Source: an uncultured Gemmatimonadaceae bacterium (lineage in GTDB: Bacteria; Gemmatimonadota; Gemmatimonadetes; Gemmatimonadales; Gemmatimonadaceae). From it: DNA of 64,000 bases. A program made the position numbers and the translations under genes. This document shows, piece by piece, positions 1 through 64,000 of this stretch. Each line of letters opens with the position of its first letter. Positions within the stretch are counted from its first letter, which is position 1. The DNA is taken from NCBI GenBank assembly GCA_963822945.1, contig CAWGJO010000026.1, positions 1 through 64,000 on the forward strand. The letters are read 5' to 3'. The notes under the pieces were generated by a model. That model had not been told where the DNA came from, did not search any database, and saw only the letters and a list, made by a program, of their open reading frames with translations.

Positions 1-1
1 G

Positions 2-256
2 GGCGGAACCGTCGAGGAGACGGAGGGGCGGCGCTGCCTGTGCAACGCGCTGCTGGCGAACATCGGGCACGCGCAGTTGCGCACCCGCTGGGACGACGAG
101 CAGCCGCTGCTCACCAGCGGCGACGACCTGATGGCGATGGCGCCGTTCCTGGACGGACGGACGCACTACGGGGCGGGTGAGGTGCTGGACTATCTGCTGG
201 CCGGAGTGGACCCGGCGGCGGTGTCGAACATGGACCGTCTCACGGTGCACGCCTGA
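2..256 (+). CDS. C-terminal fragment of a nitronate monooxygenase / 2-nitropropane dioxygenase-like flavoprotein (5' truncated by window)
   Basis: Frame 2 reads GGTVEETEGRRCLCNALLANIGHAQ...PLLTSGDD...VHA*, a C-terminus typical of this family; not in the ORF track. Confidence 0.6.
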   Translation, partial: GGTVEETEGRRCLCNALLANIGHAQLRTRWDDEQPLLTSGDDLMAMAPFLDGRTHYGAGEVLDYLLAGVDPAAVSNMDRLTVHA

Positions 257-274
257 CGGTTCACGCTTCACCAT

Positions 275-913
275 TCACGTTCCGCCCCGCCGCTTCGCCA
301 CCAGCCGCTGCAGCCGTAACCGCTCCTCGCGCTCCCGCTCGTCCAGATCGCGGCGCACGCCCACGATCTGCGCCTGCAACGTGGGCGCCACGCGCTGCTC
401 CAGCGTGCGCAGCCGCCGCGACGTGGTGGCCACGGCCTCGCTCAGTCGCCGCACCCGCTGCTCGCGCGGCGCGGCCTCGATGAGCAACTCGGCGAACTCT
501 TCGTAGCGGCGCGCCGCCTCCTCCACCGCGAACCCCACGTCGCCCGGCGCGAGTCCGCGCGCGTCGAAGAGGCGCTGCAGGGCCGGCCGTTCGGTCACGT
601 CGCTCACCGCGAGTCCCCAGATGTGCGCGGGCCGCACCTCCACGCGCGGGTCGCCGGGCGGCCAGGCCATGGCCGACAGGCCGGAGATGCCGTGCATGGC
701 GAGCGCGTCGGCCAGCGGCTCGGCCGCCGCGTTGGCGCGCTCGGCGAGCTGCTGCCGCACGTCCACCGCAGGGCGCGCCAGCTTGAACAACTCGGCCACG
801 AGCGCCTCGCGTTTGCGACGAGTGAGCGCGGCGCCCTTGAGCACGCGCTCCAGCCGGCGGCGCGCGCCCAGGAGGCTGGCGCGCGTGGGCGCGAGCCGGT
901 CGCGGGCGCTCAC
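275..913 (-). CDS. ntpD: V/A-type ATP synthase subunit D
   Basis: GTG at 913 overlaps the subunit B stop (GTGA); PTRASLL...L.RKREAL and [12 protein letters not shown]...[10 protein letters not shown] motifs; last gene of the operon. Confidence 0.85.
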
Positions 914-2407
914 GCGTCGGGCTCCGGTTCGGACGCCGGCGTCCCGTCGTCGCCCGCCGGTTGGGGCGCCGGCTCGCCCGGCGGGGGATCGACGACGTCC
1001 GCCTCGCGCTGTGCCACCACCGCCCGGCGCGCGGCGAGCGCATCGTCGTCGATCCGCACCAGATCTCGCGCGGCAGCGCCTCGAGCAGCGACCAGCCGAG
1101 CTCGAACGTCTCGTCGAGGCCGCGCCGCGGTTCTGCCCTGCCCGACGAAGTCGCGCTCGAACCGTCCGCGAACGCGAGCGCCGCGCGGTCGGTCTCCGGG
1201 CAGGCTCGACTCGCCCACGATCGCCGCCGTCAGCCGGGCCTCGCGCCCGCTGGCGTACAGGGCATAGAGCTGGTTCGCCCACGCGCGGTGCTCGGGGCGC
1301 GTGCGGCCCTCGCCGATGCCGGCGTTCATGAGCCGCGAGAGCGACGGCAGCACGTCGATCGGCGGAACGATGCCCGCCCGGTGCAGCTCGCGGCTCAGCA
1401 CGATCTGGCCTTCGGTGATGTAGCCCGGTGAGGTCGGGGATCGGGTGCGTGATGTCGTCGTCGGGCATCGTCAGCATCGGGATCTGCGTGACCGAGCCCG
1501 GCCGCGCCCGCGCAGCGATGCCCGGCCCGCTCGTAAGAGCGAGGCCAGATCGGTGTACATGTAGCCCGGATAGCCGCGCCGTCCCGGGACTCCTCGCGGC
1601 GCGCGCGGCCGACCTCGCGCAGCGCGTCGCAGTAGTGCGTGAGGTCGGCCATCACGACCAGCACGTGGATCCCGTGCTCGAACGCCAGGTGCTCGGCCTG
1701 CGGTGAGCGCGACCCGGGGGGCGAGCAGCCGCTCGATGGTCGGGTCGCAGGCACGATTCAGGTAGACGACGGTGCGGGCCGGCCGCCTCGGCGGCGTGGA
1801 AGCCGTCGAGGAACCCGCCGGGTCTCGCGCTCGGTGATGCCGATGGCCGACGAAGATGACGGCGAAGGGCTCGACCCGCGCGGTGCCCGCGACCCCGCGA
1901 CGATCTGGGCCGCGAGGTCCAGCGCCGGAAGTCCGGGGCCGGAGAACACCGGCAGCTTCTGCCCCCGCACCAGCGTGTTCAAGCCGTCGATCGGCCGAGA
2001 TGCCGGTTTCGATGAAGCTCCGACGGGCTGCGGCGGCGCACGGGATTGATCGGGGCGCCCCAGACCGGGCGGAGCCGCTCGCCCACGGGGGCCGGCAGGC
2101 CGTCCAGCGGGCTGGCCGTCCCGCGAAGGACGCGGCCCAGCAGCTCGGCACCCGACCGTGGCGTCCGCGACGTCACCGGTCAGCGTCACCGTCGCCTCGC
2201 CGGGCGCCAGCCCGACCGTGTCTTCGAGCACCTGCACGACCGTGCTGTCGCTCGCCGACGTCGATGACCTGCCCGCGCGGCGGGTCCGTCCGGGAGCTCG
2301 CGATCCGACCTGCTCGCCGAGCGCCGCGCCGGGCGTGCCCGCGGAGGAACAGCAGGGGGCCCGACGCCGGCGTCGGCGCCCGTGGTAGGTGCGCGGGGCG
2401 AGCTCAT
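910..2407 (-). CDS. ntpB: V/A-type ATP synthase subunit B, multiply frameshifted
   Basis: Fragments across frames: [75 protein letters not shown]; many indels. Confidence 0.85.
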
Positions 2408-4196
2408 GGGCGCTCCTCTCTGCGTCGTGCGGCCGCCCGGGATCCGGCGCGGCGCGAGCGCCGCGGCGGCCGTCGGGCGTCGCCGATGCGGCGTCCAGCT
2501 CGTCGTCCGGGGCGGCGCGCAGCGCGGTCAGGACGAGCCGACGCGGGCGTCGAGAGCCGAGCTCCTCGAGGCGTCACGCCGGCCGTCCAGCGCCGTCCGC
2601 CGCGCGGTCGCGGCTGCCGAGCAGCAGTCCGGCCAGCGCGCAGGATCTTCGCCGGGCGGCTGAACGCGTCGACCGGGTCGAAGGCGTTCTGGGCGAGAAG
2701 CGATCTCGCGCACGAGCGCGGCGATCTCCAGCGGACAGCGGTCGGCGTCCTCGAGCGCGTCGGGCCCGACCAGGGCCGCGACTTCCCGCAGCTCGCGGTC
2801 CTTCTGCAGCAGGTTCGGTCACCCGGCCCGCGAGCTCCGAGCCCAGTCGGCGCCGAGCCTGATCCGCGAAAGCACGGATCGAGATCACGGCATACAGGCT
2901 GTAGCTCGTCTCCCAGTCGACCGCCGGGAAGTGGCGCTGGTGGGCGAGCGCGGGATCGAGCGCCCACAGCGCGCCGGCACACGCGCAGCGACGGCCTGCG
3001 TGACGGGCTCCGAGAAGTCGCCGCCCGGCGGCGAGACGGCGCTGATGAAGGTCACCGCGCCGCTCGCGCTCGGGCACGCCCAGGCACGCGCACGCGTCCG
3101 GCCCGCTCGTAGAGCTGCCCGAGCCGGTTGCCGAGGTAGGTCGGATATCCCTCCTCGCCCGGCATCTCCTGGAGCCGCGCGCCGATCTCGCGCAGCGCCT
3201 CGGCCCAGCGCGAGAGGCTGTCGGCCATCAGCGCCACGCGGCAGCCCCTGTCGCGGAAGTACTCCGCCGATCGTCATGCCGAGGTAGATGCGACGCTTCG
3301 CGGGCCGCGACCGGCATGTTCGACGTGTTCACGACCAGCACCGTGCGCGTTCCATGATCGAGCCGCCCGGTGCGCGGATCCTCGAGGGCCGGGAACTCCT
3401 CGAGCACCTCGGCCATCTCGTTGCCGCGCTCGCCGCAGCCGACGTAGACGACCACGTCCGCCTCGGCGTAGCGGCCAGCGACTGTTCGATGACGGTCTTG
3501 CCGGTGCCGAAGCCGCCGGGCACGGCGACGGTGCCCCCCTCCGCGACGGGGAACAGGAAGTCGAACACGCGCTGGCCGGTGACGAACGGCCGGTCGGCCG
3601 CAGCCGTTCGGCGAGCGGCCGCGGGCGATGCGCACCGGCCAGCGGTGCGAGAGGTCGAGCGGCGTGCCGTCGTCGAGTTCGCCGATCGCGTCACCCACGT
3701 GGTACGAGCCGGTCGCGACGCTGCGCCACGCGTCCCCGAACGCCGGGCGGCACCAGCACCTGGTGGGTGAAGCCGAGGCGCTCCGGGACCGTGCCGAGCA
3801 CGTCGCCGGGGCTCACCTCCGCGCCCGCCTCGCGACGGTGGCCGTGAACGCCCAGAGGTCGCCGGGGTCGAGCGTGTCGGCCGCCGCGCCCGGTCCGATG
3901 AAATCGCCGGTGGCCTCGGCAACGACGCGCCAGGGGGCGGCCCACGCCGTCGAGCACCGCGCCCAGCAGGCCGGGCCCGAGCTGCGCCGTGAGCGGGTGC
4001 CCGAGAACTCCACCGGCGCGCCCAGGCGCAGGCCGGTGGTGTCCTCGTACACCTGCAAGGTGGCCAGCTCACCTCGCACCCGGACCACCTCGGCGAGCAG
4101 CCGGTGCTCGCCCACGTAGGCCAGTTCGTACAACGCGGGGGCGCAGGGGCGGGCCTCCACCAGCGCGCCGGCAATGCGCGTGACGGCCGCGCTCAT
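2404..4196 (-). CDS. ntpA: V/A-type ATP synthase subunit A, multiply frameshifted
   Basis: QVYEDTTGL, Walker [74 protein letters not shown] in different frames. Confidence 0.85.
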
Positions 4197-4522
4197 TGGA
4201 GCCTCACGCGATAGCCGATCGCGCGGCGCAGCAGGTCGAGAATGTACGCCTCGGCCCGATCGGTGGCGGCGCCCCACGCCGCGCGGGGCACGGGCACGAC
4301 GATGGGGAGCGCGCGATCTTCCAACTCGCGCTGGAGCGCGGCGGGGAAGGCTTCGAACAGCGGTTGTTCCACGAGCAGGATGCCCAGATCCGGTTCCCCG
4401 ATCAGCGCGCTCACACGCTCCGCCGCCGCGGCCGCATCTTCCACCTCGTCGGCGGGCAGGCCGGCCAGCCGGAGCCCCGTGGCCAGCGCAGGGGTGGCAA
4501 CGGCGCGTACGCGGTAGCTCAC
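4193..4522 (-). CDS. ntpF: V/A-type ATP synthase subunit F
   Basis: GTG at 4522 overlaps the subunit C stop; ATGLRLAG, DLGILLV, PIVVPVP and LLRRAIG motifs; 109 aa. Confidence 0.85.
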   Translation of the reverse strand: MSYRVRAVATPALATGLRLAGLPADEVEDAAAAAERVSALIGEPDLGILLVEQPLFEAFPAALQRELEDRALPIVVPVPRAAWGAATDRAEAYILDLLRRAIGYRVRLQ

Positions 4523-5532
4523 GCGGCCTCCTCCAACTCGCGCAGACGCACGGTGGCGGGAACGCCGAGCGAGACCTGCCAGAGAATGCGCTGCAGGGCC
4601 CGGTGCTCGGCCCGCAGCCGCATCACGTACAGCAGCACCGGCGCGAGACTGAGTGGCTCCCGTCGCGCCATCATCCGGTACTCGGCGATGAGGGCCATCA
4701 GTGCCGCGTCGTCCGGGGCGCGGGTGGCGGGAACCAGCGCCACGGCCAGCGGGGTGCCGGCCACGCGCGCCTGCAGACGAGCACGCAGCGGTTCGGCGCT
4801 GCCGGCATCGGCCGCGAACCGCAGGTCGTCGAGGGTGAGGACGGCGCCGCCGGGCACGAACAGCGCCTCGGGCTCGGCGTCCGACCGCTGCTCGGCGAGG
4901 AGCCGTGCCGCCCACACGTTGACGAAGTCGACCGTGCGCTCCACGTAGTGGCGCAGGGCGCGGTCGCCCGCCCGCGCGGCGCGGGTGGCCCGCACCGACC
5001 AGGCCGCGACCACCGCCTGGTCGAGCGAGAACAGATCCAGCCGTTCGCGCCGCGCCTGCTCCGCCACCACGTCGGCGAACGGGTGGCGCAGGGCCAGCAG
5101 GGCCGCCCCGATGGCCCCGACGTCGTTGAGGAGCGACAACTCGTCCAGCGCGCGCGCGGGCAGCGCCGCCGTCGGGATGAGGCCCATGGTGCGCAGCGCG
5201 GGATCGATGCCGCCGAGTGCGCCGCGTACCAGGGCGCGGATGGAACGGCGGTCCTCGTCTTCGATGAGCGGCACCAGCACGTCCTCGCAGTCGCGGCTCC
5301 AGTGTTCGAGCACGTCGAAGCGGCGCGCCGTCACGCGGCGCAGGGCACGCTCGATGGCGCGTTCGTCCGGAGGCGGGGCGTTGGGCGCGAACGCCAGGTA
5401 GCCGATGCGCACCAGCCCGTCGGAGAACGCGCGCCGGTCTTCCGACGCCGCCAGCGTCCGGAGCGTCTGCTGCGGAAGGAGATGTCCGGCGAGTCCCCGG
5501 GCGCGGGCCACGAGCGGTCCCCAGGCGTTCAT
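4519..5532 (-). CDS. ntpC: V/A-type ATP synthase subunit C (V0 d-like)
   Basis: 337 aa helical ORF between E and F; N-terminal ARARGL..HLL and C-terminal LRAEHRALQRIL pattern. Confidence 0.75.
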   Translation of the reverse strand: MNAWGPLVARARGLAGHLLPQQTLRTLAASEDRRAFSDGLVRIGYLAFAPNAPPPDERAIERALRRVTARRFDVLEHWSRDCEDVLVPLIEDEDRRSIRALVRGALGGIDPALRTMGLIPTAALPARALDELSLLNDVGAIGAALLALRHPFADVVAEQARRERLDLFSLDQAVVAAWSVRATRAARAGDRALRHYVERTVDFVNVWAARLLAEQRSDAEPEALFVPGGAVLTLDDLRFAADAGSAEPLRARLQARVAGTPLAVALVPATRAPDDAALMALIAEYRMMARREPLSLAPVLLYVMRLRAEHRALQRILWQVSLGVPATVRLRELEEAA

Positions 5533-6129
5533 GGCGCCGTCCCCTCGATGGCCCGCACGGCCTCGATGGCGAGCGTGGGCCGCAGTCGCCGCAGGCGCGC
5601 GACCAGGGTGGCGTCCACGCGCACGGTGCGCGCCGCGTTCTCCAGGATCGCCCCGGTGGCGACCGCCTCGTCATCTTCGATCGGCGTGTCGGGGCGGCCC
5701 GCCGCGGCGAGGGCGTCGCGCACCGCGCTCTCGCAGGGCGGGGCGGCAGCGCGCGCGCGCGTCCTCGTCGGCCAGGAAGGGCAGGGCCTCCGCGAACAGC
5801 GGCGTGAGGCGTGCCGCCAGGTCGGGCGTGCCGGCCAATGCCTCCAGCCGTCGCTCTGCCTCGTCGAACACGCGTGTGACGAACGTCGCGCGCGCCGTGA
5901 GCACTTCGCGCACGGTGCTCTGCGCCGCACGTGCCCGCTCCGCCTCGCGTTGACGGGCGAGGACGCGTGCCTGCTCGCCGAGCGTGGTGGTCCGCCGGCG
6001 CGTGCGTTGCGCCTCGGCGGTCTCGCGAATGCGCGTCGCCTCGGCGCGCGCCTGCGCCTCGCGCTCGGCGATGGCGGCCGCGGCTTCCTGCCCGAGCTGC
6101 GCGAGCAACGGGCCGGCGTCGGCCGGCAT
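5529..6129 (-). CDS. ntpE: V/A-type ATP synthase subunit E (one frameshift near 5735)
   Basis: N-terminal coiled coil (ORF 5671..6129) joins C-terminal GAILENAARTVRVDATLVARL (ORF 5529..5930); operon position. Confidence 0.75.
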
Positions 6130-6132
6130 GGC

Positions 6133-6357
6133 CTAGGCTCCGCCCGCCCGCAGAATGATCAGCACGGCGACGATGAATCCGAGAATGACCATCGTCTCGG
6201 GAATGGCGACGAGCACGATGATCGTGCCGGCGAGTTCGGGCTTCTCGGCAAGCGCCGCGGCGCCGGCCGTGCCGATCTTCGACTGCGCCCAGGCAGTGGC
6301 CAGGGCGGCGATGCCGAGTACCGCGGCGGCGCTGATCACGATCCACATCATGTTCAT
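6133..6357 (-). CDS. ntpK: V/A-type ATP synthase proteolipid subunit K/c (single hairpin, 74 aa)
   Basis: MNMMWIV...WAQSKIGTAGAAALAEKPE...AIPETMVILGF, with ion-binding Glu; ATG overlaps the subunit I stop. Confidence 0.9.
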   Translation of the reverse strand: MNMMWIVISAAAVLGIAALATAWAQSKIGTAGAAALAEKPELAGTIIVLVAIPETMVILGFIVAVLIILRAGGA

Positions 6358-8259
6358 GACGGTTTCCTCGACGATTCGGGAATTGGCGAAGCCGGGCGAT
6401 GCCCGAACGGTTCGTACGGACGCCCGCCCGGGCTGTAGAACTTCCCAAAGAACTCCACGTAGTGGAGACGGAGCGCGTGAATGGCCGGGCTGAACAGCCC
6501 GATGGCGAAATTCACGAGGTGGAACAACAGCGCGAACACGAGCCCCACCAGCGTGCTGCCCACGGCGCCCACCATCTGGTTGGCCACCACGGCGAGCATC
6601 ACCGAGGCGGTGCCGATGGCCATGATACGGGCGTACGACAGCACGTTGCCCAGCGTGGACAGCAACTCCACCGGCGCGATCAGTCCCTCGGCGAACACGA
6701 GCACGGGGAAGATCACCAGCAACGCCACGACGGCCGGCGTGAACAGCCGGGAGGGCAGCACTTCGAACGCGGCCAGCAGCGCGCCGACCACGAGCAGCAC
6801 CATCAGCGCCGACACGCCGCTGCCCAGCGCGTGCCTGGGCTCCTTGCGGATGGCGGTGATGGCCCCGAGCACCAGGCCGAGTACCACGTGCGCCACGCCC
6901 ACACCCACCGCGAGCGCGAGGGTGGCGAAGACGGCGGTTTCGCGATTGAAGATGATCGGATGGATCCCGAGCAGTCGTGTGCCGAGGTCTCCGAAGTACT
7001 CGCCGAACAACACGCCGAAGATGATCGCGAACGCGGCGCACGGCCCCGCGATCTCGGCGGCGGTGCGGAGCAGCGACCCGGGTTTCGCCTTCGCGTGCAC
7101 CAGCAGCGCCAGTCCGCCCAACACCACGCCGTACCCCACGTCGCCCAGCATCATCCCGAAGATCAACGGGAAGAACACCGCCACGAACGGGGTGGGATCG
7201 ATGGTCCCGTACCTGGGCAGCGGCAGCAGCGCGATGAGCTTCTCGAACGGGCGGAAGAGCCGCGGGTTCGACAGCACCACCGGCGGGTCCTCCTCTCCCC
7301 ATTCTTCGTGGGCCACCGTCTCGACGATCACCGTGGAACCCGCCGCGGCGGTCACGCGCCGCGCCAATTCACCCACGCTGCGCTCGGGCAGCCAGCCCTC
7401 GATGGCGAAGGCGAATCGCGTCATCGCCGCCCGCTCGTGCGCGTGCACGGCGGCCAGCCAGTCCTCGATGGCGGCGCGGGCGTGGCGCAGCTCCGGCCCG
7501 CGCTCCACCGCCAGCTCCTTCCGCTTGCGGGCGCAGGCGTCCAGTTCCACGGGAATCTCGAACAGCCGCGCCAGCATCTTCGGTACGGCCTGCTCGAGGG
7601 GCACGTCGCGATACCCCTCCGGCAGGGGCACCTCGGGCACGCGCGCTTCCGCCAGCTGCGCGTCGAGCTTCTCGCTGAACTCGCGCGGCAACACGAGCAG
7701 GATCGCCATGTCGCCGCCCGGGAGTTCGTGCGTGGTCATCGTGAAGGCGGCCCCCAACTGCTCGCGCAGCGCGCCGGCGAGCGCGTCCACCGTGGGGCGG
7801 GCCGACGCGGGCACGACCACGGCGTGACTGGTGAGCCTCGGCGAGCCCGCCACCTTGCGCACGGCCGGCAGGATGGCCGACAGGAAGTCGCGATACCGCG
7901 TGATGAGGGCCCGTTCCTCGCCCAACGCCGACTCGCGTTGACGCAGACGCGCGCGCGTCGCGGGCCGACCGGTTGGCCAGCCGCGCCCACCGCGCGAAGT
8001 CGTCGACCGTGGCGGCGCTCGTCGTGCCGGTGGTGCCGGTCACGTCGAGCAGCCGCATCGCCTCATCGATTTCCTCGAGGACGCGCGTGAGCTGACCGCG
8101 GCGCCGCTCGGTATCGGGCTCCAGCCGTGCGGCCGCCACGCCGGCGCGCGGCGGCGCCTCGGCCAACTGCAGCTGGCCGAAGTCCTGCACCGCGCCGAGG
8201 GCGGCGTCGAACCGGTCCTTCGGTCCGAGCACCCGCACCTTGGCCATGGGGATGATCAT
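6354..8259 (-). CDS. ntpI: V/A-type ATP synthase subunit I (frameshift near 7930-7960)
   Basis: MIIPMAKVRVLG start; EGWLP, PRYGTIDPTP, FGMMLGDVGYG, essential Arg in NVLSYARIMA, LRLHYVEFFGKFY. Confidence 0.9.
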
Positions 8260-8615
8260 GGGTCGGCGACGGGCGCCACCATGGCAGCCAGGCGTTCGGC
8301 GATCTCGGCGATCCGCGCGTCGTCGGCTTCGGCATACAGCACGCGCCGCCGCTCGGCCTCGTCGCGAATGGCCTGCGCATCCGCCTCCCGCTGTTCGGCG
8401 GCCTGCAGGTCGAGCAGGCGCAACGTCTCCTGCAATTCCCGTTCGGCCTTCTCATCGGCCGCGTGCGCCGCGGCACGTGCTTCGTGCACCAGCCGCTCGG
8501 CGTCGCGCTCGGCCTGCTGCAGGCTGGCCGTGACCGCGCGTTCCGCGTCGAGCAGCGCATCGAGGGCCGATGCCTCGGTGCCGACGGGCGTGTGTCGTTT
8601 CCTGGCGGTGACCAT
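8256..8615 (-). CDS. V/A-type ATP synthase subunit H/G (peripheral stalk)
   Basis: Charged coiled-coil ORF heading the operon; probable ATG at 8615 after GGGGGA (ORF track extends to 8699). Confidence 0.65.
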   Translation of the reverse strand: MVTARKRHTPVGTEASALDALLDAERAVTASLQQAERDAERLVHEARAAAHAADEKAERELQETLRLLDLQAAEQREADAQAIRDEAERRRVLYAEADDARIAEIAERLAAMVAPVADP

Positions 8616-8784
8616 GTCCGGTTCCCCCTGCGTTTCGGGCTCCGCTGCGGGGACAGAACCACGCTCTGTAGTTACCGGCGCACGGAGGGGGGCCTGCATC
8701 GGGAGTGTACCACCAAACAGTCGGGGTTTCGCCGACCGGCTGGGCGCAGGCGGATCGCGTCCGGGCGGGCGCGGCGCCCGGGAG

Positions 8785-9186
8785 TCAGTTGACGCCTGAC
8801 GACCTGACGATTGCGGCCCGGGTTGCCAGCCGCCGAATGGCGGCGCCGATGGCCGCCATCCGGGACGCCGACATCATCATGAATCCGGAATGGGCGCGGG
8901 GGCGCGACGAGCGGATGACGGCCGACGTGTCGGGTGCCACGTAGACGATGGCGTAGTGCGTGCCCCAGCTGGTGCTTGCCGGCACGACGCCCGTCGGCGC
9001 GGCGGCGTACCGCGTGTGCGTGCGCCACGCGATCCAGTACGCACGATCGCTGAGCGTGGCGGTCGGGATCCCCGCCCGCCCCGTGCGCGACCGGGCGGAC
9101 GTCGAGTGGAGCCGGGCGACCGATGTTCCGAGCCCGGTCACGCCCGTGGCGTCGATGCCTCCGTGGCCCCTGCCGACGGCGTTCAT
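8785..9186 (-). CDS. Hypothetical protein (133 aa)
   Basis: ATG overlaps the crotonase stop (ATGA); GC-rich third positions; no family recognised. Confidence 0.4.
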   Translation of the reverse strand: MNAVGRGHGGIDATGVTGLGTSVARLHSTSARSRTGRAGIPTATLSDRAYWIAWRTHTRYAAAPTGVVPASTSWGTHYAIVYVAPDTSAVIRSSRPRAHSGFMMMSASRMAAIGAAIRRLATRAAIVRSSGVN

Positions 9187-10025
9187 CCCTCGCCCTCGAA
9201 TGCGGGGGCGCGCTTGCCGAAGAACGCACTCAGCCCCTCCGCGAAGTCGTGGCCGTCGGCGGAGCGCGCCAGGTGCTGCAGTTCCTCGTCCAGGTGGTAG
9301 TCGAGTTGCTCCACGCCCGCGGCCTGGTTGATGAGGCGCTTGGCCACGGCGTATGCCGCCGTGGGGCCGGCGGCGAGACGCTGGGCCACGGCCATCACAT
9401 CGGCCGCGAAGGTGTCGCGCGGGAATACGTCGTTGACGAGGCGCATGTCCTTGGCTTCGGCCGCCGACAGGCGCGGGTTGAGCAGTACGAGCCCCATTGC
9501 CATGCGCAGGCCCAGCAGCCGGGGCAGGAAGAAGGTGGAGCTCTCGGCTCCCGTGAGCCCCGTCTTGTGGTAGGCCCATTCGAACGTGGCGTCGTCCGAG
9601 GCGAACACGAGGTCGCAGGCCATGGCGATGCCGAACCCGCCCGCCGCCGCCACGCCGTCCACCGCGGCGATGAACGGCTTGGGGGCGCGCTTGATCTCCG
9701 AGATCGTGCTGTGCAGGTACTCGAGAATCTCCTTGAATCCCTCGCCGAATCCCGGGGGTTCGGCCGTTCCCTCGGGGCGGAGGTATCCGAAGTCCTCCTG
9801 CGAACCCTGGGCCCGGATGTACTTGAGGTCGGCGCCGCTGCAGAAGATGCCGTTGGTGCCGCGCACGATCACGCAGCGCACCTCCTTGTCGCGCGCCAGC
9901 TGCAGGCCGGCCTTCCGGAAGTCGCGGGCCGTTTCCACGTCCATGGAGTTGAAGCGCGCAGGGCGATCGATCACCAACTGCCCCACGGCCCCGTCGCGTT
10001 CGATGTGGATGTGTTCCATGGCCAT
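9183..10025 (-). CDS. Enoyl-CoA hydratase/isomerase (crotonase) family protein, possibly HypX C-domain-like
   Basis: IDRPARFNSM, FCSGADL, PKPFIAAVDGVAAAGG, AYHKTGLTGAESSTFFLPRLLG, DFAEGLSAFFGKRAPAF; starts 11 bp after hypE. Confidence 0.9.
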   Translation of the reverse strand: MAMEHIHIERDGAVGQLVIDRPARFNSMDVETARDFRKAGLQLARDKEVRCVIVRGTNGIFCSGADLKYIRAQGSQEDFGYLRPEGTAEPPGFGEGFKEILEYLHSTISEIKRAPKPFIAAVDGVAAAGGFGIAMACDLVFASDDATFEWAYHKTGLTGAESSTFFLPRLLGLRMAMGLVLLNPRLSAAEAKDMRLVNDVFPRDTFAADVMAVAQRLAAGPTAAYAVAKRLINQAAGVEQLDYHLDEELQHLARSADGHDFAEGLSAFFGKRAPAFEGEG

Positions 10026-10036
10026 GGCGGCTGCCC

Positions 10037-11110
10037 TCAGCAGATGCGCGGCAGCAGTTCGCCCTCGTACTCCGAGAGCAGCCGCTTGCCGAGCCCGGTG
10101 TCGAGCACCACGTCGCCGGGCCGCGTCGCCACGCACTCGCCGATCAGTGTCGCGTGCTCGCCGTGCGGATGCCGGCGCAGCGCCTCGAGCACGGCCTCCA
10201 CGGTCGCGTCGTCGCCGCGCACGCCGAGCACGGCCTTGCCCTCGTTGGCCACGTGCAGGGGATCCAGTCCCAGCATCTCGGCGGCCGCGGCCACCACCGG
10301 ATTCACCGGCACGTCCGCCTCGCGAACCAGGATGCCGACGTGCGCCTTCTCCGCCATCTCGTGCAGCGCGCTGGAGAGGCCGCCGCGCGTGGGGTCCTTC
10401 ATCGCCACCACGGCGCCGGGCCGCGCACGGAGCGCGTCGCGGATCATGTGGTTGAGCGGCGCGACGTCGGACTTCAGTTCGGCGTCGATCTGCAGCCGGT
10501 GGCGGTGCACCATGAGCGCCATGCCGTGGTCGCCCACGTTGCCGGTGACGATGATCCGGTCGCCCACCTGCAGCCCGGAATCGCGCACGATGGAGTCGGC
10601 CATCGCCACGCCCGTGGTATTGATGACCACGCCGTCCAACTCCCCGCGTCCCATCACCTTCGTGTCACCCGTGACCACGGTGGTCCCCGCTTCGCGGCAG
10701 GTGTCGAACATCGACTGCTGCACGCGTTCCAGGTCGGGGAAGGTGAATCCCTCCTCGACGATCAGCGCGCAGGTGAGCCCCATCGGCTCGGTGGCGCCCA
10801 TCATCGCCAGGTCGTTCACGGTGCCGGCAATCGCCAGCCGGCCGATGTCGCCGCCGGGGAAGAACGCCGGCTGCACCACGTGCGAGTCGGTGGTGACGAT
10901 CAGCCACCGGTCGCCCACGCGGAGCGCCGCGCCGTCGTCCATGGCCGCGATGCCGAAGCCGTCCACTTCCACGTCCACGAACCCGCGGGTGAGCGTCTCC
11001 TGGATCAGGCGGCGCATGGCGCGGCCCCCCGCGCCGTGCTTCATCACGATCGTCGGATCGCGGCGGCCGGAATGGAGGCGAACGGCCTCCTCGTTGATCG
11101 TGGTGGTCAT
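10037..11110 (-). CDS. hypE: Hydrogenase maturation carbamoyl dehydratase HypE
   Basis: HGAGG, TTDSHVV.P.FFPGGDIG, NDLAMMGA, GDTKV, DPTRGG, ANEG, C-terminal PRIC. Confidence 0.95.
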   Translation of the reverse strand: MTTTINEEAVRLHSGRRDPTIVMKHGAGGRAMRRLIQETLTRGFVDVEVDGFGIAAMDDGAALRVGDRWLIVTTDSHVVQPAFFPGGDIGRLAIAGTVNDLAMMGATEPMGLTCALIVEEGFTFPDLERVQQSMFDTCREAGTTVVTGDTKVMGRGELDGVVINTTGVAMADSIVRDSGLQVGDRIIVTGNVGDHGMALMVHRHRLQIDAELKSDVAPLNHMIRDALRARPGAVVAMKDPTRGGLSSALHEMAEKAHVGILVREADVPVNPVVAAAAEMLGLDPLHVANEGKAVLGVRGDDATVEAVLEALRRHPHGEHATLIGECVATRPGDVVLDTGLGKRLLSEYEGELLPRIC

Positions 11111-12255
11111 AGCTTCGGGTGCCCTCCGTACTGGTGCCAGATGCGGCAGGTGCCCTCGCTGCTCACCATGCAGGCGCCCACCGGCGCGTCGGGCACGCAC
11201 TCCTTGCCGAACAGCGTGCACTTCTCGGGAGACGAGATGCCGGCCATGATGTCGCCGCAGATGCAGAGTTGCGTGAGCGCGGCGGGCGCCTGCGTCCAGA
11301 GGCGCTTGAGGTCGATGGTGAAGTGCCGGCGCGCGTCGAACCGCGCGAACTCGTCGCGCAGGCGCAGGTTCCCGTTGGGCACGTGCGCGATGCCGCGCCA
11401 GTTGCCGCCCGTGGTGCGGAACACGCGCCAGAGCTGCTCCTGCGCCACGCGGTTGCCTTCCTTCGTCACGCAGCGCGGGAAGGCGTTCACCACTTCGTGG
11501 CGGTCGTCGCGAATGAGTTCCACGAGCTGGGCCAGTCCGGCGAGGATGTCCAGCGGCTCGAACCCGGCGACGACCACGGGAATCCCGTGCCGCTCCACGA
11601 ACCGCTCGAAGATTCCCCAGCCGGTGATCGTGGCCGCGTGTCCGGCGGCGAGAAAGCCCTCGATACGCGTATCCGGCATCTCGGCCACGATCTCCATGAC
11701 CGGCGGGATGTACTTGTGCGCCGAGAGCACGAAGAAGTTCGGCGGTGGATCCGCCACGAGGATGGCGGCGGTCGCCACGGCCGTGGTCTCGAATCCGCTG
11801 GCGAAGAACACCACAGGCTCGTTGGTGTCGCGCGCGATCTCCACCGCCTGCGCCGCGCTGTACACCACGTCCACGTTCGCGCCCATCGACTGCGTCTCGG
11901 CCAGCGAGCGCACCGTGCCGGGCACGCGCAGCATGTCGCCGTACGTCACCACCCGCACGCCGTCCTCGGCCAGCACCACGGCCTCGTCCACCTCGGGCAG
12001 GTCGGTCACGCACACCGGACACCCCGGGCCCATGATCACGTCCAACGCCGCTGGAAAGGTTTGCCGGAGGCCGAACTTGGCGATCGCCTGTTCGTGGCTG
12101 CCGCACACGTGCATCACGGTCACCGGGGCGCGGCCGATCTGGTCGCACATCTGTCCGATGGCAGCGGCCAGTTCGTGGGCGCGGGCTGGATCGCGGAACT
12201 TGAGTTCGTCGGCCCCTTTGGGACGGGCGACGCCGGCCCCGACGCCCTCAGGCAT
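11107..12255 (-). CDS. hypD: Hydrogenase maturation protein HypD
   Basis: VCGSH, GPGCPVC, GFETT, VAGFEPLD and C-terminal Fe-S Cys with CMVSSEGTC. Confidence 0.95.
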   Translation of the reverse strand: MPEGVGAGVARPKGADELKFRDPARAHELAAAIGQMCDQIGRAPVTVMHVCGSHEQAIAKFGLRQTFPAALDVIMGPGCPVCVTDLPEVDEAVVLAEDGVRVVTYGDMLRVPGTVRSLAETQSMGANVDVVYSAAQAVEIARDTNEPVVFFASGFETTAVATAAILVADPPPNFFVLSAHKYIPPVMEIVAEMPDTRIEGFLAAGHAATITGWGIFERFVERHGIPVVVAGFEPLDILAGLAQLVELIRDDRHEVVNAFPRCVTKEGNRVAQEQLWRVFRTTGGNWRGIAHVPNGNLRLRDEFARFDARRHFTIDLKRLWTQAPAALTQLCICGDIMAGISSPEKCTLFGKECVPDAPVGACMVSSEGTCRIWHQYGGHPKL

Positions 12256-12569
12256 CGGGGACGCCCCGCGCCGGCGCTGTGGGGTCCGAGGCCGAGGCGC
12301 GCGTGGCGTCGATCTCGCCGCGCACGTCGGCCGCCATCATGTCGTTCTCCGCTTCCCGCAGCAGCAGATCGTAGAGGGCGAGCGTCTCCTCGATCTCGTC
12401 ACTCGGGAATGCGCCGGATGGCGAAGCCCACGTGGTTGAGGATGTAGTCACCCGGCGCCACGGGCTCGTCGATGATGTCGAGCCGCGTCTCACGCCGCAC
12501 GCCGAAGAAGTCCACCTGCGCGATCTGGCCGTTGACCTCGAGAATGCGGCCGGGAACTCCGAGACACAT
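12248..12569 (-). CDS. hypC: Hydrogenase maturation chaperone HypC (one extra base near 12402)
   Basis: GGAGGAG RBS; MCLGVPGRILEV...DFFGVRRE...GDYILNHVGFAI continues after a +1 indel as DEIEETLALY; not recovered intact by the ORF track. Confidence 0.9.
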
Positions 12570-12911
12570 CGCTCCTCCGCGGATGGAGCGGGCCCGTGAC
12601 GGCCCGCACAGTGGACCGAAGCTGGGAAAACCGGAGCGGCCTGTCAGTCAGGGGCTTCGCCTTGGTCGCGTAGGGCTTTTGCCTACGCCTGGTGGGCCCG
12701 TCGCCGGGAGGGGAAGACCGGGACAAGAACGTAAGGGAACGCCGAAAAAAACTCGGGGAAGCACCGACGGTTCCACCCGTTGTGTCTAGGCATGTTCACG
12801 TCGAAGCTAAAGCCCAAACACTTGATGAAATCTCGACGGCAGTACCCATACATCATGTAGCAGTTCCCCCCTTCAATTGAACTCACGCCCCCCCCACGGA
12901 GTGCGGAGAGG
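12570..12911. promoter_or_regulatory. Divergent promoter region between hypC and the first multiheme cytochrome
   Basis: Relatively AT-rich spacer between divergent starts; palindromes TACATCATGTA (12849-12859) and TTCAATTGAA (12872-12881). Confidence 0.5.
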
Positions 12912-14366
12912 ATGGATATGAAAGTCACGATGAATCCGGTTCTGGGACGGTTGACCGCGCTGTTGATCGGAGCGACGGTCGCTGCTTCCTGCACCAGCGA
13001 CAAGATCGTCTATCAGAGCAAACCGAATTTCACGGCGCCGCCCGCGGCCGCCGCGAATTTCGTCGGATACTCCGATACGGTCACCAAGCAGACGGTCTGC
13101 GGTAACTGTCACGTCGACCAGCAGGCCAAGTGGTCGACCACCAAGCACGCCACGGCGTGGGCGGATCTCCAGGCGAGCGGCCACGCCGGCGCCTCCTGCG
13201 AACCCTGCCACACGGTGAATTCCAACGGCAACGCGTCCACCGATACCCTGTCCGGCTTCCTCGCGACCCGGGACGCCCGCTACGAGGACGTCCAGTGCGA
13301 GAGCTGTCACGGCCCGGGCCTCGTGCACGTAACGGCGCCCGGACTCAGCAACCGCCCACTGGCGTCGATCGCCGTCGACACCGGCGCCGCCTTCGGCGAC
13401 GGCTGCGGCGAGTGCCACACCGGCACGCACAACCCGTTCGTGGATGAGTGGGTTCAGACGAAGGGTGCCGGACATGCGCACCTCGAGGCGCATGCGCTCG
13501 GCAACGCGGCTTGCACGAACTGCCATGTCGGCCAGGACGCGCTCGTCGCCTGGGGCGTGAACACCAACTACAAGGAAGCGAGCGAGGAAGCCACGAATCC
13601 AATGGCCATCACCTGCGCGGTCTGCCACGATCCGCACGGTGGGCCGAACACGGCCCAGCTCCGCTATCCCATCGACGTGGCCGATACGTCGGGCAACCTC
13701 TGCATGCGCTGCCACCAGCGTAACGGCAAGCCCGTGGCCCCGGCGAGCAAGTATGCGCCGATGGCTCCCGAAGGCCCCGTCCTGCTCGGCTACGCCGGCT
13801 ACTTCCCGGCCGGCTACACCGGTCCCGACACGATCCTCGGTACGCACGGTTCGTCGGCCAACGCGAAGCTCTGCGTCACCTGCCACATGGGCAAGATGAC
13901 GGTGAACGACTCGGCCGGGGCGTTCGTCACCAGCTACACAGGACACAACTTTGCCGCGGCGCCATGCCTCGACGCCAACGGCGTGCCCACCACCGGCTCC
14001 TGCGACGTGTCGCAGCGGTCGTTCTCGGCCTGCGCGGCGAGCGGCTGCCATGGCACGCCGAGCGCAGCCCGGTCGGCCTTCGTCGCCGTCTCCAGCCGGC
14101 TGGCGCTTCTGGATTCGGCGCTCAACAGCCAGCTGGTCCAGATTCCGGACTCGGTGTACCAGAGCACCACGATGAACTCGGCCATCGGCGCCAAGTTCAA
14201 CCTGCAACTGGCCGAGAAGGCCGGCAGCGAGGTGCACAACCCGTTCCTGATGGAAACGCTGCTGACCAGCAGCATCAGCCAGATCCAGACGGACTACGGG
14301 ATCGCGCCGAAGATCAGCGTGAACCTCGCGAACATTCTTCCGCAGACAGCGGCCAACTACCGCTGA
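12912..14366 (+). CDS. Multiheme c-type cytochrome lipoprotein 1 (8 CxxCH + 1 Cx4CH)
   Basis: Lipobox VAASC; CGNCH, CEPCH, CESCH, CGECH, CTNCH, CAVCH, CMRCH, CVTCH, CAASGCH; c554-like N-terminal part; C-terminal VHNP helix region. Confidence 0.92.
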   Translation: MDMKVTMNPVLGRLTALLIGATVAASCTSDKIVYQSKPNFTAPPAAAANFVGYSDTVTKQTVCGNCHVDQQAKWSTTKHATAWADLQASGHAGASCEPCHTVNSNGNASTDTLSGFLATRDARYEDVQCESCHGPGLVHVTAPGLSNRPLASIAVDTGAAFGDGCGECHTGTHNPFVDEWVQTKGAGHAHLEAHALGNAACTNCHVGQDALVAWGVNTNYKEASEEATNPMAITCAVCHDPHGGPNTAQLRYPIDVADTSGNLCMRCHQRNGKPVAPASKYAPMAPEGPVLLGYAGYFPAGYTGPDTILGTHGSSANAKLCVTCHMGKMTVNDSAGAFVTSYTGHNFAAAPCLDANGVPTTGSCDVSQRSFSACAASGCHGTPSAARSAFVAVSSRLALLDSALNSQLVQIPDSVYQSTTMNSAIGAKFNLQLAEKAGSEVHNPFLMETLLTSSISQIQTDYGIAPKISVNLANILPQTAANYR

Positions 14367-14382
14367 GTAGTGGGGATGGGCG

Positions 14383-14428
14383 GTCGGCAGGGGGCGGAAC
14401 CGGGGTTCTGGTTCCGTCCCCTGTCGAC
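14383..14428 (+). terminator. Stem-loop downstream of cytochrome 1
   Basis: GTCGGCAGGGGGCGGAACC...GGTTCCGTCCCCTGTCGAC inverted repeat followed by GTTT. Confidence 0.55.
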
Positions 14429-14667
14429 GTTTGCGGAGGGTATCGGGTCGTACCCCGAGGGTACCCACGGGCTGGTGCACACGTTAAACACATGACAGGA
14501 CCGTCCGACAATCCCGTACAAAACTCCGGCAACCGCTGACGGTTCCCCCCGGTCCGGAGGCCCACATTCCACCTCGCAGGCAAACGTGAGAACAACAATC
14601 GAAGTCGAGCAGCAGTAGAAGGAGTTTCACGGTTCGAGCCCCACGCCCCCCACGGAGTGCGGAGAAC

Positions 14668-16119
14668 ATGAAAATGAGAGTTCCCAGAAGTCCGGTGCTG
14701 GGGCGGCTGACCGCAGTCTTGATCGCAGCGGTAGTCGCCTCATCGTGTACCAGCGAGAAGATCGTCTACCGGAGCGAACCGAGTTTCACGGCGCCGCCAG
14801 CGGCGGCCGGAGACTTCGTTGGGTACGCGGACACGGCCAGCAAGCAGACCGTGTGTGGTAATTGTCACGTGGACAAGCAGCTTCAGTGGGCCACGACGAA
14901 GCACGCATCGGCGTGGGCCGACCTGCAGGCCAGCGGTCACGCCGGTGCCTCCTGCGAGCCCTGTCACACGATCAGCAAGAACGGCAACGCAGTGACCGTG
15001 GACGACGTGGGCTATACGGCAACGCACGACGCGCGGTACGAAGACGTGCAGTGCGAGAGCTGCCATGGCCCAGGTCTGGCGCACGTCACGTCCCCGGCAC
15101 TGGGGAACCGTCCGCTGGCGTCGATCGCGGTCGACACCGGCGCGGCGTTCGGCGACGGCTGCGGCGAATGCCACAGCGGCACCCATGAGCCGTTCGTCGA
15201 CGAATGGAAGCAGTCGCTGCACGGTGCCATGAACTCGCACGCCATGGGCAACGCCAGCTGCCAGCCCTGCCACACGGCGCAGGGTGCGCTGGCCGCGTTC
15301 AACGTCAACACGGCCTACCTGGAAAAGGATCAGGTGGCGACCAACCCGCTGCCCATCGTCTGCGCGGTGTGCCACGATCCGCACGGCAGCGACAACCCCG
15401 CGCAGCTTCGGTTCCCCATCAACTCGATCGATCCGAACCAGAACCTGTGCATGAAGTGCCACCAGCGGAACGCGACGTACGATCCGTCCAACACGCACGG
15501 TCCGCACTCGCCGGAAGGCCCGCTCCTCATCGGAGAGGCTGGATGGTGGCCGCCGGGCACGCAACTCAATCTGCCCGACACGATCGTCGCCACGCACGGG
15601 ACGACTCGGAATCCGGGGCTGTGCGTCACCTGCCACGTGAACCGGTTCACCGTGACCGATCCGAACACCGGCAACTTTGCCTTCCAGGCAACCGGCCACC
15701 TGTTCGTCGCCATTCCGTGTCTCGACGCGAACGGGCTGCCCACGGTGGACAACACGTGTGACATCTCGCAGCGGTCGTTCAGCGCCTGTACGGCGAGCGG
15801 CTGCCACGGGAGTGGTTCCGTAGCCCAGTCGGCCCTGACGGCCACGCGTGGACGCCTCGCGCTGCTCGATTCGACGCTCGCGGGCCAACTCGCCCAGGTG
15901 GATCCGGCCGAGCTGGCGGTGAGCACCACGCTCACGACGGCCAAGGGCGCGCAGTTCAATCTGCAACTCGCCGAGGAGCCGGGGTCGGTGGTACACAACC
16001 CATTCCTCATCGAGGCGCTGCTGACGGCGAGCATCAACCAGATGCAGAAGGACTATGGTATCGCGCCGCAGGTTGGCGTCAACCTCAACAACATCCTGCC
16101 CACGATGTTCAAGAAGTGA
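14668..16119 (+). CDS. Multiheme c-type cytochrome lipoprotein 2 (paralog; 8 CxxCH + 1 Cx4CH)
   Basis: Lipobox VASSC; CGNCH, CEPCH, CESCH, CGECH, CQPCH, CAVCH, CMKCH, CVTCH, CTASGCH; colinear with 12912..14366. Confidence 0.92.
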   Translation: MKMRVPRSPVLGRLTAVLIAAVVASSCTSEKIVYRSEPSFTAPPAAAGDFVGYADTASKQTVCGNCHVDKQLQWATTKHASAWADLQASGHAGASCEPCHTISKNGNAVTVDDVGYTATHDARYEDVQCESCHGPGLAHVTSPALGNRPLASIAVDTGAAFGDGCGECHSGTHEPFVDEWKQSLHGAMNSHAMGNASCQPCHTAQGALAAFNVNTAYLEKDQVATNPLPIVCAVCHDPHGSDNPAQLRFPINSIDPNQNLCMKCHQRNATYDPSNTHGPHSPEGPLLIGEAGWWPPGTQLNLPDTIVATHGTTRNPGLCVTCHVNRFTVTDPNTGNFAFQATGHLFVAIPCLDANGLPTVDNTCDISQRSFSACTASGCHGSGSVAQSALTATRGRLALLDSTLAGQLAQVDPAELAVSTTLTTAKGAQFNLQLAEEPGSVVHNPFLIEALLTASINQMQKDYGIAPQVGVNLNNILPTMFKK

Positions 16120-16156
16120 TCGGGATGTCGATGGAAGACCTGCAGTAGAACCACTC

Positions 16157-16219
16157 GGTGCGGGCCGGGGACGAACACCTTCCCGGCCCGCACCAGCACC
16201 GGGCCCCATGGCCCGGTGC
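16157..16219 (+). other. Two consecutive GC-rich stem-loops between cytochrome 2 and the porin gene
   Basis: GGTGCGGGCCGGG...CCCGGCCCGCACC and GCACCGGGCC..GGCCCGGTGC; no U-tract. Confidence 0.45.
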
Positions 16220-16315
16220 CGAAGACTCTGAACCGCTGACGCAGTACCGGAGGCGACGATGATCGGGGGCGATCGAGCACACGACGCCATGCTCCATAGA
16301 TCCGTACGGCAGCAG

Positions 16316-17815
16316 ATGTCCCATCGGGGCCGCGGCGTGACGTCGACGGCCCTCGCGCTCGTCGTGCTGGCGTTTTCCACATCGTCCCTGCGCGCGCAGG
16401 GCTACGTCATTCAGGGATCCAGCTTCGCGCAGTTTCTCGACATGCGCCCCCTGGTGACCGACAGCGTCCCCTTCGCCGCCACGGATTCCGTCTCGACCCT
16501 CTTCCGGCGGACGCCGAGCGGCGTGATCACCACCTGCACGACGGGCGATCCGTACTGTTATTTCGTGCGGTCCGCTCCGCGTGCCAACCTCACGGCGCTC
16601 ATGCAGGACGTGGACGTCACGGCGTGGGGACTGCGCCCGGGCCTGAGCGTGCACGCGCAACTGCGCGCCCGCACGGCCGGGGGGGACGCGCGCAGCCTCT
16701 GGCCGCAGGCCAATCAGCATTTCGACGTGCTCGCCGCCTATGCCGAATACGAACGCTCGCCCGTGCTGGCGCGCCTCGGCCGGCAGTGGGTCACGTCGGC
16801 GCTCGGCGTCTTCAACTTCGACGGGGCTTCGGTGACCGTGCGCCCCATCCCGATGCTCGGGCTCAGCGCCTACGGCGGCGGAACGCTCATCCAGGGGCTC
16901 GACCGCCCGCTCGGCGCCGCGGCGCTCTCGCCGGTGGAGGACATCCCGCCCGTGGACAAGTCGTTCCTCGTCGGGGGCACGATGCAGTTCCGGCCCAACG
17001 CAAACGGCGCGGTGCAGGTCCAGTACCAGCGCGAGATCCGCAACGACCGCGGCGCGCTCTACTCCGAGCGGATGGCCGCGACGGCGGAGTTTCGCGCTCG
17101 GTACGCGTCGTTCGGCGGCGAGGCCACCCGCGATCTCGCCACGGAGACGTTCAACGATCTCGGCGCGCACGTCGCGTTCAATCCCTGGCACCGCATCGGC
17201 ACGCGCCTCGAGTACCGGCACTACTCCCCGTATTTCGATCTGTGGACCATCTGGGGGGCCTTCTCCCCCGTGGGCTACAACGAGTTCACCGGGACCATGA
17301 ACTGGGCCACGCCGGGGACGCGGCTCGCACTCGGCCTGTCGGGCGGATACCGCAAGTACGCCGACACCTACACCGGGGTCGCATCGCTGCCGCTCCGGAC
17401 CAGCGGATGGCGCGTCGGCGCCACCGGGTCGCTGCGCGCCACCAACACCTGGACGGTGCAGGGCAGCTACGACATGGACATCAACTTCGGCGCATCGAGC
17501 ACCGATGGCGACGTCGCGATTCGCTGGCAGCCCAGCGACCGCGGCTCGCTGGCGGTGCACGGCACCGCCTTCCAGAACATCTACGAGTTCACCGTGGGCG
17601 AGGGACGCGTCGTCGGCGCCGGCCTGCAGGGGGACTACCGGCTCACGCCCGACCTGCGGCTGGTGGGCGACGCCACGCTCTATCGCCACACCGGCCGGAA
17701 CGAGCCCGATCTGGCCGACTGGAACCAACGGCGCGCCAGCCTCCGGCTCGAATGGCGGGTGGGCGGCGAACCCGGGAGCGGCAACTGGACCGTGGGTCCG
17801 GTGAGGCGGCCATGA
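16316..17815 (+). CDS. Putative outer-membrane beta-barrel (porin of a porin-cytochrome complex)
   Basis: Signal peptide ending LRA-Q; many amphipathic aromatic-ended strands (ARLGRQW, FDGASVTV, LQGDYRL, LRLEWRV); lies between multiheme genes, stop overlaps the next ATG. Confidence 0.75.
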   Translation: MSHRGRGVTSTALALVVLAFSTSSLRAQGYVIQGSSFAQFLDMRPLVTDSVPFAATDSVSTLFRRTPSGVITTCTTGDPYCYFVRSAPRANLTALMQDVDVTAWGLRPGLSVHAQLRARTAGGDARSLWPQANQHFDVLAAYAEYERSPVLARLGRQWVTSALGVFNFDGASVTVRPIPMLGLSAYGGGTLIQGLDRPLGAAALSPVEDIPPVDKSFLVGGTMQFRPNANGAVQVQYQREIRNDRGALYSERMAATAEFRARYASFGGEATRDLATETFNDLGAHVAFNPWHRIGTRLEYRHYSPYFDLWTIWGAFSPVGYNEFTGTMNWATPGTRLALGLSGGYRKYADTYTGVASLPLRTSGWRVGATGSLRATNTWTVQGSYDMDINFGASSTDGDVAIRWQPSDRGSLAVHGTAFQNIYEFTVGEGRVVGAGLQGDYRLTPDLRLVGDATLYRHTGRNEPDLADWNQRRASLRLEWRVGGEPGSGNWTVGPVRRP

Positions 17816-19332
17816 AGATCAGACACCTGCTCATCCCGCTCGTGCTCGCGGTGGCCACCGCGACGCTGGGCACCCAGCAGCCCCGCGGCGCATTCCCGCA
17901 CGCGCGGCATGCCAAGCTCTTTCCCACGTGCGCCGGCTGTCACGCCGGAATCCTCGACGGCGACTCGTCGCGCATGTTCCCCACCGCCGAGGCCTGCGCG
18001 CAGTGCCACAACGGGACCGACGTGCGGCGGGTGGCGTGGACCGGCCACGTGGAGAAGGCCACCAATCTCAAATTCTCGCACACCGAACACGAGATGATGT
18101 CGGCGCAGGGCGGGTCCCCCGCCCAGTGCGTGAATTGCCATGGCCAGCAGGCCGGCCGCGACACCGCGTGGATGCACGTCGCCGGCGCCAATCCCGCCGC
18201 GTGCATCACCTGCCACCGCCACCAGGCGAGCGAACACCTGGCGCCCACGGCGGATTGCGCCACCTGTCACAAGACGCTGGTGCAGGCCACGAGCCTGTCG
18301 GCGGGCGACATCGCCGCGTTCCCGAAGCCGGCCTCGCACAGCGATCCGAACTGGCTGTCCACCCACGCGCCGAAGAACGACGCGCAGGTGGCCCAGTGCG
18401 CCATCTGCCACGCCCGCGAGAGCTGCGAGCGGTGCCACGTGAACGCCGATCAGGTGCCGGCCATCGCGGCGCTCGGGCGTGACACCCGCGTGGCGGCGCT
18501 GGAGCGCGAGATGAAGCCGGCGTACTTCACGCCGGCTTCGCACAAGGCATTCGACTGGGAGTACACGCACGGGCCGTCGGCGCGCACGGAGACGCAGACC
18601 TGCGCCACCTGTCACGCGCGCACGAGCTGCACGACCTGTCACATCGGTACCGCTGGCCAGGACGTGATCAGGAAGCTGCCGGTGCCCGCACCCGGCCGGA
18701 CCCAGGGGGTGCTGCTGGTGCATGCCGCGTCGGTGTCCATCGTGCGGCCCAACCCGACCGCCGGCACGGCGGCGGGGAGCGGCCTGGTGCTGCTGGCGAC
18801 GGCGCGCGATACCGTGCGGTCGACCGCGGTGCACGTCCACCCCGATGGCTTCGCCACCAACCACAAGGACGTCGCGGCCAGTGGACAGCTCAACTGTCAG
18901 GGCTGCCACCAGCCGCGCGACTGCACGGCCTGCCACGACGGCGTTTCGCCCCGGGGCGGCTACCACCCCGCGGACTTCATGTCCCGGCACGCCACGGGCG
19001 CCTACGCGCAGGAGCAGAACTGCAGCAGCTGCCACCGCGTGGAGACCTTCTGCCGCTCATGCCACGAGAAGTCGGGCATCGCCAAAACGGGCGGCGTGCG
19101 AGGCACGGCGCATACGGCGCAGCCGCTCTGGCTGCTGCAGCACGGGCAGGCGGCGCGGCAGGGGCTGTCCTCGTGCACCGCATGCCACCAGCAGCGCGAC
19201 TGCCTGCGCTGCCACTCGAGCCTGGGCCTGCACGTCAACCCGCACGGGCCCGACTTCAATGCGGAGGCCATGGGGTCGCGCAATATGCAGATGTGCCTGG
19301 TGTGCCACCTGACCAATCCGCTGAAGAAGTGA
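17812..19332 (+). CDS. Secreted 16-heme c-type cytochrome
   Basis: ATG at 17812; signal peptide MKIRHLLIPLVLAVATA; 16 CxxCH counted; c3/c7-like FxHxxH motifs. Confidence 0.92.
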   Translation: MKIRHLLIPLVLAVATATLGTQQPRGAFPHARHAKLFPTCAGCHAGILDGDSSRMFPTAEACAQCHNGTDVRRVAWTGHVEKATNLKFSHTEHEMMSAQGGSPAQCVNCHGQQAGRDTAWMHVAGANPAACITCHRHQASEHLAPTADCATCHKTLVQATSLSAGDIAAFPKPASHSDPNWLSTHAPKNDAQVAQCAICHARESCERCHVNADQVPAIAALGRDTRVAALEREMKPAYFTPASHKAFDWEYTHGPSARTETQTCATCHARTSCTTCHIGTAGQDVIRKLPVPAPGRTQGVLLVHAASVSIVRPNPTAGTAAGSGLVLLATARDTVRSTAVHVHPDGFATNHKDVAASGQLNCQGCHQPRDCTACHDGVSPRGGYHPADFMSRHATGAYAQEQNCSSCHRVETFCRSCHEKSGIAKTGGVRGTAHTAQPLWLLQHGQAARQGLSSCTACHQQRDCLRCHSSLGLHVNPHGPDFNAEAMGSRNMQMCLVCHLTNPLKK

Positions 19333-19337
19333 ACGAC

Positions 19338-19440
19338 TGCTGACCACCGCTGACGGCTGACTGCTGAAGGCTGACCCCTGACCGCTGACGAGCCCGAAGC
19401 AGCCAGCGGTCAGGCCTCAGCCGTCAGCCGTCAGTGGTCG
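19338..19440. repeat. CTGAC/GTCAG short-unit inverted repeat cluster
   Basis: Several (G)CTGAC units followed by GTCAG units; CCTGACCGCTG pairs with CAGCGGTCAGG. Confidence 0.6.
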
Positions 19441-19458
19441 GTACTCACTCGTCCGTGG

Positions 19459-19537
19459 CCGAAACGACACCGGGACGCCTCTCGATGGAAGGAGAAGCGT
19501 CCCGGCGTCGTTTCGGTTGACCGTTGACCGTTGACCG
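19459..19537. terminator. Long hairpin between convergent genes, followed by (TTGACCG)x3
   Basis: CCGAAACGACACCGGGACGC...GCGTCCCGGCGTCGTTTCGG (19459-19516); heptamer tandem 19517-19537. Confidence 0.6.
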
Positions 19538-19611
19538 TTATCTGTTGCCTGTCGACTGCGGACTCACGACTTGTCGTTGCCCGCTCGTTCGGCGGTCGGC
19601 CTTCAACCGTC

Positions 19612-20058
19612 CTACTTCTTCATCGCGGCCTTCGTTGTGCCGGCCGCGTGCATCTCCTGCAGTGCGCTGTCGGTCAGCATCTGCGTATTCGGGCCCTGGC
19701 GCCGCTTGATCTCGGCGCTGGCGCTGTCCGCCAACGGCTTGTTGCCGAGCTTCTCGGCCGCCATGTAGATGCCGAAGAAGGGCGCCGCGTTCAACGGCGC
19801 GAGATCCGACGCCTGGCGGTAGCTCTTCAGCGCCGCATCGTACTTGCCGGCCCGGTACTGGGCGTTTCCGCTGTCCAGCGCCGCGCGGGCATCGGGGGAC
19901 ATCGAGGTGTGCGGGTTGGCCGTGCTGTCACCGGCCGCCATGGCACCGAGCGGCGTCTTGGCCGGCTGCTGGGACTGCTTGCATGCGCCCGCGGCGAGGA
20001 GCGCCGGGAGCGCGAGGAGAGCAATGGCGCGGGTGGCGCCACGAGAAATCTCGGACAT
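19612..20058 (-). CDS. TPR-containing lipoprotein
   Basis: Lipobox AAGAC; GNAQYRAGKYDAALKSYRQASDLAP TPR motif. Confidence 0.7.
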   Translation of the reverse strand: MSEISRGATRAIALLALPALLAAGACKQSQQPAKTPLGAMAAGDSTANPHTSMSPDARAALDSGNAQYRAGKYDAALKSYRQASDLAPLNAAPFFGIYMAAEKLGNKPLADSASAEIKRRQGPNTQMLTDSALQEMHAAGTTKAAMKK

Positions 20059-20341
20059 GACTGACCTCGGGAGTTGGCTTCGAAAGCTACTCTGACTGCG
20101 CCGCAGTATCGCGGAATCAGGGGGTTTGACGCAGCCGGACCTTTGCCGCGCACGCTGTAAGCATTTCCCCGACGGCACTGTCGGCGCAACCCCCCTTCCT
20201 ATTCAGGAGTTTGCTTCTGTCTGCCTTTCGCGCCGGGCCGGATCATGTACAGACACGAAAGTCTATAGACGCGGCCACCGGGTCGGGGACCCCCTCACCC
20301 GCCGGTTCGCGGACTACCAACCCATCCTAGGGGGTTGTGTC

Positions 20342-21486
20342 ATGCTCACGCCAACCACGCACGCGTGGTCAGACGATGAAGCGCTGGGCGGATATCTCGG
20401 CCGCCGCGGCATCAGCCGGCGAGACTTCATCGAATTCTGTGGACAGATGGCCGCTGTCCTCGGACTCAGCAGCCTGGCGGTGCCGAGAATCGCCGAGGCC
20501 ATGGAAGCGCTCAAGCGCCCCAGCGTCATCTGGCTGCAGTTGCAGGAATGCACGGGTTGTGTCGAGAGTGTCATCCGCACGTCGGATCCGACCATCGGTG
20601 ACCTCGTCCTCGACGTGATCTCGCTGGACTTCATGGATACGCTCATGGCGGCGGCGGGCACCCACGCCGAAGAGGCGCTCGACACGGCCCGCAAGCAGAA
20701 CGCCGGCAAGTACATCCTGATCGTCACCGGGTCGGTGCCGACGAACGAGAACGGCATCTACACGATGATCGGTGGCCGCACCGCGCGGCAGCTGCTCGAG
20801 GAAACGGCGAAGGATGCGGCGGCGGTGATCGCCGTGGGCGCCTGTGCCCACTGGGGCAGCGTCCAGGCCTCGAAGCCGAATCCCACGGGCGCCGTGGGCG
20901 TTTCGGAAATCGTGAAGGACAAGCCCGTGCTCAACATCGCCGGGTGCCCCCCGATCGCCGACGTCATCACGGCCACCGTGGTGCACTTTCTCACCTTCGG
21001 GCGCCTGCCCGAGACCGATGGCGACGGACGGCCCCTGTTCGCGTACGGCAAGCGGATTCACGACCAGTGCCCGCGGCGGGCGCACTACGACGCCGGCCAG
21101 TTCGTGCGCGCGTTCGACGACGCCGGCGCCCGCGAGGGCTGGTGCCTGTACGAGGTGGGGTGCAAGGGTCCGGCGACGTTCTCGCCGTGCCCGATCTTCA
21201 TGTGGAACTCCCATACCGATTTTCCAATCGGTGCCGGCCATCCCTGCATCGGCTGCACCGAGCGGAACTTCTGGGATTCGATGTCGCCGTTCTACCACCG
21301 CCTGCCCAACGTGGCCGGCGTCGGGGTGGAGCACACGGCGGACATCCTCGGGGCCGCGCTGGCGGTAGGCGCGGCGGCCGGCGTTGCCGCGCATGCGGCG
21401 GCGACGGGCATCTATCAGATCCGTTCGCGGCGCGCCGAGTCGGCGCGCCGACCAGAAGTCGAGCGCAACCGGCCGGGAGGACAGCC

Positions 21487-21508
<22 letters not shown>
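20342..21508 (+). CDS. hyaA: Group 1 membrane-bound [NiFe]-hydrogenase small subunit
   Basis: Tat motif SRRDFIEF; ECTGC, GAC, GCPP, HDQCPRR, WCLYEVGCKGP, HPCIGC; C-terminal TM anchor with His; last residues may be frameshifted (22-bp overlap with the large subunit). Confidence 0.93.
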
Positions 21509-23198
<1,690 letters not shown>

Positions 23199-23202
<4 letters not shown>

Positions 23203-23975
23203 CCCCTCTCGATTCCAAACATGCGCGCGGCTCGCCCTGGCCGTCGATCGACGAACGGGCCGGGGCCATGACGCGCGAGCCGGTCATCCAGCGCGGTGGC
23301 CGGTCGGAGCACTGGGTCTACCTGTGGCACTGGCCCATCCGCGCCATGCACTGGACGGCGGCCGTCTGCATCGTCGTCCTGGTCGTGACCGGGTTCTGGA
23401 TCGGCCGGCCGTATTTCATGACGGGTGGGGCGAGCCAGACCTTCGGCCTGCAGTACGTGCGCCTCGTGCACTTCATCGCCGCCGGCGTGCTCGTCGCCAC
23501 GGCCATCGTCCGCATCTACTGGCTGTTCGCCGGCGATCGCTTCGAACGGCTGCCGGCGCTGTTCCCGGTGCGGAAGAGCGATTGGGTGAATCTGTGGAAG
23601 ATGGTCAAGTTCTACCTGCTCGTGCATCCGGAGCGCGCGCCCCGTTATCTGGGGCACAATCCGCTGCAGCAGTTGTCGTACACGTTCACGTATCTGATGG
23701 CCGCGCTGCTGGCCGTGACCGGATTCATCATGTTCGGCGAGGCGAACCCGCAGGGGCTCATCATGCACACCTTCGGACAGCTCGCGCCCATGCTGGGCGG
23801 GTTTCAGTGGGTGCGCGTGATCCATCACGTGGCCGCCTGGTACTTCCCCATCTTCATCATCCTTCACGTGTATCTCGCCATCCGCGCCGACCTGCTGGAG
23901 CGGAGCGGCGCGATCTCGTCGATCATCAGCGGCGGCCGGTTCGTGGCCACCGACGAGCACTATGCCGACGAGTGA
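23199..23975 (+). CDS. hyaC: [NiFe]-hydrogenase b-type cytochrome subunit
   Basis: WPIRAMHW, VRLVHF, GHNPLQQLSY, RVIHH, ILHVY; start may be 23268. Confidence 0.9.
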
Positions 23976-24501
23976 GCGGCGTTCGGGCGATGTCGTCGTC
24001 GGATTGGGCAACCCGATCATGGGCGACGACGGCATCGGCCTGGCCGCGCTCGAACGCCTGCGCGAGGAGTGGGAGATCCCGGCGGCCGTCGAGCTGGTTG
24101 ACGGCGGCACGTGGGGCATGACCCTGCTTCCGCTGCTCGAAAGCGCGGAGCGCGTACTCTTTCTCGACGCCATCCGCACCGGGCGCCCCGTGGGAACCCC
24201 CGTGGTCCTCGTGGGTCAGGAGATCCCCCGGCAGGCGGCCCTCAAGATTTCGCAACACCAGATTGATCTGCGCGAGGTGCTCGCGGTGGCCGAGTTCCGC
24301 GGCACGCTGCCCCCAGACATGGTGGCCGTCGGCCTCGAGCCGGCCACGTTCGAACTCGGCGACCCGATGACACCGGCGGTGCTCGACAACATCGACCGCG
24401 TGGTGGAGATGGCGGTCGACCAGCTGCGGGCATGGGGGCACGAGTGCCGAAAGCGCGCTGCCGTCGGCCCGCTGCTCACGGCTGCCGGCCCCGGGTGGTA
24501 G
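23962..24501 (+). CDS. hyaD: Hydrogenase maturation endopeptidase
   Basis: GLGNPIMGDDGIG, VDGGT, FLDAI, SQHQ. Confidence 0.92.
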   Translation: MPTSERRSGDVVVGLGNPIMGDDGIGLAALERLREEWEIPAAVELVDGGTWGMTLLPLLESAERVLFLDAIRTGRPVGTPVVLVGQEIPRQAALKISQHQIDLREVLAVAEFRGTLPPDMVAVGLEPATFELGDPMTPAVLDNIDRVVEMAVDQLRAWGHECRKRAAVGPLLTAAGPGW

Positions 24502-24504
24502 CTC

Positions 24505-24753
24505 ATGCACGAAATGTCCGTCGCCATGGAGATCTGCCGCATCGTGGACCAGAAGTACGACCGCGAGGCCGGGACGCTGGTGACGGTCGGTGTCGAGGTC
24601 GGCGACGACGCGGGGCTCGAACTCGGCAACCTGGAATTCTGTCTGGAGGCGCTGCTCTCGCAGCCGCCGTTCACCGGCGCCAAACCGCACTTCGACCGCA
24701 AGCCCGGCGACGTGCTGCGCGTCAGCTACCTGGAGTTGGACGATGGCCATTAG
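24505..24753 (+). CDS. hypA: HypA-like nickel chaperone lacking the zinc domain (82 aa)
   Basis: MHEMS Ni motif, VEVG...LEFCLE and C-terminal G..LRVSYLEL; no CxxC pairs. Confidence 0.85.
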   Translation: MHEMSVAMEICRIVDQKYDREAGTLVTVGVEVGDDAGLELGNLEFCLEALLSQPPFTGAKPHFDRKPGDVLRVSYLELDDGH

Positions 24754-25447
24754 AACGATCGACGTCCGCGAACGCGTCATGGAGAGGAACGACGTCATTG
24801 CCCGTGACATCCGCGCCCGGCTCGACGCCAGCGGCGTGGCGGCGCTCAACCTCGTCTCGTCGCCCGGCTCCGGGAAGACGCTGCTGCTCGAACGCACGCT
24901 CGACGCGCTCGGCGACGAGCTGCGCATGGCCGTCATCACCGGCGACGTGCAGACGCAGAACGACGCCGAGCGACTGGCCCGCCACACCACGCGCCTGGTG
25001 CAGGCCGTGGTCACCGGGGGCGCGTGCCATCTCGATGCGCGGCAGATCGACAACGGCCTCGAGGCCGTGGATCTGGACGACACCGACCTCGTGTTCATCG
25101 AGAACGTCGGCAACCTCGTCTGTCCGGCGTCGTGGTATCTGGGCGAGGACGCGAAGGTGGTGGTGTTCTCGGTGACCGAGGGCGAGGACAAGCCGCTCAA
25201 GTATCCCAAGATGTTCCGCGAGGCCCGGTACGCGGTGTTGAACAAGGTGGATCTCCTGCCGTACGTTCCGTTCGACGTGGACCAGGCCGTCGAGTGCGCG
25301 CGGCGGGTGAATCCGGAGTTGGAGTTCTTCTTCACGTCGGCCACCACGGGCAGCGGTCTCGACACCTGGTTCGATTTCATCCGGCGGGTCGCACGATCCG
25401 GCCGAGCGCCGGCGAGCGCGCCGGTGGCGGCGCGCGCTCAGGCATGA
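24743..25447 (+). CDS. hypB: Hydrogenase nickel-insertion GTPase HypB
   Basis: SSPGSGKT, ACHLDA, ENVGNLVCPA, EGEDKPLKYP, NKVDL. Confidence 0.95.
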   Translation: MAIRTIDVRERVMERNDVIARDIRARLDASGVAALNLVSSPGSGKTLLLERTLDALGDELRMAVITGDVQTQNDAERLARHTTRLVQAVVTGGACHLDARQIDNGLEAVDLDDTDLVFIENVGNLVCPASWYLGEDAKVVVFSVTEGEDKPLKYPKMFREARYAVLNKVDLLPYVPFDVDQAVECARRVNPELEFFFTSATTGSGLDTWFDFIRRVARSGRAPASAPVAARAQA

Positions 25448-27798
25448 ACCGAACGATCGAGGCGCAGCGGGCGGAGCCGGGGGCCGGGCAGTCGACGGAC
25501 GGGCTCCGCCTTCGCGTTGCCGGGGTGGTGCAGGGGGTGGGCTTCCGCCCCTTCGTGCACCGGATGGCGGTTCGGCACGGCCTGCGGGGATGGGTGCGCA
25601 ACACTACGGGCGACGTCGAGATCGCCGTGGCGGGCGAACCGTGGGAACTGGAGCGCTTCGTCCGCGCCCTGAGCGCCGAAGCGCCGCCGCTGGCGCGCAT
25701 CGACCGCGTGGAGCGCGAAGTCCTGCACGGCGCGATCCTCGGGCCCTTCCGGATCGTCGAGAGCGACGGCAGCGGCGAGGAGGGGCAGTGGGTGTCGCCC
25801 GACGTCGCCATCTGCCCGGCGTGCGAGGCCGAACTCTTCGACCCGCTGGACCGCCGGTACCGGTATCCCTTCATCACCTGCACCAATTGCGGCCCGCGTT
25901 ACTCGGTGATCGAGCGCATGCCGTACGATCGCGAGCGGACCAGCATGCGCCGGTTCGAACAGTGCCCGGCGTGCGACCGCGAGTACGCGAGCATCGGCGA
26001 CCGGCGCTATCACTCGGAGACCAACAGCTGCCCGGTCTGCGGGCCCCGGCTTGCCTACCTCGACCGCCGCGGCCGCCCGGTGGATGCCGAGGACCCCATC
26101 GCGTCGGCGGCCGCGGCGCTGCGGGGAGGCGGCATCGTGGCCGTGCGCGGCATGGGCGGATTCCACCTCGCCTGCGATGCCACCGCCGAATCCGTGGTCG
26201 TGCGCCTGCGGCGCGGCAAGCACCGCGACGGCAAGCCGCTCGCCGTGATGGTGCGGTCGCTCGCCGACGCCCGCCGACTCGCCATGATCGGCGATCGGGA
26301 GGCCGAGTGGCTGGAGCGTCCCGCGCGGCCCATCGTCGTGGTCGAGGCCCGCGAGGGTTCGCCCGTGGCGCCGTCGGTGTCCGGAGGGCTCGCCACCATC
26401 GGGCTCATGCTCGCCTACACGCCGGTGCACCTGCTGCTCCTCCAAGCCGTGGGGCGCCCGTTGGTGATGACCAGCGGAAACCACACCGGCGAGCCCCTGG
26501 CCGCGTCGCTCCACGAGGCGCTCCGCGATCTGGCGGACGTGGCGGGGTCGTACCTCACGCACGATCGCGAAATCGTGGCGCGGATCGACGACTCGGTGGT
26601 GCGGGTGGTGCCGGGGCCGGGCCGTCAGTCCGACGCACCGGCGGCGCCCGCCATCCTCATGCGGCGCGCCCGCGGCCTCGCGCCGCTGCCGGTGGCCCTG
26701 CCCGTGGCCGCGCCGGAGCCGCTGGTCGGCGTGGGACCGCATCTCAAGAACACCTTCACCCTCGCCACGGGGCGGGACGCGTACGTGAGTCCCCACATCG
26801 GCGACCTCGAGACGCTCGACACCGCCGACCACTGGCGCGCCACGTACGACGCGTTCCGCCACCTGTTCCGCGTCACGCCGTCCGTGGTGGCGCGCGACCT
26901 GCATCCCCAGTACCTGTCCACGCGCCTGGCCGCGGAACTCGGCATCGACCGGGTGATCGCGGTGCAGCACCATCACGCCCACATCGCCGCCGTCGCCGGT
27001 GAGCACGGCGTTGCCGAGCCCGTGATCGGCGTGGCGTTCGACGGGACGGGGTACGGCGACGACGGGCACACCTGGGGCGCCGAGATCCTCGTGGCCGATC
27101 TCGCCGGGTACCGGCGCGTGGCCCAGCTCCGGTACGCGCCGCTGCCCGGCGGCGACGTGGCGGCCCGTTCGCCCTGGCGTGTGGCGTTGGGGTACCGCTC
27201 GCTCGCGCCGGAGCACGCCGACGCCTTCTCCCTCGCCCATCGCGGCGTCGATCCACGCGCCGTCCGGCTGGTGGAGCAACAGATGGCCGCCGCCGTGAAC
27301 ACGCCGCTGGCCTCCTCCATGGGCCGGCTGTTCGATGCGGCCGCGGCCGTGCTCGGGGTCTGCCGCGAGTCGCACTTCGAGGGAGAGGCGGCGATGCGGC
27401 TCGAGGCACGGGCCGCCCACCACGAAGCCGGTCCCCTCCCGTACGAGGCCGTCGCCGGCGAGGGGGGGCGCCACCACTTCGATCCCATCCCGCTGCTGGC
27501 CGCGCTGGGCCGCCGCGCGCTCGGGGGCGAGGATGTAGGGCGCCTGGCGGCGGTATTTCACGAGAGCGTCGCAGACGGCACAGCGGCCTTCGTCGGCTCG
27601 TTGGCGGCCCGGGAGGGTATCACCCGGGTGGCCCTGGGCGGGGGCGTGTTCCAGAACGCCCGCCTGCTGGCCTCGCTGGCCCGGAGGCTCGAAGCCCGGG
27701 GCCTGCAGGTGCTCACGGCCGGGGTGCTGCCGCCCAACGACGGGGCCGTGAGCTACGGGCAGGCGGTGGTGGCCGCGGCGCAGCTCGCGCGGCGCTGA
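25444..27798 (+). CDS. hypF: Carbamoyltransferase HypF
   Basis: GVVQGVGFRP acylphosphatase domain, zinc fingers (CPAC, CTNCGPR, CPVCGP), QHHHAH, FDGTGYG, PPNDGAVSYGQ. Confidence 0.95.
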   Translation: MNRTIEAQRAEPGAGQSTDGLRLRVAGVVQGVGFRPFVHRMAVRHGLRGWVRNTTGDVEIAVAGEPWELERFVRALSAEAPPLARIDRVEREVLHGAILGPFRIVESDGSGEEGQWVSPDVAICPACEAELFDPLDRRYRYPFITCTNCGPRYSVIERMPYDRERTSMRRFEQCPACDREYASIGDRRYHSETNSCPVCGPRLAYLDRRGRPVDAEDPIASAAAALRGGGIVAVRGMGGFHLACDATAESVVVRLRRGKHRDGKPLAVMVRSLADARRLAMIGDREAEWLERPARPIVVVEAREGSPVAPSVSGGLATIGLMLAYTPVHLLLLQAVGRPLVMTSGNHTGEPLAASLHEALRDLADVAGSYLTHDREIVARIDDSVVRVVPGPGRQSDAPAAPAILMRRARGLAPLPVALPVAAPEPLVGVGPHLKNTFTLATGRDAYVSPHIGDLETLDTADHWRATYDAFRHLFRVTPSVVARDLHPQYLSTRLAAELGIDRVIAVQHHHAHIAAVAGEHGVAEPVIGVAFDGTGYGDDGHTWGAEILVADLAGYRRVAQLRYAPLPGGDVAARSPWRVALGYRSLAPEHADAFSLAHRGVDPRAVRLVEQQMAAAVNTPLASSMGRLFDAAAAVLGVCRESHFEGEAAMRLEARAAHHEAGPLPYEAVAGEGGRHHFDPIPLLAALGRRALGGEDVGRLAAVFHESVADGTAAFVGSLAAREGITRVALGGGVFQNARLLASLARRLEARGLQVLTAGVLPPNDGAVSYGQAVVAAAQLARR

Positions 27799-27919
27799 GT
27801 GCGGCCGCGGGGCGGAGAAGTTGCGGCGCGGGCGTCCCGGACCCGTTTCGCGTAGAATTATCCAGCGGCGCGACGCCTCGGCGGCGGTACCGGCTTCACC
27901 ACGACCTTGAGGAGGACGG

Positions 27920-28375
27920 ATGACGGCACTACGGGGTGGACGGCGGAGCGCGCTGCTGGGGGTGGTGGCGACGGCGCTCGTCGCGTCGGGCTGCTTCGGC
28001 AAGCCGAAACATCCCGTGCCCGCGCCGCTGCCCGTAACCCTCTCCATCGTCAGCCACGCCTTCGCCGACGTCGACGTGTCCGTGCTTCCGTCACCCGGGG
28101 CCGGCGCCATGCGGCTCACCACGGTATCCGGATTCTCCAAGGCGACCATCCGCCTCCGCGCCACGCAGCTCCAGCCCGGCGGCGTGCTGCAGTTGCAACT
28201 GCACGCCATCGGAACCAACACCCAGTGGATCACCACGTCGCTCCCCGTCTCGCCCGGTGAACACGTGATTCTGGAGATCAACTCCGACGCCACCGGGAAC
28301 ATGAGCCGGAGCGTGCTCTATCCGCTGCCGGACTCCGACTCGGGCGGCGGCTCCGTGCCGCCGCCGGCGTCGTAG
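27920..28375 (+). CDS. Hypothetical lipoprotein
   Basis: Lipobox VASGC followed by a small beta-rich domain; GAGGAG RBS. Confidence 0.6.
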   Translation: MTALRGGRRSALLGVVATALVASGCFGKPKHPVPAPLPVTLSIVSHAFADVDVSVLPSPGAGAMRLTTVSGFSKATIRLRATQLQPGGVLQLQLHAIGTNTQWITTSLPVSPGEHVILEINSDATGNMSRSVLYPLPDSDSGGGSVPPPAS

Positions 28376-28456
28376 GCGCCTACCGTTTTCGAACCGAGGT
28401 CGCTAGGGTTCATATATTGCTACATCGTCATATACGCATATCGGAGGATATACGCG

Positions 28457-28891
28457 ATGGCTAGACCGCACGGGCGTGCGCCCATGGTGATCACCCACGA
28501 GGGGGGACTCAAGTTCGCCGCCCAGATCCGTTCGCACCGACTGATCGTCGACCAGCCGGCCGGCGTCGGGGCCGACGAGGGCCCGATGCCGCTCGAGTTG
28601 ATCGGCGCCTCGCTCGGTACGTGCGTCGCCCTCTACGTCCAGCAGTTCTGCGAGGCGCGGGGGCTGCCCTATCAGGGCATGCGGGTGGAACTCGACCAGG
28701 TGGGCGCGCAGAACCCCGGACGCATTGCCAAGTTCATCGTCCGCGTGATGCTGCCCTCGGCCCTGCCGCCGCAGTACGCGGAGATGCTGGAGCGCGTGGC
28801 GCGCAGTTGCCCGGCGCACAACACCCTGGTGCACGGCGCCGACGTGGCCGTGGAGATCGAAGCGCCCACGGGGGCCGCCGCCAGCGCCTGA
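28457..28891 (+). CDS. OsmC/YhfA family protein
   Basis: DQP...GP.PLEL..ASLGTC and SCPAHNTL; GGAGG RBS. Confidence 0.85.
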   Translation: MARPHGRAPMVITHEGGLKFAAQIRSHRLIVDQPAGVGADEGPMPLELIGASLGTCVALYVQQFCEARGLPYQGMRVELDQVGAQNPGRIAKFIVRVMLPSALPPQYAEMLERVARSCPAHNTLVHGADVAVEIEAPTGAAASA

Positions 28892-29055
28892 CCTTCGCAA
28901 AAATCGGGGTCAACCCCCGACTCCGCGGTGCGTCATTCGCCGACAGCCCCGGTTTCCCGCTCGCCGTACCGTTCATCCAGACAGGCGAGCGGGGAGCCGA
29001 GTTGCCGCCTCGACTTCGCGTCCAGGTTCCGTGCGGCGCATATGAGGATAGACCC

Positions 29056-29556
29056 ATGAGGACTCGCAACGCATTGGCCAGGGGACTGGCAACGGCGCTG
29101 TTGCTCGCGGCGACTGCTGGTACGGTCGCGGCCCAGCGGGGCGGCCAACAGCAGCAGAATCAGCAGCAGCAGATGCAGCAGCAGCGAATGCAGGAGCAGC
29201 AGATGGCGCAGATGCAGAACATGGTGCAGCGCATGACCCAGCTGCAGACCCGCGCGCATGAGATGACGCAGACCCAACAGCAACAGATGGATCGGCAGCA
29301 GACCCAGCAGACGGAGCGGCAGCGCTTGATGCTCCAGACCTGCCAGGCCGCCGATCAGGCCGCTGCGCAGCTCAAGACGCTGGCCGAGCGCGCCCGCGAC
29401 ATGCAGAAGGATCAGGACATGCTCCGCGACCGCGATCAGCAGCGGGATATGGATCAGCTTCGCCTGCACCTGAACGCCGTGGCCGATCAGCTCGAAGCGA
29501 GCGTGCGGACCATGGAGCAGATGCAGAAACGCCTGAGCGCACCGCCGGCTCCGTAA
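29056..29556 (+). CDS. Secreted Gln/Met-rich coiled-coil protein
   Basis: GAGGA RBS; signal peptide ending VAA-Q; poly-Q and Met-rich helical body. Confidence 0.7.
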   Translation: MRTRNALARGLATALLLAATAGTVAAQRGGQQQQNQQQQMQQQRMQEQQMAQMQNMVQRMTQLQTRAHEMTQTQQQQMDRQQTQQTERQRLMLQTCQAADQAAAQLKTLAERARDMQKDQDMLRDRDQQRDMDQLRLHLNAVADQLEASVRTMEQMQKRLSAPPAP

Positions 29557-29728
29557 GGAACCGTACGCCGGGCCTGGCCCCCGGCAGACATCGCGCGGTG
29601 TACTCGCCGGCCGTCGTGGGGTGACCTGCGGCGGCTGTCGCGCTTGGCATTCCCTTGCGTCGGGCGGGGAGCCTTCCCGACACGGTGCCGACGCTGCTCC
29701 TCCGCACATCTACAGACGGGTGAATGCC

Positions 29729-30658
29729 ATGTCGCGCTTATCGCTTGTCACGGTCGCCGTACTGACCATTCCGATGGCGGTGGTGTCGCCTCGGGCGGTC
29801 AGGCCCAGGTGGTGAGCTACAGCCTCTCCACCAACTATTCCGCCGGTTCCTACATCTTCAGCGGCAACGCCTGGAGCGCCGCGATGTTTCACGGGCTGCA
29901 GGTGCAGGCCGGCCGGTTCAACTTCTCGGCGTCGCTGCCCATCGTGGCGCAGAACAACACGGCGCTGACGTACATCGGCGGCGTGATCGTTCCCACGGGC
30001 GGGCCTGACGGAGCCGCGGTGGCGGAACGTGCAAGAAGGGGCAACCCGTGCAGATGGGGAAGGGGGGGCGAGGCGGGGCGAGCATGCAGCGTGCGCCGGG
30101 CGGGGCTGCGCTGGCCGTCGCCCCCGGTGATACGCTCACCGTCGCCGAGCCGGGCGGCACCGCCGTGAACGTGGGCGACCCTTCTTCTCGGGCGGCCTGG
30201 ATCTGTACCGCGGCACCGGGTGGGTTCGCTCGATGAGCGTGCAGGCGTTCGCCAAGGCCCCGATCGCATCCGTCTCGTCGGGGGTCAGCACCGGTCAGTG
30301 GGATTACGGCGGCGGTGCATCGATCTCGCTGGGTTCCGGGCAAACCTTCCTGTTCGGCGACGCCTCGTACTGGGTGCTGGGCGACATGCCCACGCTCCAA
30401 TTGATGGACAACGTGGTGTACGGGGTCGGGCTCGGCCGTGCATCGGAGGACGGGAAGTGGTCGGTGATCGGGTCGCTCTCGGGATCGAGCGAGATCATCC
30501 GGAACGTCACCCCACCGGCGAGCGCCGGCCTGAGCGTCGGCTACCGTCAGTCGACGTGGCAGTCGCTGACCTTCGGCGTCCACGTGGGGCTGACGGAATC
30601 CGCCTCGCAATTCAGCGCCTCGATTGGCTGGCGGGTGCGGCTGTCCGGTACGCCGTAG
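29729..30658 (+). CDS. Putative outer-membrane beta-barrel protein, frameshifted (about 3 indels)
   Basis: Signal peptide MSRLSLVTVAVL...; strands YSAGSY, FSASLP, KAPIAS...STGQWDYG, VGLTESASQFSASIGW spread over frames. Confidence 0.55.
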
Positions 30659-30762
30659 CCGGTGCAGGGCGTGGGGTGGCGGCGGGGGGCCCGCCCGGCG
30701 GCGCTTGCCGCCGGGCGCGCGCGTGCCCAGCTTCGGCAGTCGCCCTCTTCGAAGAGTTGATC

Positions 30763-31227
30763 GTGCAAACATTCAGAGTCATCGCTGCCGCAACGCTGGC
30801 CGTCGCGACGGCCTGCGCCGTGCCGCAACAGCAGCCCGCGGTCTACGTCCCGCAGGCTCGCTATGTCACCGTGACCACCGTCGCCCTGATGGTCAAGGAG
30901 GACGCCGGCGTGCTCCCCTTCCTCAAGAAGGACTTCGCCAAGGGCGGGGTGCTCGACGGGAAGGAGGTGTACGGCTTCATGCCGAGTACGATCACCGTGG
31001 CCGCCGGCGACACCATCCACTTCCACTTCATCAATCCCGAGGACGACGAGCACAACTTCGTGCTCCGCGACCTCTTCGTGAAGCTCCCGGGCCAGACCAT
31101 CGTCGATACCACGTACGTGGCCCGGAAACCCGGGATCTACGACTTCGCGTGCGCCATTCCCGCCCACCTGCCCATGATGCACGGGCAACTCGTGGTGCTG
31201 AACCCGGCGGCGGTGGGCGCCGAGTAG
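30763..31227 (+). CDS. Cupredoxin-domain lipoprotein
   Basis: Lipobox ATAC; FMPSTITVAAGD, HNF, PGIYDFACAIPAHLPMM type-1 Cu ligand set. Confidence 0.8.
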   Translation: MQTFRVIAAATLAVATACAVPQQQPAVYVPQARYVTVTTVALMVKEDAGVLPFLKKDFAKGGVLDGKEVYGFMPSTITVAAGDTIHFHFINPEDDEHNFVLRDLFVKLPGQTIVDTTYVARKPGIYDFACAIPAHLPMMHGQLVVLNPAAVGAE

Positions 31228-31345
31228 GCGCGGCCCCGCCGGCCGCGGCGCCGGCGGGCGACCACGGGCGCGGAGGCCCGCTTCCATCGCGCCTCCGGAT
31301 CGCGCATTTTGCGTGAGCGGTCCCACCCTCCGACCCCGCCCGCCC

Positions 31346-32869
31346 ATGCGAAACCTGTTCCTCGCGCTCACCGGAGCGTTGGCCGTCGTGTGCTCGGCCG
31401 GCGCGCAGAGCTACGCGCCCTCCAGCGGCGTGCGCTACCACCGGCTCCTCATTCACAACGCGCTCGTCATCGACGGCGCGGGGAACCCAACCCGCGGGCC
31501 GATGGACATCGTGGTGGAGGGCAACACCATCACCGGCGTCTACGCCGCCCGGCCCATGGCCGAGACGGCGGCCTCCCCGCCGACGCTCGGCGGCGGCAAG
31601 TTCGATCGCGTGATCGACGCCACCGGCATGTACGTCATGCCCGGCATCATCGACGTCCACTCGCACATCCAGTTCGATCGCGCCGGCATCCCGATGCCGC
31701 ACGACTACGAATTCAAACTGCTGCTGGCGCACGGCATCACGACCATTCGCGACCCCGGTTCCATGCAGGGGCCCGACACCATCGTCGCCTACGCCAAGCT
31801 CTCCGACGAGAACAGAATCTCGGCGCCCACCATCATTCCGTACGTCGTCGTGCAGTCGGAGTACCCCGACTCGGTGCGCGCCCAGATCCGCCACGTGAAG
31901 GCCATCGGCGGCAAGGGGCTCAAGGTGTTCATCAACCGCCCCGACGTGTGGGATGCGATTTCCGATGAAGCCCACAAGCTCGGGCTCCCCATCGCCACCG
32001 ACATGAAGATCCAGGAGACCGACGCCATCCGCGCCTCGCAGCTCGGCGTCGCCTCCATCGAGCACTGGTACGGCATTCCCGACGCCGCCACGCCGGGGCC
32101 GCAGAACTTCCCCGACTACTACAACTACGACAACGAGGCCGACCGCTTCCGCTGGGGCGGCGATATCTGGCGCCAGGCCGACTCGGCCCGCCTCTCGGCG
32201 GTGCTCGACACGATGCTCGCGCACCACGTGACCTGGGATCCGACCTTCGCCATCTACGAGGCGAACCGCGATCTGGCCAAGGCGCAGACCGAGCCCTGGT
32301 TCAAAGACTACGCCCTGCCGGCGATGATCAAGTTCTACCAGCCCAGCCGCACGTCGCACGGCTCGTACCAGGCCGACTGGACCACGGCCGACGAGGTGAT
32401 GTGGCGGAACAACTACCGCATCTGGATGCACTGGGTGCGCGAGTATGCCGCCCGCGGAGGCAATGTGACGGTGGGCTCCGACGCGGGGTTCATCTGGGCG
32501 TTGTACGGCTTCACCACCATTCGCGAGATGGAGATGCAGCAGGAGGCCGGGTTCCACCCCATCGAGGTGATCCAGCACGCCACCTCCAACGGCGCCAAGC
32601 TGCTCGGCCTGCCGCACACCGGCGTGGTCCGCGCCGGATTCGACGCCGATCTCGCGATCGTGGACGGCAACCCGCTGCACAACATGAAGGTGCTGTACGG
32701 CCTGGGCATGGACACGCCCGGCCCCGACGGCAAACTCGTGCACCACGGCGGCGTTCGCTACACCATCAAGCAGGGCATCGTGTTCGACGATCACCAACTC
32801 CTGGCCGACGTGCGCGCGATGGTGCGCCAGGCCAGGGCCAACGGCACCACGGGGGAATCCGGTAGATGA
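31346..32869 (+). CDS. Secreted amidohydrolase family protein
   Basis: Signal peptide; PGIIDVHSH, GITTIRD, IEH, GSDAG, ADLAIVDGNP. Confidence 0.85.
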   Translation: MRNLFLALTGALAVVCSAGAQSYAPSSGVRYHRLLIHNALVIDGAGNPTRGPMDIVVEGNTITGVYAARPMAETAASPPTLGGGKFDRVIDATGMYVMPGIIDVHSHIQFDRAGIPMPHDYEFKLLLAHGITTIRDPGSMQGPDTIVAYAKLSDENRISAPTIIPYVVVQSEYPDSVRAQIRHVKAIGGKGLKVFINRPDVWDAISDEAHKLGLPIATDMKIQETDAIRASQLGVASIEHWYGIPDAATPGPQNFPDYYNYDNEADRFRWGGDIWRQADSARLSAVLDTMLAHHVTWDPTFAIYEANRDLAKAQTEPWFKDYALPAMIKFYQPSRTSHGSYQADWTTADEVMWRNNYRIWMHWVREYAARGGNVTVGSDAGFIWALYGFTTIREMEMQQEAGFHPIEVIQHATSNGAKLLGLPHTGVVRAGFDADLAIVDGNPLHNMKVLYGLGMDTPGPDGKLVHHGGVRYTIKQGIVFDDHQLLADVRAMVRQARANGTTGESGR

Positions 32870-34128
32870 GCGCTCGTCTGTCACAACTGGCTCAGGGACT
32901 CGTCGGATCGGAGATCCTCAAGATCGCCGCCGAAGTGCGCGAACTCATCGCGCAGGGGCGGCCCATCTGCAACCTCACGGTCGGCGACTTCTCGCCCACC
33001 GAGTTTCGGGTGCCGGAGCGGCTGGCCCGCGGCGTCGCCGACAACGTCACCAAGGGGCAGACCAACTATCCGCCCTCCAACGGCGTGCTCGAACTGCGCA
33101 AGGCCGTGGCGGCGTTCTACAAGCGCGGGCTCGGGCTCGACTATCCGATCGAGAGCATCATGATCGCGTCGGGCGGGCGCCCGGTCATTTACGGCGTCTA
33201 CCAGACGGTGGTCAACCGGGGCGACACGGTGGTGTACCCCGTGCCGAGCTGGAACAACAACCACTACGCCAGCCTGGTCGGGGCCAAGGCCGTGGAGATC
33301 ACCTGCGGCGCCGACACCAACTTCCTGCCCACGGCCGCCATGCTCCGCGAGCATGTGCGTGGGGCGTCGCTGCTCGCGCTCAACTCGCCGTCCAATCCCA
33401 CCGGCACGCTATTCACCGACGAGCAGCTCGGTGACATCTGCGATCTGGTGCTCGAGGAGAACGCCCGCCGCGGCAGCGGCGACCGCCCGCTGTTCGTGAT
33501 GTACGACCAGATCTACTGGATGCTCACCTTCGGCGGCGCCCATCACGTGAATCCCGTGGGGCTGCGTCCGGAGATGGCCAAGTACACCGTATTCGTCGAC
33601 GGCATCTCGAAGGCCTTCGCGGCCACCGGACTCCGGGTGGGCTGGGGGGTGGGGCCGGCCGATGTGGTGAAGAGCATGGCCGACCTGCTCACCCACATCG
33701 GCGCCTGGGCGCCGCGGCCGGAGCAGATGGCCACCGGCGAGCTGCTCTGCGCCGAAGACGACATCCGCGACTACCACGCCGTGATGATCCGCGACGTTCA
33801 GGAACGCCTGGGGCTCATGGCCGAGGGCATCGACCAGCTCCGGCGCGAGGGGTTCCCGGTGGAGAGCACCACGCCCCAGGGGGCCATCTACCTGAGCGCG
33901 CACTTCGGGCTGCACGGCAAGCGCAGGCCAGATGGCCAGGAACTCCGCACCAACGAGGACGTGCGCCGGTACCTGCTGCAGGCGGCGGGCATGGCGGTGG
34001 TGCCCTTCCAGGCCTTCGGCCAGCGCGAGGAGACGGGCTGGTTCCGCCTCTCGGCGGGCGCCGTGTCGCCGCAGGCGGTGCGCGAGCTGATCCCGAGGCT
34101 GCGGGGGGCGCTGCAGGCGCTGCGCTAG
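32866..34128 (+). CDS. PLP-dependent class I/II aminotransferase (aspartate aminotransferase-like)
   Basis: NSPSNPTG, YDQIY, DGISKAFAATGLRVGW. Confidence 0.9.
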   Translation: MSARLSQLAQGLVGSEILKIAAEVRELIAQGRPICNLTVGDFSPTEFRVPERLARGVADNVTKGQTNYPPSNGVLELRKAVAAFYKRGLGLDYPIESIMIASGGRPVIYGVYQTVVNRGDTVVYPVPSWNNNHYASLVGAKAVEITCGADTNFLPTAAMLREHVRGASLLALNSPSNPTGTLFTDEQLGDICDLVLEENARRGSGDRPLFVMYDQIYWMLTFGGAHHVNPVGLRPEMAKYTVFVDGISKAFAATGLRVGWGVGPADVVKSMADLLTHIGAWAPRPEQMATGELLCAEDDIRDYHAVMIRDVQERLGLMAEGIDQLRREGFPVESTTPQGAIYLSAHFGLHGKRRPDGQELRTNEDVRRYLLQAAGMAVVPFQAFGQREETGWFRLSAGAVSPQAVRELIPRLRGALQALR

Positions 34129-34238
34129 CGCGCCGGACCCCGGAATGGCACAACCGGGCGCGAACTCACGTACCTTCCTGACGTGAGGTCGCGCGCCGGG
34201 TGCGGCGCGCCGGGTTCCCCAACCAGGAGGGTACGGCC

Positions 34239-34499
34239 ATGAGTTGGATCATCTCCCTGATCATCGGCGGCATCGTCGGCTGGCTGGCCAGCATCATCAT
34301 GAAGACGAACGCTCAGATGGGCCTGGTCGCCAACGTGCTGGTCGGCATCGTCGGCGCGGTGCTGGGCAGCTGGATCGCGGGCCTCGTGGGGCTGGCCCCC
34401 ACGGGCGGGGTCGGCCGGTTCCTCGTCGCCCTGCTTGGCGCGGTCGTCCTGATCTTCATCCTGCAGGCGCTCGGATTCTTCAAGAAGAAGCCCGCGTAG
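34239..34499 (+). CDS. GlsB/YeaQ/YmgE (transglycosylase-associated) membrane protein
   Basis: AGGAGG RBS; IIGGIVGWLAS...NVLVGIVGAVLG...ALLGAVVL. Confidence 0.9.
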   Translation: MSWIISLIIGGIVGWLASIIMKTNAQMGLVANVLVGIVGAVLGSWIAGLVGLAPTGGVGRFLVALLGAVVLIFILQALGFFKKKPA

Positions 34500-34607
34500 C
34501 GTCCGGCGTGCCGGCGCGCCGGCTGTCAGGACACGCAACGGAGCCATGGGGGCACGGCGGCGAGCCGTGCCCTTTGCTTCATGCCGCAAACGGGTGATCT
34601 TGGAACG

Positions 34608-35450
34608 ATGACGACACTTGCCCTGGCTCCCGAAACGCTCGAAGGCTGGTACGTACTGCACCAGACCTTTGCCCTCGACCGCCCGGCGCTGCGCGCCCTG
34701 ACGCCGGCGGAGTTCGACGCCGTGGCGCGCGATTTCGCCGCGGCCATGCACGACCTTTCCGGCGGCGATGGCGCCCAGGGGTGGAGCGCGCTCGTGCCCC
34801 TCGTCGGGTCGAAGGCCGATGTCATGGTCATGCACTTCCGTCCCACGCTCGACGAACTGGGCGTGGCGCAGGCGCGGCTCGCCCAGGCACGGCTCACCGA
34901 CTTCGTGTCGCCCGTCGAGTTCTTTCTCAGCGTCGCCGAGGCCGGGCTCTATTACATCACCGCGCAGCTCGCCAAGGCCGCCGACGCGCGCGGCGGCAAG
35001 GTGGGCGACGACGAGTACCGGGCCGAGTTGAAGAAGCGCGTCGATGCCGAACTCGCCACCGAGCACGTGCGCAAGCGCCTGTACCCGCCGCCGCCGAGCG
35101 ACCGGATGCCGTACGTCTGCGTGTATCCCATGGACAAGAAGCGCGAGACGGGGCAGAACTGGTATGCACTGCCCATCGAGGCGCGCAGCGATCTGATGAA
35201 GTGGCACGGTCTCACTGGACGGAAGTACGCCGGGCGCGTGCTGCAGATCATCAGCGGGTCCATCGGACTCGACGTGTGGGAATGGGCGGTGACGCTGTTC
35301 GCCGCCGATCCTCTGGAATTCAAGAAGATCGTGAGTGAGATGCGCTTCGACGAGGCGAGCGCGAAATACGGAGAGTTCGGCAACTTCTACGTGGGGAAGA
35401 TCGCGGCCCCCGAGGCGTGGCTGAGCACGCTGCGTCCGGCCGCCGGGTAG
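34608..35450 (+). CDS. hemQ: Coproheme decarboxylase ChdC/HemQ
   Basis: TLEGWYVLH, YPMDKKR, NWY, proximal His in MKWHG, GSIGLD.WEW.V, MRFDEASAKYGEFG. Confidence 0.85.
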   Translation: MTTLALAPETLEGWYVLHQTFALDRPALRALTPAEFDAVARDFAAAMHDLSGGDGAQGWSALVPLVGSKADVMVMHFRPTLDELGVAQARLAQARLTDFVSPVEFFLSVAEAGLYYITAQLAKAADARGGKVGDDEYRAELKKRVDAELATEHVRKRLYPPPPSDRMPYVCVYPMDKKRETGQNWYALPIEARSDLMKWHGLTGRKYAGRVLQIISGSIGLDVWEWAVTLFAADPLEFKKIVSEMRFDEASAKYGEFGNFYVGKIAAPEAWLSTLRPAAG

Positions 35451-35495
35451 GAGCGGAACCGTCCACCGACATCCCCAAGGGGAGGAAGGCGACCG

Positions 35496-37088
35496 ATGCT
35501 CGTGACCCTGCTGCTGCTGTTCGTTCAGCAGACCACGCCGCCAATCCAGCGCGACACCGTGCTGCCCGATACGGCGCGTCTGGTGGTGGCCAACCGGACC
35601 GTGACCGTCTTCCGGGCACCGCTCGGCGCGCTGTCGCCCGCCGAGCGGGCGGCGGCGGCGATGGTCCGGATCGACTCCGCGGTGGCTCGCGGGCACGATT
35701 CGGTGGACGTGACGCCGGCGGCGGAGGGGCTGCTGGTGCGGGCCGGCGGCGTGGCGATGTTCGTGGTGACGCCGGGCGACGTGCACGCCACGGGGCGCGA
35801 CACGGTGGCCAACCGCGACTCGCTGGTCCTGGCGGCCCGTGCGGCCGCCGAGACGCTGCGCCTGTCCTTGCGCGACGCACGCGACGCGCAGAGCGTCAAG
35901 GCCATTCTGATCGGGCTGCTGCTGGCGCTGCTCGCCACGGCTATTCTCGTCGTGCTCTTCCGCCTGCTGTTCAAAGCGCGCCGTGCATTGCTGGCGCGTG
36001 TGCGGGCTTTCTCGGCGCGGGCCGCCCCCCAGTTGGAATTCCGCGGCACGCCGCTCATGCGAGCCAACCAGATCGCGAAGTTCCTGCGGCACACCATCAC
36101 CTGGGTCAGTGCCGCGCTCGTGGTGCTGGCGCTGTACGTCTACACGGGCTACGTGCTCACGCGGTTTCCCTGGACGCGTCCCGCGGGCGAGGCGCTGGGC
36201 AACTACCTGGGCACGACCCTGCTTCATCTGGGGGGCTCGCTGCTGCATGCGGTGCCCAAGCTGTTCACGATCTTCCTCATCTTCGTGATCACGCGGTTCG
36301 CGACGAACATCGTCCGCACGCTGTTCGACGCGCTGGGCCAGCAGCGGATCACGATTCCCGGCATCCATCCCGATACGGCGCAGCCCACGCGGCGCATCGC
36401 GAATGCGCTGCTCTGGATGTTCGCCATCGTCGTCGCGTATCCCTACGTCCCCGGCAGCGATTCGGCGGCGTTCAAGGGCGTGTCGGTGTTCGGCGGCCTG
36501 CTGATCACGCTGGGGTCGGCGGGGCTGGTGGGGCAGGCGATGAGCGGGCTGGTGTTGATGTATTCACGCAGCTTCCGGGTGGGGCAGTTCATCCAGGCCG
36601 GGACACTGCAGGGCACGGTACTGGAACTGGGCCTGCTGGCCACGAGGTTGCGGACGCCCAAGAACGAGATCGTGACGCTTCCCAACACGGTGGTGATCGG
36701 CGCTGCCGTCACCAACTACAGCGCGGCCACGGAATACGGCCATCCGCTGCTCATCTACTCGTCGGTGACCATCGGGTACGACGTGCCCTGGCGCCGCGTG
36801 CACGAGCTGCTGATCGCGGCGGCGACCGGCCTCGACTTCGTGCTCGGGGAGCCGGCGCCGTTCGTGCTGCAGCGCGCGCTCGACGACTCGTACGTGGAGT
36901 ACCAGGTGAACGCGGCCATCGACGCGGCGCGGGCTGACGAACTGCCGTCGTTGTACGCCAAGCTCCACGCGGCCATTCAGGATACGTTCGCGGACGGGGA
37001 CGTGGAGATCATGTCGCCGAGTTATCTGAGCATGCGCGACGGGAACAAGTCCACGGTGCCGGTGCGCAGCGGGCCGGCAGCCGGCTGA
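35496..37088 (+). CDS. MscS family mechanosensitive channel
   Basis: TM helices then RSFRVGQFI, G.V.ELGLLATRL, PNT, IGYDVPW, VEIMSP. Confidence 0.88.
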   Translation: MLVTLLLLFVQQTTPPIQRDTVLPDTARLVVANRTVTVFRAPLGALSPAERAAAAMVRIDSAVARGHDSVDVTPAAEGLLVRAGGVAMFVVTPGDVHATGRDTVANRDSLVLAARAAAETLRLSLRDARDAQSVKAILIGLLLALLATAILVVLFRLLFKARRALLARVRAFSARAAPQLEFRGTPLMRANQIAKFLRHTITWVSAALVVLALYVYTGYVLTRFPWTRPAGEALGNYLGTTLLHLGGSLLHAVPKLFTIFLIFVITRFATNIVRTLFDALGQQRITIPGIHPDTAQPTRRIANALLWMFAIVVAYPYVPGSDSAAFKGVSVFGGLLITLGSAGLVGQAMSGLVLMYSRSFRVGQFIQAGTLQGTVLELGLLATRLRTPKNEIVTLPNTVVIGAAVTNYSAATEYGHPLLIYSSVTIGYDVPWRRVHELLIAAATGLDFVLGEPAPFVLQRALDDSYVEYQVNAAIDAARADELPSLYAKLHAAIQDTFADGDVEIMSPSYLSMRDGNKSTVPVRSGPAAG

Positions 37089-37229
37089 GCCCACCCGGTG
37101 TCGGTCATGCCGTCGCCAGGGGCTGCCGTTTAATCGATTCCTAATCATCGATTCATGGCGGAACAGCCGATCGGCCTTAGCTTGGCCAGCGCTGCATCTC
37201 CCCCACGCATACCGACCGGGAGGACCGCG

Positions 37230-38051
37230 ATGACGGAAGCTGGCACACACCGGCCCGGAGCCGGACTCGTTCCCGCAACGCTATCCCGGAAATCGTATTC
37301 GGCCTGGCTCGTGGCGGCCGCCGTACTCGGGGCGGCTTCCCTGCTGGTTGGCGTCTTCGCCGTGCTGGCAACACGGTCGCACCCGGCCGTCACGGGACCA
37401 TCGGGCGATTTTGCCGGCTACCTCGCGAAGGACGTCGGTTCCGGATTGCCGGTGGCGCTCAATCCGGGATTCGTGCTGGCGGTCGACGGCCCGGGCCTCT
37501 CGGCGCGGGCCCGCGCCGTCCGCCTCGGCGCCCGGATCGTGGACCTCGAGGTCGTGGCGCTGGCGCGCGACGACGCGAGCGACGCGGCGTACTACCATCG
37601 CGATCCGATCGCGCTGGCCACCGTCGCCTACAACTCGGATCTCGTGGTTCAGCTCGCCGACAGTCTGGTCTCGACGCTGCGTGCGGTCGGCGGCTCCGAG
37701 AACGCCGAGCGGCTGTATGCCTATGTGGCCTCCGATGGCCGGCGGGGAGCGACCGTCGGCGGGGAACTGGAGATGGCGCGACGGGAACTCCGGAGCCTCG
37801 AGCCGCGATTCGTCGCGCTCGGGAACTGGATCGAGGCCGCGCGCGTGGCGGCGCTTCGCGGCGATCGGAAGTTCTTCGCGTCCTGGGTGAGCGCAGCCAT
37901 GGCCGCGCGCGCGCCGGCGATCGCGGGAATCCCCGCAGAGGCGCGCGCGTCGCTGACGGACGTCCGGGCGCTGATCTCCGCCGGACTCCCGGACGATTCG
38001 CTCGCCGTCGCCCGGGGCCTGACACGGGCGCTGACGGCGCTCACGCGCTGA
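37230..38051 (+). CDS. Hypothetical membrane-anchored protein
   Basis: GGGAGG RBS before ATG at 37230; one TM segment; no family recognised. Confidence 0.55.
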   Translation: MTEAGTHRPGAGLVPATLSRKSYSAWLVAAAVLGAASLLVGVFAVLATRSHPAVTGPSGDFAGYLAKDVGSGLPVALNPGFVLAVDGPGLSARARAVRLGARIVDLEVVALARDDASDAAYYHRDPIALATVAYNSDLVVQLADSLVSTLRAVGGSENAERLYAYVASDGRRGATVGGELEMARRELRSLEPRFVALGNWIEAARVAALRGDRKFFASWVSAAMAARAPAIAGIPAEARASLTDVRALISAGLPDDSLAVARGLTRALTALTR

Positions 38052-38193
38052 GCATCGGCCGTCGACACTCTGCAGACCTTCGACTTCGGGGGCGGCGAAC
38101 GGTACGGAGGCGGAGGCCTCTAACGGCCGCGTCTCGAAACGGCGAGGCCCGCGGCCACTTGCCCGCCGGCCCTCATCGCTACAACGTCCCATC

Positions 38194-38571
38194 ATGCCAG
38201 ACCCCAACGTTCCCTTCGTCTCCCCCGCAGCCGCGCTGCCCGCCAACGCGGTGAAGGCCGGCACCGCCACCAACATGCAGGTGCTCGTGGGCCCCGACAC
38301 CGGCGCTCCCAACTTCGCGCTCCGCCGCTTCATCATGGGGCCGGGCGGTGGCATGCCGCTGCACACCAACGAGGTGGAGCACGAGCAGTACGTGCTGCGC
38401 GGCCGCGCCCGCATCCGCATCGGCAACGACGTGCACGAAGTGGCGCCGGACACCACGCTCTACATCCCGGCCGGCGTGCCGCACAGCTACGAGGTGCTCG
38501 AGGCGCCCTTCGAATTCCTGTGCGTGGTTCCCAACCGCCCCGACCAGATCCGGCTCGTCGAGGGCTGCTGA
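38194..38571 (+). CDS. Cupin domain protein
   Basis: PLHTN..EHEQYVLRG and YIPAGVPHSY cupin motifs. Confidence 0.88.
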   Translation: MPDPNVPFVSPAAALPANAVKAGTATNMQVLVGPDTGAPNFALRRFIMGPGGGMPLHTNEVEHEQYVLRGRARIRIGNDVHEVAPDTTLYIPAGVPHSYEVLEAPFEFLCVVPNRPDQIRLVEGC

Positions 38572-38575
38572 ACCC

Positions 38576-39868
38576 TCACCCGCGCAGCCGGAATTCGCGT
38601 CCCGCCAGGCGGTAGCCGCCCTCGATGCCGACCGCGAGTGCGAGCATCACGAACAGCACCCAGAGTTTTGCCGGGTCGGTGACCCAGGTGTGCCAGACGA
38701 GCGCGCCCAACGCCGCGACGCACGCCGCTGCGCCCGCCATCGAGATCCACCGCCGGCTGCCCGTGTTGCCGGCGCGGCGCACGTTGGCGGCGTTGACCGC
38801 GGCGAAGATCAACAGGAACCCCGCGCTTCCCAGCGTCGAGATGCTGGTGAGGTCGAACGCATTGGCCACCACGAGCGTGAGCGCGGCGGTGATCAGCAGC
38901 CCTTCGATGGGCGTCCCCCACACCTTCCGCTCCAGCTGCGCCGGCAATTCGCCGTCGCGCGCGATGCCGTAGCTCAGCCGCGCCGCGCCGTACAGGGTGG
39001 CGTTGATGGCCGAGGCCGTGGACAACAGCGCGGCGGTGGCGATGAGCGTGAACCCGGCCTGGCCCAGGAAGGGCCGCGCCGCTTCGGCCAACGCGTAGTC
39101 CCTGGCCGCCACGATCCGGCTGACCGACAGATTCCCCACCGTCACCAGCGCCACGAGGACGTACAGCACGATCACGAATCCCACCGCCACGTAGTACGCG
39201 CGGGGCAGTGTGCGCGACGCGTCGCGCACGTCCTCCGCCGTGTTCGCGATCAGTTCGAAGCCCTCGTACGCCAGGAAGATGATCATCCCGCCGGCAGCCA
39301 GCTGCAGCGGCGGTGTCCAGGAGGCCGGGGCGACCTGCGCGGCATGAATGCCGAACGCGCCCACCGCGACGAATACCAGCAGGATCGTGATCTTCAACCC
39401 GACGATCCAGTCCTCGGCCCGGCCGATCCACTCGGCGCTCAGCAGGTTGAGCCCCGTGATGCCCACCACGCTCCCCGTCACCAACGCGTGCTTGGCCACG
39501 CCCTGCCACGCGTGCGGAAAGAAGGTGGCGCCGTAGCTGCCGAACGCGAACGCGTAGAGCGACAGCATCACCACGTAGCTCAACCAGAGCAGGACGTTGA
39601 GGCTGCCGGTGATCAGCCCTGCGCCGAACGCGCGGTCCAGGAACGTGACCGTGCCGCCGCGGCTGGGATACGCAACGCTGAGCCGGGCGTACGAGTACGC
39701 GGTGAGCAGGGCGACGACCCCCGCCAGCGCGAAGGCCACCGGCGTGCCGCCGTGCGCCAGTTGCACGGCCAGCCCCAGGACGGCGAAGATGCCGCCCCCG
39801 ACCATGCCCCCCACGCCGATGGCGACCGCCGCCCAGAGGCCGATCTTGCCGTCGCTCGCTCTGCCCAT
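38576..39868 (-). CDS. APC family amino acid permease
   Basis: GGMVGGGIF, FLAYEGFE, about 12 TM segments. Confidence 0.9.
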   Translation of the reverse strand: MGRASDGKIGLWAAVAIGVGGMVGGGIFAVLGLAVQLAHGGTPVAFALAGVVALLTAYSYARLSVAYPSRGGTVTFLDRAFGAGLITGSLNVLLWLSYVVMLSLYAFAFGSYGATFFPHAWQGVAKHALVTGSVVGITGLNLLSAEWIGRAEDWIVGLKITILLVFVAVGAFGIHAAQVAPASWTPPLQLAAGGMIIFLAYEGFELIANTAEDVRDASRTLPRAYYVAVGFVIVLYVLVALVTVGNLSVSRIVAARDYALAEAARPFLGQAGFTLIATAALLSTASAINATLYGAARLSYGIARDGELPAQLERKVWGTPIEGLLITAALTLVVANAFDLTSISTLGSAGFLLIFAAVNAANVRRAGNTGSRRWISMAGAAACVAALGALVWHTWVTDPAKLWVLFVMLALAVGIEGGYRLAGREFRLRG

Positions 39869-39942
39869 GGGCCCATACTAACCCGTTCCGGCCGGCGGTG
39901 GCCCACCGTTCCCCCACGCCGCGGTCGGGAGTACCTTCCAGC

Positions 39943-40353
39943 ATGCTGACCTATCCGGCGGCCCGGGACACCCTCGTCAACCAGCTCCGCGCCGACGCGG
40001 CGTCGCATCGCGCCGTGCAGTACGACGCCATCGGCCGCCGCTTCGACCGTGTCGAGCACGAGTTCCCCACCGGCACGGCGCCGGAGTTGGCCAAGCTCCA
40101 CATCGCGCTGGCGTTCTGGGACGGATGGATCGACGCCCGCAACAACGGGTGGCCCCGCGGGCCGATTGCCGAGGCCGACTGGCCTGCGCTCGCCGAGTCT
40201 GTGGCCGACGACCTCGCCGCCGACCATGAGATCGGCAATCCGCTGGTACTCGCGCGCTTCGACATCGTCCGGCATCCGAACCTCAACGAACGGGTGCAGA
40301 CCCTGGCCGCGCGCCTCCGCAAGCGCGACGGAGAAGGAAACGTCGTCGCGTGA
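39943..40353 (+). CDS. Hypothetical protein
   Basis: Biased codon usage, FWDGWIDA motif, stop overlaps the def start (GTGA). Confidence 0.6.
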   Translation: MLTYPAARDTLVNQLRADAASHRAVQYDAIGRRFDRVEHEFPTGTAPELAKLHIALAFWDGWIDARNNGWPRGPIAEADWPALAESVADDLAADHEIGNPLVLARFDIVRHPNLNERVQTLAARLRKRDGEGNVVA

Positions 40354-40859
40354 GGGACCTTCCCATCGAGCTGCTCGGCTCTCCGCTGCTTCGACAGCGC
40401 GCCGCCGAGATCGAACATTTCGACGACGCCCTGCGCGAACTCGTCCAGGCCATGTTCCGTACCATGTACCGGGCCCAGGGGCAGGGGCTGGCCGGTCCGC
40501 AGGTCGGCGTGCTGCAGCGTGTGATCGTGATCGACATGCCCGACGACGACTCGGCGGCGCTCGCGCTCGTCAATCCGACGGTCGTGGAACGTGCGTCGCA
40601 GACCCGGAAGTTCGAGGAGGGCTGTCTGAGCATTCCCGGGGTGACGGCCCCCGTGGCACGGAGTACCCGCGTCGTCGTCGAGGCCCGCACGCCCGACGGC
40701 GCGCCGATCCGGATCGAGGCAGAGGACGCGCTCGCCGACTGCCTGCAGCACGAGATCGATCACCTGGACGGGGTGTTGTACATCGACCACCTCTCCCACC
40801 TGCAGCGCCAGCTGCTGCTCAAACGCTACCGGAAACTCGAGACGCGCCGGCAGGCCTGA
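40350..40859 (+). CDS. def: Peptide deformylase
   Basis: G.GLAGPQVG, EGCLS, QHEIDHLDG. Confidence 0.95.
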   Translation: MRDLPIELLGSPLLRQRAAEIEHFDDALRELVQAMFRTMYRAQGQGLAGPQVGVLQRVIVIDMPDDDSAALALVNPTVVERASQTRKFEEGCLSIPGVTAPVARSTRVVVEARTPDGAPIRIEAEDALADCLQHEIDHLDGVLYIDHLSHLQRQLLLKRYRKLETRRQA

Positions 40860-40881
40860 CCGGCGCTCGAGGAGGATACCG

Positions 40882-41328
40882 ATGGCCGATGCCCGACTCT
40901 CTCAAACGCTGATCGGCACCTGGGAACTCTACGCCCGCGAGGACCGCACCCCGGCCGGTGACCTGCGCGTCGATCCGGCGTTGGGGGCCGACCCGGTGGC
41001 GCTCCTCTACTACGACCGCGGTGGCCACTTCGCCGCGCAGTTCATGAAGCGCGACCGGTCGGGGGTCGAAGCCGAAGCCGGCAGCGCCGGCCCCAACAAC
41101 AGCCGTGCACGCGGCGGCTACGACGCGTACTTCGGCGAGTACTCGGTGAACGACGCCGACGGCACCGTGACCCAGCGGCTCACCGGCGCGCTCTCCCCCG
41201 AGAACGTGGGGCAGGTGCTCACGCGCGGCATGACGGTGCGGGGCGATGAACTCGTCATCGAACTCGACACCGCGTCGGTGACGGGCGAGCCGGTCACCCG
41301 AACGCTGCGCTGGCGGCGCGTCGGATAA
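40882..41328 (+). CDS. Lipocalin-like domain protein
   Basis: LIGTWEL, AYFGEY, C-terminal LRWRR; GAGGAGG RBS. Confidence 0.8.
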   Translation: MADARLSQTLIGTWELYAREDRTPAGDLRVDPALGADPVALLYYDRGGHFAAQFMKRDRSGVEAEAGSAGPNNSRARGGYDAYFGEYSVNDADGTVTQRLTGALSPENVGQVLTRGMTVRGDELVIELDTASVTGEPVTRTLRWRRVG

Positions 41329-41355
41329 CGCGCCATCGCCGCCCGGCCACCCCGC

Positions 41356-43248
41356 CTACGCGGCGTGGTGCTGCTGCATTTTGGCTTCGGTGACGGTGCG
41401 CTCGTACAGGTTGAGCACGTGGCTGCGCGTGATGAGGCCCAGGTAGCTGCCGTCCTCCGCATCCACCACCGGCACGGCGCCCGCGCCGCGCACACCCATC
41501 TTGCGAATCGCGTCGAGCAGGGTGTCGGCCGGCGTCACGGTCTCGGTGGGCCGCGCCACGTCGGCGGCCACGATCAACTCCGCCAGATAGCCCGAGTTCG
41601 CCGCCACCTCTCCCAGGTCGTTGATCGCAATCACGCCGATGAGCTGCCGGTCGTCGCTCACCACCGGGAAGTAGGTCTGGTCGCTGTTGCCCAACTGCCG
41701 GAGGAAATCGTGCACCGGGGCCTCTTCCGGAAGCGTCTGCGCATTGCGGTCGTACGCATCGGCCACGCGCAGGCCGGCCAGCGTGTCGCGGTCGGCGCCA
41801 TGCGCCACGCTCTCGCCGCGCCGCCGCAGCCAACCACTGTACAGCGAATCGGGTTCGAGCTTGCGGGCCACCGTGTGCGCAATCACCACCGTGAGCATCA
41901 GCGGAAGCATGATCGCGTAGTCGTGCGTCATCTCGAATGCCAGCAGGATGCCGGTGATCGGCGCGTCGGTGGCGCCGGCGATCATCGCTCCCATGCCCAC
42001 CAGGCCGTAGATGCCGGGGTGGATGTTTCCGGCGGGCCAGGCGGCAGCCAGCGCGCTCCCAACGGCGCCGCCGGTGGCCGCACCGATATACAAAGAAGGC
42101 GTGAAGACGCCGCCCGATCCGCCGGTGTTCAGTGTGAGGGAGGTGGCGATGATCTTGCCGATGGCCAGCGCCGCCAGCGCGTACCAGCTGAACGTGGTGA
42201 ACGAGGTGACGTTGATGGCCAGGTGCCCGAAGCCGACCAGATGCCCCTGCGAGACGAATACCATCACGCCCACGGCAGCGCCGCCGATCGTGGCGATCAT
42301 CGGCGCGCTGTACGTCTGCTTCTTCACCCAGTCGCCGATGTTGAAGTAGACGCGGACGAATCCCGCCGCCGTGAGTCCGGCGATCAACCCCAGTAGCGGG
42401 AAGAACACCAGCACCTCGCTCACATGGCTGTAGGTGAAGGCATCCATGTTGGCACTCGGCAGCGCGAACGCGGGGTGGTTGCCGAGGAAGGCCTGCGACA
42501 CCACCGCCGACATGACCGCCGCCACGACCACCGGGGCGAACGAAATCCCCGCCATCGTGCCCAGCGTCTCCTCGAGGGCGAAGAAGGCGCCGGCGAGCGG
42601 GGCATTGAAAGCGGCGCTGATCGCCGCCCCGGTGGCGCATCCCACGAGCACGCGCACCCGTCCCGGCTCGAAGCGGAAGCGGCGCCCAAGCCACGAACCG
42701 ATCAGCGCGCCCAGCACGACGACGGGACCTTCGCTGCCGGCCGACCCTCCGCTGCCGATGGTCACCGCGCTGGCGGCGGTGCGCGCCAGCGCCGGGCGGG
42801 TGGGGATGAAGCCGCCCCGCTTGACGACGGCCAGCTGGACGTCGGGCACGTTCATCCCTTCGTTCCCCTGGCCCAGCCGGTGCATGATCCAGTACGCGGC
42901 GGCGAAACCGAGGCCGGTGATCACCGGGCGGTAGGCGTTGACCGTGACCTCGGGGATGTACCGCGACGGCCACTTGTAGAAGACGTCGAACGCCAGGTCG
43001 ATGCTCTTGTAGAAGGCGACCACGCCGAGGGCCGCGAGGATGCCGATGGCGACCGCGAAGCCAAGGAGCACCCAGTTCTCACTGAACTCACGGGCGTTGA
43101 ACCACTTGACGAATTCGTCCCAGATGATCTTGCCGACGACGATGCTGCGCCGGACGAACTTCCGGGTCGCGTCGGCGAGGCTAGATTTTGGGGCGTCGGA
43201 CGCCGGTTCGGTTATGGCTGGCACAGCAAGGCGGTCCAACCCGGGCAC
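41356..43248 (-). CDS. ClC-family chloride channel/antiporter with CBS domains
   Basis: GSGGSAGSEGP, AAFNAPLAG, GGVFTPSL, LAFEMT, two C-terminal CBS domains. Confidence 0.92.
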   Translation of the reverse strand: MPGLDRLAVPAITEPASDAPKSSLADATRKFVRRSIVVGKIIWDEFVKWFNAREFSENWVLLGFAVAIGILAALGVVAFYKSIDLAFDVFYKWPSRYIPEVTVNAYRPVITGLGFAAAYWIMHRLGQGNEGMNVPDVQLAVVKRGGFIPTRPALARTAASAVTIGSGGSAGSEGPVVVLGALIGSWLGRRFRFEPGRVRVLVGCATGAAISAAFNAPLAGAFFALEETLGTMAGISFAPVVVAAVMSAVVSQAFLGNHPAFALPSANMDAFTYSHVSEVLVFFPLLGLIAGLTAAGFVRVYFNIGDWVKKQTYSAPMIATIGGAAVGVMVFVSQGHLVGFGHLAINVTSFTTFSWYALAALAIGKIIATSLTLNTGGSGGVFTPSLYIGAATGGAVGSALAAAWPAGNIHPGIYGLVGMGAMIAGATDAPITGILLAFEMTHDYAIMLPLMLTVVIAHTVARKLEPDSLYSGWLRRRGESVAHGADRDTLAGLRVADAYDRNAQTLPEEAPVHDFLRQLGNSDQTYFPVVSDDRQLIGVIAINDLGEVAANSGYLAELIVAADVARPTETVTPADTLLDAIRKMGVRGAGAVPVVDAEDGSYLGLITRSHVLNLYERTVTEAKMQQHHAA

Positions 43249-43374
43249 GCAGGGCGCCGGGCGTTAGATTCAGGGGTTGGAAGTGTTCCAGAAGAATCAA
43301 TCTATTTAGTTTTGGCAGTTCGTGCATTGTCGGGGCCGGGCGGCCCCTACTACACCTTGGGGAGGAATTCTGTG

Positions 43375-43899
43375 ATGAACGTTCGGTTTGGTGCGGGCGT
43401 GGCTGCGGCCATGCTTTCGCTGGCGATGATTGGCTGCGGCGGCGGTGGCGAGAAGGCGGCGGCGGGCAGCAGCACGGCGGCGGCTCCGGCTGCGGCGGCG
43501 TCTGCGTCCGATTCGTCGAGCATGGCGGCCACGAGCTCGGCCAAATACATGGCGCCCACCGGCAAGACGTGGGAAGTGAAGATGATGGGTGACGCGCAGG
43601 GCTATCGTTTCGATCCCAAGACGCTGACCATCCATCAGGGTGATGCGGTCAAGTTCATCATGGTGTCCGGCGGCCCCCACGACGTGACCTTCTGGGCTGA
43701 CAGCATCCCGAGCGGCGCCGAGGCGCAGCTCACGGCCAACATGCCCGACCACACGGCGCCGCTCACCGCGCCGATGTCGGTCAACCCGAACTCGGCGTAC
43801 ACCGTTTCGTTCGCCGGCGTTCCGACGGGGCTGTACAAGTACTACTGCACGCCGCACCTCGCGATGGGGATGGTCGCGCAGATCACGGTCGAGAAGTAA
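43375..43899 (+). CDS. Plastocyanin/azurin-like blue copper lipoprotein
   Basis: GGAGG RBS; lipobox MIGC; Ala/Ser linker; PHDV and YYCTPHLAMGM. Confidence 0.88.
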   Translation: MNVRFGAGVAAAMLSLAMIGCGGGGEKAAAGSSTAAAPAAAASASDSSSMAATSSAKYMAPTGKTWEVKMMGDAQGYRFDPKTLTIHQGDAVKFIMVSGGPHDVTFWADSIPSGAEAQLTANMPDHTAPLTAPMSVNPNSAYTVSFAGVPTGLYKYYCTPHLAMGMVAQITVEK

Positions 43900-44003
43900 G
43901 CACCAATCCTCTGCCGACGGCTGGCCGAGAACGGTCGGCCGCCGGTAGACGACGGGTTCAGAGTTCTCAGTCGACGGGTAGCGGTCGACCGTGCACAAGA
44001 GAA

Positions 44004-44042
44004 CGGGGTGGGGCTCCGGGTACCGAGTCCCACCCCGCTTTC
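44004..44042. terminator. Hairpin between convergent genes
   Basis: CGGGGTGGGGCTC...GAGTCCCACCCCG followed by CTTT. Confidence 0.5.
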
Positions 44043-44118
44043 GTTGCCATCACGGGTGACGGAACCCCGTCGATCCGCGACGCCCCGCATGCGGTTGCGC
44101 CGTAACTTGCCGCCGTCG

Positions 44119-46779
44119 TCAGCCGTCGGCCCGTAGTGCGATGGCCGGATCCACCCCCGCCGCCCGCCTGGCCGGCAGATAGCTGGCGCCCAGCGCCACC
44201 ACCAACAGCACCACGCCCAGCAGCGCGAAGGTGATCGGATTCCCGGGCTGCACGCCGTACAGCACACCCCGAATCAGATGGGTGAAGACGAACGCCGCGG
44301 GCAGCCCGATCGCGATGCCCACGGCGGCGAGCCCGAGTCCCCGGCGCACGATCATTCCCAACACCCGGCCGCGCCCCGCGCCGAGCGCCATGCGCACGCC
44401 GATCTCTTTGCGACGCTGACTCACCAGATAGGCCAGCACGCCGTAGATCCCGAGCGCGCCGAGCACCAGCCCCATCACGCCGAACGCGCCCAACACCGTG
44501 GTCAGGGCCCTCGGTCGGGCCACGGCGTCACGCACCAGCTGATCGAAGGTGAACACCGACGTCACCGGTTGGTCGGGATCCATCGACTGGATCGCCGCGC
44601 GGATGCTCCGCGCCGCCGCCATCGGGTCCGCGCGCGTTCGCATCACGAGCGTCGTCTTGACGCGGGGCGACTGCATGTTGTTCACGTAGACGAGTGGCGG
44701 GGCCGGCTCGTCGAGCGCCGTCTGCCGGATGTCACCCACGACACCGACAATCGGAACCGGCGCCGGGCCGCCCCCGAACTGTATCTTCTTCCCCACGGGG
44801 TTCTGGCCCGGGAAATATCGGTCGGCGAGTGGCTTGTTGACGATCACGCCGAACGGCGTCTTCTGGTTCTCGTCGGCGCGAAACTCCCGGCCGGCGATCA
44901 GCGGGGTGCCGATGGTGTGGAAGTACCCGTCGCTCACCCGCTGCACGTATGTCGTCGGCCACTGCGCACCGGACGCCACCTGCATCCCTTCGGGGCGGAA
45001 GCTCGCTTGCTCGCCCAACCCCTGGAAGGGCGCATACTGTGCCGCGCCGGCCGACACGACGCCCGGGAGCGTCCGCGCCCGCTCGACCACTCGGTGATAG
45101 AACCCCTGGTACCCCGACGAGTCGGTCCAGCGTCCCGGGCTGATGGTGAAGTTCACCGCGACCAGGTGGTCCGGCCGAAATCCGGGGTCAACCCGGAGCA
45201 GCCGCACGAAACTCTCGGTCATGAGCGAAGCGCCGGCCGCGAGCACCAGCGCCAGCGCGACCTCGAACACCACGAGCGCGCTGCGCAGTCGGTGCCCGCC
45301 TGCCAGAGATCGGCCGCCCTCGCGCAGCGTCCGCTGCAGATCACTCCCCGCACTCCGCATCGCCGGTACGAGTCCGAACAGCACGCCGGTTCCCAACGCA
45401 AGGGCGAACGCGAACAGCAGCACTGTTCCATCCACCCCCACCTCGGCGGCGCGCGGCACCTGCCCGGCGGTGAGCGCAAGCAGCCCGCGGGTGCCCAGCA
45501 CGCCGAGTCCCAGCCCCGCTGCCCCTCCCAGCAGGGCGAGCAGGAGACTCTCCGTCAGCAGTTGGCGCGCGATCCGCCCTCGCGTGGCCCCGAGCGACAT
45601 CCGAATCGCCAGCTCATGGGCGCGCCCGGCCCCCCGCGCCAGCTGCAGGCTGGCGAGGTTCACGCAGGCGAGCAGCAGCACCAGCCCTACCGTCCCGAAG
45701 AGCACGAGAAGGCTCGACCGGATGGGCCCCGTCATCGCGCCCTGCAGGGACTCGACGCGCCCCCCGTGGAAGGCCGAATCCTCGACGAACTTCGCCGATA
45801 GACGATGGGCGATGGCATTGGCCTCGTTCCCAGCCTGCGCCACTGCCACCGCCGGCTCGAGACGCGCAATGCCCGTCAGAAAGCGATTCCACCGGATGCG
45901 CGGCGCCATGTCGTCGGTGATCGTGGCGTAGGGGACGTACACGTCCACGTGGTCGGAGGGATAGCGGAACTCCGGCGGGAGGACGCCGATCACCTGATAC
46001 GGGGCATCGCGCAGAGTGAGCGTGGAATCGATCACCGAGGGGGAACCGCCGAATTCCCGCTGCCAGAATCCGTGGGAGAGCACCACCACGTGGACGTTCC
46101 CCCCGCGCACCAACTCGTCGGGCGGGGCAGGCGCCCGCGCGCCGCCTGCACGCCGAGGGTGGCGAAGAAGTCGCGCTCGACGAAGGCGGCGGAGAGGCGC
46201 TGTGCCTCGCGCCCGCCAGTGAGGTCGATGCCGCTGGCTCCGGGCGTGTACCAGAATCCCAGACCTGCGCGAAGTCGCCGCCCTGCTCGCGCCAGTCGTC
46301 GACGTCCACCGCCGATACCGGAGCCGGCGTGGCGCCGTTCTGCGCCGGCCACCCGAAGCGTACGAGTTGCTCGGGGTGCGGGAAGTTGAGCGGGCGCAGC
46401 AGCACCCCGTTCACGATCGAGAAGATGGCGGTGTTCGCGCCGATCCCCAGCGCCAGCGTGAGGACGGCAATGAGCGCGAACCCCGGGCGAGGCGCGCAGC
46501 TTGCGCACGGCGAACACGAGATCCTGGCGAAGCTCACCCATGTAGTCCTTCCGGCGTTGCAGGGTTTCGGTCTCGAGGTCGACGGAGCGGAGATGGCCGC
46601 GCGTCGTCGAGATCACCGAATTCGCGCAGGGCCTGCTCGCGCGCGGCCGTCGGCGACACCCCCGTCCCCACCAGCGCTTCGGCACGACGGTCGAGGTGGA
46701 AGCGCAGCTCCTCGTCCACGTCGGCGGCGATGTCGTTCGGCGTGCGGCGGATGAACCCGAACAGCCGGCGGATCTTCAC
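44119..46779 (-). CDS. Duplicated MacB/FtsX-type ABC permease (ADOP family), frameshifted in the 5' part
   Basis: [63 protein letters not shown]; indels at about 46120-46600. Confidence 0.88.
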
Positions 46780-46810
46780 CTGAAGCTCCGGGACGAACGC
46801 GGGGCGGAGT

Positions 46811-47143
46811 TCATGTGGGGGCGAGGACTCGGGCCACCGCATCGGCGTAGCGCCGCCAGGCCGCCTCTTCCGACTTGAGCCGCTGTCGTCCCTTGGCGGT
46901 GAGGCGGTAGAACCGGGCCCGGCGGTTGTTCTCCGACAGCCCCCACTCGGCGGTCACGGCGCCCGCCCGCTCCAGGCGGTGCAGTGCCTTGTAGAGGGGC
47001 GCGTCCTCGATCTCAATGGTCCCGTCGGTCCGCTCGCGGATCCACCGTGACACGGCGTAGCCGTGCATCGGTTCCCAGGCGAGGGTGCGGAGCACGAGCA
47101 CGTCGAGCGTGCCTTGAAGAAGATCGAGCGAGCGGTCCGGCAT
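46811..47143 (-). CDS. PadR family regulator (acidobacterial ADOP-associated type)
   Basis: LLQGTLDVLVL, MHGY, LYKALHRLE, SENNRRARFY. Confidence 0.92.
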   Translation of the reverse strand: MPDRSLDLLQGTLDVLVLRTLAWEPMHGYAVSRWIRERTDGTIEIEDAPLYKALHRLERAGAVTAEWGLSENNRRARFYRLTAKGRQRLKSEEAAWRRYADAVARVLAPT

Positions 47144-47311
47144 CGTGTCCCCTTACTTGGTACGGGGAAGGTCGCACGACCGATGCCATCGCGCAAGCGC
47201 CCGGGGAAACTTGCGCGTATCGCCCTCGGTTGTTGCCACGGGGGCGGTGATGCCCCGCATGGCAATGTGTTACGGCCGCTGACCCATTCCGTTCAGTGAT
47301 GCCGGGCCGGC

Positions 47312-48839
47312 TCAGCGCGGGCTCCGGCGGGCAGTCGTGGCCCGCCCGCCCGCCGCGCCGCGGGAACGCGGCGCCAACGCCTGGAGGGCCGGCCGCAGCC
47401 GGCGAACCGCCGTGGCGATCGTGCGTTCGGTGACCGCCGAGTAGCCGAACAGGAGCGCCGGCGGCAGCGTCACCTGCTGGCAGTAGCGCGAAAGGGGTGG
47501 CGTCTCGATGCCGACGTCCAGCGCCGCCTGGAACGCGGCGTGGTCGTTGATGCCCTCGCGCAACCGCCCCACCGCGTGCATGCCGATGGCGGCGGGCTCG
47601 ATGCGGAGCAGGCCGCCCAATTCGCGCTCCGCGGCTGCCACGAGGGCCTGCTGCCGGGACCCGTACAGAGTGCGCATGCGGCGCACGTGCCGCGCGAAGT
47701 GTCCCTCGGCCAGGAAGTCGGCCACCACCGCCTGTTCGACCGTGGGTGACAGGTAGTCGGCCAGCGTGCGCCCCATGTGAAACGCATGGGCCAGGTCGCG
47801 CGGCACCACGACGTACCCGAGCCGCAGGGCGGGGAAGAGCGTCTTGCTGAAGGTGCCCAGGTAGATCACGCGGTCCTCGGCGTCCAGCCCCTGCAGGGCG
47901 AGCTGCGGCTGGCCGGCGTAGCGGAACTCGCTGTCGAAGTCGTCCTCGACGATCCAGGCGTCGGCGCGGCGCGCCCAGTCCAGCAGTTCGAGCCGGCGGG
48001 GCAGCGACATCGTGACCCCCAGCGGATACTGGTGCGAGGGCGCGACGAAGGCGGCGCGCGCCCCGGGAGCGCGGCGCTGTCCTTCGTCCACCACCAGCCC
48101 CTCGCCGTCCACCGGTACTGGCACGATGCGCGCGCCCGCCGCGCCGAGCGTTGCCCGGGTGCTCATGTAGCCGGGATCCTCCATCCAGACCGGGTCGCCG
48201 GGGTTGAGCAGCACGCGCGCCGCGAGATCGAGCGCCTGCTCGGGTGCCGCGCACCAGGATCACCTGGTCCACCGCCGCCTTCACGCCGCGGGCGGCGCCG
48301 AGATAGTCCACGATCTCCTGGCGCAGGGGGCGGAAGCCCGCGGGGTCGCCGTAGCGCATCAGCGCGGTGGGGGTCACGCGCCAGCGCCGCTGGTAGAGTT
48401 GACGCCAGATCTTGACCGGGAACGCGTCCACGGCCGGTTCGCCCAGACGGAAGGGGACGGGCGACCGGTTGGAGAAGGGGGCGCCGATGACGGCCGACGT
48501 GTACTGCTCGGCGCGGTCGGCGATCGTCCGCCGGCCGGCCGGTCTGGAACGCTGTCGCGCGGGCGTTCTGGCGGGCGCGGGTCGCAGGTCGGGCAGGTCG
48601 CGCGCCACGTAGCTCCCCGACCCGGTGGACCCGGTGAGGTATCCCTCGGCGATCAGGTGCTCGTAGGCGAGCACCACGGTGCTGCGGGCGACGCCGAGTT
48701 GGGCGGCGAGCCGCCGGGTGGAGGGCACCTGCGTGCCGGGCGGCAGGCGGCCGGCGAGGATGCTCTGGCGGATGGCGTCGAAGATCTGCCGGTAGCGGGT
48801 GCGCCCCGAGTCGGATTCGAGGTTCACGAAGAGTGGCAT
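47312..48839 (-). CDS. MocR/PdxR-type GntR regulator with PLP domain (frameshift near 48240)
   Basis: wHTH YRQI...PSTRRLA..LGVARSTV..AYEHL.AEGY; EDPGY, PSHQYPLG, EDDFDSEF, GTFSK..FPALRLGY. Confidence 0.9.
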
Positions 48840-48903
48840 GGCGCTGGGGGCGCGTCGGCTCACGGAAGTCTCTCGTTCGAGGGTTGCCGGGGCGCAGAGG
48901 GAC

Positions 48904-49015
48904 CAAAGTGGTATGGCACAATACCGCATCTTGGCGCTCCGTGCCAGACCGTTCTGCGCATGGTTCCCCACCAATTCCCTGAGGCGGCGGCAAAGTGGTC
49001 TGGTCGATTCGACCA
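48904..49015. promoter_or_regulatory. Putative MocR operator
   Basis: Direct repeat CAAAGTGGT(A/C)TGG at 48904 and 48991; palindrome TGGTCGA-T-TCGACCA at 49001-49015; between divergent mocR and GNAT genes. Confidence 0.6.
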
Positions 49016-49125
49016 TATCTGGAGCTTGTGGACGCGCCATTGGCTGGCGAGCGTACAGACATAACACGGCCCCGCTCACGGATGAGCGGGGCCATTAGGC
49101 AGGTGAATCTCCAGCACATTCGGTT

Positions 49126-49632
49126 ATGGCGACTCGTAACGGCGACCGCTTTCGTGTCGTGCGCGCGACTCGGAAGCATCTGGAAATGCTCACGGAACTG
49201 TTCCATTCGTACCTGGCGTTCTATCGGTGCGATCACGACCGCGAGCGGGTGAAGACGTTCCTGACGGCGCGGCTGCTCCGCAAGGAGTCGGCGTTGTTCG
49301 TGGCGCTGGAGGGGACGGGGGTCGCGACGCGGGCTGTGGGGTTCGCGCAGCTCTATCCGACGTTCTCGTCGTTGCGGCTGTCGCGGATGTGGGTGCTGAA
49401 CGATCTGTACACCATTCCGGAGTGCCGGCGGCACGGGGTGGCGCACCTGTTGCTGGCGGCGGCGCACACGATGGCGGTGGGCACGTCGGCGTCGCATCTG
49501 GAGTTGATCACGGAGCGGAGCAACGGGGCGGCGCAGCGGGTGTACGAGTCGGTGGGCTTCCGGCCCGACGATCGCTTCTGCCGCTACGAGCAGGATCTGG
49601 TGGACGCCGAGCATCCGGCGATGCTGGCGTGA
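49126..49632 (+). CDS. GNAT family N-acetyltransferase
   Basis: GFAQLYPTFSS, WVLNDLY, RRHGVA, N.AAQRVYESVGF. Confidence 0.9.
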   Translation: MATRNGDRFRVVRATRKHLEMLTELFHSYLAFYRCDHDRERVKTFLTARLLRKESALFVALEGTGVATRAVGFAQLYPTFSSLRLSRMWVLNDLYTIPECRRHGVAHLLLAAAHTMAVGTSASHLELITERSNGAAQRVYESVGFRPDDRFCRYEQDLVDAEHPAMLA

Positions 49633-49690
49633 AACGCGGCGGGGGCGCCTGACGTAGGGAGGGGTGCCCCTTACCGATGAGGTTCACGCG

Positions 49691-49940
49691 ATGTTCACGC
49701 TCGTCAATGGTCTGATCAGACTCGTCGCCGCGGTGGTCCTCGGCGTGTTGTTCCTGATCGGGTTGCCGTTTCTCATCATGGCCGTGATCGCTGGTGGCCT
49801 TTGCGGTGCTGGCGGCGATCTTCGGATTGGCCATCGGTCTGCTGAAGCTGGCCATCTTCGTGGTGTTGCCGGTGTTCATCCTGTTCTGGCTTGTGAAGAA
49901 CGTGCTAGGATTTGGCCGGAAGCGCTCGATGGTGCCGTAG
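49691..49940 (+). CDS. Small hydrophobic membrane protein (one frameshift near 49795)
   Basis: MFTLVNGLIRLVAAVVLGVLFLIGLPFLIMAVIAG continues in another frame as VAFAVLAAIFGLAIGLLKLAIFVVLPVFILFWLVKNVLGFGRKRSMVP*. Confidence 0.5.
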
Positions 49941-50196
49941 CGAGGGAATCTGGACCGGGGCGGTTGCGTCTCACTCAGTGCAGGTGCAGTCTCCTCCAGG
50001 GGAAGGGGTGGGCGGGTCGATACGCGCTGGTGCAGAGGGAAGGACGTAGGTGGTACCGCGTGTGGGGCCTTGCCCGACCGGACTGTGCGACGTTGGCGTA
50101 GTTGATGGACCAGGGCGCGCAGGTTAGGTTACGCGTTCTGCCGTTGGGCCGGATGGCAGTCGAGGGTAGGCTGCACAGGGACATCCGATCCGCGAA

Positions 50197-50270
50197 CGGG
50201 ACGTAGCGCAGTCCGGTAGCGCACCTGAATGGGGTTCAGGGGGTCGCGGGTTCGAATCCCGCCGTCCCGA
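50197..50270 (+). tRNA. tRNA-Pro (GGG), CCA not encoded
   Basis: CGGGACG acceptor stem, D-arm GCGC-AGTCCGGTA-GCGC, anticodon arm CCTGA-ATGGGGT-TCAGG, GGTTCGAATCC T-loop. Confidence 0.95.
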
Positions 50271-50302
50271 TAGAGATACCAGTGGACTTGGAGTATTCGC
50301 GC

Positions 50303-50335
50303 AAAAGCGCCTCGGCCAGTTGCCGAGGCGCTTTT
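50303..50335. terminator. Bidirectional intrinsic terminator
   Basis: AAAAGCGCCTCGGC-CAGTT-GCCGAGGCGCTTTT between the tRNA and the convergent peptidase. Confidence 0.8.
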
Positions 50336-50363
50336 CATTTCTGCTTCAACATCTACCCCGCCC

Positions 50364-52425
50364 TCACTCCCCGGGCCGCAAATGCTCGCCGAAGAACTGG
50401 TCCACCCTCCGCCAGGCGTCCTCGAGCACGAACGCCCGGTCGAAGTAGTGAAATTCTCCCGGGTACATCATGAATTGCACCAGGTGGCTCTTGCCCGCCT
50501 TGAGGATCGAGTCGAGCAGCAGCGTCGTTTCCCAGAAGGGCACGTTCACGTCGGCGGTGCCGGCAAGGACGAGCAACGGGTCCTGCATCTGCCCCACGCG
50601 GGTGGTCACCGCCGAGCGGGCGTAAATCTCGGGGTTCTGTTGCGGCGTGCCCATGCGCGCCTGCATCCAGCCCGAGTGGTACGGGTCCAGGTAGTAGTAA
50701 CCGGGATTCACCAGCCCCGCGACGTCCACGGCGCAGGCGAACAGCTTGGGCTGGCGCGTGATGGCGGTGAGGGTGAAGAACCCGCCGTAGCTCAGCCCCC
50801 AGACGCCCACGCGATTCGGATCCACGTAGGGCAGGGTCTTCAGATACGCGCCGGCCAGCCGAGCGTCGGTCGCGTCCTGGCCGCCGACGTCGTGGTAGAC
50901 GGCCTCGCGCCAGTCGCGGCTGTAGCCGATGCTGCCGCGGTAGTCGGGCGCGATGACGATATAGCCCTCCTGGAGCAAATACTGATGGAAGGCGTAGTAG
51001 ACGCCTTCTCGCCGATCGACGTGCCAGCCGTCGTAGTTCTGGTTCACGCCGTCGGGATGGATCCAGACGATCGCGGGGTGCTTGCGCGATTTGTCGAGGT
51101 GATGGCGGGACGAAGAGCCAGGCGGGCACGGACCTGCCGTCGGCGCCGCGATAATGGATCAGCTTGGGCGCCACGAAGTCGTAGCCCGCGATGCTGGCCG
51201 GCATGGAGTGGGTCAGGCGCAGCGGCGTGCCGCCGCTGGAGGCGACTACGTAAATGTCGGGCGACTCTTGCGCGTCGGTGTGCTGGTAGGCGATGCGGGC
51301 ATCGTCCGGCGACCAGACGGCGTCGATGTTGGTGCCGTTGCCGTGGGTGAGCCAGGTGACGGTAGCGTGCTCGGGTGAACCGTGCAGGTCAACGACTCCG
51401 ACCTGACGGTCGCCGGGGCGGCCGGGCTCGTTGGCATCGAAGGCGATGCGGTCGCCCTTATGCGACCACACCGGCCGCCAGGAATCGAACGCGCCGCGCG
51501 TCACCTGCACGGCGGGCCCCCCGTCGGCGGGCATGACGTACAACTGATCCCAGCCGCTGGTGTCGCTGGCAAAGAGAATCCATTTGCCGTCGGGCGAGAC
51601 CTGGGGCGTGGCGCCGCGGTCGATCATGCTCCAGAACTTGTCCTCATGGTCCACGTGCACGGCGCGCGCCGGGCCGCCGTTGGCGTCGAGAAAGTAAATG
51701 GTGCGGCTCTTGTAGTCGTCGGCCACATGGCTGAGCACGAGCGTGGTGGCGTTCACCCAGCTCGGCGCGCCGTACCCCCCGCTCGGCCCCTGGACCGCCA
51801 CCGGGGCGCCGCCGTCAACCGCGGCGACGTAGAGCTTGCCGGACACGAACTCGGGGCGGGCGAAGATCAGCTTGTCGCCGACCTCCGGAAAGATGGTGTC
51901 GTGCGGCACGGAATGCGCGCCTACGGTATACGCGATGCGGTTACCGTCGGGCGACCATCGCAGGCCGCCGATGTTCTCGGCAGCGCTCGCGACGCCGCGT
52001 CCCGCGCCGCCGTCGCGCGGCGTGACGACGAGTTCGAAACCGCCGTCCCGGTGCTCGACACGGGCAAGCAAGCGGCCGTCGGGTGAGGGCGCGGCTCCGC
52101 CGGCACGGCCGCCGCCCGACTCACCGGCCTGCGCGCCGGGCACCGGTGTGGGCGTCCCCGGATTTTCGGCGCTGACGCGGTACCGGCCGTAGACGCCGCC
52201 GGAATCCCAGGTGAACGTCAGACTCTGGCCGTCGGGCGACCAACGCCAGGCGGATGGGTATTTGATGCCGACGACGGCGGGAATGGTCAGGCGCTGCGCG
52301 CCCGCGGGCACCGCGAACAAGAGGAACAGGAACAGCCAGGACTTGTGCGGGAGTCGAGCGGACGCGGGCAAGGCGATCTTCATGTTGCACTCGGGACGGT
52401 GGGCGCGGCGGGACGGTTTCGACAT
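50364..52425 (-). CDS. S9 family (prolyl oligopeptidase/DPP-like) peptidase, frameshift near 51100
   Basis: Signal peptide, WSPDG propeller repeats, DYRGSIGY, GLSYGG nucleophile, D.NVP, YPGEFH. Confidence 0.88.
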
Positions 52426-52673
52426 CGGGGACTCCTCTTCGTCAGCGGCAAACTTCCGCCCCAAGAGGCCGCCTGTCCAGATCGCTTGCGCGCTCGGAAA
52501 ACCGAGCCCACTTCTGAGCGCGTCCGTCGCGCGTATACTTGTCACGCCGCCGCGCTCAGCGGGCCGCCGGCCCGCGGGCGACGATTCCCGATCAAGGAGA
52601 GTACACGTGACCGTGAAGATCGAGGTGTCGCCGGACAACGAACACTGGACAACCACGTTGGACGGCACCGGGG

Positions 52674-53438
52674 TCAAGCAGTCGGAGTAGCGCCTCCTCC
52701 GGTGACCGGCCCTCGATCGTCGTCCGCCGGCATTTCACGCGGGTCGGCAACGTGCTCGGCCTTCAGCGTGGCGATCGCCCGGCGGAGCTGCGGCGCAACG
52801 CGGGAGTCGGGATAGCGATCGACGAGCCGGCGCAATTCGACGAGCGCGCGGGCCGGCGTGCCCAGCGGGCCGAGATAGAGGTCGGCCAGGCGGTTGCCGA
52901 CATACAACTCCTGGCCGGAGGGGAGTCCCGAGATCCGCTGGGTCTCGCGCAGCAGCTCCGCGGCGCGCTGCGGATCGCGCGCCGGCCCGGCGTACAACTC
53001 GGCGGCACGGATGCGCGCTGACGCGTTGGCCGGGTCGGCGGCGATGCGTGCTTCATAGAGCGCGAGCGCCTCGGGTAGACGACGCTGCATCACGAGCGCC
53101 TCCTCCCGCGAGAACTGTTCCTCGTATGGCGTACTGTCGCCGGTGGGAAGCAGATAGAGCTTTGCCACGCCCGCGACCGGCTCGATCAGCAGCATGGCGA
53201 GCGCGAAGAGCAAGGCCCAGGTGAGGACGAACGCCACCGGTACGGCGATGATTCCGGGGATGGCCGCCGGTGTGTGATACAGCACTACCGGAACGATGAT
53301 CAGCGAGCCGAACCCGGTCCACCCGGCCGCCTTGTAGACGTGGGCGGTATTCGGACCCAAGCGGTCGCCCAGAGTCCGCCGGTAAGGGCGCGGCTGCGGA
53401 GGTGGCGAGTGACGAGGCATGCGGTCTGCTCCGGGCAC
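52674..53438 (-). CDS. Hypothetical membrane protein with TPR-like C-terminus
   Basis: Two TM segments then helical repeats ending ALVELRRLVDRYPDS. Confidence 0.65.
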   Translation of the reverse strand: MPGADRMPRHSPPPQPRPYRRTLGDRLGPNTAHVYKAAGWTGFGSLIIVPVVLYHTPAAIPGIIAVPVAFVLTWALLFALAMLLIEPVAGVAKLYLLPTGDSTPYEEQFSREEALVMQRRLPEALALYEARIAADPANASARIRAAELYAGPARDPQRAAELLRETQRISGLPSGQELYVGNRLADLYLGPLGTPARALVELRRLVDRYPDSRVAPQLRRAIATLKAEHVADPREMPADDDRGPVTGGGATPTA

Positions 53439-53507
53439 GATGGAGACGCTCTCAAGGTACGTCGCCGGCCAGGAGGCGTCCGCCTCGTTGCCCAGGTTAG
53501 TGCCAAC

Positions 53508-54422
53508 TCACAGGATCAGTCCCGACGCCCAGAGCGCGAACCCGTTCGCCGAGATCCCTGCGGGCACATTCACCCGGGGAATCGAAAATGACTTCTCGAT
53601 CTGCGCGGGCACCCAGCCGCCCTCGATCGCGAATGCGGCTTCGTAGCCCGCCGCGGCCGCACCGCGGATCACGCGGGCATCGTGGCGGCCGTACGGATAC
53701 GCGAGCAGCGGCACGGTGCATTTCGGGAATCGCTCGCGCAACCAGGCCAGCGGCTTGGTCAACTCCTCCGTCAGCCGATCGTTGTCCACCTCGACGAGAT
53801 TCGGGTGGCTCCAGCTATGAGCGCCCAGGGCCACCTTTCCACTCCGCGTGGCCGACTCGAGGTCGGCGACCCCCGCGGCCCGGGCTTCGGGGGCAGCCGC
53901 CCAGACGGGGGCATGCTGCGAGGCCGCCCACGCCCGGATGGCCTTGTCATCGCCGGCGAACGCGTCGAGTCCTGCGGCCCGTATCTCGGGATCCAGCCCG
54001 TGTGTCGGCGAGGAGAGCTCGTCCCACCAGAACGCGCCACCTTCGAGAAACTCGGGGGTCACGAACACGGTGGCCGGCAGACGCCGCCGCGCCAACTCGG
54101 CAAGCCCGAGCGAGACGGCGCCGCGGTAGGCGTCGTCGAACGTGATCGCCGCCCGGGGGCGCTTGTGGTCGGTCGACGCCGAATGGAGCAGCTGCCGCAC
54201 CGGCACGATGTCGTGCGTGGCCTGGAGGATGTCGAGTTGTGCGCGAAAATCGCTGATCGGCAGGTGCAGTGATCGATCGCCGGCGCCGCTCCATCCATCC
54301 GGCACCACGTCGTGGTACGCGAAGATCACCCCGCGCTGCCGAAACGCGCGGCGGAGCAATGGGGCCAGGGTGACCCGGAGCCCGAACTCGGCGGTGTGCT
54401 TGGCGGTGTCCCGAAGCGACAT
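53508..54422 (-). CDS. Polysaccharide deacetylase family protein
   Basis: YHDV, ITFDDAY, PATVFV, GAHSWSHP, AYPYG. Confidence 0.88.
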   Translation of the reverse strand: MSLRDTAKHTAEFGLRVTLAPLLRRAFRQRGVIFAYHDVVPDGWSGAGDRSLHLPISDFRAQLDILQATHDIVPVRQLLHSASTDHKRPRAAITFDDAYRGAVSLGLAELARRRLPATVFVTPEFLEGGAFWWDELSSPTHGLDPEIRAAGLDAFAGDDKAIRAWAASQHAPVWAAAPEARAAGVADLESATRSGKVALGAHSWSHPNLVEVDNDRLTEELTKPLAWLRERFPKCTVPLLAYPYGRHDARVIRGAAAAGYEAAFAIEGGWVPAQIEKSFSIPRVNVPAGISANGFALWASGLIL

Positions 54423-54687
54423 TCTCTCTCCCCGATGTACGACTGCGCGCCGGCGGCCGTGGTCGACGGGAGTTTGGGGGGCAGGGCGTGTTTGAGCAAG
54501 GGCAGCGGGCGGTACGTCGTGGGCGCTTGACTCGGCTCCCGCGCCGAGCGTACCCTCGGCAAAGGTGCCGGCCGGATTCCGCAGCCCCCGGATGATGCCG
54601 GGGAGGTTCCGGTGCCGTGCCCGGCGGACGCATCCGGTATCCTCGTCCCATGCGTACGCGTCGCCGAATCACGAGGAGGGGTGAGCG

Positions 54688-55230
54688 ATGCCCATGGCCC
54701 AGAGCACCACGCAGTGGACGTTGGATCGATTGCACAGCCTTCCCGACGACGGCAACAAGTACGAACTCGTTCACGGGGAGCTGTTCGTGACACCGGCTCC
54801 CGCGCCGCTTCACGAGACGATCGCCGCGCGCCTCACACGGCTGCTGGACCCGTACGTTGCCGCGCACGGGTTGGGCTACGTGTATCGCCCGCGCGCGGTG
54901 TTCCGGCGGCACGGTTCGGAGGTCGAACCGGACATGATGGTGAGCCGGCCCATCGACACCGACCGGGGATGGGACGTCGCGCCAACGCCGATCCTCATCG
55001 TCGAGATCCTCTCGCCGACCACCCGCCGCCGGGACCATCAGCACAAGCGGGCGTTCTACATGGAAGAGGCGGTCGGGGAATACTGGATCGTGGATCCGGA
55101 ACGCCGCACGATCCTCGTCGCGCGACCGGGGCGCCCCGACGTCGTGGCCGAGGACGCGCTCACCTGGGCACCCGTGGGTGCGGTGGAGCCGCTGGCGATC
55201 CGCCTGGGCGAGGTGTTCGGAACGCCATAG
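54688..55230 (+). CDS. Uma2 family (DUF820) endonuclease-fold protein
   Basis: LPDDGNKYELVHGEL, EPD, VEILSP.T...D...K...Y, EYWIVDP. Confidence 0.9.
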   Translation: MPMAQSTTQWTLDRLHSLPDDGNKYELVHGELFVTPAPAPLHETIAARLTRLLDPYVAAHGLGYVYRPRAVFRRHGSEVEPDMMVSRPIDTDRGWDVAPTPILIVEILSPTTRRRDHQHKRAFYMEEAVGEYWIVDPERRTILVARPGRPDVVAEDALTWAPVGAVEPLAIRLGEVFGTP

Positions 55231-55432
55231 GGTCCGGCGATACGTCGTGCGCGTCTCCGGCCCGGCGGGACGGCCGCCGACTGATGCGCCGCCTCACGCA
55301 TTGACCCCCCGTGGTCCCGCGGCCATGTTCGCCCCGTTGCGCGCGGCCGGGTCCCCCAACCGCCGTCGTACGTCCCGCCGACGGGCACGCACACGGAGCC
55401 GCCCACTGCTTCCATCCTCTTCGGGACCGACC

Positions 55433-56977
55433 ATGAAATCCACCACGCTCGCCATCGGCACGATGGCCGCCCTCGTTCTCGCGGGGGCCGCCCCCGCCAC
55501 TGCCGGCGCCCAACAGCGCGGCCGCGGCCGCGGCGGAAATCCGGCAATGTCCACCATGACCGCCGCACCCGGGGCGGAATCGGGCGGCGGCTTCCCGCAA
55601 ATGCCCGCCGTCGACAGCGTGGTGGTCACCCACCACTCGGCGACCATCGGCGGACAGAAGATCGACTACACCGCGACCACCGGTACCTACGTCGTGCGTG
55701 ACGACGCCGGGCGGCCCAAGGCCAGTTTCTTCTTCGTCGCCTATACCAAGGACGGCGTCACGAACATCGCCGATCGGCCGGTCACGTTCGTGTACAACGG
55801 CGGCCCGGGCTCGGCGTCGCTGTTCACGCACATGGGGATGGGGCCCAAGGAGGTGGTGCTCACCGCCGACGGACACGGCATGCCGGCGCCCTATCGCATC
55901 AGGGACAATCAGGACTCGTTCCTGGACGCCACGGATCTCGTGTTCATCGATGCCGTGTCCACGGGCTACAGCCGCCCGGCGCCGGGGCAGAACCCGTCGC
56001 AGTTCTACGGGGTGACCCAGGACGCGACCATCTTCTCCGACTACATCTACCAGTACATCACCCGCAACGGCCGGTGGGATTCGCCCAAGTTCCTGCTCGG
56101 GGAGAGCTACGGCACCACGCGCTCGGCGGAGCTGGCCGGCGTGCTGCAGCACCGGCACCAGATCTACCTGAACGGAGTGATGCTGCTCTCCACGATGGCG
56201 TTCGCACCCTGGGGCGCGGACGACCGCACGGAGTTCTTCCTCCCCACCTTCGTGACCTCGGCCTGGTACCACCACCTGCTCGCGCCGGATCTGCAGAACG
56301 AATCCCTGGATCAGATCGCGCAGACGGCGCGCACCTTCGCGCACGGCGAGTACGCGCAGGCGCTGGAGAAGGGGGACGAGTTGCCGGCCGCCGAGAAGGA
56401 GAAGGTGGTGAGTGACATGTCGCGTCTCACCGGCCTCTCCAAGGAGTACATCGAGGAGGCCGACCTGCGGGTGAGTCCGCAGCGGTGGTTCGCCCAGCTC
56501 ATGCGCAACAAGCGGTTGATCGTGGGGCGGCTGGACTCGCGGTTCACCGGCATGAATCGCGACGCGGCGGCCGAGCGCGCCGAGTACGACCCAAGCGAGG
56601 CGAGCTACGAGGGGGCATTCACGGCGACCTTCATGGACTATGTACGTCGCGACCTGGGCTGGACCAGCGATGCCTTCTACGCGGTGAGCGGCAACGTCCG
56701 CCCGTGGGACATGTCGGCGCTCACCAACGTGGCCGAGACGTTGCGCTCGGCGATGACCGAGCAGGGCTCGCTCCGGCTGCTGGTGCTGTGCGGCTACTAC
56801 GACCTGGCGACGCCGTTCAACGGCATCGAGGAGACGGTCTCGCACATGCAGCTCGAACCGTCGGTGCGCAAGCACGTGAGCTTCGACTACTACGCGTCGG
56901 GGCACATGGTCTATATCGACCAGAAGGAGCACGACAAGCTGCACCACGACGTGGACGCGTTCATCAACGCCAGGTAG
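55433..56977 (+). CDS. Secreted S10 serine carboxypeptidase
   Basis: Signal peptide; NGGPGSAS, GESYG, GYYDLATP, SGHMVY. Confidence 0.9.
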   Translation: MKSTTLAIGTMAALVLAGAAPATAGAQQRGRGRGGNPAMSTMTAAPGAESGGGFPQMPAVDSVVVTHHSATIGGQKIDYTATTGTYVVRDDAGRPKASFFFVAYTKDGVTNIADRPVTFVYNGGPGSASLFTHMGMGPKEVVLTADGHGMPAPYRIRDNQDSFLDATDLVFIDAVSTGYSRPAPGQNPSQFYGVTQDATIFSDYIYQYITRNGRWDSPKFLLGESYGTTRSAELAGVLQHRHQIYLNGVMLLSTMAFAPWGADDRTEFFLPTFVTSAWYHHLLAPDLQNESLDQIAQTARTFAHGEYAQALEKGDELPAAEKEKVVSDMSRLTGLSKEYIEEADLRVSPQRWFAQLMRNKRLIVGRLDSRFTGMNRDAAAERAEYDPSEASYEGAFTATFMDYVRRDLGWTSDAFYAVSGNVRPWDMSALTNVAETLRSAMTEQGSLRLLVLCGYYDLATPFNGIEETVSHMQLEPSVRKHVSFDYYASGHMVYIDQKEHDKLHHDVDAFINAR

Positions 56978-57004
56978 ACCACGGACGGTGGGATCCGAAC
57001 GAGT

Positions 57005-57040
57005 GGGCCCGGGGGCGGATGACCGCTCCCCGGGCCCTTC
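57005..57040 (+). terminator. Hairpin after the S10 peptidase
   Basis: GGGCCCGGGGGCGG-ATGA-CCGCTCCCCGGGCCC; weak U-tract. Confidence 0.45.
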
Positions 57041-57218
57041 GGATATCGTGACGTGCCGTCAAAGCGGGCGGGTCGTTGACCAGTGGCTCGTGCGGCGGGC
57101 GACGGCCCATCCCAGAGGATCCGTGGCGCTCGATGTTAGCTTTGTCGGCTGGGGCGACGGGCGAGCCTTTCGTGTCGGCCCCGCGTGCCCCCCACAGCAA
57201 CCGACAACGGAGGCTCAC

Positions 57219-57953
57219 TTGTTCCGAAATCGTTTCGCGATCATGCTCGGCGAGGCCGCCGCGCTGGCCCTCGTCGCGGCCGCCGCCGGCGCGCAGACCG
57301 CCAAACCCACCACTTCGTTCACCGGCGACCTGGGCTACGTGGGCGCGTCGGGGAACACGAGACTCACCACGCTCAGCATCGGTGACAAGATCGTCCACAC
57401 CCGCGGCGTCTGGACGCTCACGCAGACGGCGGCCTATGTGTACGGCAAGACCAACGGCACCGAAAGCGCCAACCAGTTCGGCGTGTCCGGGCGCGCCGAC
57501 TGGGCGTTCCAACCGCGCCTCGGCCTGTTTGCCGCCGCGTCGTACGAGCGCAATCCGTTCGCCGGCTTCAAGCGGCGCACCGACGAGCTGATCGGTCTGC
57601 GCTGGAAGGCGGTGGTGGCGCCGCGCGATTCGCTGAGCGTGGACGCCGGCGCCGAGTTCACGCAGCAGACGGACGTGTCGGGACTCAACGACAGCTATCC
57701 GGCCGCGCGCGCCGCCGCGGCCTACAAGCACGTATTCAGCAAGCTCGCCTACTTCCAGCAACTGGCCGAGTACATCCCCAACCTGCAGTCCGGCGGCGGC
57801 TACCGCGTGAACACGGAGTCGTCACTCGTGGCGCCCATCTCGACGCACATCGGGATCAAGATGAGCTACGCCATCAAGTACAACAGCCAGCCGCCGGTGA
57901 ACTTCGGCACGACCGACCGGCTGTTGACCGCGGGCATACAGGTCTCCTACTAG
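57219..57953 (+). CDS. DUF481/YdiY-like outer-membrane beta-barrel
   Basis: GGAGG RBS with TTG start; signal peptide; LGY...SGNT; C-terminal GIQVSY. Confidence 0.8.
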   Translation: MFRNRFAIMLGEAAALALVAAAAGAQTAKPTTSFTGDLGYVGASGNTRLTTLSIGDKIVHTRGVWTLTQTAAYVYGKTNGTESANQFGVSGRADWAFQPRLGLFAAASYERNPFAGFKRRTDELIGLRWKAVVAPRDSLSVDAGAEFTQQTDVSGLNDSYPAARAAAAYKHVFSKLAYFQQLAEYIPNLQSGGGYRVNTESSLVAPISTHIGIKMSYAIKYNSQPPVNFGTTDRLLTAGIQVSY

Positions 57954-57963
57954 CGCTCGCCAG

Positions 57964-59697
57964 CTAGCCGCCCCCGCCTCCGCCGCCGCGGCCCTTCCTG
58001 GGCTTCGGCGGCGAGGCTTTGGTAGTCGAACCCTTTGCCGGCTTCGCGGTGCGGCTGGGCGGCGCCTTGGTCGGTGGCTGCGCCTCACGCACCTTCTTCA
58101 TCTGATCGGGGTTCAGCGGGCGGCCGGGGTTCGCCTTCATCACCTTGGCGCGCTCGTTGAACGGCGGCGTGGGCGGTGGGGGCGGCCGCTTGGTGATGAT
58201 CGGCTGCGCCCCGCCCGTGCGCGGTTGCGCTGTACGGCCTGCCGGCGGCGCTTCGGGGCGCGGCCGCGCCACGGGCGGTGGCTCGGCGCCACGCCTCGGC
58301 TCCGCGGTCCGCGGCGGCGTCACGTGGATCATCGGCGGACGCCGGCCCGCGGGCGGCCGGGCCACAGGCGCTCCGCCCGCCGCGGCCCGGCCCGTAGGCA
58401 TGACCGGCGGATGCGACTGGACGCGTCCCCGCTCACCGCTGCGCACCTGCACCACGGCGCCGTCCACTCGATGTCCCTCGCGGAAGACCGAGACGGGGAC
58501 GGCCGTGATGCCGTTCACGCGATGCGCGTACCGGATGCGCGACATGTCGGTAACGCGCACGAAGCGGTCGATGTCGTGCACGCCGCGCACGTTGGCCGCG
58601 TTCACGCGCCGCAGGTAGCGCGGCCCGTAGTGGTACCACGGGATGAACGGGTCCCGCGGTCCCAGGGGGAACCAGGCCTGGACGCCGGCGCGGAATCCTC
58701 CATCGCCCACGAACACCACCAGCGCGGGAGAGTAGACCGGGCGCACCATGGGCCCCGGCACCCATGCCCAGGCGCCGCCCAGCAGCGCCCAGCGTCCGTA
58801 GTGGTAGGGCGCGAAGCCCCACGGCTCGCCGGCCACCCACACCCAGCCCCATGGCTCGATCCACACCCAGTGGCCCATGCGGTACGGTGCCCACCCCGGA
58901 ATTCCCGGCGGCGGATACCACACGAATCCATACTGGGCGGTATTGGCCCAGTGCCCGTAGTGGTGCAGATCGGCGCAGCCGGGAATCTCGCTGCTCATGT
59001 ACTGGCCGCAGTCCGCCGAGGCGTACCGAGCATCGCGGTCGGCGCTCCACGCGTCGAACGACGTGAACAGCGGTGGCGGCGCCACGGTCAGGTCCACGGG
59101 CTCGAAGCCGGTGAGACGCACGGTCTGGTGGCCGCGCACCGTCTGTCCGAGGCCCGGCCCTTCGACGTCCACGGCGCCGTCGTCCACGCTGATCAGCGTA
59201 TAGGCCGCGTTCTCCGGAATCTCGACGCGGTAGTGCCCCGGGTCGCGAATGGTGACGGCGCCGTTGGGCGTGTCGATCTCGATGGTGTCACCGAAGTCCA
59301 GGCGACTGACCGTCAAGCGCAGCGTGCCACGCGCGAGTCCCAACTGGGCCAGCTGGTCGGTGAGATTGGTGATCGTGAGATCGGTGGCGTCACCGATGCG
59401 TGCGGTAAACGCGCCCGCTTCCAACTCGGCGCGCGACTGAACATCCGCGTAGATGCGGTCGCCGGCGGTGAGCGAATAGTTGAGTCCCGCCATCGTCCAG
59501 TCGGAATCGCCGGCCGCCTGGAGCGAGACGGCGCCGTCCATGGCGCTCAGGCGCGCCACGCGGCCCGGGGGACCGTCGGGCGCGGCGTACTGCGCCCGGG
59601 CGGCGGGCGCGACGACGGTGAGAAGAACGATGGCGGGGACCAGGGCCCGCCGAAGGAACGGCCGGTCGATCCCGAACGCGCGTGTCTGCTGCGTCAT
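57964..59697 (-). CDS. FecR-like/DUF6600 secreted protein with Pro/Lys-rich tail
   Basis: PPGRVARLS, EIDTPN, WAPYR.GHW.W..PWGW.WV..EPWGFAPYHYGRW, WFPLGP. Confidence 0.8.
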   Translation of the reverse strand: MTQQTRAFGIDRPFLRRALVPAIVLLTVVAPAARAQYAAPDGPPGRVARLSAMDGAVSLQAAGDSDWTMAGLNYSLTAGDRIYADVQSRAELEAGAFTARIGDATDLTITNLTDQLAQLGLARGTLRLTVSRLDFGDTIEIDTPNGAVTIRDPGHYRVEIPENAAYTLISVDDGAVDVEGPGLGQTVRGHQTVRLTGFEPVDLTVAPPPLFTSFDAWSADRDARYASADCGQYMSSEIPGCADLHHYGHWANTAQYGFVWYPPPGIPGWAPYRMGHWVWIEPWGWVWVAGEPWGFAPYHYGRWALLGGAWAWVPGPMVRPVYSPALVVFVGDGGFRAGVQAWFPLGPRDPFIPWYHYGPRYLRRVNAANVRGVHDIDRFVRVTDMSRIRYAHRVNGITAVPVSVFREGHRVDGAVVQVRSGERGRVQSHPPVMPTGRAAAGGAPVARPPAGRRPPMIHVTPPRTAEPRRGAEPPPVARPRPEAPPAGRTAQPRTGGAQPIITKRPPPPPTPPFNERAKVMKANPGRPLNPDQMKKVREAQPPTKAPPSRTAKPAKGSTTKASPPKPRKGRGGGGGGG

Positions 59698-60123
59698 ACG
59701 ACGCTCCGCGATGGTCGTTGTGAATCACTAACCGCGAACCCGGCCGGAGTTCCGGCCGGAAACGCGCCACATGTTCCACCATAGCACGGTGCGTCGACCC
59801 GAACAGTCGGAAGAATGGCGGGGGTGCGGAAAGGGGAAGGTGTAACTCGGGATGGGGAGGGCCCGGCGCGTGCGGGGAAATGTCAGGTGGGGGACAGCCG
59901 GCATGCGATTGTCAAGTCGTGATCGCACAAGGTCTTGGGGCCATACTGCAATCTGCAGGCAACGTCCCGATTGATCCATTGCGTTCATGGGCTATACTTT
60001 CCGGGCATCACTTCCCGCAGGCGTGATCGGCCGAACCGACCCCACCGACGCGACGTGCGTGCAGGGAGACAAGCTCCGTTCGCCGTCCGCCGCCAATCTG
60101 ATCGGCCCTCCAACCCCGCCGAG

Positions 60124-61266
60124 ATGCGCATCTGCCTGGTTACGCCATACGATCTCTCTCATGACGGCGGCGTCAACCGACATGTCATCACGCTGGCCCA
60201 GGCGCTTCGGCGGTTGGGGCACCACGTGCGGGTGCTGGGCCCGGCGAGCGGCGAGACGCCGCCCCGCTGCGACGGCCTGCCCGGCGTGGTGCCGGTGCGC
60301 GGCAACGGATCGCGGGCCCGCGTGGGGCTCCTGTCGTCCAAGCGTGCGGTCCGTCGCTATCTCGAGAACGGGTGCTTCGACGTGGTGCACGTGCACGAGC
60401 CGTGGGTGCCGGGCCCGGCGCGCTATGCGGTGCAGTGCTCGCAGATTCCGCTGGTGGCGACGTTCCACACGTTCGCCGAGTCGGAGCCGCGGATGGCGTC
60501 GTTCGCGCGGCGCATGCTCGCCCGCCCGCTGCACCGGCTGAGTCTCGGGATCGCGGTGTCGAATCCCGCCGCGGACTACGCGCGCCGCATCTTCGACGGG
60601 CCCATCCGGATCCTGCCCAACGGCATCGATCCGACGGCGTTCGCGGAGCCTCACGCCACGCACGGCGTGGACGGCGCGGGGCCGTGCCCCCGTGCGCCGG
60701 GTCCGCTGCGGCTGCTGTTCGTGGGCCGGTTCGACGAGCCGCGCAAGGGACTGCGGCACCTGCTGGCGGCGGCGGCGCTGCTGCGCGAGCGCGGACGCGA
60801 GTTCGAGCTGCGCGTGGTGGGCCCCGGCGACCCGCTGGCGTTCGGCGATCTGGCCCGCCGGTCGGGCGCCATCTTCATCGGGCGCGTGGACGACCACGAA
60901 CTGGCCGCCATGTACCACTGGTGCGATCTGTTCTGTGCCCCGTCCACGCACGGCGAGAGCTTCGGCGTGGTGCTCATCGAAGCGATGGCCAGCGGGCGGC
61001 CGGTGGTGGCCAGCGACATCCCGGGATACCGCGATGCCACGGCGGGGGCCGCGATCCTGGTGCCGCCCGGCGATCCCGCCGCGCTCGCCGATGCGATCGA
61101 GCGGACGGCCGACGACGAGTGGCTGCGCCACGCCGTGGTGGGGCGCGGGTGGCACCGCGCCCACCAACTGGCATGGAGCCGCGTGGCGCTCTCGCTGAAC
61201 GAACTCTACGAAGACGTGGCGGCGATGCGGGCGCTGGGCCGCGACGCCGTCGGCGTCCCGGCGTGA
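60124..61266 (+). CDS. GT4 glycosyltransferase (PimA-like)
   Basis: MRICLVTPYD....GGV..HV, DVVHVHEP, VATFH, GRFDEPRKG, GESFGVVLIEAMA. Confidence 0.9.
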   Translation: MRICLVTPYDLSHDGGVNRHVITLAQALRRLGHHVRVLGPASGETPPRCDGLPGVVPVRGNGSRARVGLLSSKRAVRRYLENGCFDVVHVHEPWVPGPARYAVQCSQIPLVATFHTFAESEPRMASFARRMLARPLHRLSLGIAVSNPAADYARRIFDGPIRILPNGIDPTAFAEPHATHGVDGAGPCPRAPGPLRLLFVGRFDEPRKGLRHLLAAAALLRERGREFELRVVGPGDPLAFGDLARRSGAIFIGRVDDHELAAMYHWCDLFCAPSTHGESFGVVLIEAMASGRPVVASDIPGYRDATAGAAILVPPGDPAALADAIERTADDEWLRHAVVGRGWHRAHQLAWSRVALSLNELYEDVAAMRALGRDAVGVPA

Positions 61267-61963
61267 CGGGCGGTCCGGCCGTCACAACCCGGTTCGAACG
61301 CAGTCCCGCTCTCGCGCGCGTCATCATCCCCTTTGCCCGCGCGTTGGGGCGATGGTACTTTCGCGCGCGGTCCGTCGGCGCCGAACACATTCCTGCCGAC
61401 CGTCCGGTGATCTACGTGTGCAAGCATCCGCGTTCGTTTCTCTACCTGGAAACGGTGCTGCTCGCCCTCATGACGTTCTGGGACAACGATCGGCCCCCCA
61501 TCCGCGTGCTCGAGAAGACCGGGACCTCGCTCCACCGGACGCCGGTGCTCGGCTGGATGCGGCGCAACGTGAATGCCGTGCCCGCCACCGAAGAACACGC
61601 GCTGGACGCTCTGGGGCATGGCGAATCGCTGCTGATCTTCCCCGGCGGCACCCGCGAACTCTATGGCCCGCGCGATACGCTCCGTTGGGAGGGACGCACC
61701 GGCTTCGCCCGGCTGGCCATCGCCGCCGGCGTGGCGGTGCTGCCGTTCGCCATCGCCGGCGCCGACCGCCAGCACTGGGGACGAGTGGCGATCGGTGGCG
61801 GGAGTCTCTGGATGCCGCCCTTTCCACTCCCGGTGCGGCTGGAATATCGGTTCGGCGTACCGATGCTGGCGGCCGAAGGGGAGCGCGCCGCGCCGAGTTC
61901 GCCTCGCGGGTGGAGGCCGCCACGCGCGAATTGATCGCGACGAGCCGGCGGAGCGCCGCATGA
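61263..61963 (+). CDS. PlsC/DGAT2-like acyltransferase 1 (frameshift near 61890)
   Basis: GAEHIP..RPVIYVCKH, LIFPGGTRE, GFARLAI; the corrected C-terminus ends at the ATGA overlap 61960-61963. Confidence 0.8.
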
Positions 61964-62700
61964 CGGGCAGCAACGGTTCGTCACCGGCCCTCAACCCCAC
62001 GCTCTACCGCAAGAGTTCGGGCTACCTGCGCCTGGCGCGCTGGATGTCGCGCTACCACCGCACGCGCGTGGAGGGCACGCCGCCAACGGGCCAGTGCATC
62101 TACGTGACGCACCATGGCGCGGGATATCTGAGCGGTGACCTGTCGATCGCCATCTACCACCTGGCCTGGAGCGACTGGTTCGAACACGGCGGCGAACCGC
62201 GCCCGCTGGCGGTGGCCGCGGTGCAGGGCAATGCGTTGGAGCGCGCCATCCCGGGCATCGCGCGGCTCAAGCGCGACGTGGGGCTCATCGATCCGTCGGA
62301 ACGCTCGTGCCTGCGCGCGTTGGAAGAGGGACGCCAGCTGTTGCTCACGCCGGGCGGCAGCCGCGAGTCGACGCCGCGCGCGCGCGGCTACCGTCTGCGG
62401 TGGAACGATCGCTATGGCTTCGCGCGGTTGGCGGTGCGCACGGGCGTGCCCCTGGTTCCGCTGGCGACGGTGGGCGGGTTCGCCGCGTACCCCGGGTTCA
62501 CCATGGGCCGGCTCTCGTTCTGGAGTCCGGTGCCGCTGCCGGTGCGATTGGACATCGCCATCGGCACGCCGATCGAAGTGGAACGCGATCCGGAGCACGC
62601 GCGCGACGTGGCGGTGTTGAAGCCGGTACACGCGCGCGTGCGACAGGCGACGCAGGATCTCTACGACCGGCTGCTGGCACGGCGCGGTGGCCGCGCGTGA
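61960..62700 (+). CDS. PlsC/DGAT2-like acyltransferase 2
   Basis: IYVTHH, LTPGGSRE, GFARLAVRTGVPLVP, IGTPI. Confidence 0.8.
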   Translation: MTGSNGSSPALNPTLYRKSSGYLRLARWMSRYHRTRVEGTPPTGQCIYVTHHGAGYLSGDLSIAIYHLAWSDWFEHGGEPRPLAVAAVQGNALERAIPGIARLKRDVGLIDPSERSCLRALEEGRQLLLTPGGSRESTPRARGYRLRWNDRYGFARLAVRTGVPLVPLATVGGFAAYPGFTMGRLSFWSPVPLPVRLDIAIGTPIEVERDPEHARDVAVLKPVHARVRQATQDLYDRLLARRGGRA

Positions 62701-63383
62701 CGCGCACGCTCGTGTCCGGCGACTGGCACCTGGGCACCTACAGTCCGCCGGCGCACCGCGCGCTGGCGCTCGGCTTCCTGCGCTGGGCCGCAGACACCGC
62801 CGATCTGATCGTGCTCAACGGTGACATCTTCGAGGGGCTGTTCGAATCGCCGGCGCGCGCCGAACGCGCGCACCCGGAGGTGGCGGCGCTGATCACGAGC
62901 CTGGCGCGGCGGGGCAGGCTCCGCCGCACGCTGGGCAACCACGATCCGGAGGGCGGCGCGGCATCGGTGGTGCTCCAGCACCCGAGGCTGGGACGCGTGC
63001 TGGTGGCGCACGGCCACCTGGCCGACCCGGTGCACGTGTCGTCGGTGGGCAACTTCGGCGACGGCATCTCCCGCCGGTTCGGCCACCTGTCGCTCGTGCG
63101 CGGGGCCGCGTGGGTGGCGGAGTCGTTCGTGGCCGGCACGATGGCGGCGCCCGTGGACCGGATGTTCCGTCGCAAGTGCCTGACGCTCATGGCCCGCGAG
63201 CAATGCGCGTTCGGCGTGTTCGGCCACAATCATCGCCGGCATCTCGTGCCGGGCGATCCGTACGCGAATGCCGGCCGCCTGCGGCGCTCGCGTCTGGAAT
63301 ACCTGATGCTCGACGACGGCGGTCCGTCGTTGCGCGACTTCACCGTCGACGGCGCGACGGCGGACGTGGCTGCGGCGTCGTGA
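62697..63383 (+). CDS. Calcineurin-like metallophosphoesterase (LpxH/PlcP-like)
   Basis: GDWHLG, NGDIFE, GNHD, HGH, GHNH. Confidence 0.85.
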   Translation: MTRTLVSGDWHLGTYSPPAHRALALGFLRWAADTADLIVLNGDIFEGLFESPARAERAHPEVAALITSLARRGRLRRTLGNHDPEGGAASVVLQHPRLGRVLVAHGHLADPVHVSSVGNFGDGISRRFGHLSLVRGAAWVAESFVAGTMAAPVDRMFRRKCLTLMAREQCAFGVFGHNHRRHLVPGDPYANAGRLRRSRLEYLMLDDGGPSLRDFTVDGATADVAAAS

Positions 63384-64000
63384 TCGCCTCGGTGCTGGCG
63401 TTCCTGGCGCGCTGGCAGTATCTGGGCGCCTTCGTCGGGATCTTCCTGGAGGAGGCGGGGGTTCCGCTGCCGGTACCGGGCGACGTGTTCATCGCGGCGC
63501 TCGGCGCGTCGGGGCGTGCGGGACACGCCAGCTACCTGATGACGACGCTGGTGGTGTTCGCGGCCACGCTCAGCGGCAGCACGGTGCTGTTCGAGCTGTC
63601 GCGGCGCGTGGGCCACCCGCTGCTGCGCCGCGTGGGGCATCGATTCGGTTTCGACGGCGAGCGGGCCGACCGCGTGGAGGTATGGCTGAAGAACCATGGG
63701 TCGGTGACGGTGGCGCTCGGCCGTCTGGTCCCGGGATTCCGCATCGTGCTCACGGTGGCGGCGGGCGCTCTGCGCATGGGGCGCGTGAACTTTCTGGTGG
63801 GCGCGGCGGCGGCATCGGTGCTCTGGGCGGCGATCTACTACTGGCTGGGCTACGCGCTCGGCGCGGGGGTGACGCAGATGATCCGGACCGCCGCGGGGCG
63901 CGCCTACCACAACCCCGAGGTGGCGGCGGCGATCGTCGTGGTGGTGGTGCTGGCGATCGCGGCCGTGATCGCGACGGTGGTGTGGAAGCGGCGGTCGTCG
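63380..64000 (+). CDS. DedA family membrane protein (runs off the window end)
   Basis: FLEEAGVPLPVPGD, HG...VALGRLVPGFR, AG.LRM....F; not in the ORF track. Confidence 0.88.
   Translation, partial: MIASVLAFLARWQYLGAFVGIFLEEAGVPLPVPGDVFIAALGASGRAGHASYLMTTLVVFAATLSGSTVLFELSRRVGHPLLRRVGHRFGFDGERADRVEVWLKNHGSVTVALGRLVPGFRIVLTVAAGALRMGRVNFLVGAAAASVLWAAIYYWLGYALGAGVTQMIRTAAGRAYHNPEVAAAIVVVVVLAIAAVIATVVWKRRSS

Follow-up and report, generated by a model that had tools for sequence, protein, structure and literature searches.

HypX/HoxX is a fused, N10-formyl-tetrahydrofolate-dependent enzyme that forms formyl-CoA and decarbonylates it to provide the CO ligand of [NiFe]-hydrogenases. The formyltransferase residues of its N-terminal domain are His74, Asp80 and Asp109 (Aquifex), and the enzyme classically goes with hydrogenases of the O2-tolerant type. 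According to Muraki 2019 (PMC6802093), Tyr416 and Glu426 are the candidate bases and HypC, HypD and HypX form a 1:1:1 complex; HypX is also the sole CO-forming enzyme named in the portion of a review used here (PMC12134894). The HypX/HoxX proteins of Cupriavidus necator pHG1 (P0272) and Aquifex aeolicus (PDB 6J0P) served as references.

A stand-alone crotonase gene behind hypE

We analysed a stretch of 64,000 nucleotides from an uncultured Gemmatimonadaceae bacterium, called the window below. Its reverse strand carries hypD (11107..12255, 382 aa; Pfam HypD, E 2e-123, at 12255-11110), which overlaps by 4 bp with hypE (10037..11110, 357 aa; Pfam AIRS and AIRS_C at 11110-10040), whose product is 46% identical to the annotated C. 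necator HypE. Upstream on the same strand, the first 56 codons of hypC are followed by a stop (12399..12569; Pfam HupF_HypC, E 1e-21, at 12569-12402), and the conserved C-terminal part, contained in the intact HypC of relatives (96-106 aa), stands in another frame (12248..12400). A one-base insertion near 12403, extra with respect to relatives, breaks the hypC frame in this assembly. The hypCDE operon named in the preliminary description is thus borne out by Pfam for all three genes, but its hypC is interrupted after 56 aa.

The crotonase gene (9183..10025, reverse strand) runs from an ATG at 10025-10023 to a stop codon at 9185-9183 and encodes a protein of 280 aa, P0001. The spacer from the hypE stop codon to the crotonase start codon (10026..10036, reverse strand) measures 11 bp, as first described, which the hypE TGA at 10039-10037 and the crotonase ATG confirm. 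The active-site segment of the translation, AYHKTGLTGAESSTFFLPRLLG, holds Tyr152 (codon 9570..9572, reverse strand) and Glu161 (codon 9543..9545, reverse strand), and both codons were recovered in the 280-aa translation where they had been placed, at 9572-9570 and 9545-9543. The hypE-crotonase junction is covered by one 643-nt RNA-library contig of a relative (9536-10154), such contigs coming from relatives and possibly from DNA carry-over. On the forward strand, genes for the small subunit, large subunit (from about 21511) and cytochrome b of a Group 1 membrane-bound [NiFe]-hydrogenase (20126..23975, Pfam) are accompanied by those for a maturation protease, hypA, hypB and hypF (23962..27798, the last from about 25450; Pfam HycI, HypA, cobW and HypF domains). 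The large subunit scores 768 bits with PF00374 and its nearest solved relative is 3myr (711 bits); the proximal-cluster motif of the small subunit, CTGC, is standard and not of the 6-Cys type. By Pfam, paa genes are absent near the crotonase in the window.

P0001 is assigned to ECH_1 (E 7e-46, 157 bits against a cut-off of 27) and to no other kind of Pfam domain, and the window holds no formyltransferase match; the protein does lack the formyltransferase domain, as had been claimed. No NCBIfam model passes its cut-off, the best being oxepin_alt (184 of 300 bits), and databases annotate the crotonase as 2-(1,2-epoxy-1,2-dihydrophenyl)acetyl-CoA isomerase or enoyl-CoA hydratase family protein. 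Its AF2 model (pLDDT 93.5) has the spiral crotonase fold, with Z of 29-34 to the best 50 solved crotonases listed. Our literature search found no description of this crotonase family.

Relationship to HypX, PaaG and the hydratases

We compared P0001 with HypX by several methods. BLASTP gave 24% identity to C. necator HypX over 227 aa (E 1e-9), and hhalign matched the family to the HypX C-domain (HypX-C) with a probability of 99.2% and an E of 2.5e-19 over 228 columns, pairing the Tyr and the Glu of the family with those of HypX. In sequence, Tyr152 and Glu161 fall on the catalytic Tyr439 and Glu449 of C. necator HypX (Tyr416 and Glu426 in Aquifex) by BLASTP, hhalign and MAFFT alike, each alignment setting a one-residue gap in between; the Tyr-to-Glu spacing is 9 residues in P0001 and 10 in HypX. 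Against a HypX-C HMM, the family reaches a median of 64 bits (n=128) and the nearest generic crotonases 39.4 bits (n=110), while within this genome P0001 scores 69.2 bits, a PaaG-like paralog 34.3 and an ordinary hydratase 22.7. The HypX structure 6j0p is absent among the matches listed for P0001 (best 60 by sequence, best 50 by fold and about 30 further entries).

Judged by alignment, the residues that set the family apart are Glu161, Ala128 and Gly159, present in 0%, 1% and 6% of the nearest generic crotonases (n=109) and all three found in HypX. Tyr152 is held by 76% of these 109 proteins and so is not HypX-specific. Of the HypX-type Tyr...Glu pattern proposed earlier, Glu161 is therefore the discriminating half (0/109) and the tyrosine is common. 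The motif does not result from chance: both residues are kept in 120 of 120 homologs picked solely for their rank, and among the 32 genome loci they are missing from one, L033, whose assembly is frameshifted. At least 127 of the 128 family members conserve 55 positions, including the oxyanion-hole segments FxxGADL and GxAAAGG as well as Tyr152 and Glu161. A maximum-likelihood tree placed 13 family and 8 HypX-C sequences on one side and 35 others opposite (UFBoot 100, SH-aLRT 97), in a sample made of near relatives and five paralogs of one genome, with a long HypX-C branch and an unsettled bootstrap; once 22 motif columns were dropped, the SH-aLRT of the family/HypX-C branch was 93.5.

What P0001 has in common with HypX is thus a domain of the crotonase fold, a Tyr and a Glu where the alignments put the catalytic pair, and the residues Ala128 and Gly159. 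In addition, C. necator hypX also lies directly after hypE, with the same 11-bp gap. In contrast to HypX (597 aa), P0001 has no N-terminal formyltransferase domain, its identity to HypX-C is only 24%, and its Tyr-Glu loop is one residue shorter; the host phyla differ, and the hydrogenase encoded here is of the standard, not the O2-tolerant, type.

Among the matches listed, the top one by sequence is a PaaG, 4fzw_C (E 3e-35), with 6slb also among the solved PaaG, and the top one by fold is 3hrx (Z 33.8, rmsd 1.5 A over 254 residues, 33% identity); PaaG and P0001 agree in overall length, and both have the LPRxxG helix. However, PaaG Asp136 is replaced by Ala160 in P0001, whose acidic residue stands one position on (Glu161), about 15 residues are inserted in P0001 (70-100), and the crotonase is surrounded by hyp rather than paa genes. 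A PaaG equivalog was rejected on the loss of Asp136 and on the TIGR02280 score (NCBIfam, 154 bits against a cut-off of 345). With enoyl-CoA hydratases of the ECHS1 type, P0001 shares Pfam ECH_1, the spiral fold and the oxyanion-hole motifs. The canonical hydratases use two catalytic glutamates, Glu144 and Glu164 in rat numbering. The first aligns with Tyr152, FGQPE of the genome's own hydratase paralog being FEWAY in P0001; the second, from the AMExVLTG helix (rat position), we take to correspond to Gly178 in AMGLVLLN. Having neither glutamate, P0001 was also rejected as a canonical hydratase, and the proposal that it is no ordinary hydratase or isomerase agrees with its residues, which include the catalytic residues of neither hydratases nor PaaG.

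Genomic linkage, partner formyltransferase and HypD

To the call in the preliminary description for a neighbourhood survey, the answer was a tight hypCDE linkage. The crotonase adjoins hypE sequence in 32 of 32 genome loci, from metagenome-assembled genomes labelled Gemmatimonadota, Vicinamibacteria/Acidobacteriota, Chloroflexi and Rokubacteria, and from two others labelled Nitrosotalea and Myxococcaceae. In one locus (L019) it stands between hypD and hypE, and in two (L025 and L028) a formyltransferase gene follows hypE and the crotonase lies behind it. Among the 65 of 80 metagenome loci with at least 400 bp upstream, hypE or a formyltransferase gene precedes the crotonase in 64; in the exception (L121) the crotonase lies 4 bp ahead of a NicO nickel-transporter gene.

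We then surveyed 301 Gemmatimonadota genomes, of which 113 have HypD and 15 have the crotonase, in every case with HypD within 3 kb on the same contig. The crotonase genomes are exactly the 15 whose HypD scores 408-421 bits, a class that includes the HypD of the window (412.7 bits); the remaining 98 HypDs score 473-525 bits. In one crotonase genome (G278), HypD is in two pieces (227 and 163 bits). Neither the 301 genomes nor five crotonase genomes of other lineages gave a match spanning both HypX domains. In this genome (88% complete) HypX was not found either, purN and fmt being the sole matches to the formyltransferase domain. HypX thus turned up neither here nor in 19 more crotonase-bearing genomes, in line with the HypX-less setting previously suggested, but the anticorrelation of crotonase and HypX cannot be shown, since HypX was found in 0/301 genomes and both proteins are missing from 98 genomes that do have HypD. 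The same 98 of 113 genomes indicate that the crotonase is not generally needed in the phylum.

About 40% of relatives carry a separate gene for a PurN-type formyltransferase directly upstream of the crotonase, and this partner is present at 39 and absent at 53 of 92 scored loci, with at least 12 presence changes on the crotonase tree. Unlike it, the HypX N-domain is of the Fmt type, and BLASTP finds no similarity between them (E 1.7). Within the 301 Gemmatimonadota genomes the partner occurs in three, all with the crotonase and with the formyltransferase directly upstream of it. The crotonase of such two-gene modules is 66-76% identical to P0001, likewise stands behind hypE and retains both the Tyr and the Glu; taken over the whole family, the route looks like a two-gene HypX analogue and not like a new formyl source. 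The present locus differs in that neither the window nor the genome has the formyltransferase gene: in this 88% complete genome the best match to it is purN (31 bits), and no true formyl-CoA transferase was found (145 bits against a cut-off of 504). The earlier idea of a formyl supply by another pathway accordingly fits the partner-less form in this window and not the roughly 40% of relatives with an upstream formyltransferase.

We modelled HypD with the 56-aa HypC and the crotonase, using self-made unpaired alignments and the crotonase as a monomer, and the crotonase is predicted to dock on HypD. The three runs gave an ipSAE of 0.65, 0.77 and 0.72 (median 0.72; best of 3 controls 0.00), shared at least 60% of contacts and had a partner pLDDT of at least 89; in the benchmark, 116 of 157 solved complexes reached the ipSAE mark, as did 2 of 215 mismatched pairs. 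The predicted interface joins the family-specific insert of the crotonase (81-86 and 102-110) to HypD residues 85 and 87, directly past GPGCPVCVT; the predicted contact with HypD would have its counterpart in the HypC-HypD-HypX complex of PMC6802093. The HypD consensus differs from 12 HypDs of crotonase-less Gemmatimonadota at 26 of 33 interface and 173 of 327 other positions.

Proposed function and alternative readings

We consider it fairly probable that the gene encodes a dedicated [NiFe]-hydrogenase maturation accessory enzyme, a stand-alone crotonase of the clade of the CO-releasing HypX C-domain, supplying CO to HypCD. The protein is most likely a formyl-CoA decarbonylase that feeds CO to HypCD, and it probably makes the hydrogenase CO ligand in bacteria without HypX. 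We infer its CoA binding, substrate, CO release and formyl source as follows. An oxyanion hole of the ordinary crotonase kind would hold formyl-CoA. Its formyl proton would be abstracted, directly or via water, by Tyr152 and Glu161, which match HypX Tyr439 and Glu449, and the thioester would then collapse to CoA-SH and CO. Docked on HypD beside the GPGCPVC motif, the enzyme could hand CO to the iron held by HypC and HypD. The PurN-type formyltransferase that many relatives encode upstream would draw on N10-formyl-tetrahydrofolate to load the formyl group; without such a partner, this genome would need another source of formyl-CoA or of the formyl group.

A maturation accessory with other chemistry is a lesser but appreciable possibility: the enzyme might hydrolyse acyl-CoA or formyl-CoA, provide HypCD with some other one-carbon intermediate, or act on a CoA thioester and protect or regulate HypCD-bound iron under air. 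Linkage, co-occurrence with one HypD class and the docking model all speak for a maturation role and leave the reaction unspecified; moreover, the Tyr-to-Glu spacing is one residue off that of HypX, four metagenome loci have a GyrI-like ORF at the formyltransferase position, more than half of the scorable loci (53/92) have no formyltransferase, and the formyl-CoA source is not evident in this genome. What tells against such chemistry is that Glu161, Ala128 and Gly159, near-exclusive to the family and HypX, sit in the active-site segment, that the family and HypX-C form one clade, and that the formyltransferase gene is confined to the position directly ahead of the crotonase, a sign of formyl chemistry.

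The loss of the canonical hydratase and PaaG catalytic residues, and the confident predicted HypD interface built on a family-specific insert, would also suit a protein of crotonase fold that turns over no substrate and serves HypD as a non-catalytic partner or scaffold. This is improbable: the 55 near-invariant positions, with the oxyanion-hole segments and Tyr152/Glu161 among them, form a pattern typical of an active enzyme, and a paired formyltransferase gene would be purposeless. Least probable of all, and very unlikely, is that the protein serves fatty-acid or aromatic catabolism as an ordinary PaaG-like isomerase or hydratase whose gene merely lies beside hyp genes. The annotations and the best solved relatives among the matches listed (PaaG) favour this, but the hyp linkage (32/32 and 64/65 loci) extends over several phyla and several gene orders, no paa genes lie near, Asp136 has given way to Ala160, TIGR02280 stays at 154 of the 345 bits of its cut-off, and the genome has a separate PaaG-like paralog that keeps the Asp (IPD).

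Beyond the CO-supplying accessory enzyme that we favour, we tentatively put forward an extended reading, which may be correct but is doubtful as a whole. The family would be the free-living HypX decarbonylase domain; HypX would have arisen by its fusion to an Fmt-type formyltransferase, other lineages would have recruited a PurN-type partner, and the partner-less enzyme would use free formyl-CoA of central metabolism, dock on a co-evolved HypD and hand CO to the iron. If so, the [NiFe] CO ligand could be made aerobically by a second route that is independent of folate, and CO delivery to HypCD would become directly accessible to study.

The partner-less form poses a testable question, the origin of formyl-CoA, and the predicted HypD interface makes the hand-over of CO directly testable. 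If the crotonase does supply CO, its decarbonylase step would be separable from the formyl-transfer step for biochemistry, it would offer a minimal part for heterologous hydrogenase production under air, and enzymatic CO supply would reach the abundant soil phyla Gemmatimonadota, Acidobacteriota, Chloroflexota and Rokubacteria.

The crotonase gene of the hyp operon and the surrounding hydrogenase genes

The window (70% GC; source MAG, Gemmatimonadaceae, 88% complete) carries on its minus strand a row of four genes: hypC (12569-12399), hypD (12255-11107), hypE (11110-10037) and a crotonase gene (10025-9183), whose ATG begins at 10025, 11 bp after the hypE TGA that ends at 10037. The crotonase gene encodes a protein of 280 residues, here P0001, which includes the segment AYHKTGLTGAESSTFFLPRLLG; translation placed Tyr152 at codon 9572-9570 and Glu161 at codon 9545-9543, and the positions of the gene and of both codons in the preliminary description are thus correct. 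P0001 matches Pfam ECH_1 (E 7e-46) and reaches the cut-off of no NCBIfam model: the top model, 'oxepin-CoA hydrolase, alternative type', gives 184 of 300 bits, and the PaaG model 154 bits with a cut-off of 345. Scanning 8600-13000 for promoters and terminators revealed no promoter-like site and a single terminator-like site (plus strand, 12659-12676), of which shuffled sequences yield as many. Metatranscriptomes contain contigs 90-99% like the operon in four runs from three studies, and one contig (643 nt, covering 9536-10154) bridges the hypE-crotonase junction; these contigs come from relatives and may reflect DNA carry-over, and they give a weak hint that the operon is expressed. On the 3' side of the crotonase gene, window 1-8700 holds genes of a V/A-type ATPase (subunit I, subunit C/AC39 and part of an A/B subunit), its immediate neighbours in this genus, and a coiled-coil ORF of 147 aa (8259-8699).

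The plus strand carries genes that we assigned by Pfam to three multihaem cytochromes, to the small subunit, large subunit and cytochrome b of a group 1 [NiFe]-hydrogenase, to its maturation protease, and to hypA, hypB and hypF. The closest solved structure to the large subunit is 3myr, the membrane-bound enzyme of Allochromatium vinosum (711 bits). The small subunit has the standard motif, CTGC, and not CTCC, the O2-tolerant form. The stretch 12912-19332, which separates the hypCDE-crotonase operon from the hydrogenase genes, contains the multihaem cytochromes c, of 484, 483 and about 505 aa, together with a 518-aa ORF lacking a Pfam match; the first two cytochromes adjoin hypC in the closest relatives too.

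At 12399-12405, hypC has one base more than 12 related loci, in which HypC is intact (96-106 aa), and every RNA-library contig over 12403/12404 is a base shorter at that site; the extra base is probably an assembly indel and possibly a real frameshift. In the window (12248-12400) and its relatives, the HypC of this clade ends in a conserved extension of about 40 residues (EIEETLALYELLLREAENDMMAADVRGEID), included in the total of 96-106 aa. The essential gene fmt, located after def in a locus of the window's genome (L003, G000:C20:281213-284698, from about 1495 to 2121 and beyond), looks frameshifted, with a frame open for 208 aa, which suggests indel errors in the MAG. The hypA ORF (24505-24750) is short, 82 aa matching the first 69 of the 112 positions in the Pfam profile, with the hypB ORF overlapping from 24590, and may reflect a further indel.

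Linkage to hyp genes and to one class of HypD

The preliminary description had proposed that the crotonase is a 'half-HypX' making CO for HypCD, and its homologs proved to be linked to hyp genes almost throughout. Searching a single genome for each species, we obtained 32 loci encoding relatives 66-96% identical to P0001. Their MAGs carry the labels Gemmatimonadota, Vicinamibacteria/Acidobacteriota, Chloroflexi, Rokubacteria and, for two of them, Nitrosotalea and Myxococcaceae. The crotonase gene adjoins hypE sequence in all 32. It lies immediately 3' of hypE in 29, one of which (L024) retains a hypE remnant only; in L019 it sits between hypD and hypE, and in L025 and L028 a 269-aa gene separates hypE from the crotonase gene. 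Because the surrounding order varies among the 32 loci, with hypF or hypB on either side and different hydrogenase genes, this linkage is more than the synteny of close kin. In metagenomes we collected 80 further loci, chosen by the peptides FEWAYHK and LTGAESSTF, so that motif counts there would be circular; at 65 of them the upstream flank is 400 bp or longer, and hypE or the 269-aa gene precedes the crotonase gene in 64 of these. The exception, L121 (4965-6590), is the only member of the family for which we saw no hyp gene at distances up to 5 kb, and a NicO-family nickel-transporter gene begins 4 bp past its crotonase gene. No crotonase was found in the haloarchaeal and Streptomyces plasmid hyp clusters that gave the best plasmid HypE matches, and a search of metagenome contigs for the context of P0137, a distant Glu-bearing relative, yielded no relative.

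Among 301 Gemmatimonadota genomes, including that of the window, we detected the crotonase (E ≤ 1e-70) in 15 and HypD in 113, a tally that takes in G157, flagged unpublished, on which no conclusion leans. The 15 crotonase genomes are exactly those in which HypD reaches 408-421 bits with the Pfam HypD profile, with HypD in two pieces (227 and 163 bits) in one of them, G278; crotonase and HypD are on one contig, at most 3 kb apart, in all 15. The other 98 HypD-bearing genomes have HypDs of 473-525 bits and neither the crotonase nor a full HypX, so Gemmatimonadota do not in general need the crotonase. The lower-scoring HypD class also carries an insertion around Trp320.

We predicted the complex of HypD, a 56-aa HypC and the crotonase, using 25-sequence alignments for HypD and the crotonase. 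The three runs gave ipSAE values of 0.65, 0.77 and 0.72 (median 0.72), the best of three controls giving 0.00; the mark for this score is one that 116 of 157 solved complexes attain, against 2 of 215 mismatched pairs, a calibration that is only rough here, with our own alignments and three chains. At least 60% of contacts were common to the runs, with a partner pLDDT of at least 89, and the prediction, as a model, supports binding of the crotonase to HypD but falls short of demonstrating it. The modelled interface comprises, on the crotonase, residues 37-46, 81-86, 102-110 and 237-250, which take in a family-specific insert containing the invariant Tyr81, Leu82, Tyr103, His105, Ser109 and Glu110; on HypD it comprises Asp85 and Pro87, directly after the invariant GPGCPVCVT, and residues 182-195 and 272-296. 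When family HypDs were compared with 12 HypDs from crotonase-less Gemmatimonadota (in the frame containing GPGCPVC), the consensus differed at 26 of 33 interface positions versus 173 of 327 others, and Trp320 fell in an insertion absent from all 12. Since related genomes are not independent samples, these differences hint at co-variation only qualitatively.

Relationship to HypX, PaaG and generic crotonases

According to Muraki et al. (PMC6802093), Tyr416 and Glu426 of Aquifex HypX are candidate bases for formyl-CoA decarbonylation and correspond to Tyr439 and Glu449 of R. eutropha, where mutants are HypX-minus. BLASTP aligned P0001 with HypX at 24% identity over 227 residues (E 1e-9), pairing Tyr152 with Tyr439 and Glu161 with Glu449, with a one-residue gap between the two pairs. 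The same register was obtained with hhalign, comparing the family alignment (P0001 and its hyp-linked homologs) with that of the HypX C-terminal crotonase domain (probability 99.2%, E 2.5e-19), and with MAFFT; the three sequence methods thus agree on the equivalence to the HypX pair put forward in the preliminary description. Both residues occur in 120 of 120 homologs, defined by rank since the n=128 family set was picked by a pattern containing the Glu; among the 32 genome loci, 31 have both, and the other is a frameshifted assembly. The proposed contrast with ordinary crotonases held for the glutamate and failed for the tyrosine: in the closest generic relatives (35-43% identity; motif AYxxIGLxPDGSS), the Tyr is found in 76% of 109 sequences and Glu161 in 0%. 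Like Glu161, Ala128 of the GxAAAGG oxyanion segment (1% of the 109) and Gly159 (6%) are common to the family and HypX.

A HypX C-domain HMM made from 120 sequences gave the family a median score of 64 bits (n=128), versus 39.4 bits for the closest generic crotonases (n=110); within the window's genome, P0001 scored 69.2 bits, its PaaG-like paralog 34.3 and an ordinary hydratase 22.7. In a maximum-likelihood tree (LG+G4) of 13 family members, 8 HypX C-domains, 30 random generic rows and 5 paralogs of the window's genome, one branch set the family and the HypX domains apart from the rest (UFBoot 100, SH-aLRT 97, with a bootstrap still short of full convergence). A quick tree search without the two longest paralogs gave an SH-aLRT of 98 for this branch, and 93.5 when 22 motif columns were removed as well. 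We thus regard a single clade of the stand-alone family and the HypX C-domain as well but not conclusively supported, the HypX domain being a long branch and the sampling narrow.

We weighed two other assignments. P0001 is most similar to PaaG-type isomerases overall, both in sequence (4fzw_C is the top solved relative, E 3e-35) and in fold (its AF2 model, pLDDT 93.5, best matches 3hrx: Z 33.8, rmsd 1.5 Å over 254 residues), and HypX structure 6j0p is not among the matches listed for it by a PDB sequence search (60 rows), VIA-align (50 entries) or Foldseek. We nevertheless rejected both PaaG and enoyl-CoA hydratase because P0001 has the catalytic residues of neither: Asp136 of PaaG aligns with Ala160, and the first hydratase Glu, in the MAFFT alignment, with Tyr152. 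HypX of C. necator, like P0001, begins 11 bp past hypE, but it is a protein of 597 aa with a fused formyltransferase whereas P0001 is a crotonase alone, and lacking that domain P0001 falls outside HypX as defined.

The formyltransferase partner and the proposed role

Using the C. necator pHG1 CDS as query (597 aa; E 2e-166 with Aquifex HypX, PDB 6J0P), we found no HypX spanning both domains in the 301 Gemmatimonadota genomes, only Fmt-like matches in 56 (at most 65 bits, residues 22-261; the list includes the unpublished G097, G057 and G182). Full HypX was likewise not found in five crotonase genomes of other lineages, in each of which the top HypX C-domain match is the hyp-linked crotonase itself. 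Pfam Formyl_trans_N detected only purN and the frameshifted fmt in the window's genome, and no formyltransferase domain adjoins any of its seven ECH_1 matches. The best match there to formyl-CoA transferase (TIGR03253, frc) reaches 145 bits with a cut-off of 504, and is thus no true one. A stand-alone or split form of HypX was not found described in the literature searched, nor is one mentioned in the excerpts of a 2025 review (PMC12134894) and of PMC2974642.

The 269-aa gene of L025 and L028 matches Formyl_trans_N (E 3e-19 and 2e-21) and is nearest to PurN (TIGR00639, 75-77 bits, below the cut-off of 150; 3auf, E 2e-13); its product and the N-domain of HypX, which is Fmt-type, share no similarity by BLASTP (E 1.7). 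This partner occurs in 3 of the 301 Gemmatimonadota genomes, all three with the crotonase and each with the partner directly upstream of it, and upstream of the crotonase gene in 37 of the 65 metagenome loci; it was not found in the window or its genome, where the top match is purN (31 bits). On a crotonase tree of 109 of the 112 loci plus the window (three partial or frameshifted matches dropped, 18 rows unscorable), the partner is present in 39 rows and absent in 53, and its state changes at least 12 times, at least 4 of these changes being forced by well-supported branches. At the partner's place between hypE and crotonase, four metagenome loci have a GyrI-like ORF of 174-180 aa (L072, 1887-2408; L074, 3355-3876; L119, 4459-4998; L123, 2196-2735), one copy of which passes the Pfam cut-off of 26 (26.9 bits).

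We conclude that P0001 very probably functions as a dedicated factor in hydrogenase maturation. With appreciably less confidence, we favour its being a putative formyl-CoA decarbonylase that would supply CO to HypCD. P0001 would then do the work of HypX's C-terminal half, by itself in this organism and, in many of its relatives, together with a PurN-type formyltransferase.

Follow-up and report, generated by a model that had tools for sequence, protein, structure and literature searches.

What would a set of multiheme cytochrome genes do in the middle of a hydrogenase locus? The question is raised by a 64,000-nucleotide stretch of DNA (hereafter the window) from an uncultured Gemmatimonadaceae bacterium, in which two lipoprotein cytochromes, a beta-barrel and a secreted cytochrome are flanked by hydrogenase genes. 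The answer we favour, with slightly more confidence than doubt and from sequence comparison and structural modelling, is that these four genes would form an outward porin-cytochrome conduit, taking electrons from menaquinol, partly supplied by the flanking uptake hydrogenase, to extracellular acceptors.

Layout of the locus

The forward strand carries 9 + 9 + 16 = 34 heme motifs and a 499-aa barrel, with hypCDE on one side and hyaABCD-hypABF on the other (Table 1). The first-pass annotation had described two nine-heme lipoproteins, a barrel of about 500 aa and a translationally coupled 16-heme cytochrome, lying between hypCDE and the hydrogenase-hypABF operon; all these parts were recovered from the open reading frames, and the gene order agrees. 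The hypCDE genes are divergent on the minus strand, and hyaABCD-hypABF is downstream of the conduit on the plus strand. Conservation of hypE within the genus is 87-94%, and the frame split in hypC is probably an assembly indel. Signal peptides were called by eye, and a promoter and terminator scan of the locus gave results no better than chance. A minus-strand gene for a small TPR lipoprotein, absent from the first-pass annotation, sits between the 16-heme gene and hyaA, and from the neighbourhoods it is a frequent companion of conduit loci.

Table 1. Features of the conduit and hydrogenase genes, in window coordinates
Feature	Position	Strand	Remarks
hypE + hypD, hydrogenase maturation	10037..12255	-	HypD Pfam 412 bits; hypE by sequence and position
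hypC	12248..12569	-	N-terminal and C-terminal parts in different frames
Nine-heme OcwA/OmhA-fold lipoprotein, copy 1 (Met284)	12912..14366	+	484 aa; predicted outer-surface reductase
Nine-heme OcwA/OmhA-fold lipoprotein, copy 2 (His280)	14668..16119	+	483 aa
Outer-membrane beta-barrel of no named family, predicted to have 22 strands and no plug	16316..17815	+	499 aa
Barrel loop of highest conservation (mature residues 278-292)	17228..17272	+	invariant columns; lowest-error contacts
Secreted 16-heme cytochrome	17812..19332	+	506 aa, 16 CxxCH; start overlaps barrel stop (ATGA)
C-terminal seven-heme segment, predicted lumen filler	18844..19305	+	complex model; common to Polyangiaceae sister cytochrome
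Small TPR lipoprotein-like gene	19612..20058	-	TPR matches under curated cut-off; neighbourhoods
hyaA (Tat signal, C-terminal anchor), hyaB, hyaC (cytochrome b)	20342..23975	+	TIGR00391, TIGR01409, TIGR02125 over cut-off; PF00374
hyaD protease, hypA, hypB, hypF	23962..27798	+	HycI Pfam for hyaD; rest by sequence and position

The barrel, its cytochrome and the lipoproteins

The barrel protein has zero heme motifs and matched nothing in Pfam or NCBIfam, and family scans gave scattered generic porin matches only. Its model (pLDDT 83.9) is an open barrel of 22 strands with no plug. Fold searches returned any barrel of 18-26 strands and no specific relative, and are uninformative on kinship either way. 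The related loci come from a GTDB scan with Gemmatimonadota-derived patterns, from which we examined the best 79 of 336 confirmed stretches; in this sample the barrel gene is followed directly by the 16-heme gene in all 75 loci with downstream room, so the pairing of the two is not a matter of chance.

When the two proteins were folded together, the final seven hemes of the 16-heme cytochrome were placed inside the barrel lumen with a score of 0.71 (best control 0.00). The folding was done without hemes and on custom alignments, and resemblance to the solved Mtr complex could have raised the score. The mark was reached by 116 of 157 solved pairs and by 2 of 215 mismatched pairs. Contact agreement in the complex runs was at least 78%, and the partner pLDDT was at least 72. 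The modelled interface makes contact with 20 of the 22 strands; 70 of its residues fall in long loops and 0 in short turns, and the most conserved barrel loop would grip the cytochrome near hemes 14-15, at the outer mouth. The proposal that the barrel is able to house a cytochrome is in keeping with this controlled prediction. The nine N-terminal hemes are predicted from the model to be periplasmic. Homologues of the 16-heme protein carry 18 hemes in some relatives and 13 in the Polyangiaceae form.

Each lipoprotein contains eight CxxCH motifs and one CX4CH, and a lipobox cysteine (Cys27) that is kept in 109 of 110 homologues. The two are 64% identical and represent a tandem duplicate, the duplicated unit taking in the upstream ribosome-binding region. 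A variable position in the heme pocket is Met284 in copy 1 and His280 in copy 2, and the two copies are probably tuned differently. Profile matches were to OmhA (E 3.6e-16) and OcwA (E 2.2e-12). The AF2 model of copy 2 (pLDDT 89.2) aligned with OcwA at Z 18.0 (rmsd 3.2, 331 residues aligned, 24% identity) and with OmhA at Z 17.1, whereas likeness to NrfA-type folds was at Z 13-14.6 (NrfA itself 14.6), below the Z 17-18 of OcwA and OmhA. The traits of OcwA and OmhA, namely a nine-heme c554 plus NrfA-type fold and a C-terminal three-helix bundle, are present in the model. In the alignment with OmhA, the first histidine of each His-His pair is retained and the second is mostly gone, the model itself being heme-free. 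Identity as an NrfA nitrite reductase was rejected, since neither lipoprotein contains the CxxCK catalytic heme or matches PF02335 (NrfA). The lipoproteins had been considered not to be inner-membrane enzymes, and sequence and fold comparisons would agree, their closest counterparts being the surface reductases OcwA and OmhA rather than NrfA or HAO. By analogy they are predicted to be outer-surface reductases.

Candidate routes from the quinone pool and the hydrogenase

The inner-membrane link to the conduit, which had been left unexplained, can now be given candidates. In most relatives a gene for a NapC/NrfH-like protein of about 20 hemes lies inside the conduit operon. The operon of this genus is without it; here a cluster on the adjoining contig, some 29 kb upstream, encodes a 22-heme protein resembling NapC/NrfH and an 11-heme protein paired with a cytochrome b, with a bc-type cytochrome b module inside the cluster. 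Of the 61 loci with upstream room among the best 79 of 336 stretches, 44 have a NapC/NrfH-type or related multiheme gene directly 5' of the barrel, a count that includes some short forms and one locus (L107) assigned by hand. Seven loci of other lineages in the same sample are without such a gene, and six of these have the alternative quinol module instead, which in L134 occupies that very slot. The module is 29-32 kb away or inserted in all four conduit-bearing relatives within the genus; in a fifth relative the quinol module, barrel and hydrogenase were all not found.

Family matches identify the hydrogenase as a membrane-bound group 1 [NiFe] uptake enzyme, with a Tat-exported anchored small subunit, a large subunit and a cytochrome b. 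Its best PDB match is 3myr, the Allochromatium enzyme of class 1e. The two extra cysteines of O2-tolerant enzymes (the six-cysteine proximal cluster, a 1d trait) are missing here. Adjacency of hydrogenase and conduit held up across several families and several layouts: same-contig barrel and hydrogenase genes are within 30 kb in 40 of 46 pairs, against 1 of 14 for the nosZ control, and this linkage occurs in at least six gene orders, one of them back-to-back about 5.2 kb apart; the other 6 of the 46 pairs are far apart. The barrel is found in 182 of 401 Gemmatimonadota genomes and in 105 of the 109 with hydrogenase, compared with 117/163 for nosZ and 20/34 for nrfA, these being related genomes and not independent. 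Within family f2, all 75 hydrogenase genomes have the barrel, which is present in 118 of the 166 genomes of that family. The suggested adjacency is upheld as a conserved linkage, although the hydrogenase is optional: 77 of the 182 barrel genomes have no hydrogenase match, and hydrogenase genes are present in just 15 of 32 loci with full flanks among the best 79 of 336.

In the mechanism that we propose, HyaAB would take electrons from H2 on the periplasmic side, where enzymes of its class oxidise H2, and HyaC, whose class reduces menaquinone, would pass them to the quinone pool. Menaquinol would then be re-oxidised by the 22-heme protein and the 11-heme/cytochrome-b pair, or in most relatives by the in-operon protein of about 20 hemes. 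Periplasmic electrons would enter the 16-heme protein at its nine N-terminal hemes, the last seven would thread the barrel with the C-terminus outward, and the lipoproteins, which their fold would place at the surface, may complete the chain by reducing Fe/Mn oxides, humic quinones or acceptors of a similar kind. H2 would be one donor to the conduit and not the sole one, since the quinone pool would provide the coupling and many carriers of the conduit are without a hydrogenase. The genome has cytochrome c assembly genes, futalosine menaquinone genes and a secretin. It also has an aa3-type and a second heme-copper oxidase, so an O2 sink is open to H2 electrons as well. Contigs of relatives in four metatranscriptomes from three studies (88% likeness) span the locus, with 30 of 30 bins covered in run X1; as these are relatives' contigs, with no silent-stretch control and with depth that cannot rank genes, the RNA is not proof of co-expression.

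Three other readings share much of this evidence. The conduit could be real and the hydrogenase merely co-regulated with it in an anoxic or micro-oxic respiratory island, mainly feeding the oxidases or protecting against O2 while organics feed the conduit. The oxidases and the barrel genomes without a hydrogenase match are consistent with this, as is nosZ, which is enriched in barrel genomes and within 90 kb of the barrel in 10 of 14 same-contig pairs, so that respiratory genes cluster in general. The hydrogenase may also belong to group 1f, for which HydDB gives the entry 'unresolved, may reduce reactive oxygen species' (PMC5037454). However, hydrogenase genomes are nested almost completely within barrel genomes, which those with nrfA or nosZ are not, and the close linkage persists through different gene orders; we regard simple co-regulation as rather unlikely.

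We also think it unlikely that the lipoproteins are periplasm-facing reductases of the NrfA/HAO superfamily, fed by the NrfH-like protein of about 20 hemes on the model of NrfHA and acting on nitrite, hydroxylamine or sulfur oxyanions, with the barrel and 16-heme protein forming a separate two-part wire. Their NrfA-type fold, the NrfH/NapC domain of the partner gene, the one histidine kept from each open-site pair of OcwA and the lack of a lipoprotein match at the sister barrel loci fit such an arrangement, but the CxxCK motif is missing and the top matches are two surface iron reductases. Moreover, 51 of the 61 loci with room 5' of the barrel (best 79 of 336) have the lipoprotein gene there, and where the NrfH-like gene has gone it is retained, even in duplicate. 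In E. coli, Asp at position +2 directs the sorting of lipoproteins; here the residue is T or V, a point against the periplasmic arrangement to the extent that the rule applies to this organism. OcwA itself also reduces nitrite and hydroxylamine (bioRxiv 641308).

An inward conduit is in our view very unlikely; in this reading Fe(II), reduced humics or partner cells would be the donors, and O2, N2O or H2 evolution through the hydrogenase would be the electron sink. Porin-cytochrome wires are reversible, as established for Mtr/Mto, and the bc-type cytochrome b module, the oxidases here and nosZ in many relatives would all suit this direction, but a HyaC-type hydrogenase is normally a consumer of H2, and RuBisCO was not found in the genome, which is 88% complete. 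An extracellular lipoprotein of reductase type also typifies reducers, and conduits of oxidisers often do without one (PMC4245776, PMC5566968).

Relation to known conduits and distribution

The conduit was described in the first-pass annotation as a distinct family and as unlike decaheme MtrA and MtrC. The latter point is confirmed by absence of family membership: the 16-heme protein has no match to TIGR03508, to which the lipoproteins score 40-42 bits against a cut-off of 192, and no conduit protein matches TIGR03507. Searches with the barrel gave no match to PDB sequences, 6r2q included, at E 10, and MtrB_PioB had no match among 63 members of the barrel family (Pfam, NCBIfam, E 0.1). Identity with MtrCAB, MtoAB or PioAB was accordingly rejected, there being no MtrB/PioB porin and no decaheme MtrA/DmsE or MtrC. 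The locus resembles Shewanella MtrCAB (6r2q), MtoAB and PioAB with CymA in having an open barrel that would enclose a cytochrome, a lipoprotein atop and a NapC-family quinol dehydrogenase, and the fold of MtrB aligns with the barrel at Z 15.7. It differs from MtrCAB in its smaller barrel and in a terminal cytochrome of NrfA/HAO-type fold.

PCC3 (PMC5566968) likewise joins a porin to very heme-rich cytochromes, but with another barrel and another inner-membrane protein, its periplasmic cytochrome of about 21 hemes being accompanied by a five-helix membrane protein of which none is present in our locus. Kinship was rejected, as the barrel of a cluster on contig C27, labelled PCC3-like from its layout, is not detectably homologous (hhalign probability 5.7%). 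A 13-heme/barrel pair and an MtrC-like gene on contig C21 were also rejected as partners belonging to the organism, since the composition of that half of the contig is foreign.

The status of a distinct family thus stands against Mtr and PCC3 in the family and hhalign tests, and is less secure towards Geobacter-type Pcc, of which the conduit is possibly a remote branch, OmbB/OmaB/OmcB having been compared by description only. In the Pcc survey, which does not mention Gemmatimonad, the porin has 18-22 strands and the periplasmic cytochrome 5-14 hemes, with a two-gene form in Anaeromyxobacter (PMC4245776). Our 22-strand barrel is similarly followed by its cytochrome, and, as in OmcB, an atypical heme motif occurs in the putative outer-membrane cytochrome (CX4CH with a lipobox). 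OmhA, a homologue of the lipoproteins, is reported to have weak similarity to OmcB (PMC7829351). Unlike Pcc, the periplasmic cytochrome here has 16 hemes, a NapC/NrfH-like 20-heme protein is usually in the operon and the hydrogenase linkage is conserved.

The lipoproteins share their fold and C-terminal three-helix bundle with OcwA of Thermincola potens (6i5b) and OmhA of Carboxydothermus ferrireducens (6qvm), and the count of nine hemes with OcwA. In contrast to both, the host is diderm, a porin adjoins, heme 9 is CX4CH, and the His-His pairs over open hemes 2 and 5 are replaced by one histidine, or by Met in one copy. The EET1-4 clusters of peat Acidobacteriota and Verrucomicrobiota, which are expressed in situ, also combine sequence-divergent porins with multihemes, some OcwA-like; compared by description, from the accessible part of the preprint ('gemmat' 0 occurrences), they differ in phylum, in their 8-13-heme cytochromes and in having no physical hydrogenase linkage (bioRxiv 10.64898/2026.05.27.727921).

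No prior description of this conduit was found in the literature searched (main texts, with most subscription journals outside coverage), and the main text of a 326-genome survey of Gemmatimonadota energy metabolism contains no word starting with 'iron' or 'extracellular' (PMC9426454). The barrel slips past the Pfam and NCBIfam models tested. With the four-gene set present in many Gemmatimonadota, these members of the phylum can likely respire extracellular solids, probably with H2 as a fuel. Should the conduit work in this way, a phylum common in soils and sediments would compete for H2 and reduce Fe/Mn oxides or humics, which would bear on the cycling of metals and on methane suppression. 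More tentatively, and at somewhat under even chances, about half of the Gemmatimonadota may possess a self-contained quinol-to-surface wire of a family of its own (OcwA-type surface reductase, 22-strand barrel, 16-heme core and 20-heme NapC-like bridge), with the hydrogenase kept chiefly to feed it and the His and Met reductases split by acceptor potential; this abundant phylum would then be a major group, so far unrecognised, of organisms that reduce minerals and humics with H2 as fuel. For experiment, the locus offers a barrel and a cytochrome whose interface has been predicted, an OcwA-type protein in a diderm host and a natural pair of His and Met paralogues.

Given the Gemmatimonadota-derived patterns and the best 79 of 336 stretches, the scan is no proof of restriction to the phylum, and strict restriction is disproved by a sister family in Polyangiaceae. 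No lipoprotein or hydrogenase match was obtained in the 51 sister loci, many of them short. The sister family conserves the barrel and exactly the seven-heme lumen segment, and small cytochromes resembling that segment, which we note as a lead only, are clustered in Myxococcota, Thermodesulfobacteriota and Ignavibacteriota.

Gene layout and the barrel-cytochrome pair

The four plus-strand conduit genes are flanked by the divergent hypCDE genes and by hyaABCD-hypABF, in a source genome that is 88% complete and whose homologues bear the name Gemmatimonadaceae. Each lipoprotein carries eight CxxCH motifs and one CX4CH, the barrel protein (499 aa) is heme-free, and the 506-aa cytochrome has 16 CxxCH, its start codon overlapping the stop of the barrel gene. 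The first-pass annotation had described this gene set and order, translational overlap included, and counted 34 heme motifs; the sequence bears out the former, and the count is correct (9+9+16). A minus-strand TPR gene lies between the 16-heme gene and hyaA, and two strong hairpins (arms of 41 and 25 nt), likely terminators or repeat elements, separate the converging 16-heme and TPR genes. The enoyl-CoA hydratase gene that comes after hypE keeps its position in conduit-bearing genus relatives. Upstream is an operon that we take to encode a V/A-type ATPase; frameshifts there, in hypC and in the bc-type cytochrome b gene of contig C22 suggest indel errors of assembly.

Features of the window and of other loci (L-numbers) on contigs of the same genome or from metagenomes
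Feature	Location	Remarks
V/A-type ATPase operon (presumed)	window 275-8615	frameshift
Enoyl-CoA hydratase gene	window 9183-10025	
hypC	window 12248-12569	frameshift
Nine-heme lipoprotein, copy 1	window 12912..14366	plus strand
Nine-heme lipoprotein, copy 2	window 14668..16119	plus strand
Barrel	window 16316..17815	plus strand
16-heme cytochrome	window 17812..19332	plus strand
Two hairpins	window 19346-19516	
C22 module: 11-heme protein with C-terminal helix; FdnI-type cytochrome b; 14-heme protein		
C22 module: 22-heme NapC/NirT protein		over Pfam cut-off
C22 module: bc-type cytochrome b	L051:14574-15850	with 9-heme partner; frameshift
B12-binding radical SAM gene, TIGR04190	L051:9441-11195	over cut-off; between two quinol-module operons of C22
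Second porin-cytochrome cluster, C27	L052:6252-13944	543-aa barrel-like protein; 21- and 23-heme cytochromes; ferredoxin/flavin reductase-like gene; 295-aa membrane protein
Polyangiaceae-type barrel + 13-heme unit	L053:8965-11750 (C21:272967-275750); L150-L200	homologous to window pair
OmcA/MtrC-like decaheme, C21	L054:7945-10794	below cut-off

The barrel had no match in Pfam or NCBIfam models, and family scans of 63 divergent members gave only scattered generic porin matches. Searched as a profile against 1.84 billion representatives, it returned 517 matches at E 0.001. The AlphaFold2 model, built on an alignment of 108 sequences, has 22 strands (pLDDT 83.9); long loops extend from one side, and turns of 2-5 residues close the other. 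Among fold alignments, TonB receptors rank first, through their barrel and without the plug (Z 18.4); MtrB reaches Z 15.7. These alignments make the predicted fold class clear but point to no specific relative.

The first-pass annotation had also proposed that this protein is a barrel housing a cytochrome, and modelling it with the 16-heme protein agreed. The median complex score was 0.71 against 0.00 for the best among three controls, in a heme-free model on custom-built alignments whose score may profit from resemblance to the Mtr complex; the benchmark mark for this score is reached in 116 of 157 solved pairs and 2 of 215 mismatched ones. Contact agreement across runs was at least 78%, and partner pLDDT at least 72. 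Confident contacts of the modelled cytochrome correspond to mature residues 324-477 (hemes 10-16) and reach 20 of the 22 strands; they involve 70 long-loop residues but no residue of a short turn. Given the usual barrel topology, these long-loop contacts would have the C-terminus emerge at the outer mouth, with nine hemes left in the periplasm. The tightest predicted contacts are between the invariant barrel loop 278-292 and residues 428-440 of the cytochrome, two of the best-conserved stretches.

Independent support for this assembly comes from a sister family, which keeps a barrel and exactly the predicted lumen segment. A barrel and 13-heme pair on the foreign-looking half of C21 led to 51 metagenome loci, whose cytochrome clusters are Polyangiaceae or Myxococcales wherever a name is given. 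The sister barrel is homologous to ours (probability 99.5%, 19% identity over 384 columns), and its cytochrome aligns with the last 161 residues of the 16-heme protein (99.96%, 38% identity). Lipoprotein and hydrogenase had zero matches in these 51 loci. Tetranucleotide composition shifts after ~120 kb on C21, a contig that is probably chimeric or bears a large foreign insert.

Lipoproteins and the quinol link

The lipoprotein profile first matched OmhA (E 3.6e-16) and OcwA (2.2e-12), with HAO weak, and the model (pLDDT 89.2) aligned in fold with OcwA (Z 18.0), OmhA (17.1) and NrfA (14.6). According to bioRxiv 641308, OcwA is a nine-heme terminal reductase at the surface, with open hemes 2 and 5 beneath His-His motifs, and also reduces nitrite and hydroxylamine. 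In alignment with these pairs, the window lipoproteins keep each first His, the second being mostly gone. The copies share 64% identity. Where the alignment places the heme-5 pocket they differ, with Met in copy 1 and His in copy 2. In a set of 35 loci, His occupies this position in all 24 that have a single copy; of the 11 with two copies, nine pair a His with a Met copy, one is Met/Met and one, from a distant family, His/His. This pattern suggests subfunctionalisation, perhaps in redox potential. A secretin gene is present on C45.

The inner-membrane link, which had been called unexplained, now has candidates. Of 61 loci with enough upstream sequence (one hand-corrected), 44, and so most relatives, have a third cytochrome gene between lipoprotein and barrel. 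When complete, its product has ~20 hemes, an NrfH/NapC-type start and two transmembrane helices; family scores fall short of the curated thresholds. A 9-10-heme short form is all that is present at L048, L049, L109, L111, L119, L120 and L135 (the NapC-like start being visibly absent in L049). The window genus has two lipoproteins instead of the ~20-heme gene; the source genome carries a candidate quinol module on C22, whose 11-heme and cytochrome b pair we take, by architecture, to resemble a split CbcL. The end of C22 joins the start of C26, the window contig, in two relatives (gap 4.5 kb in one), giving a distance of ~29 kb between module and barrel. Three relatives within the genus show a spacing of 29-32 kb; in a fourth the module is inserted between the 16-heme gene and hyaA, and in a fifth neither module, barrel nor hydrogenase was found. 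In other lineages, parts of a C22-type module occur in 6/7 loci lacking the 20-heme gene versus 4/43 having it. The parts look interchangeable, as expected of a quinol-oxidising input.

Hydrogenase association and electron path

Among 401 genomes drawn phylum-wide (hydrogenase threshold E 1e-40), the barrel was found in 182 and hydrogenase in 109, with both in 105, barrel alone in 77 and hydrogenase alone in 4; these are raw counts without tree correction and include kin. Within one family (f2), all 75 hydrogenase genomes have the barrel, versus 118/166 for all genomes of that family. For control genes the barrel accompanied nrfA in 20/34 and nosZ in 117/163 (78/90 in f2). Of the 182 genomes with the barrel, 142 had coordinates among the matches listed; of the 85 giving both positions, 40 have the genes within 30 kb, 6 have them far apart, and 39, on separate contigs, are uninformative. 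Same-contig nosZ-barrel pairs picked from the rows listed lay within 30 kb in 1/14 and within 90 kb in 10/14, the latter implying some general clustering of respiratory genes. Linkage of hydrogenase and conduit persists across at least six gene orders; hydrogenase genes occur in only 15 of 32 full-flank loci. A fair reading is a strong yet one-way association, hydrogenase being nearly always accompanied by the conduit and not vice versa.

The genes for a proposed path are present. Most likely, electrons would pass from H2 through HyaABC and menaquinone to the quinol-oxidising multiheme module, then along the 16-heme wire in its predicted barrel to OcwA-type lipoproteins, presumably surface-exposed, and an acceptor outside the cell. 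The genome has futalosine menaquinone genes and heme-copper oxidases; RuBisCO, nrfA and nosZ were not found in the 88%-complete assembly. This profile suits a facultative heterotroph that would turn to the wire when O2 is lacking. Metatranscriptome contigs from relatives span the locus, a weak indication. Contigs C9 and C24 (L055, L056) hold two alternative clusters taken as complex III-like from their sequence and NrfD/DsrP-type matches, one next to rnf-like genes.

Relationship to known systems

The conduit would work as MtrCAB does, yet every Mtr membership test failed; the first-pass annotation had judged its proteins unlike decaheme MtrA/MtrC. The further claim of a distinct family holds with respect to Mtr and is weakened by a plausible remote kinship with Geobacter-type Pcc, judged on layout features. 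According to PMC4245776, Pcc agrees with ours in the strand range, as modelled here, in gene order and in an atypical heme motif, here CX4CH in the presumed outer-membrane lipoproteins. Pcc cytochromes carry 5-14 hemes, so that 16 falls outside; the kinship is plausible because the two-gene Polyangiaceae arrangement is like the one that the paper describes for Anaeromyxobacter.

Two sources mention one CbcL-type and two ImcH homologues in Gemmatimonadetes (PMC6295460) and multiheme proteins in Gemmatimonadota MAGs (PMC9769843). No description of the conduit was found in the main-text portions covered of these two or of PMC13264449, PMC5566968, PMC7829351, PMC9671151, PMC10367259, PMC11492766, PMC7914226, PMC9426454, PMC12307469, PMC5037454, bioRxiv 641308 and a 2026 peat preprint, nor elsewhere in the main-text literature searched. 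The gene set is real, conserved and unannotated, and encodes a putative conduit of porin-cytochrome type without description in that literature.

Another porin-cytochrome cluster, laid out like PCC3 and unrelated to the first, is present on contig C27. Variant conduit loci include L149, with two conduits head to head, L067, with extra cytochromes in the operon, and L070, where two lipoproteins have 9 CxxCH each and the 16-heme gene is split.
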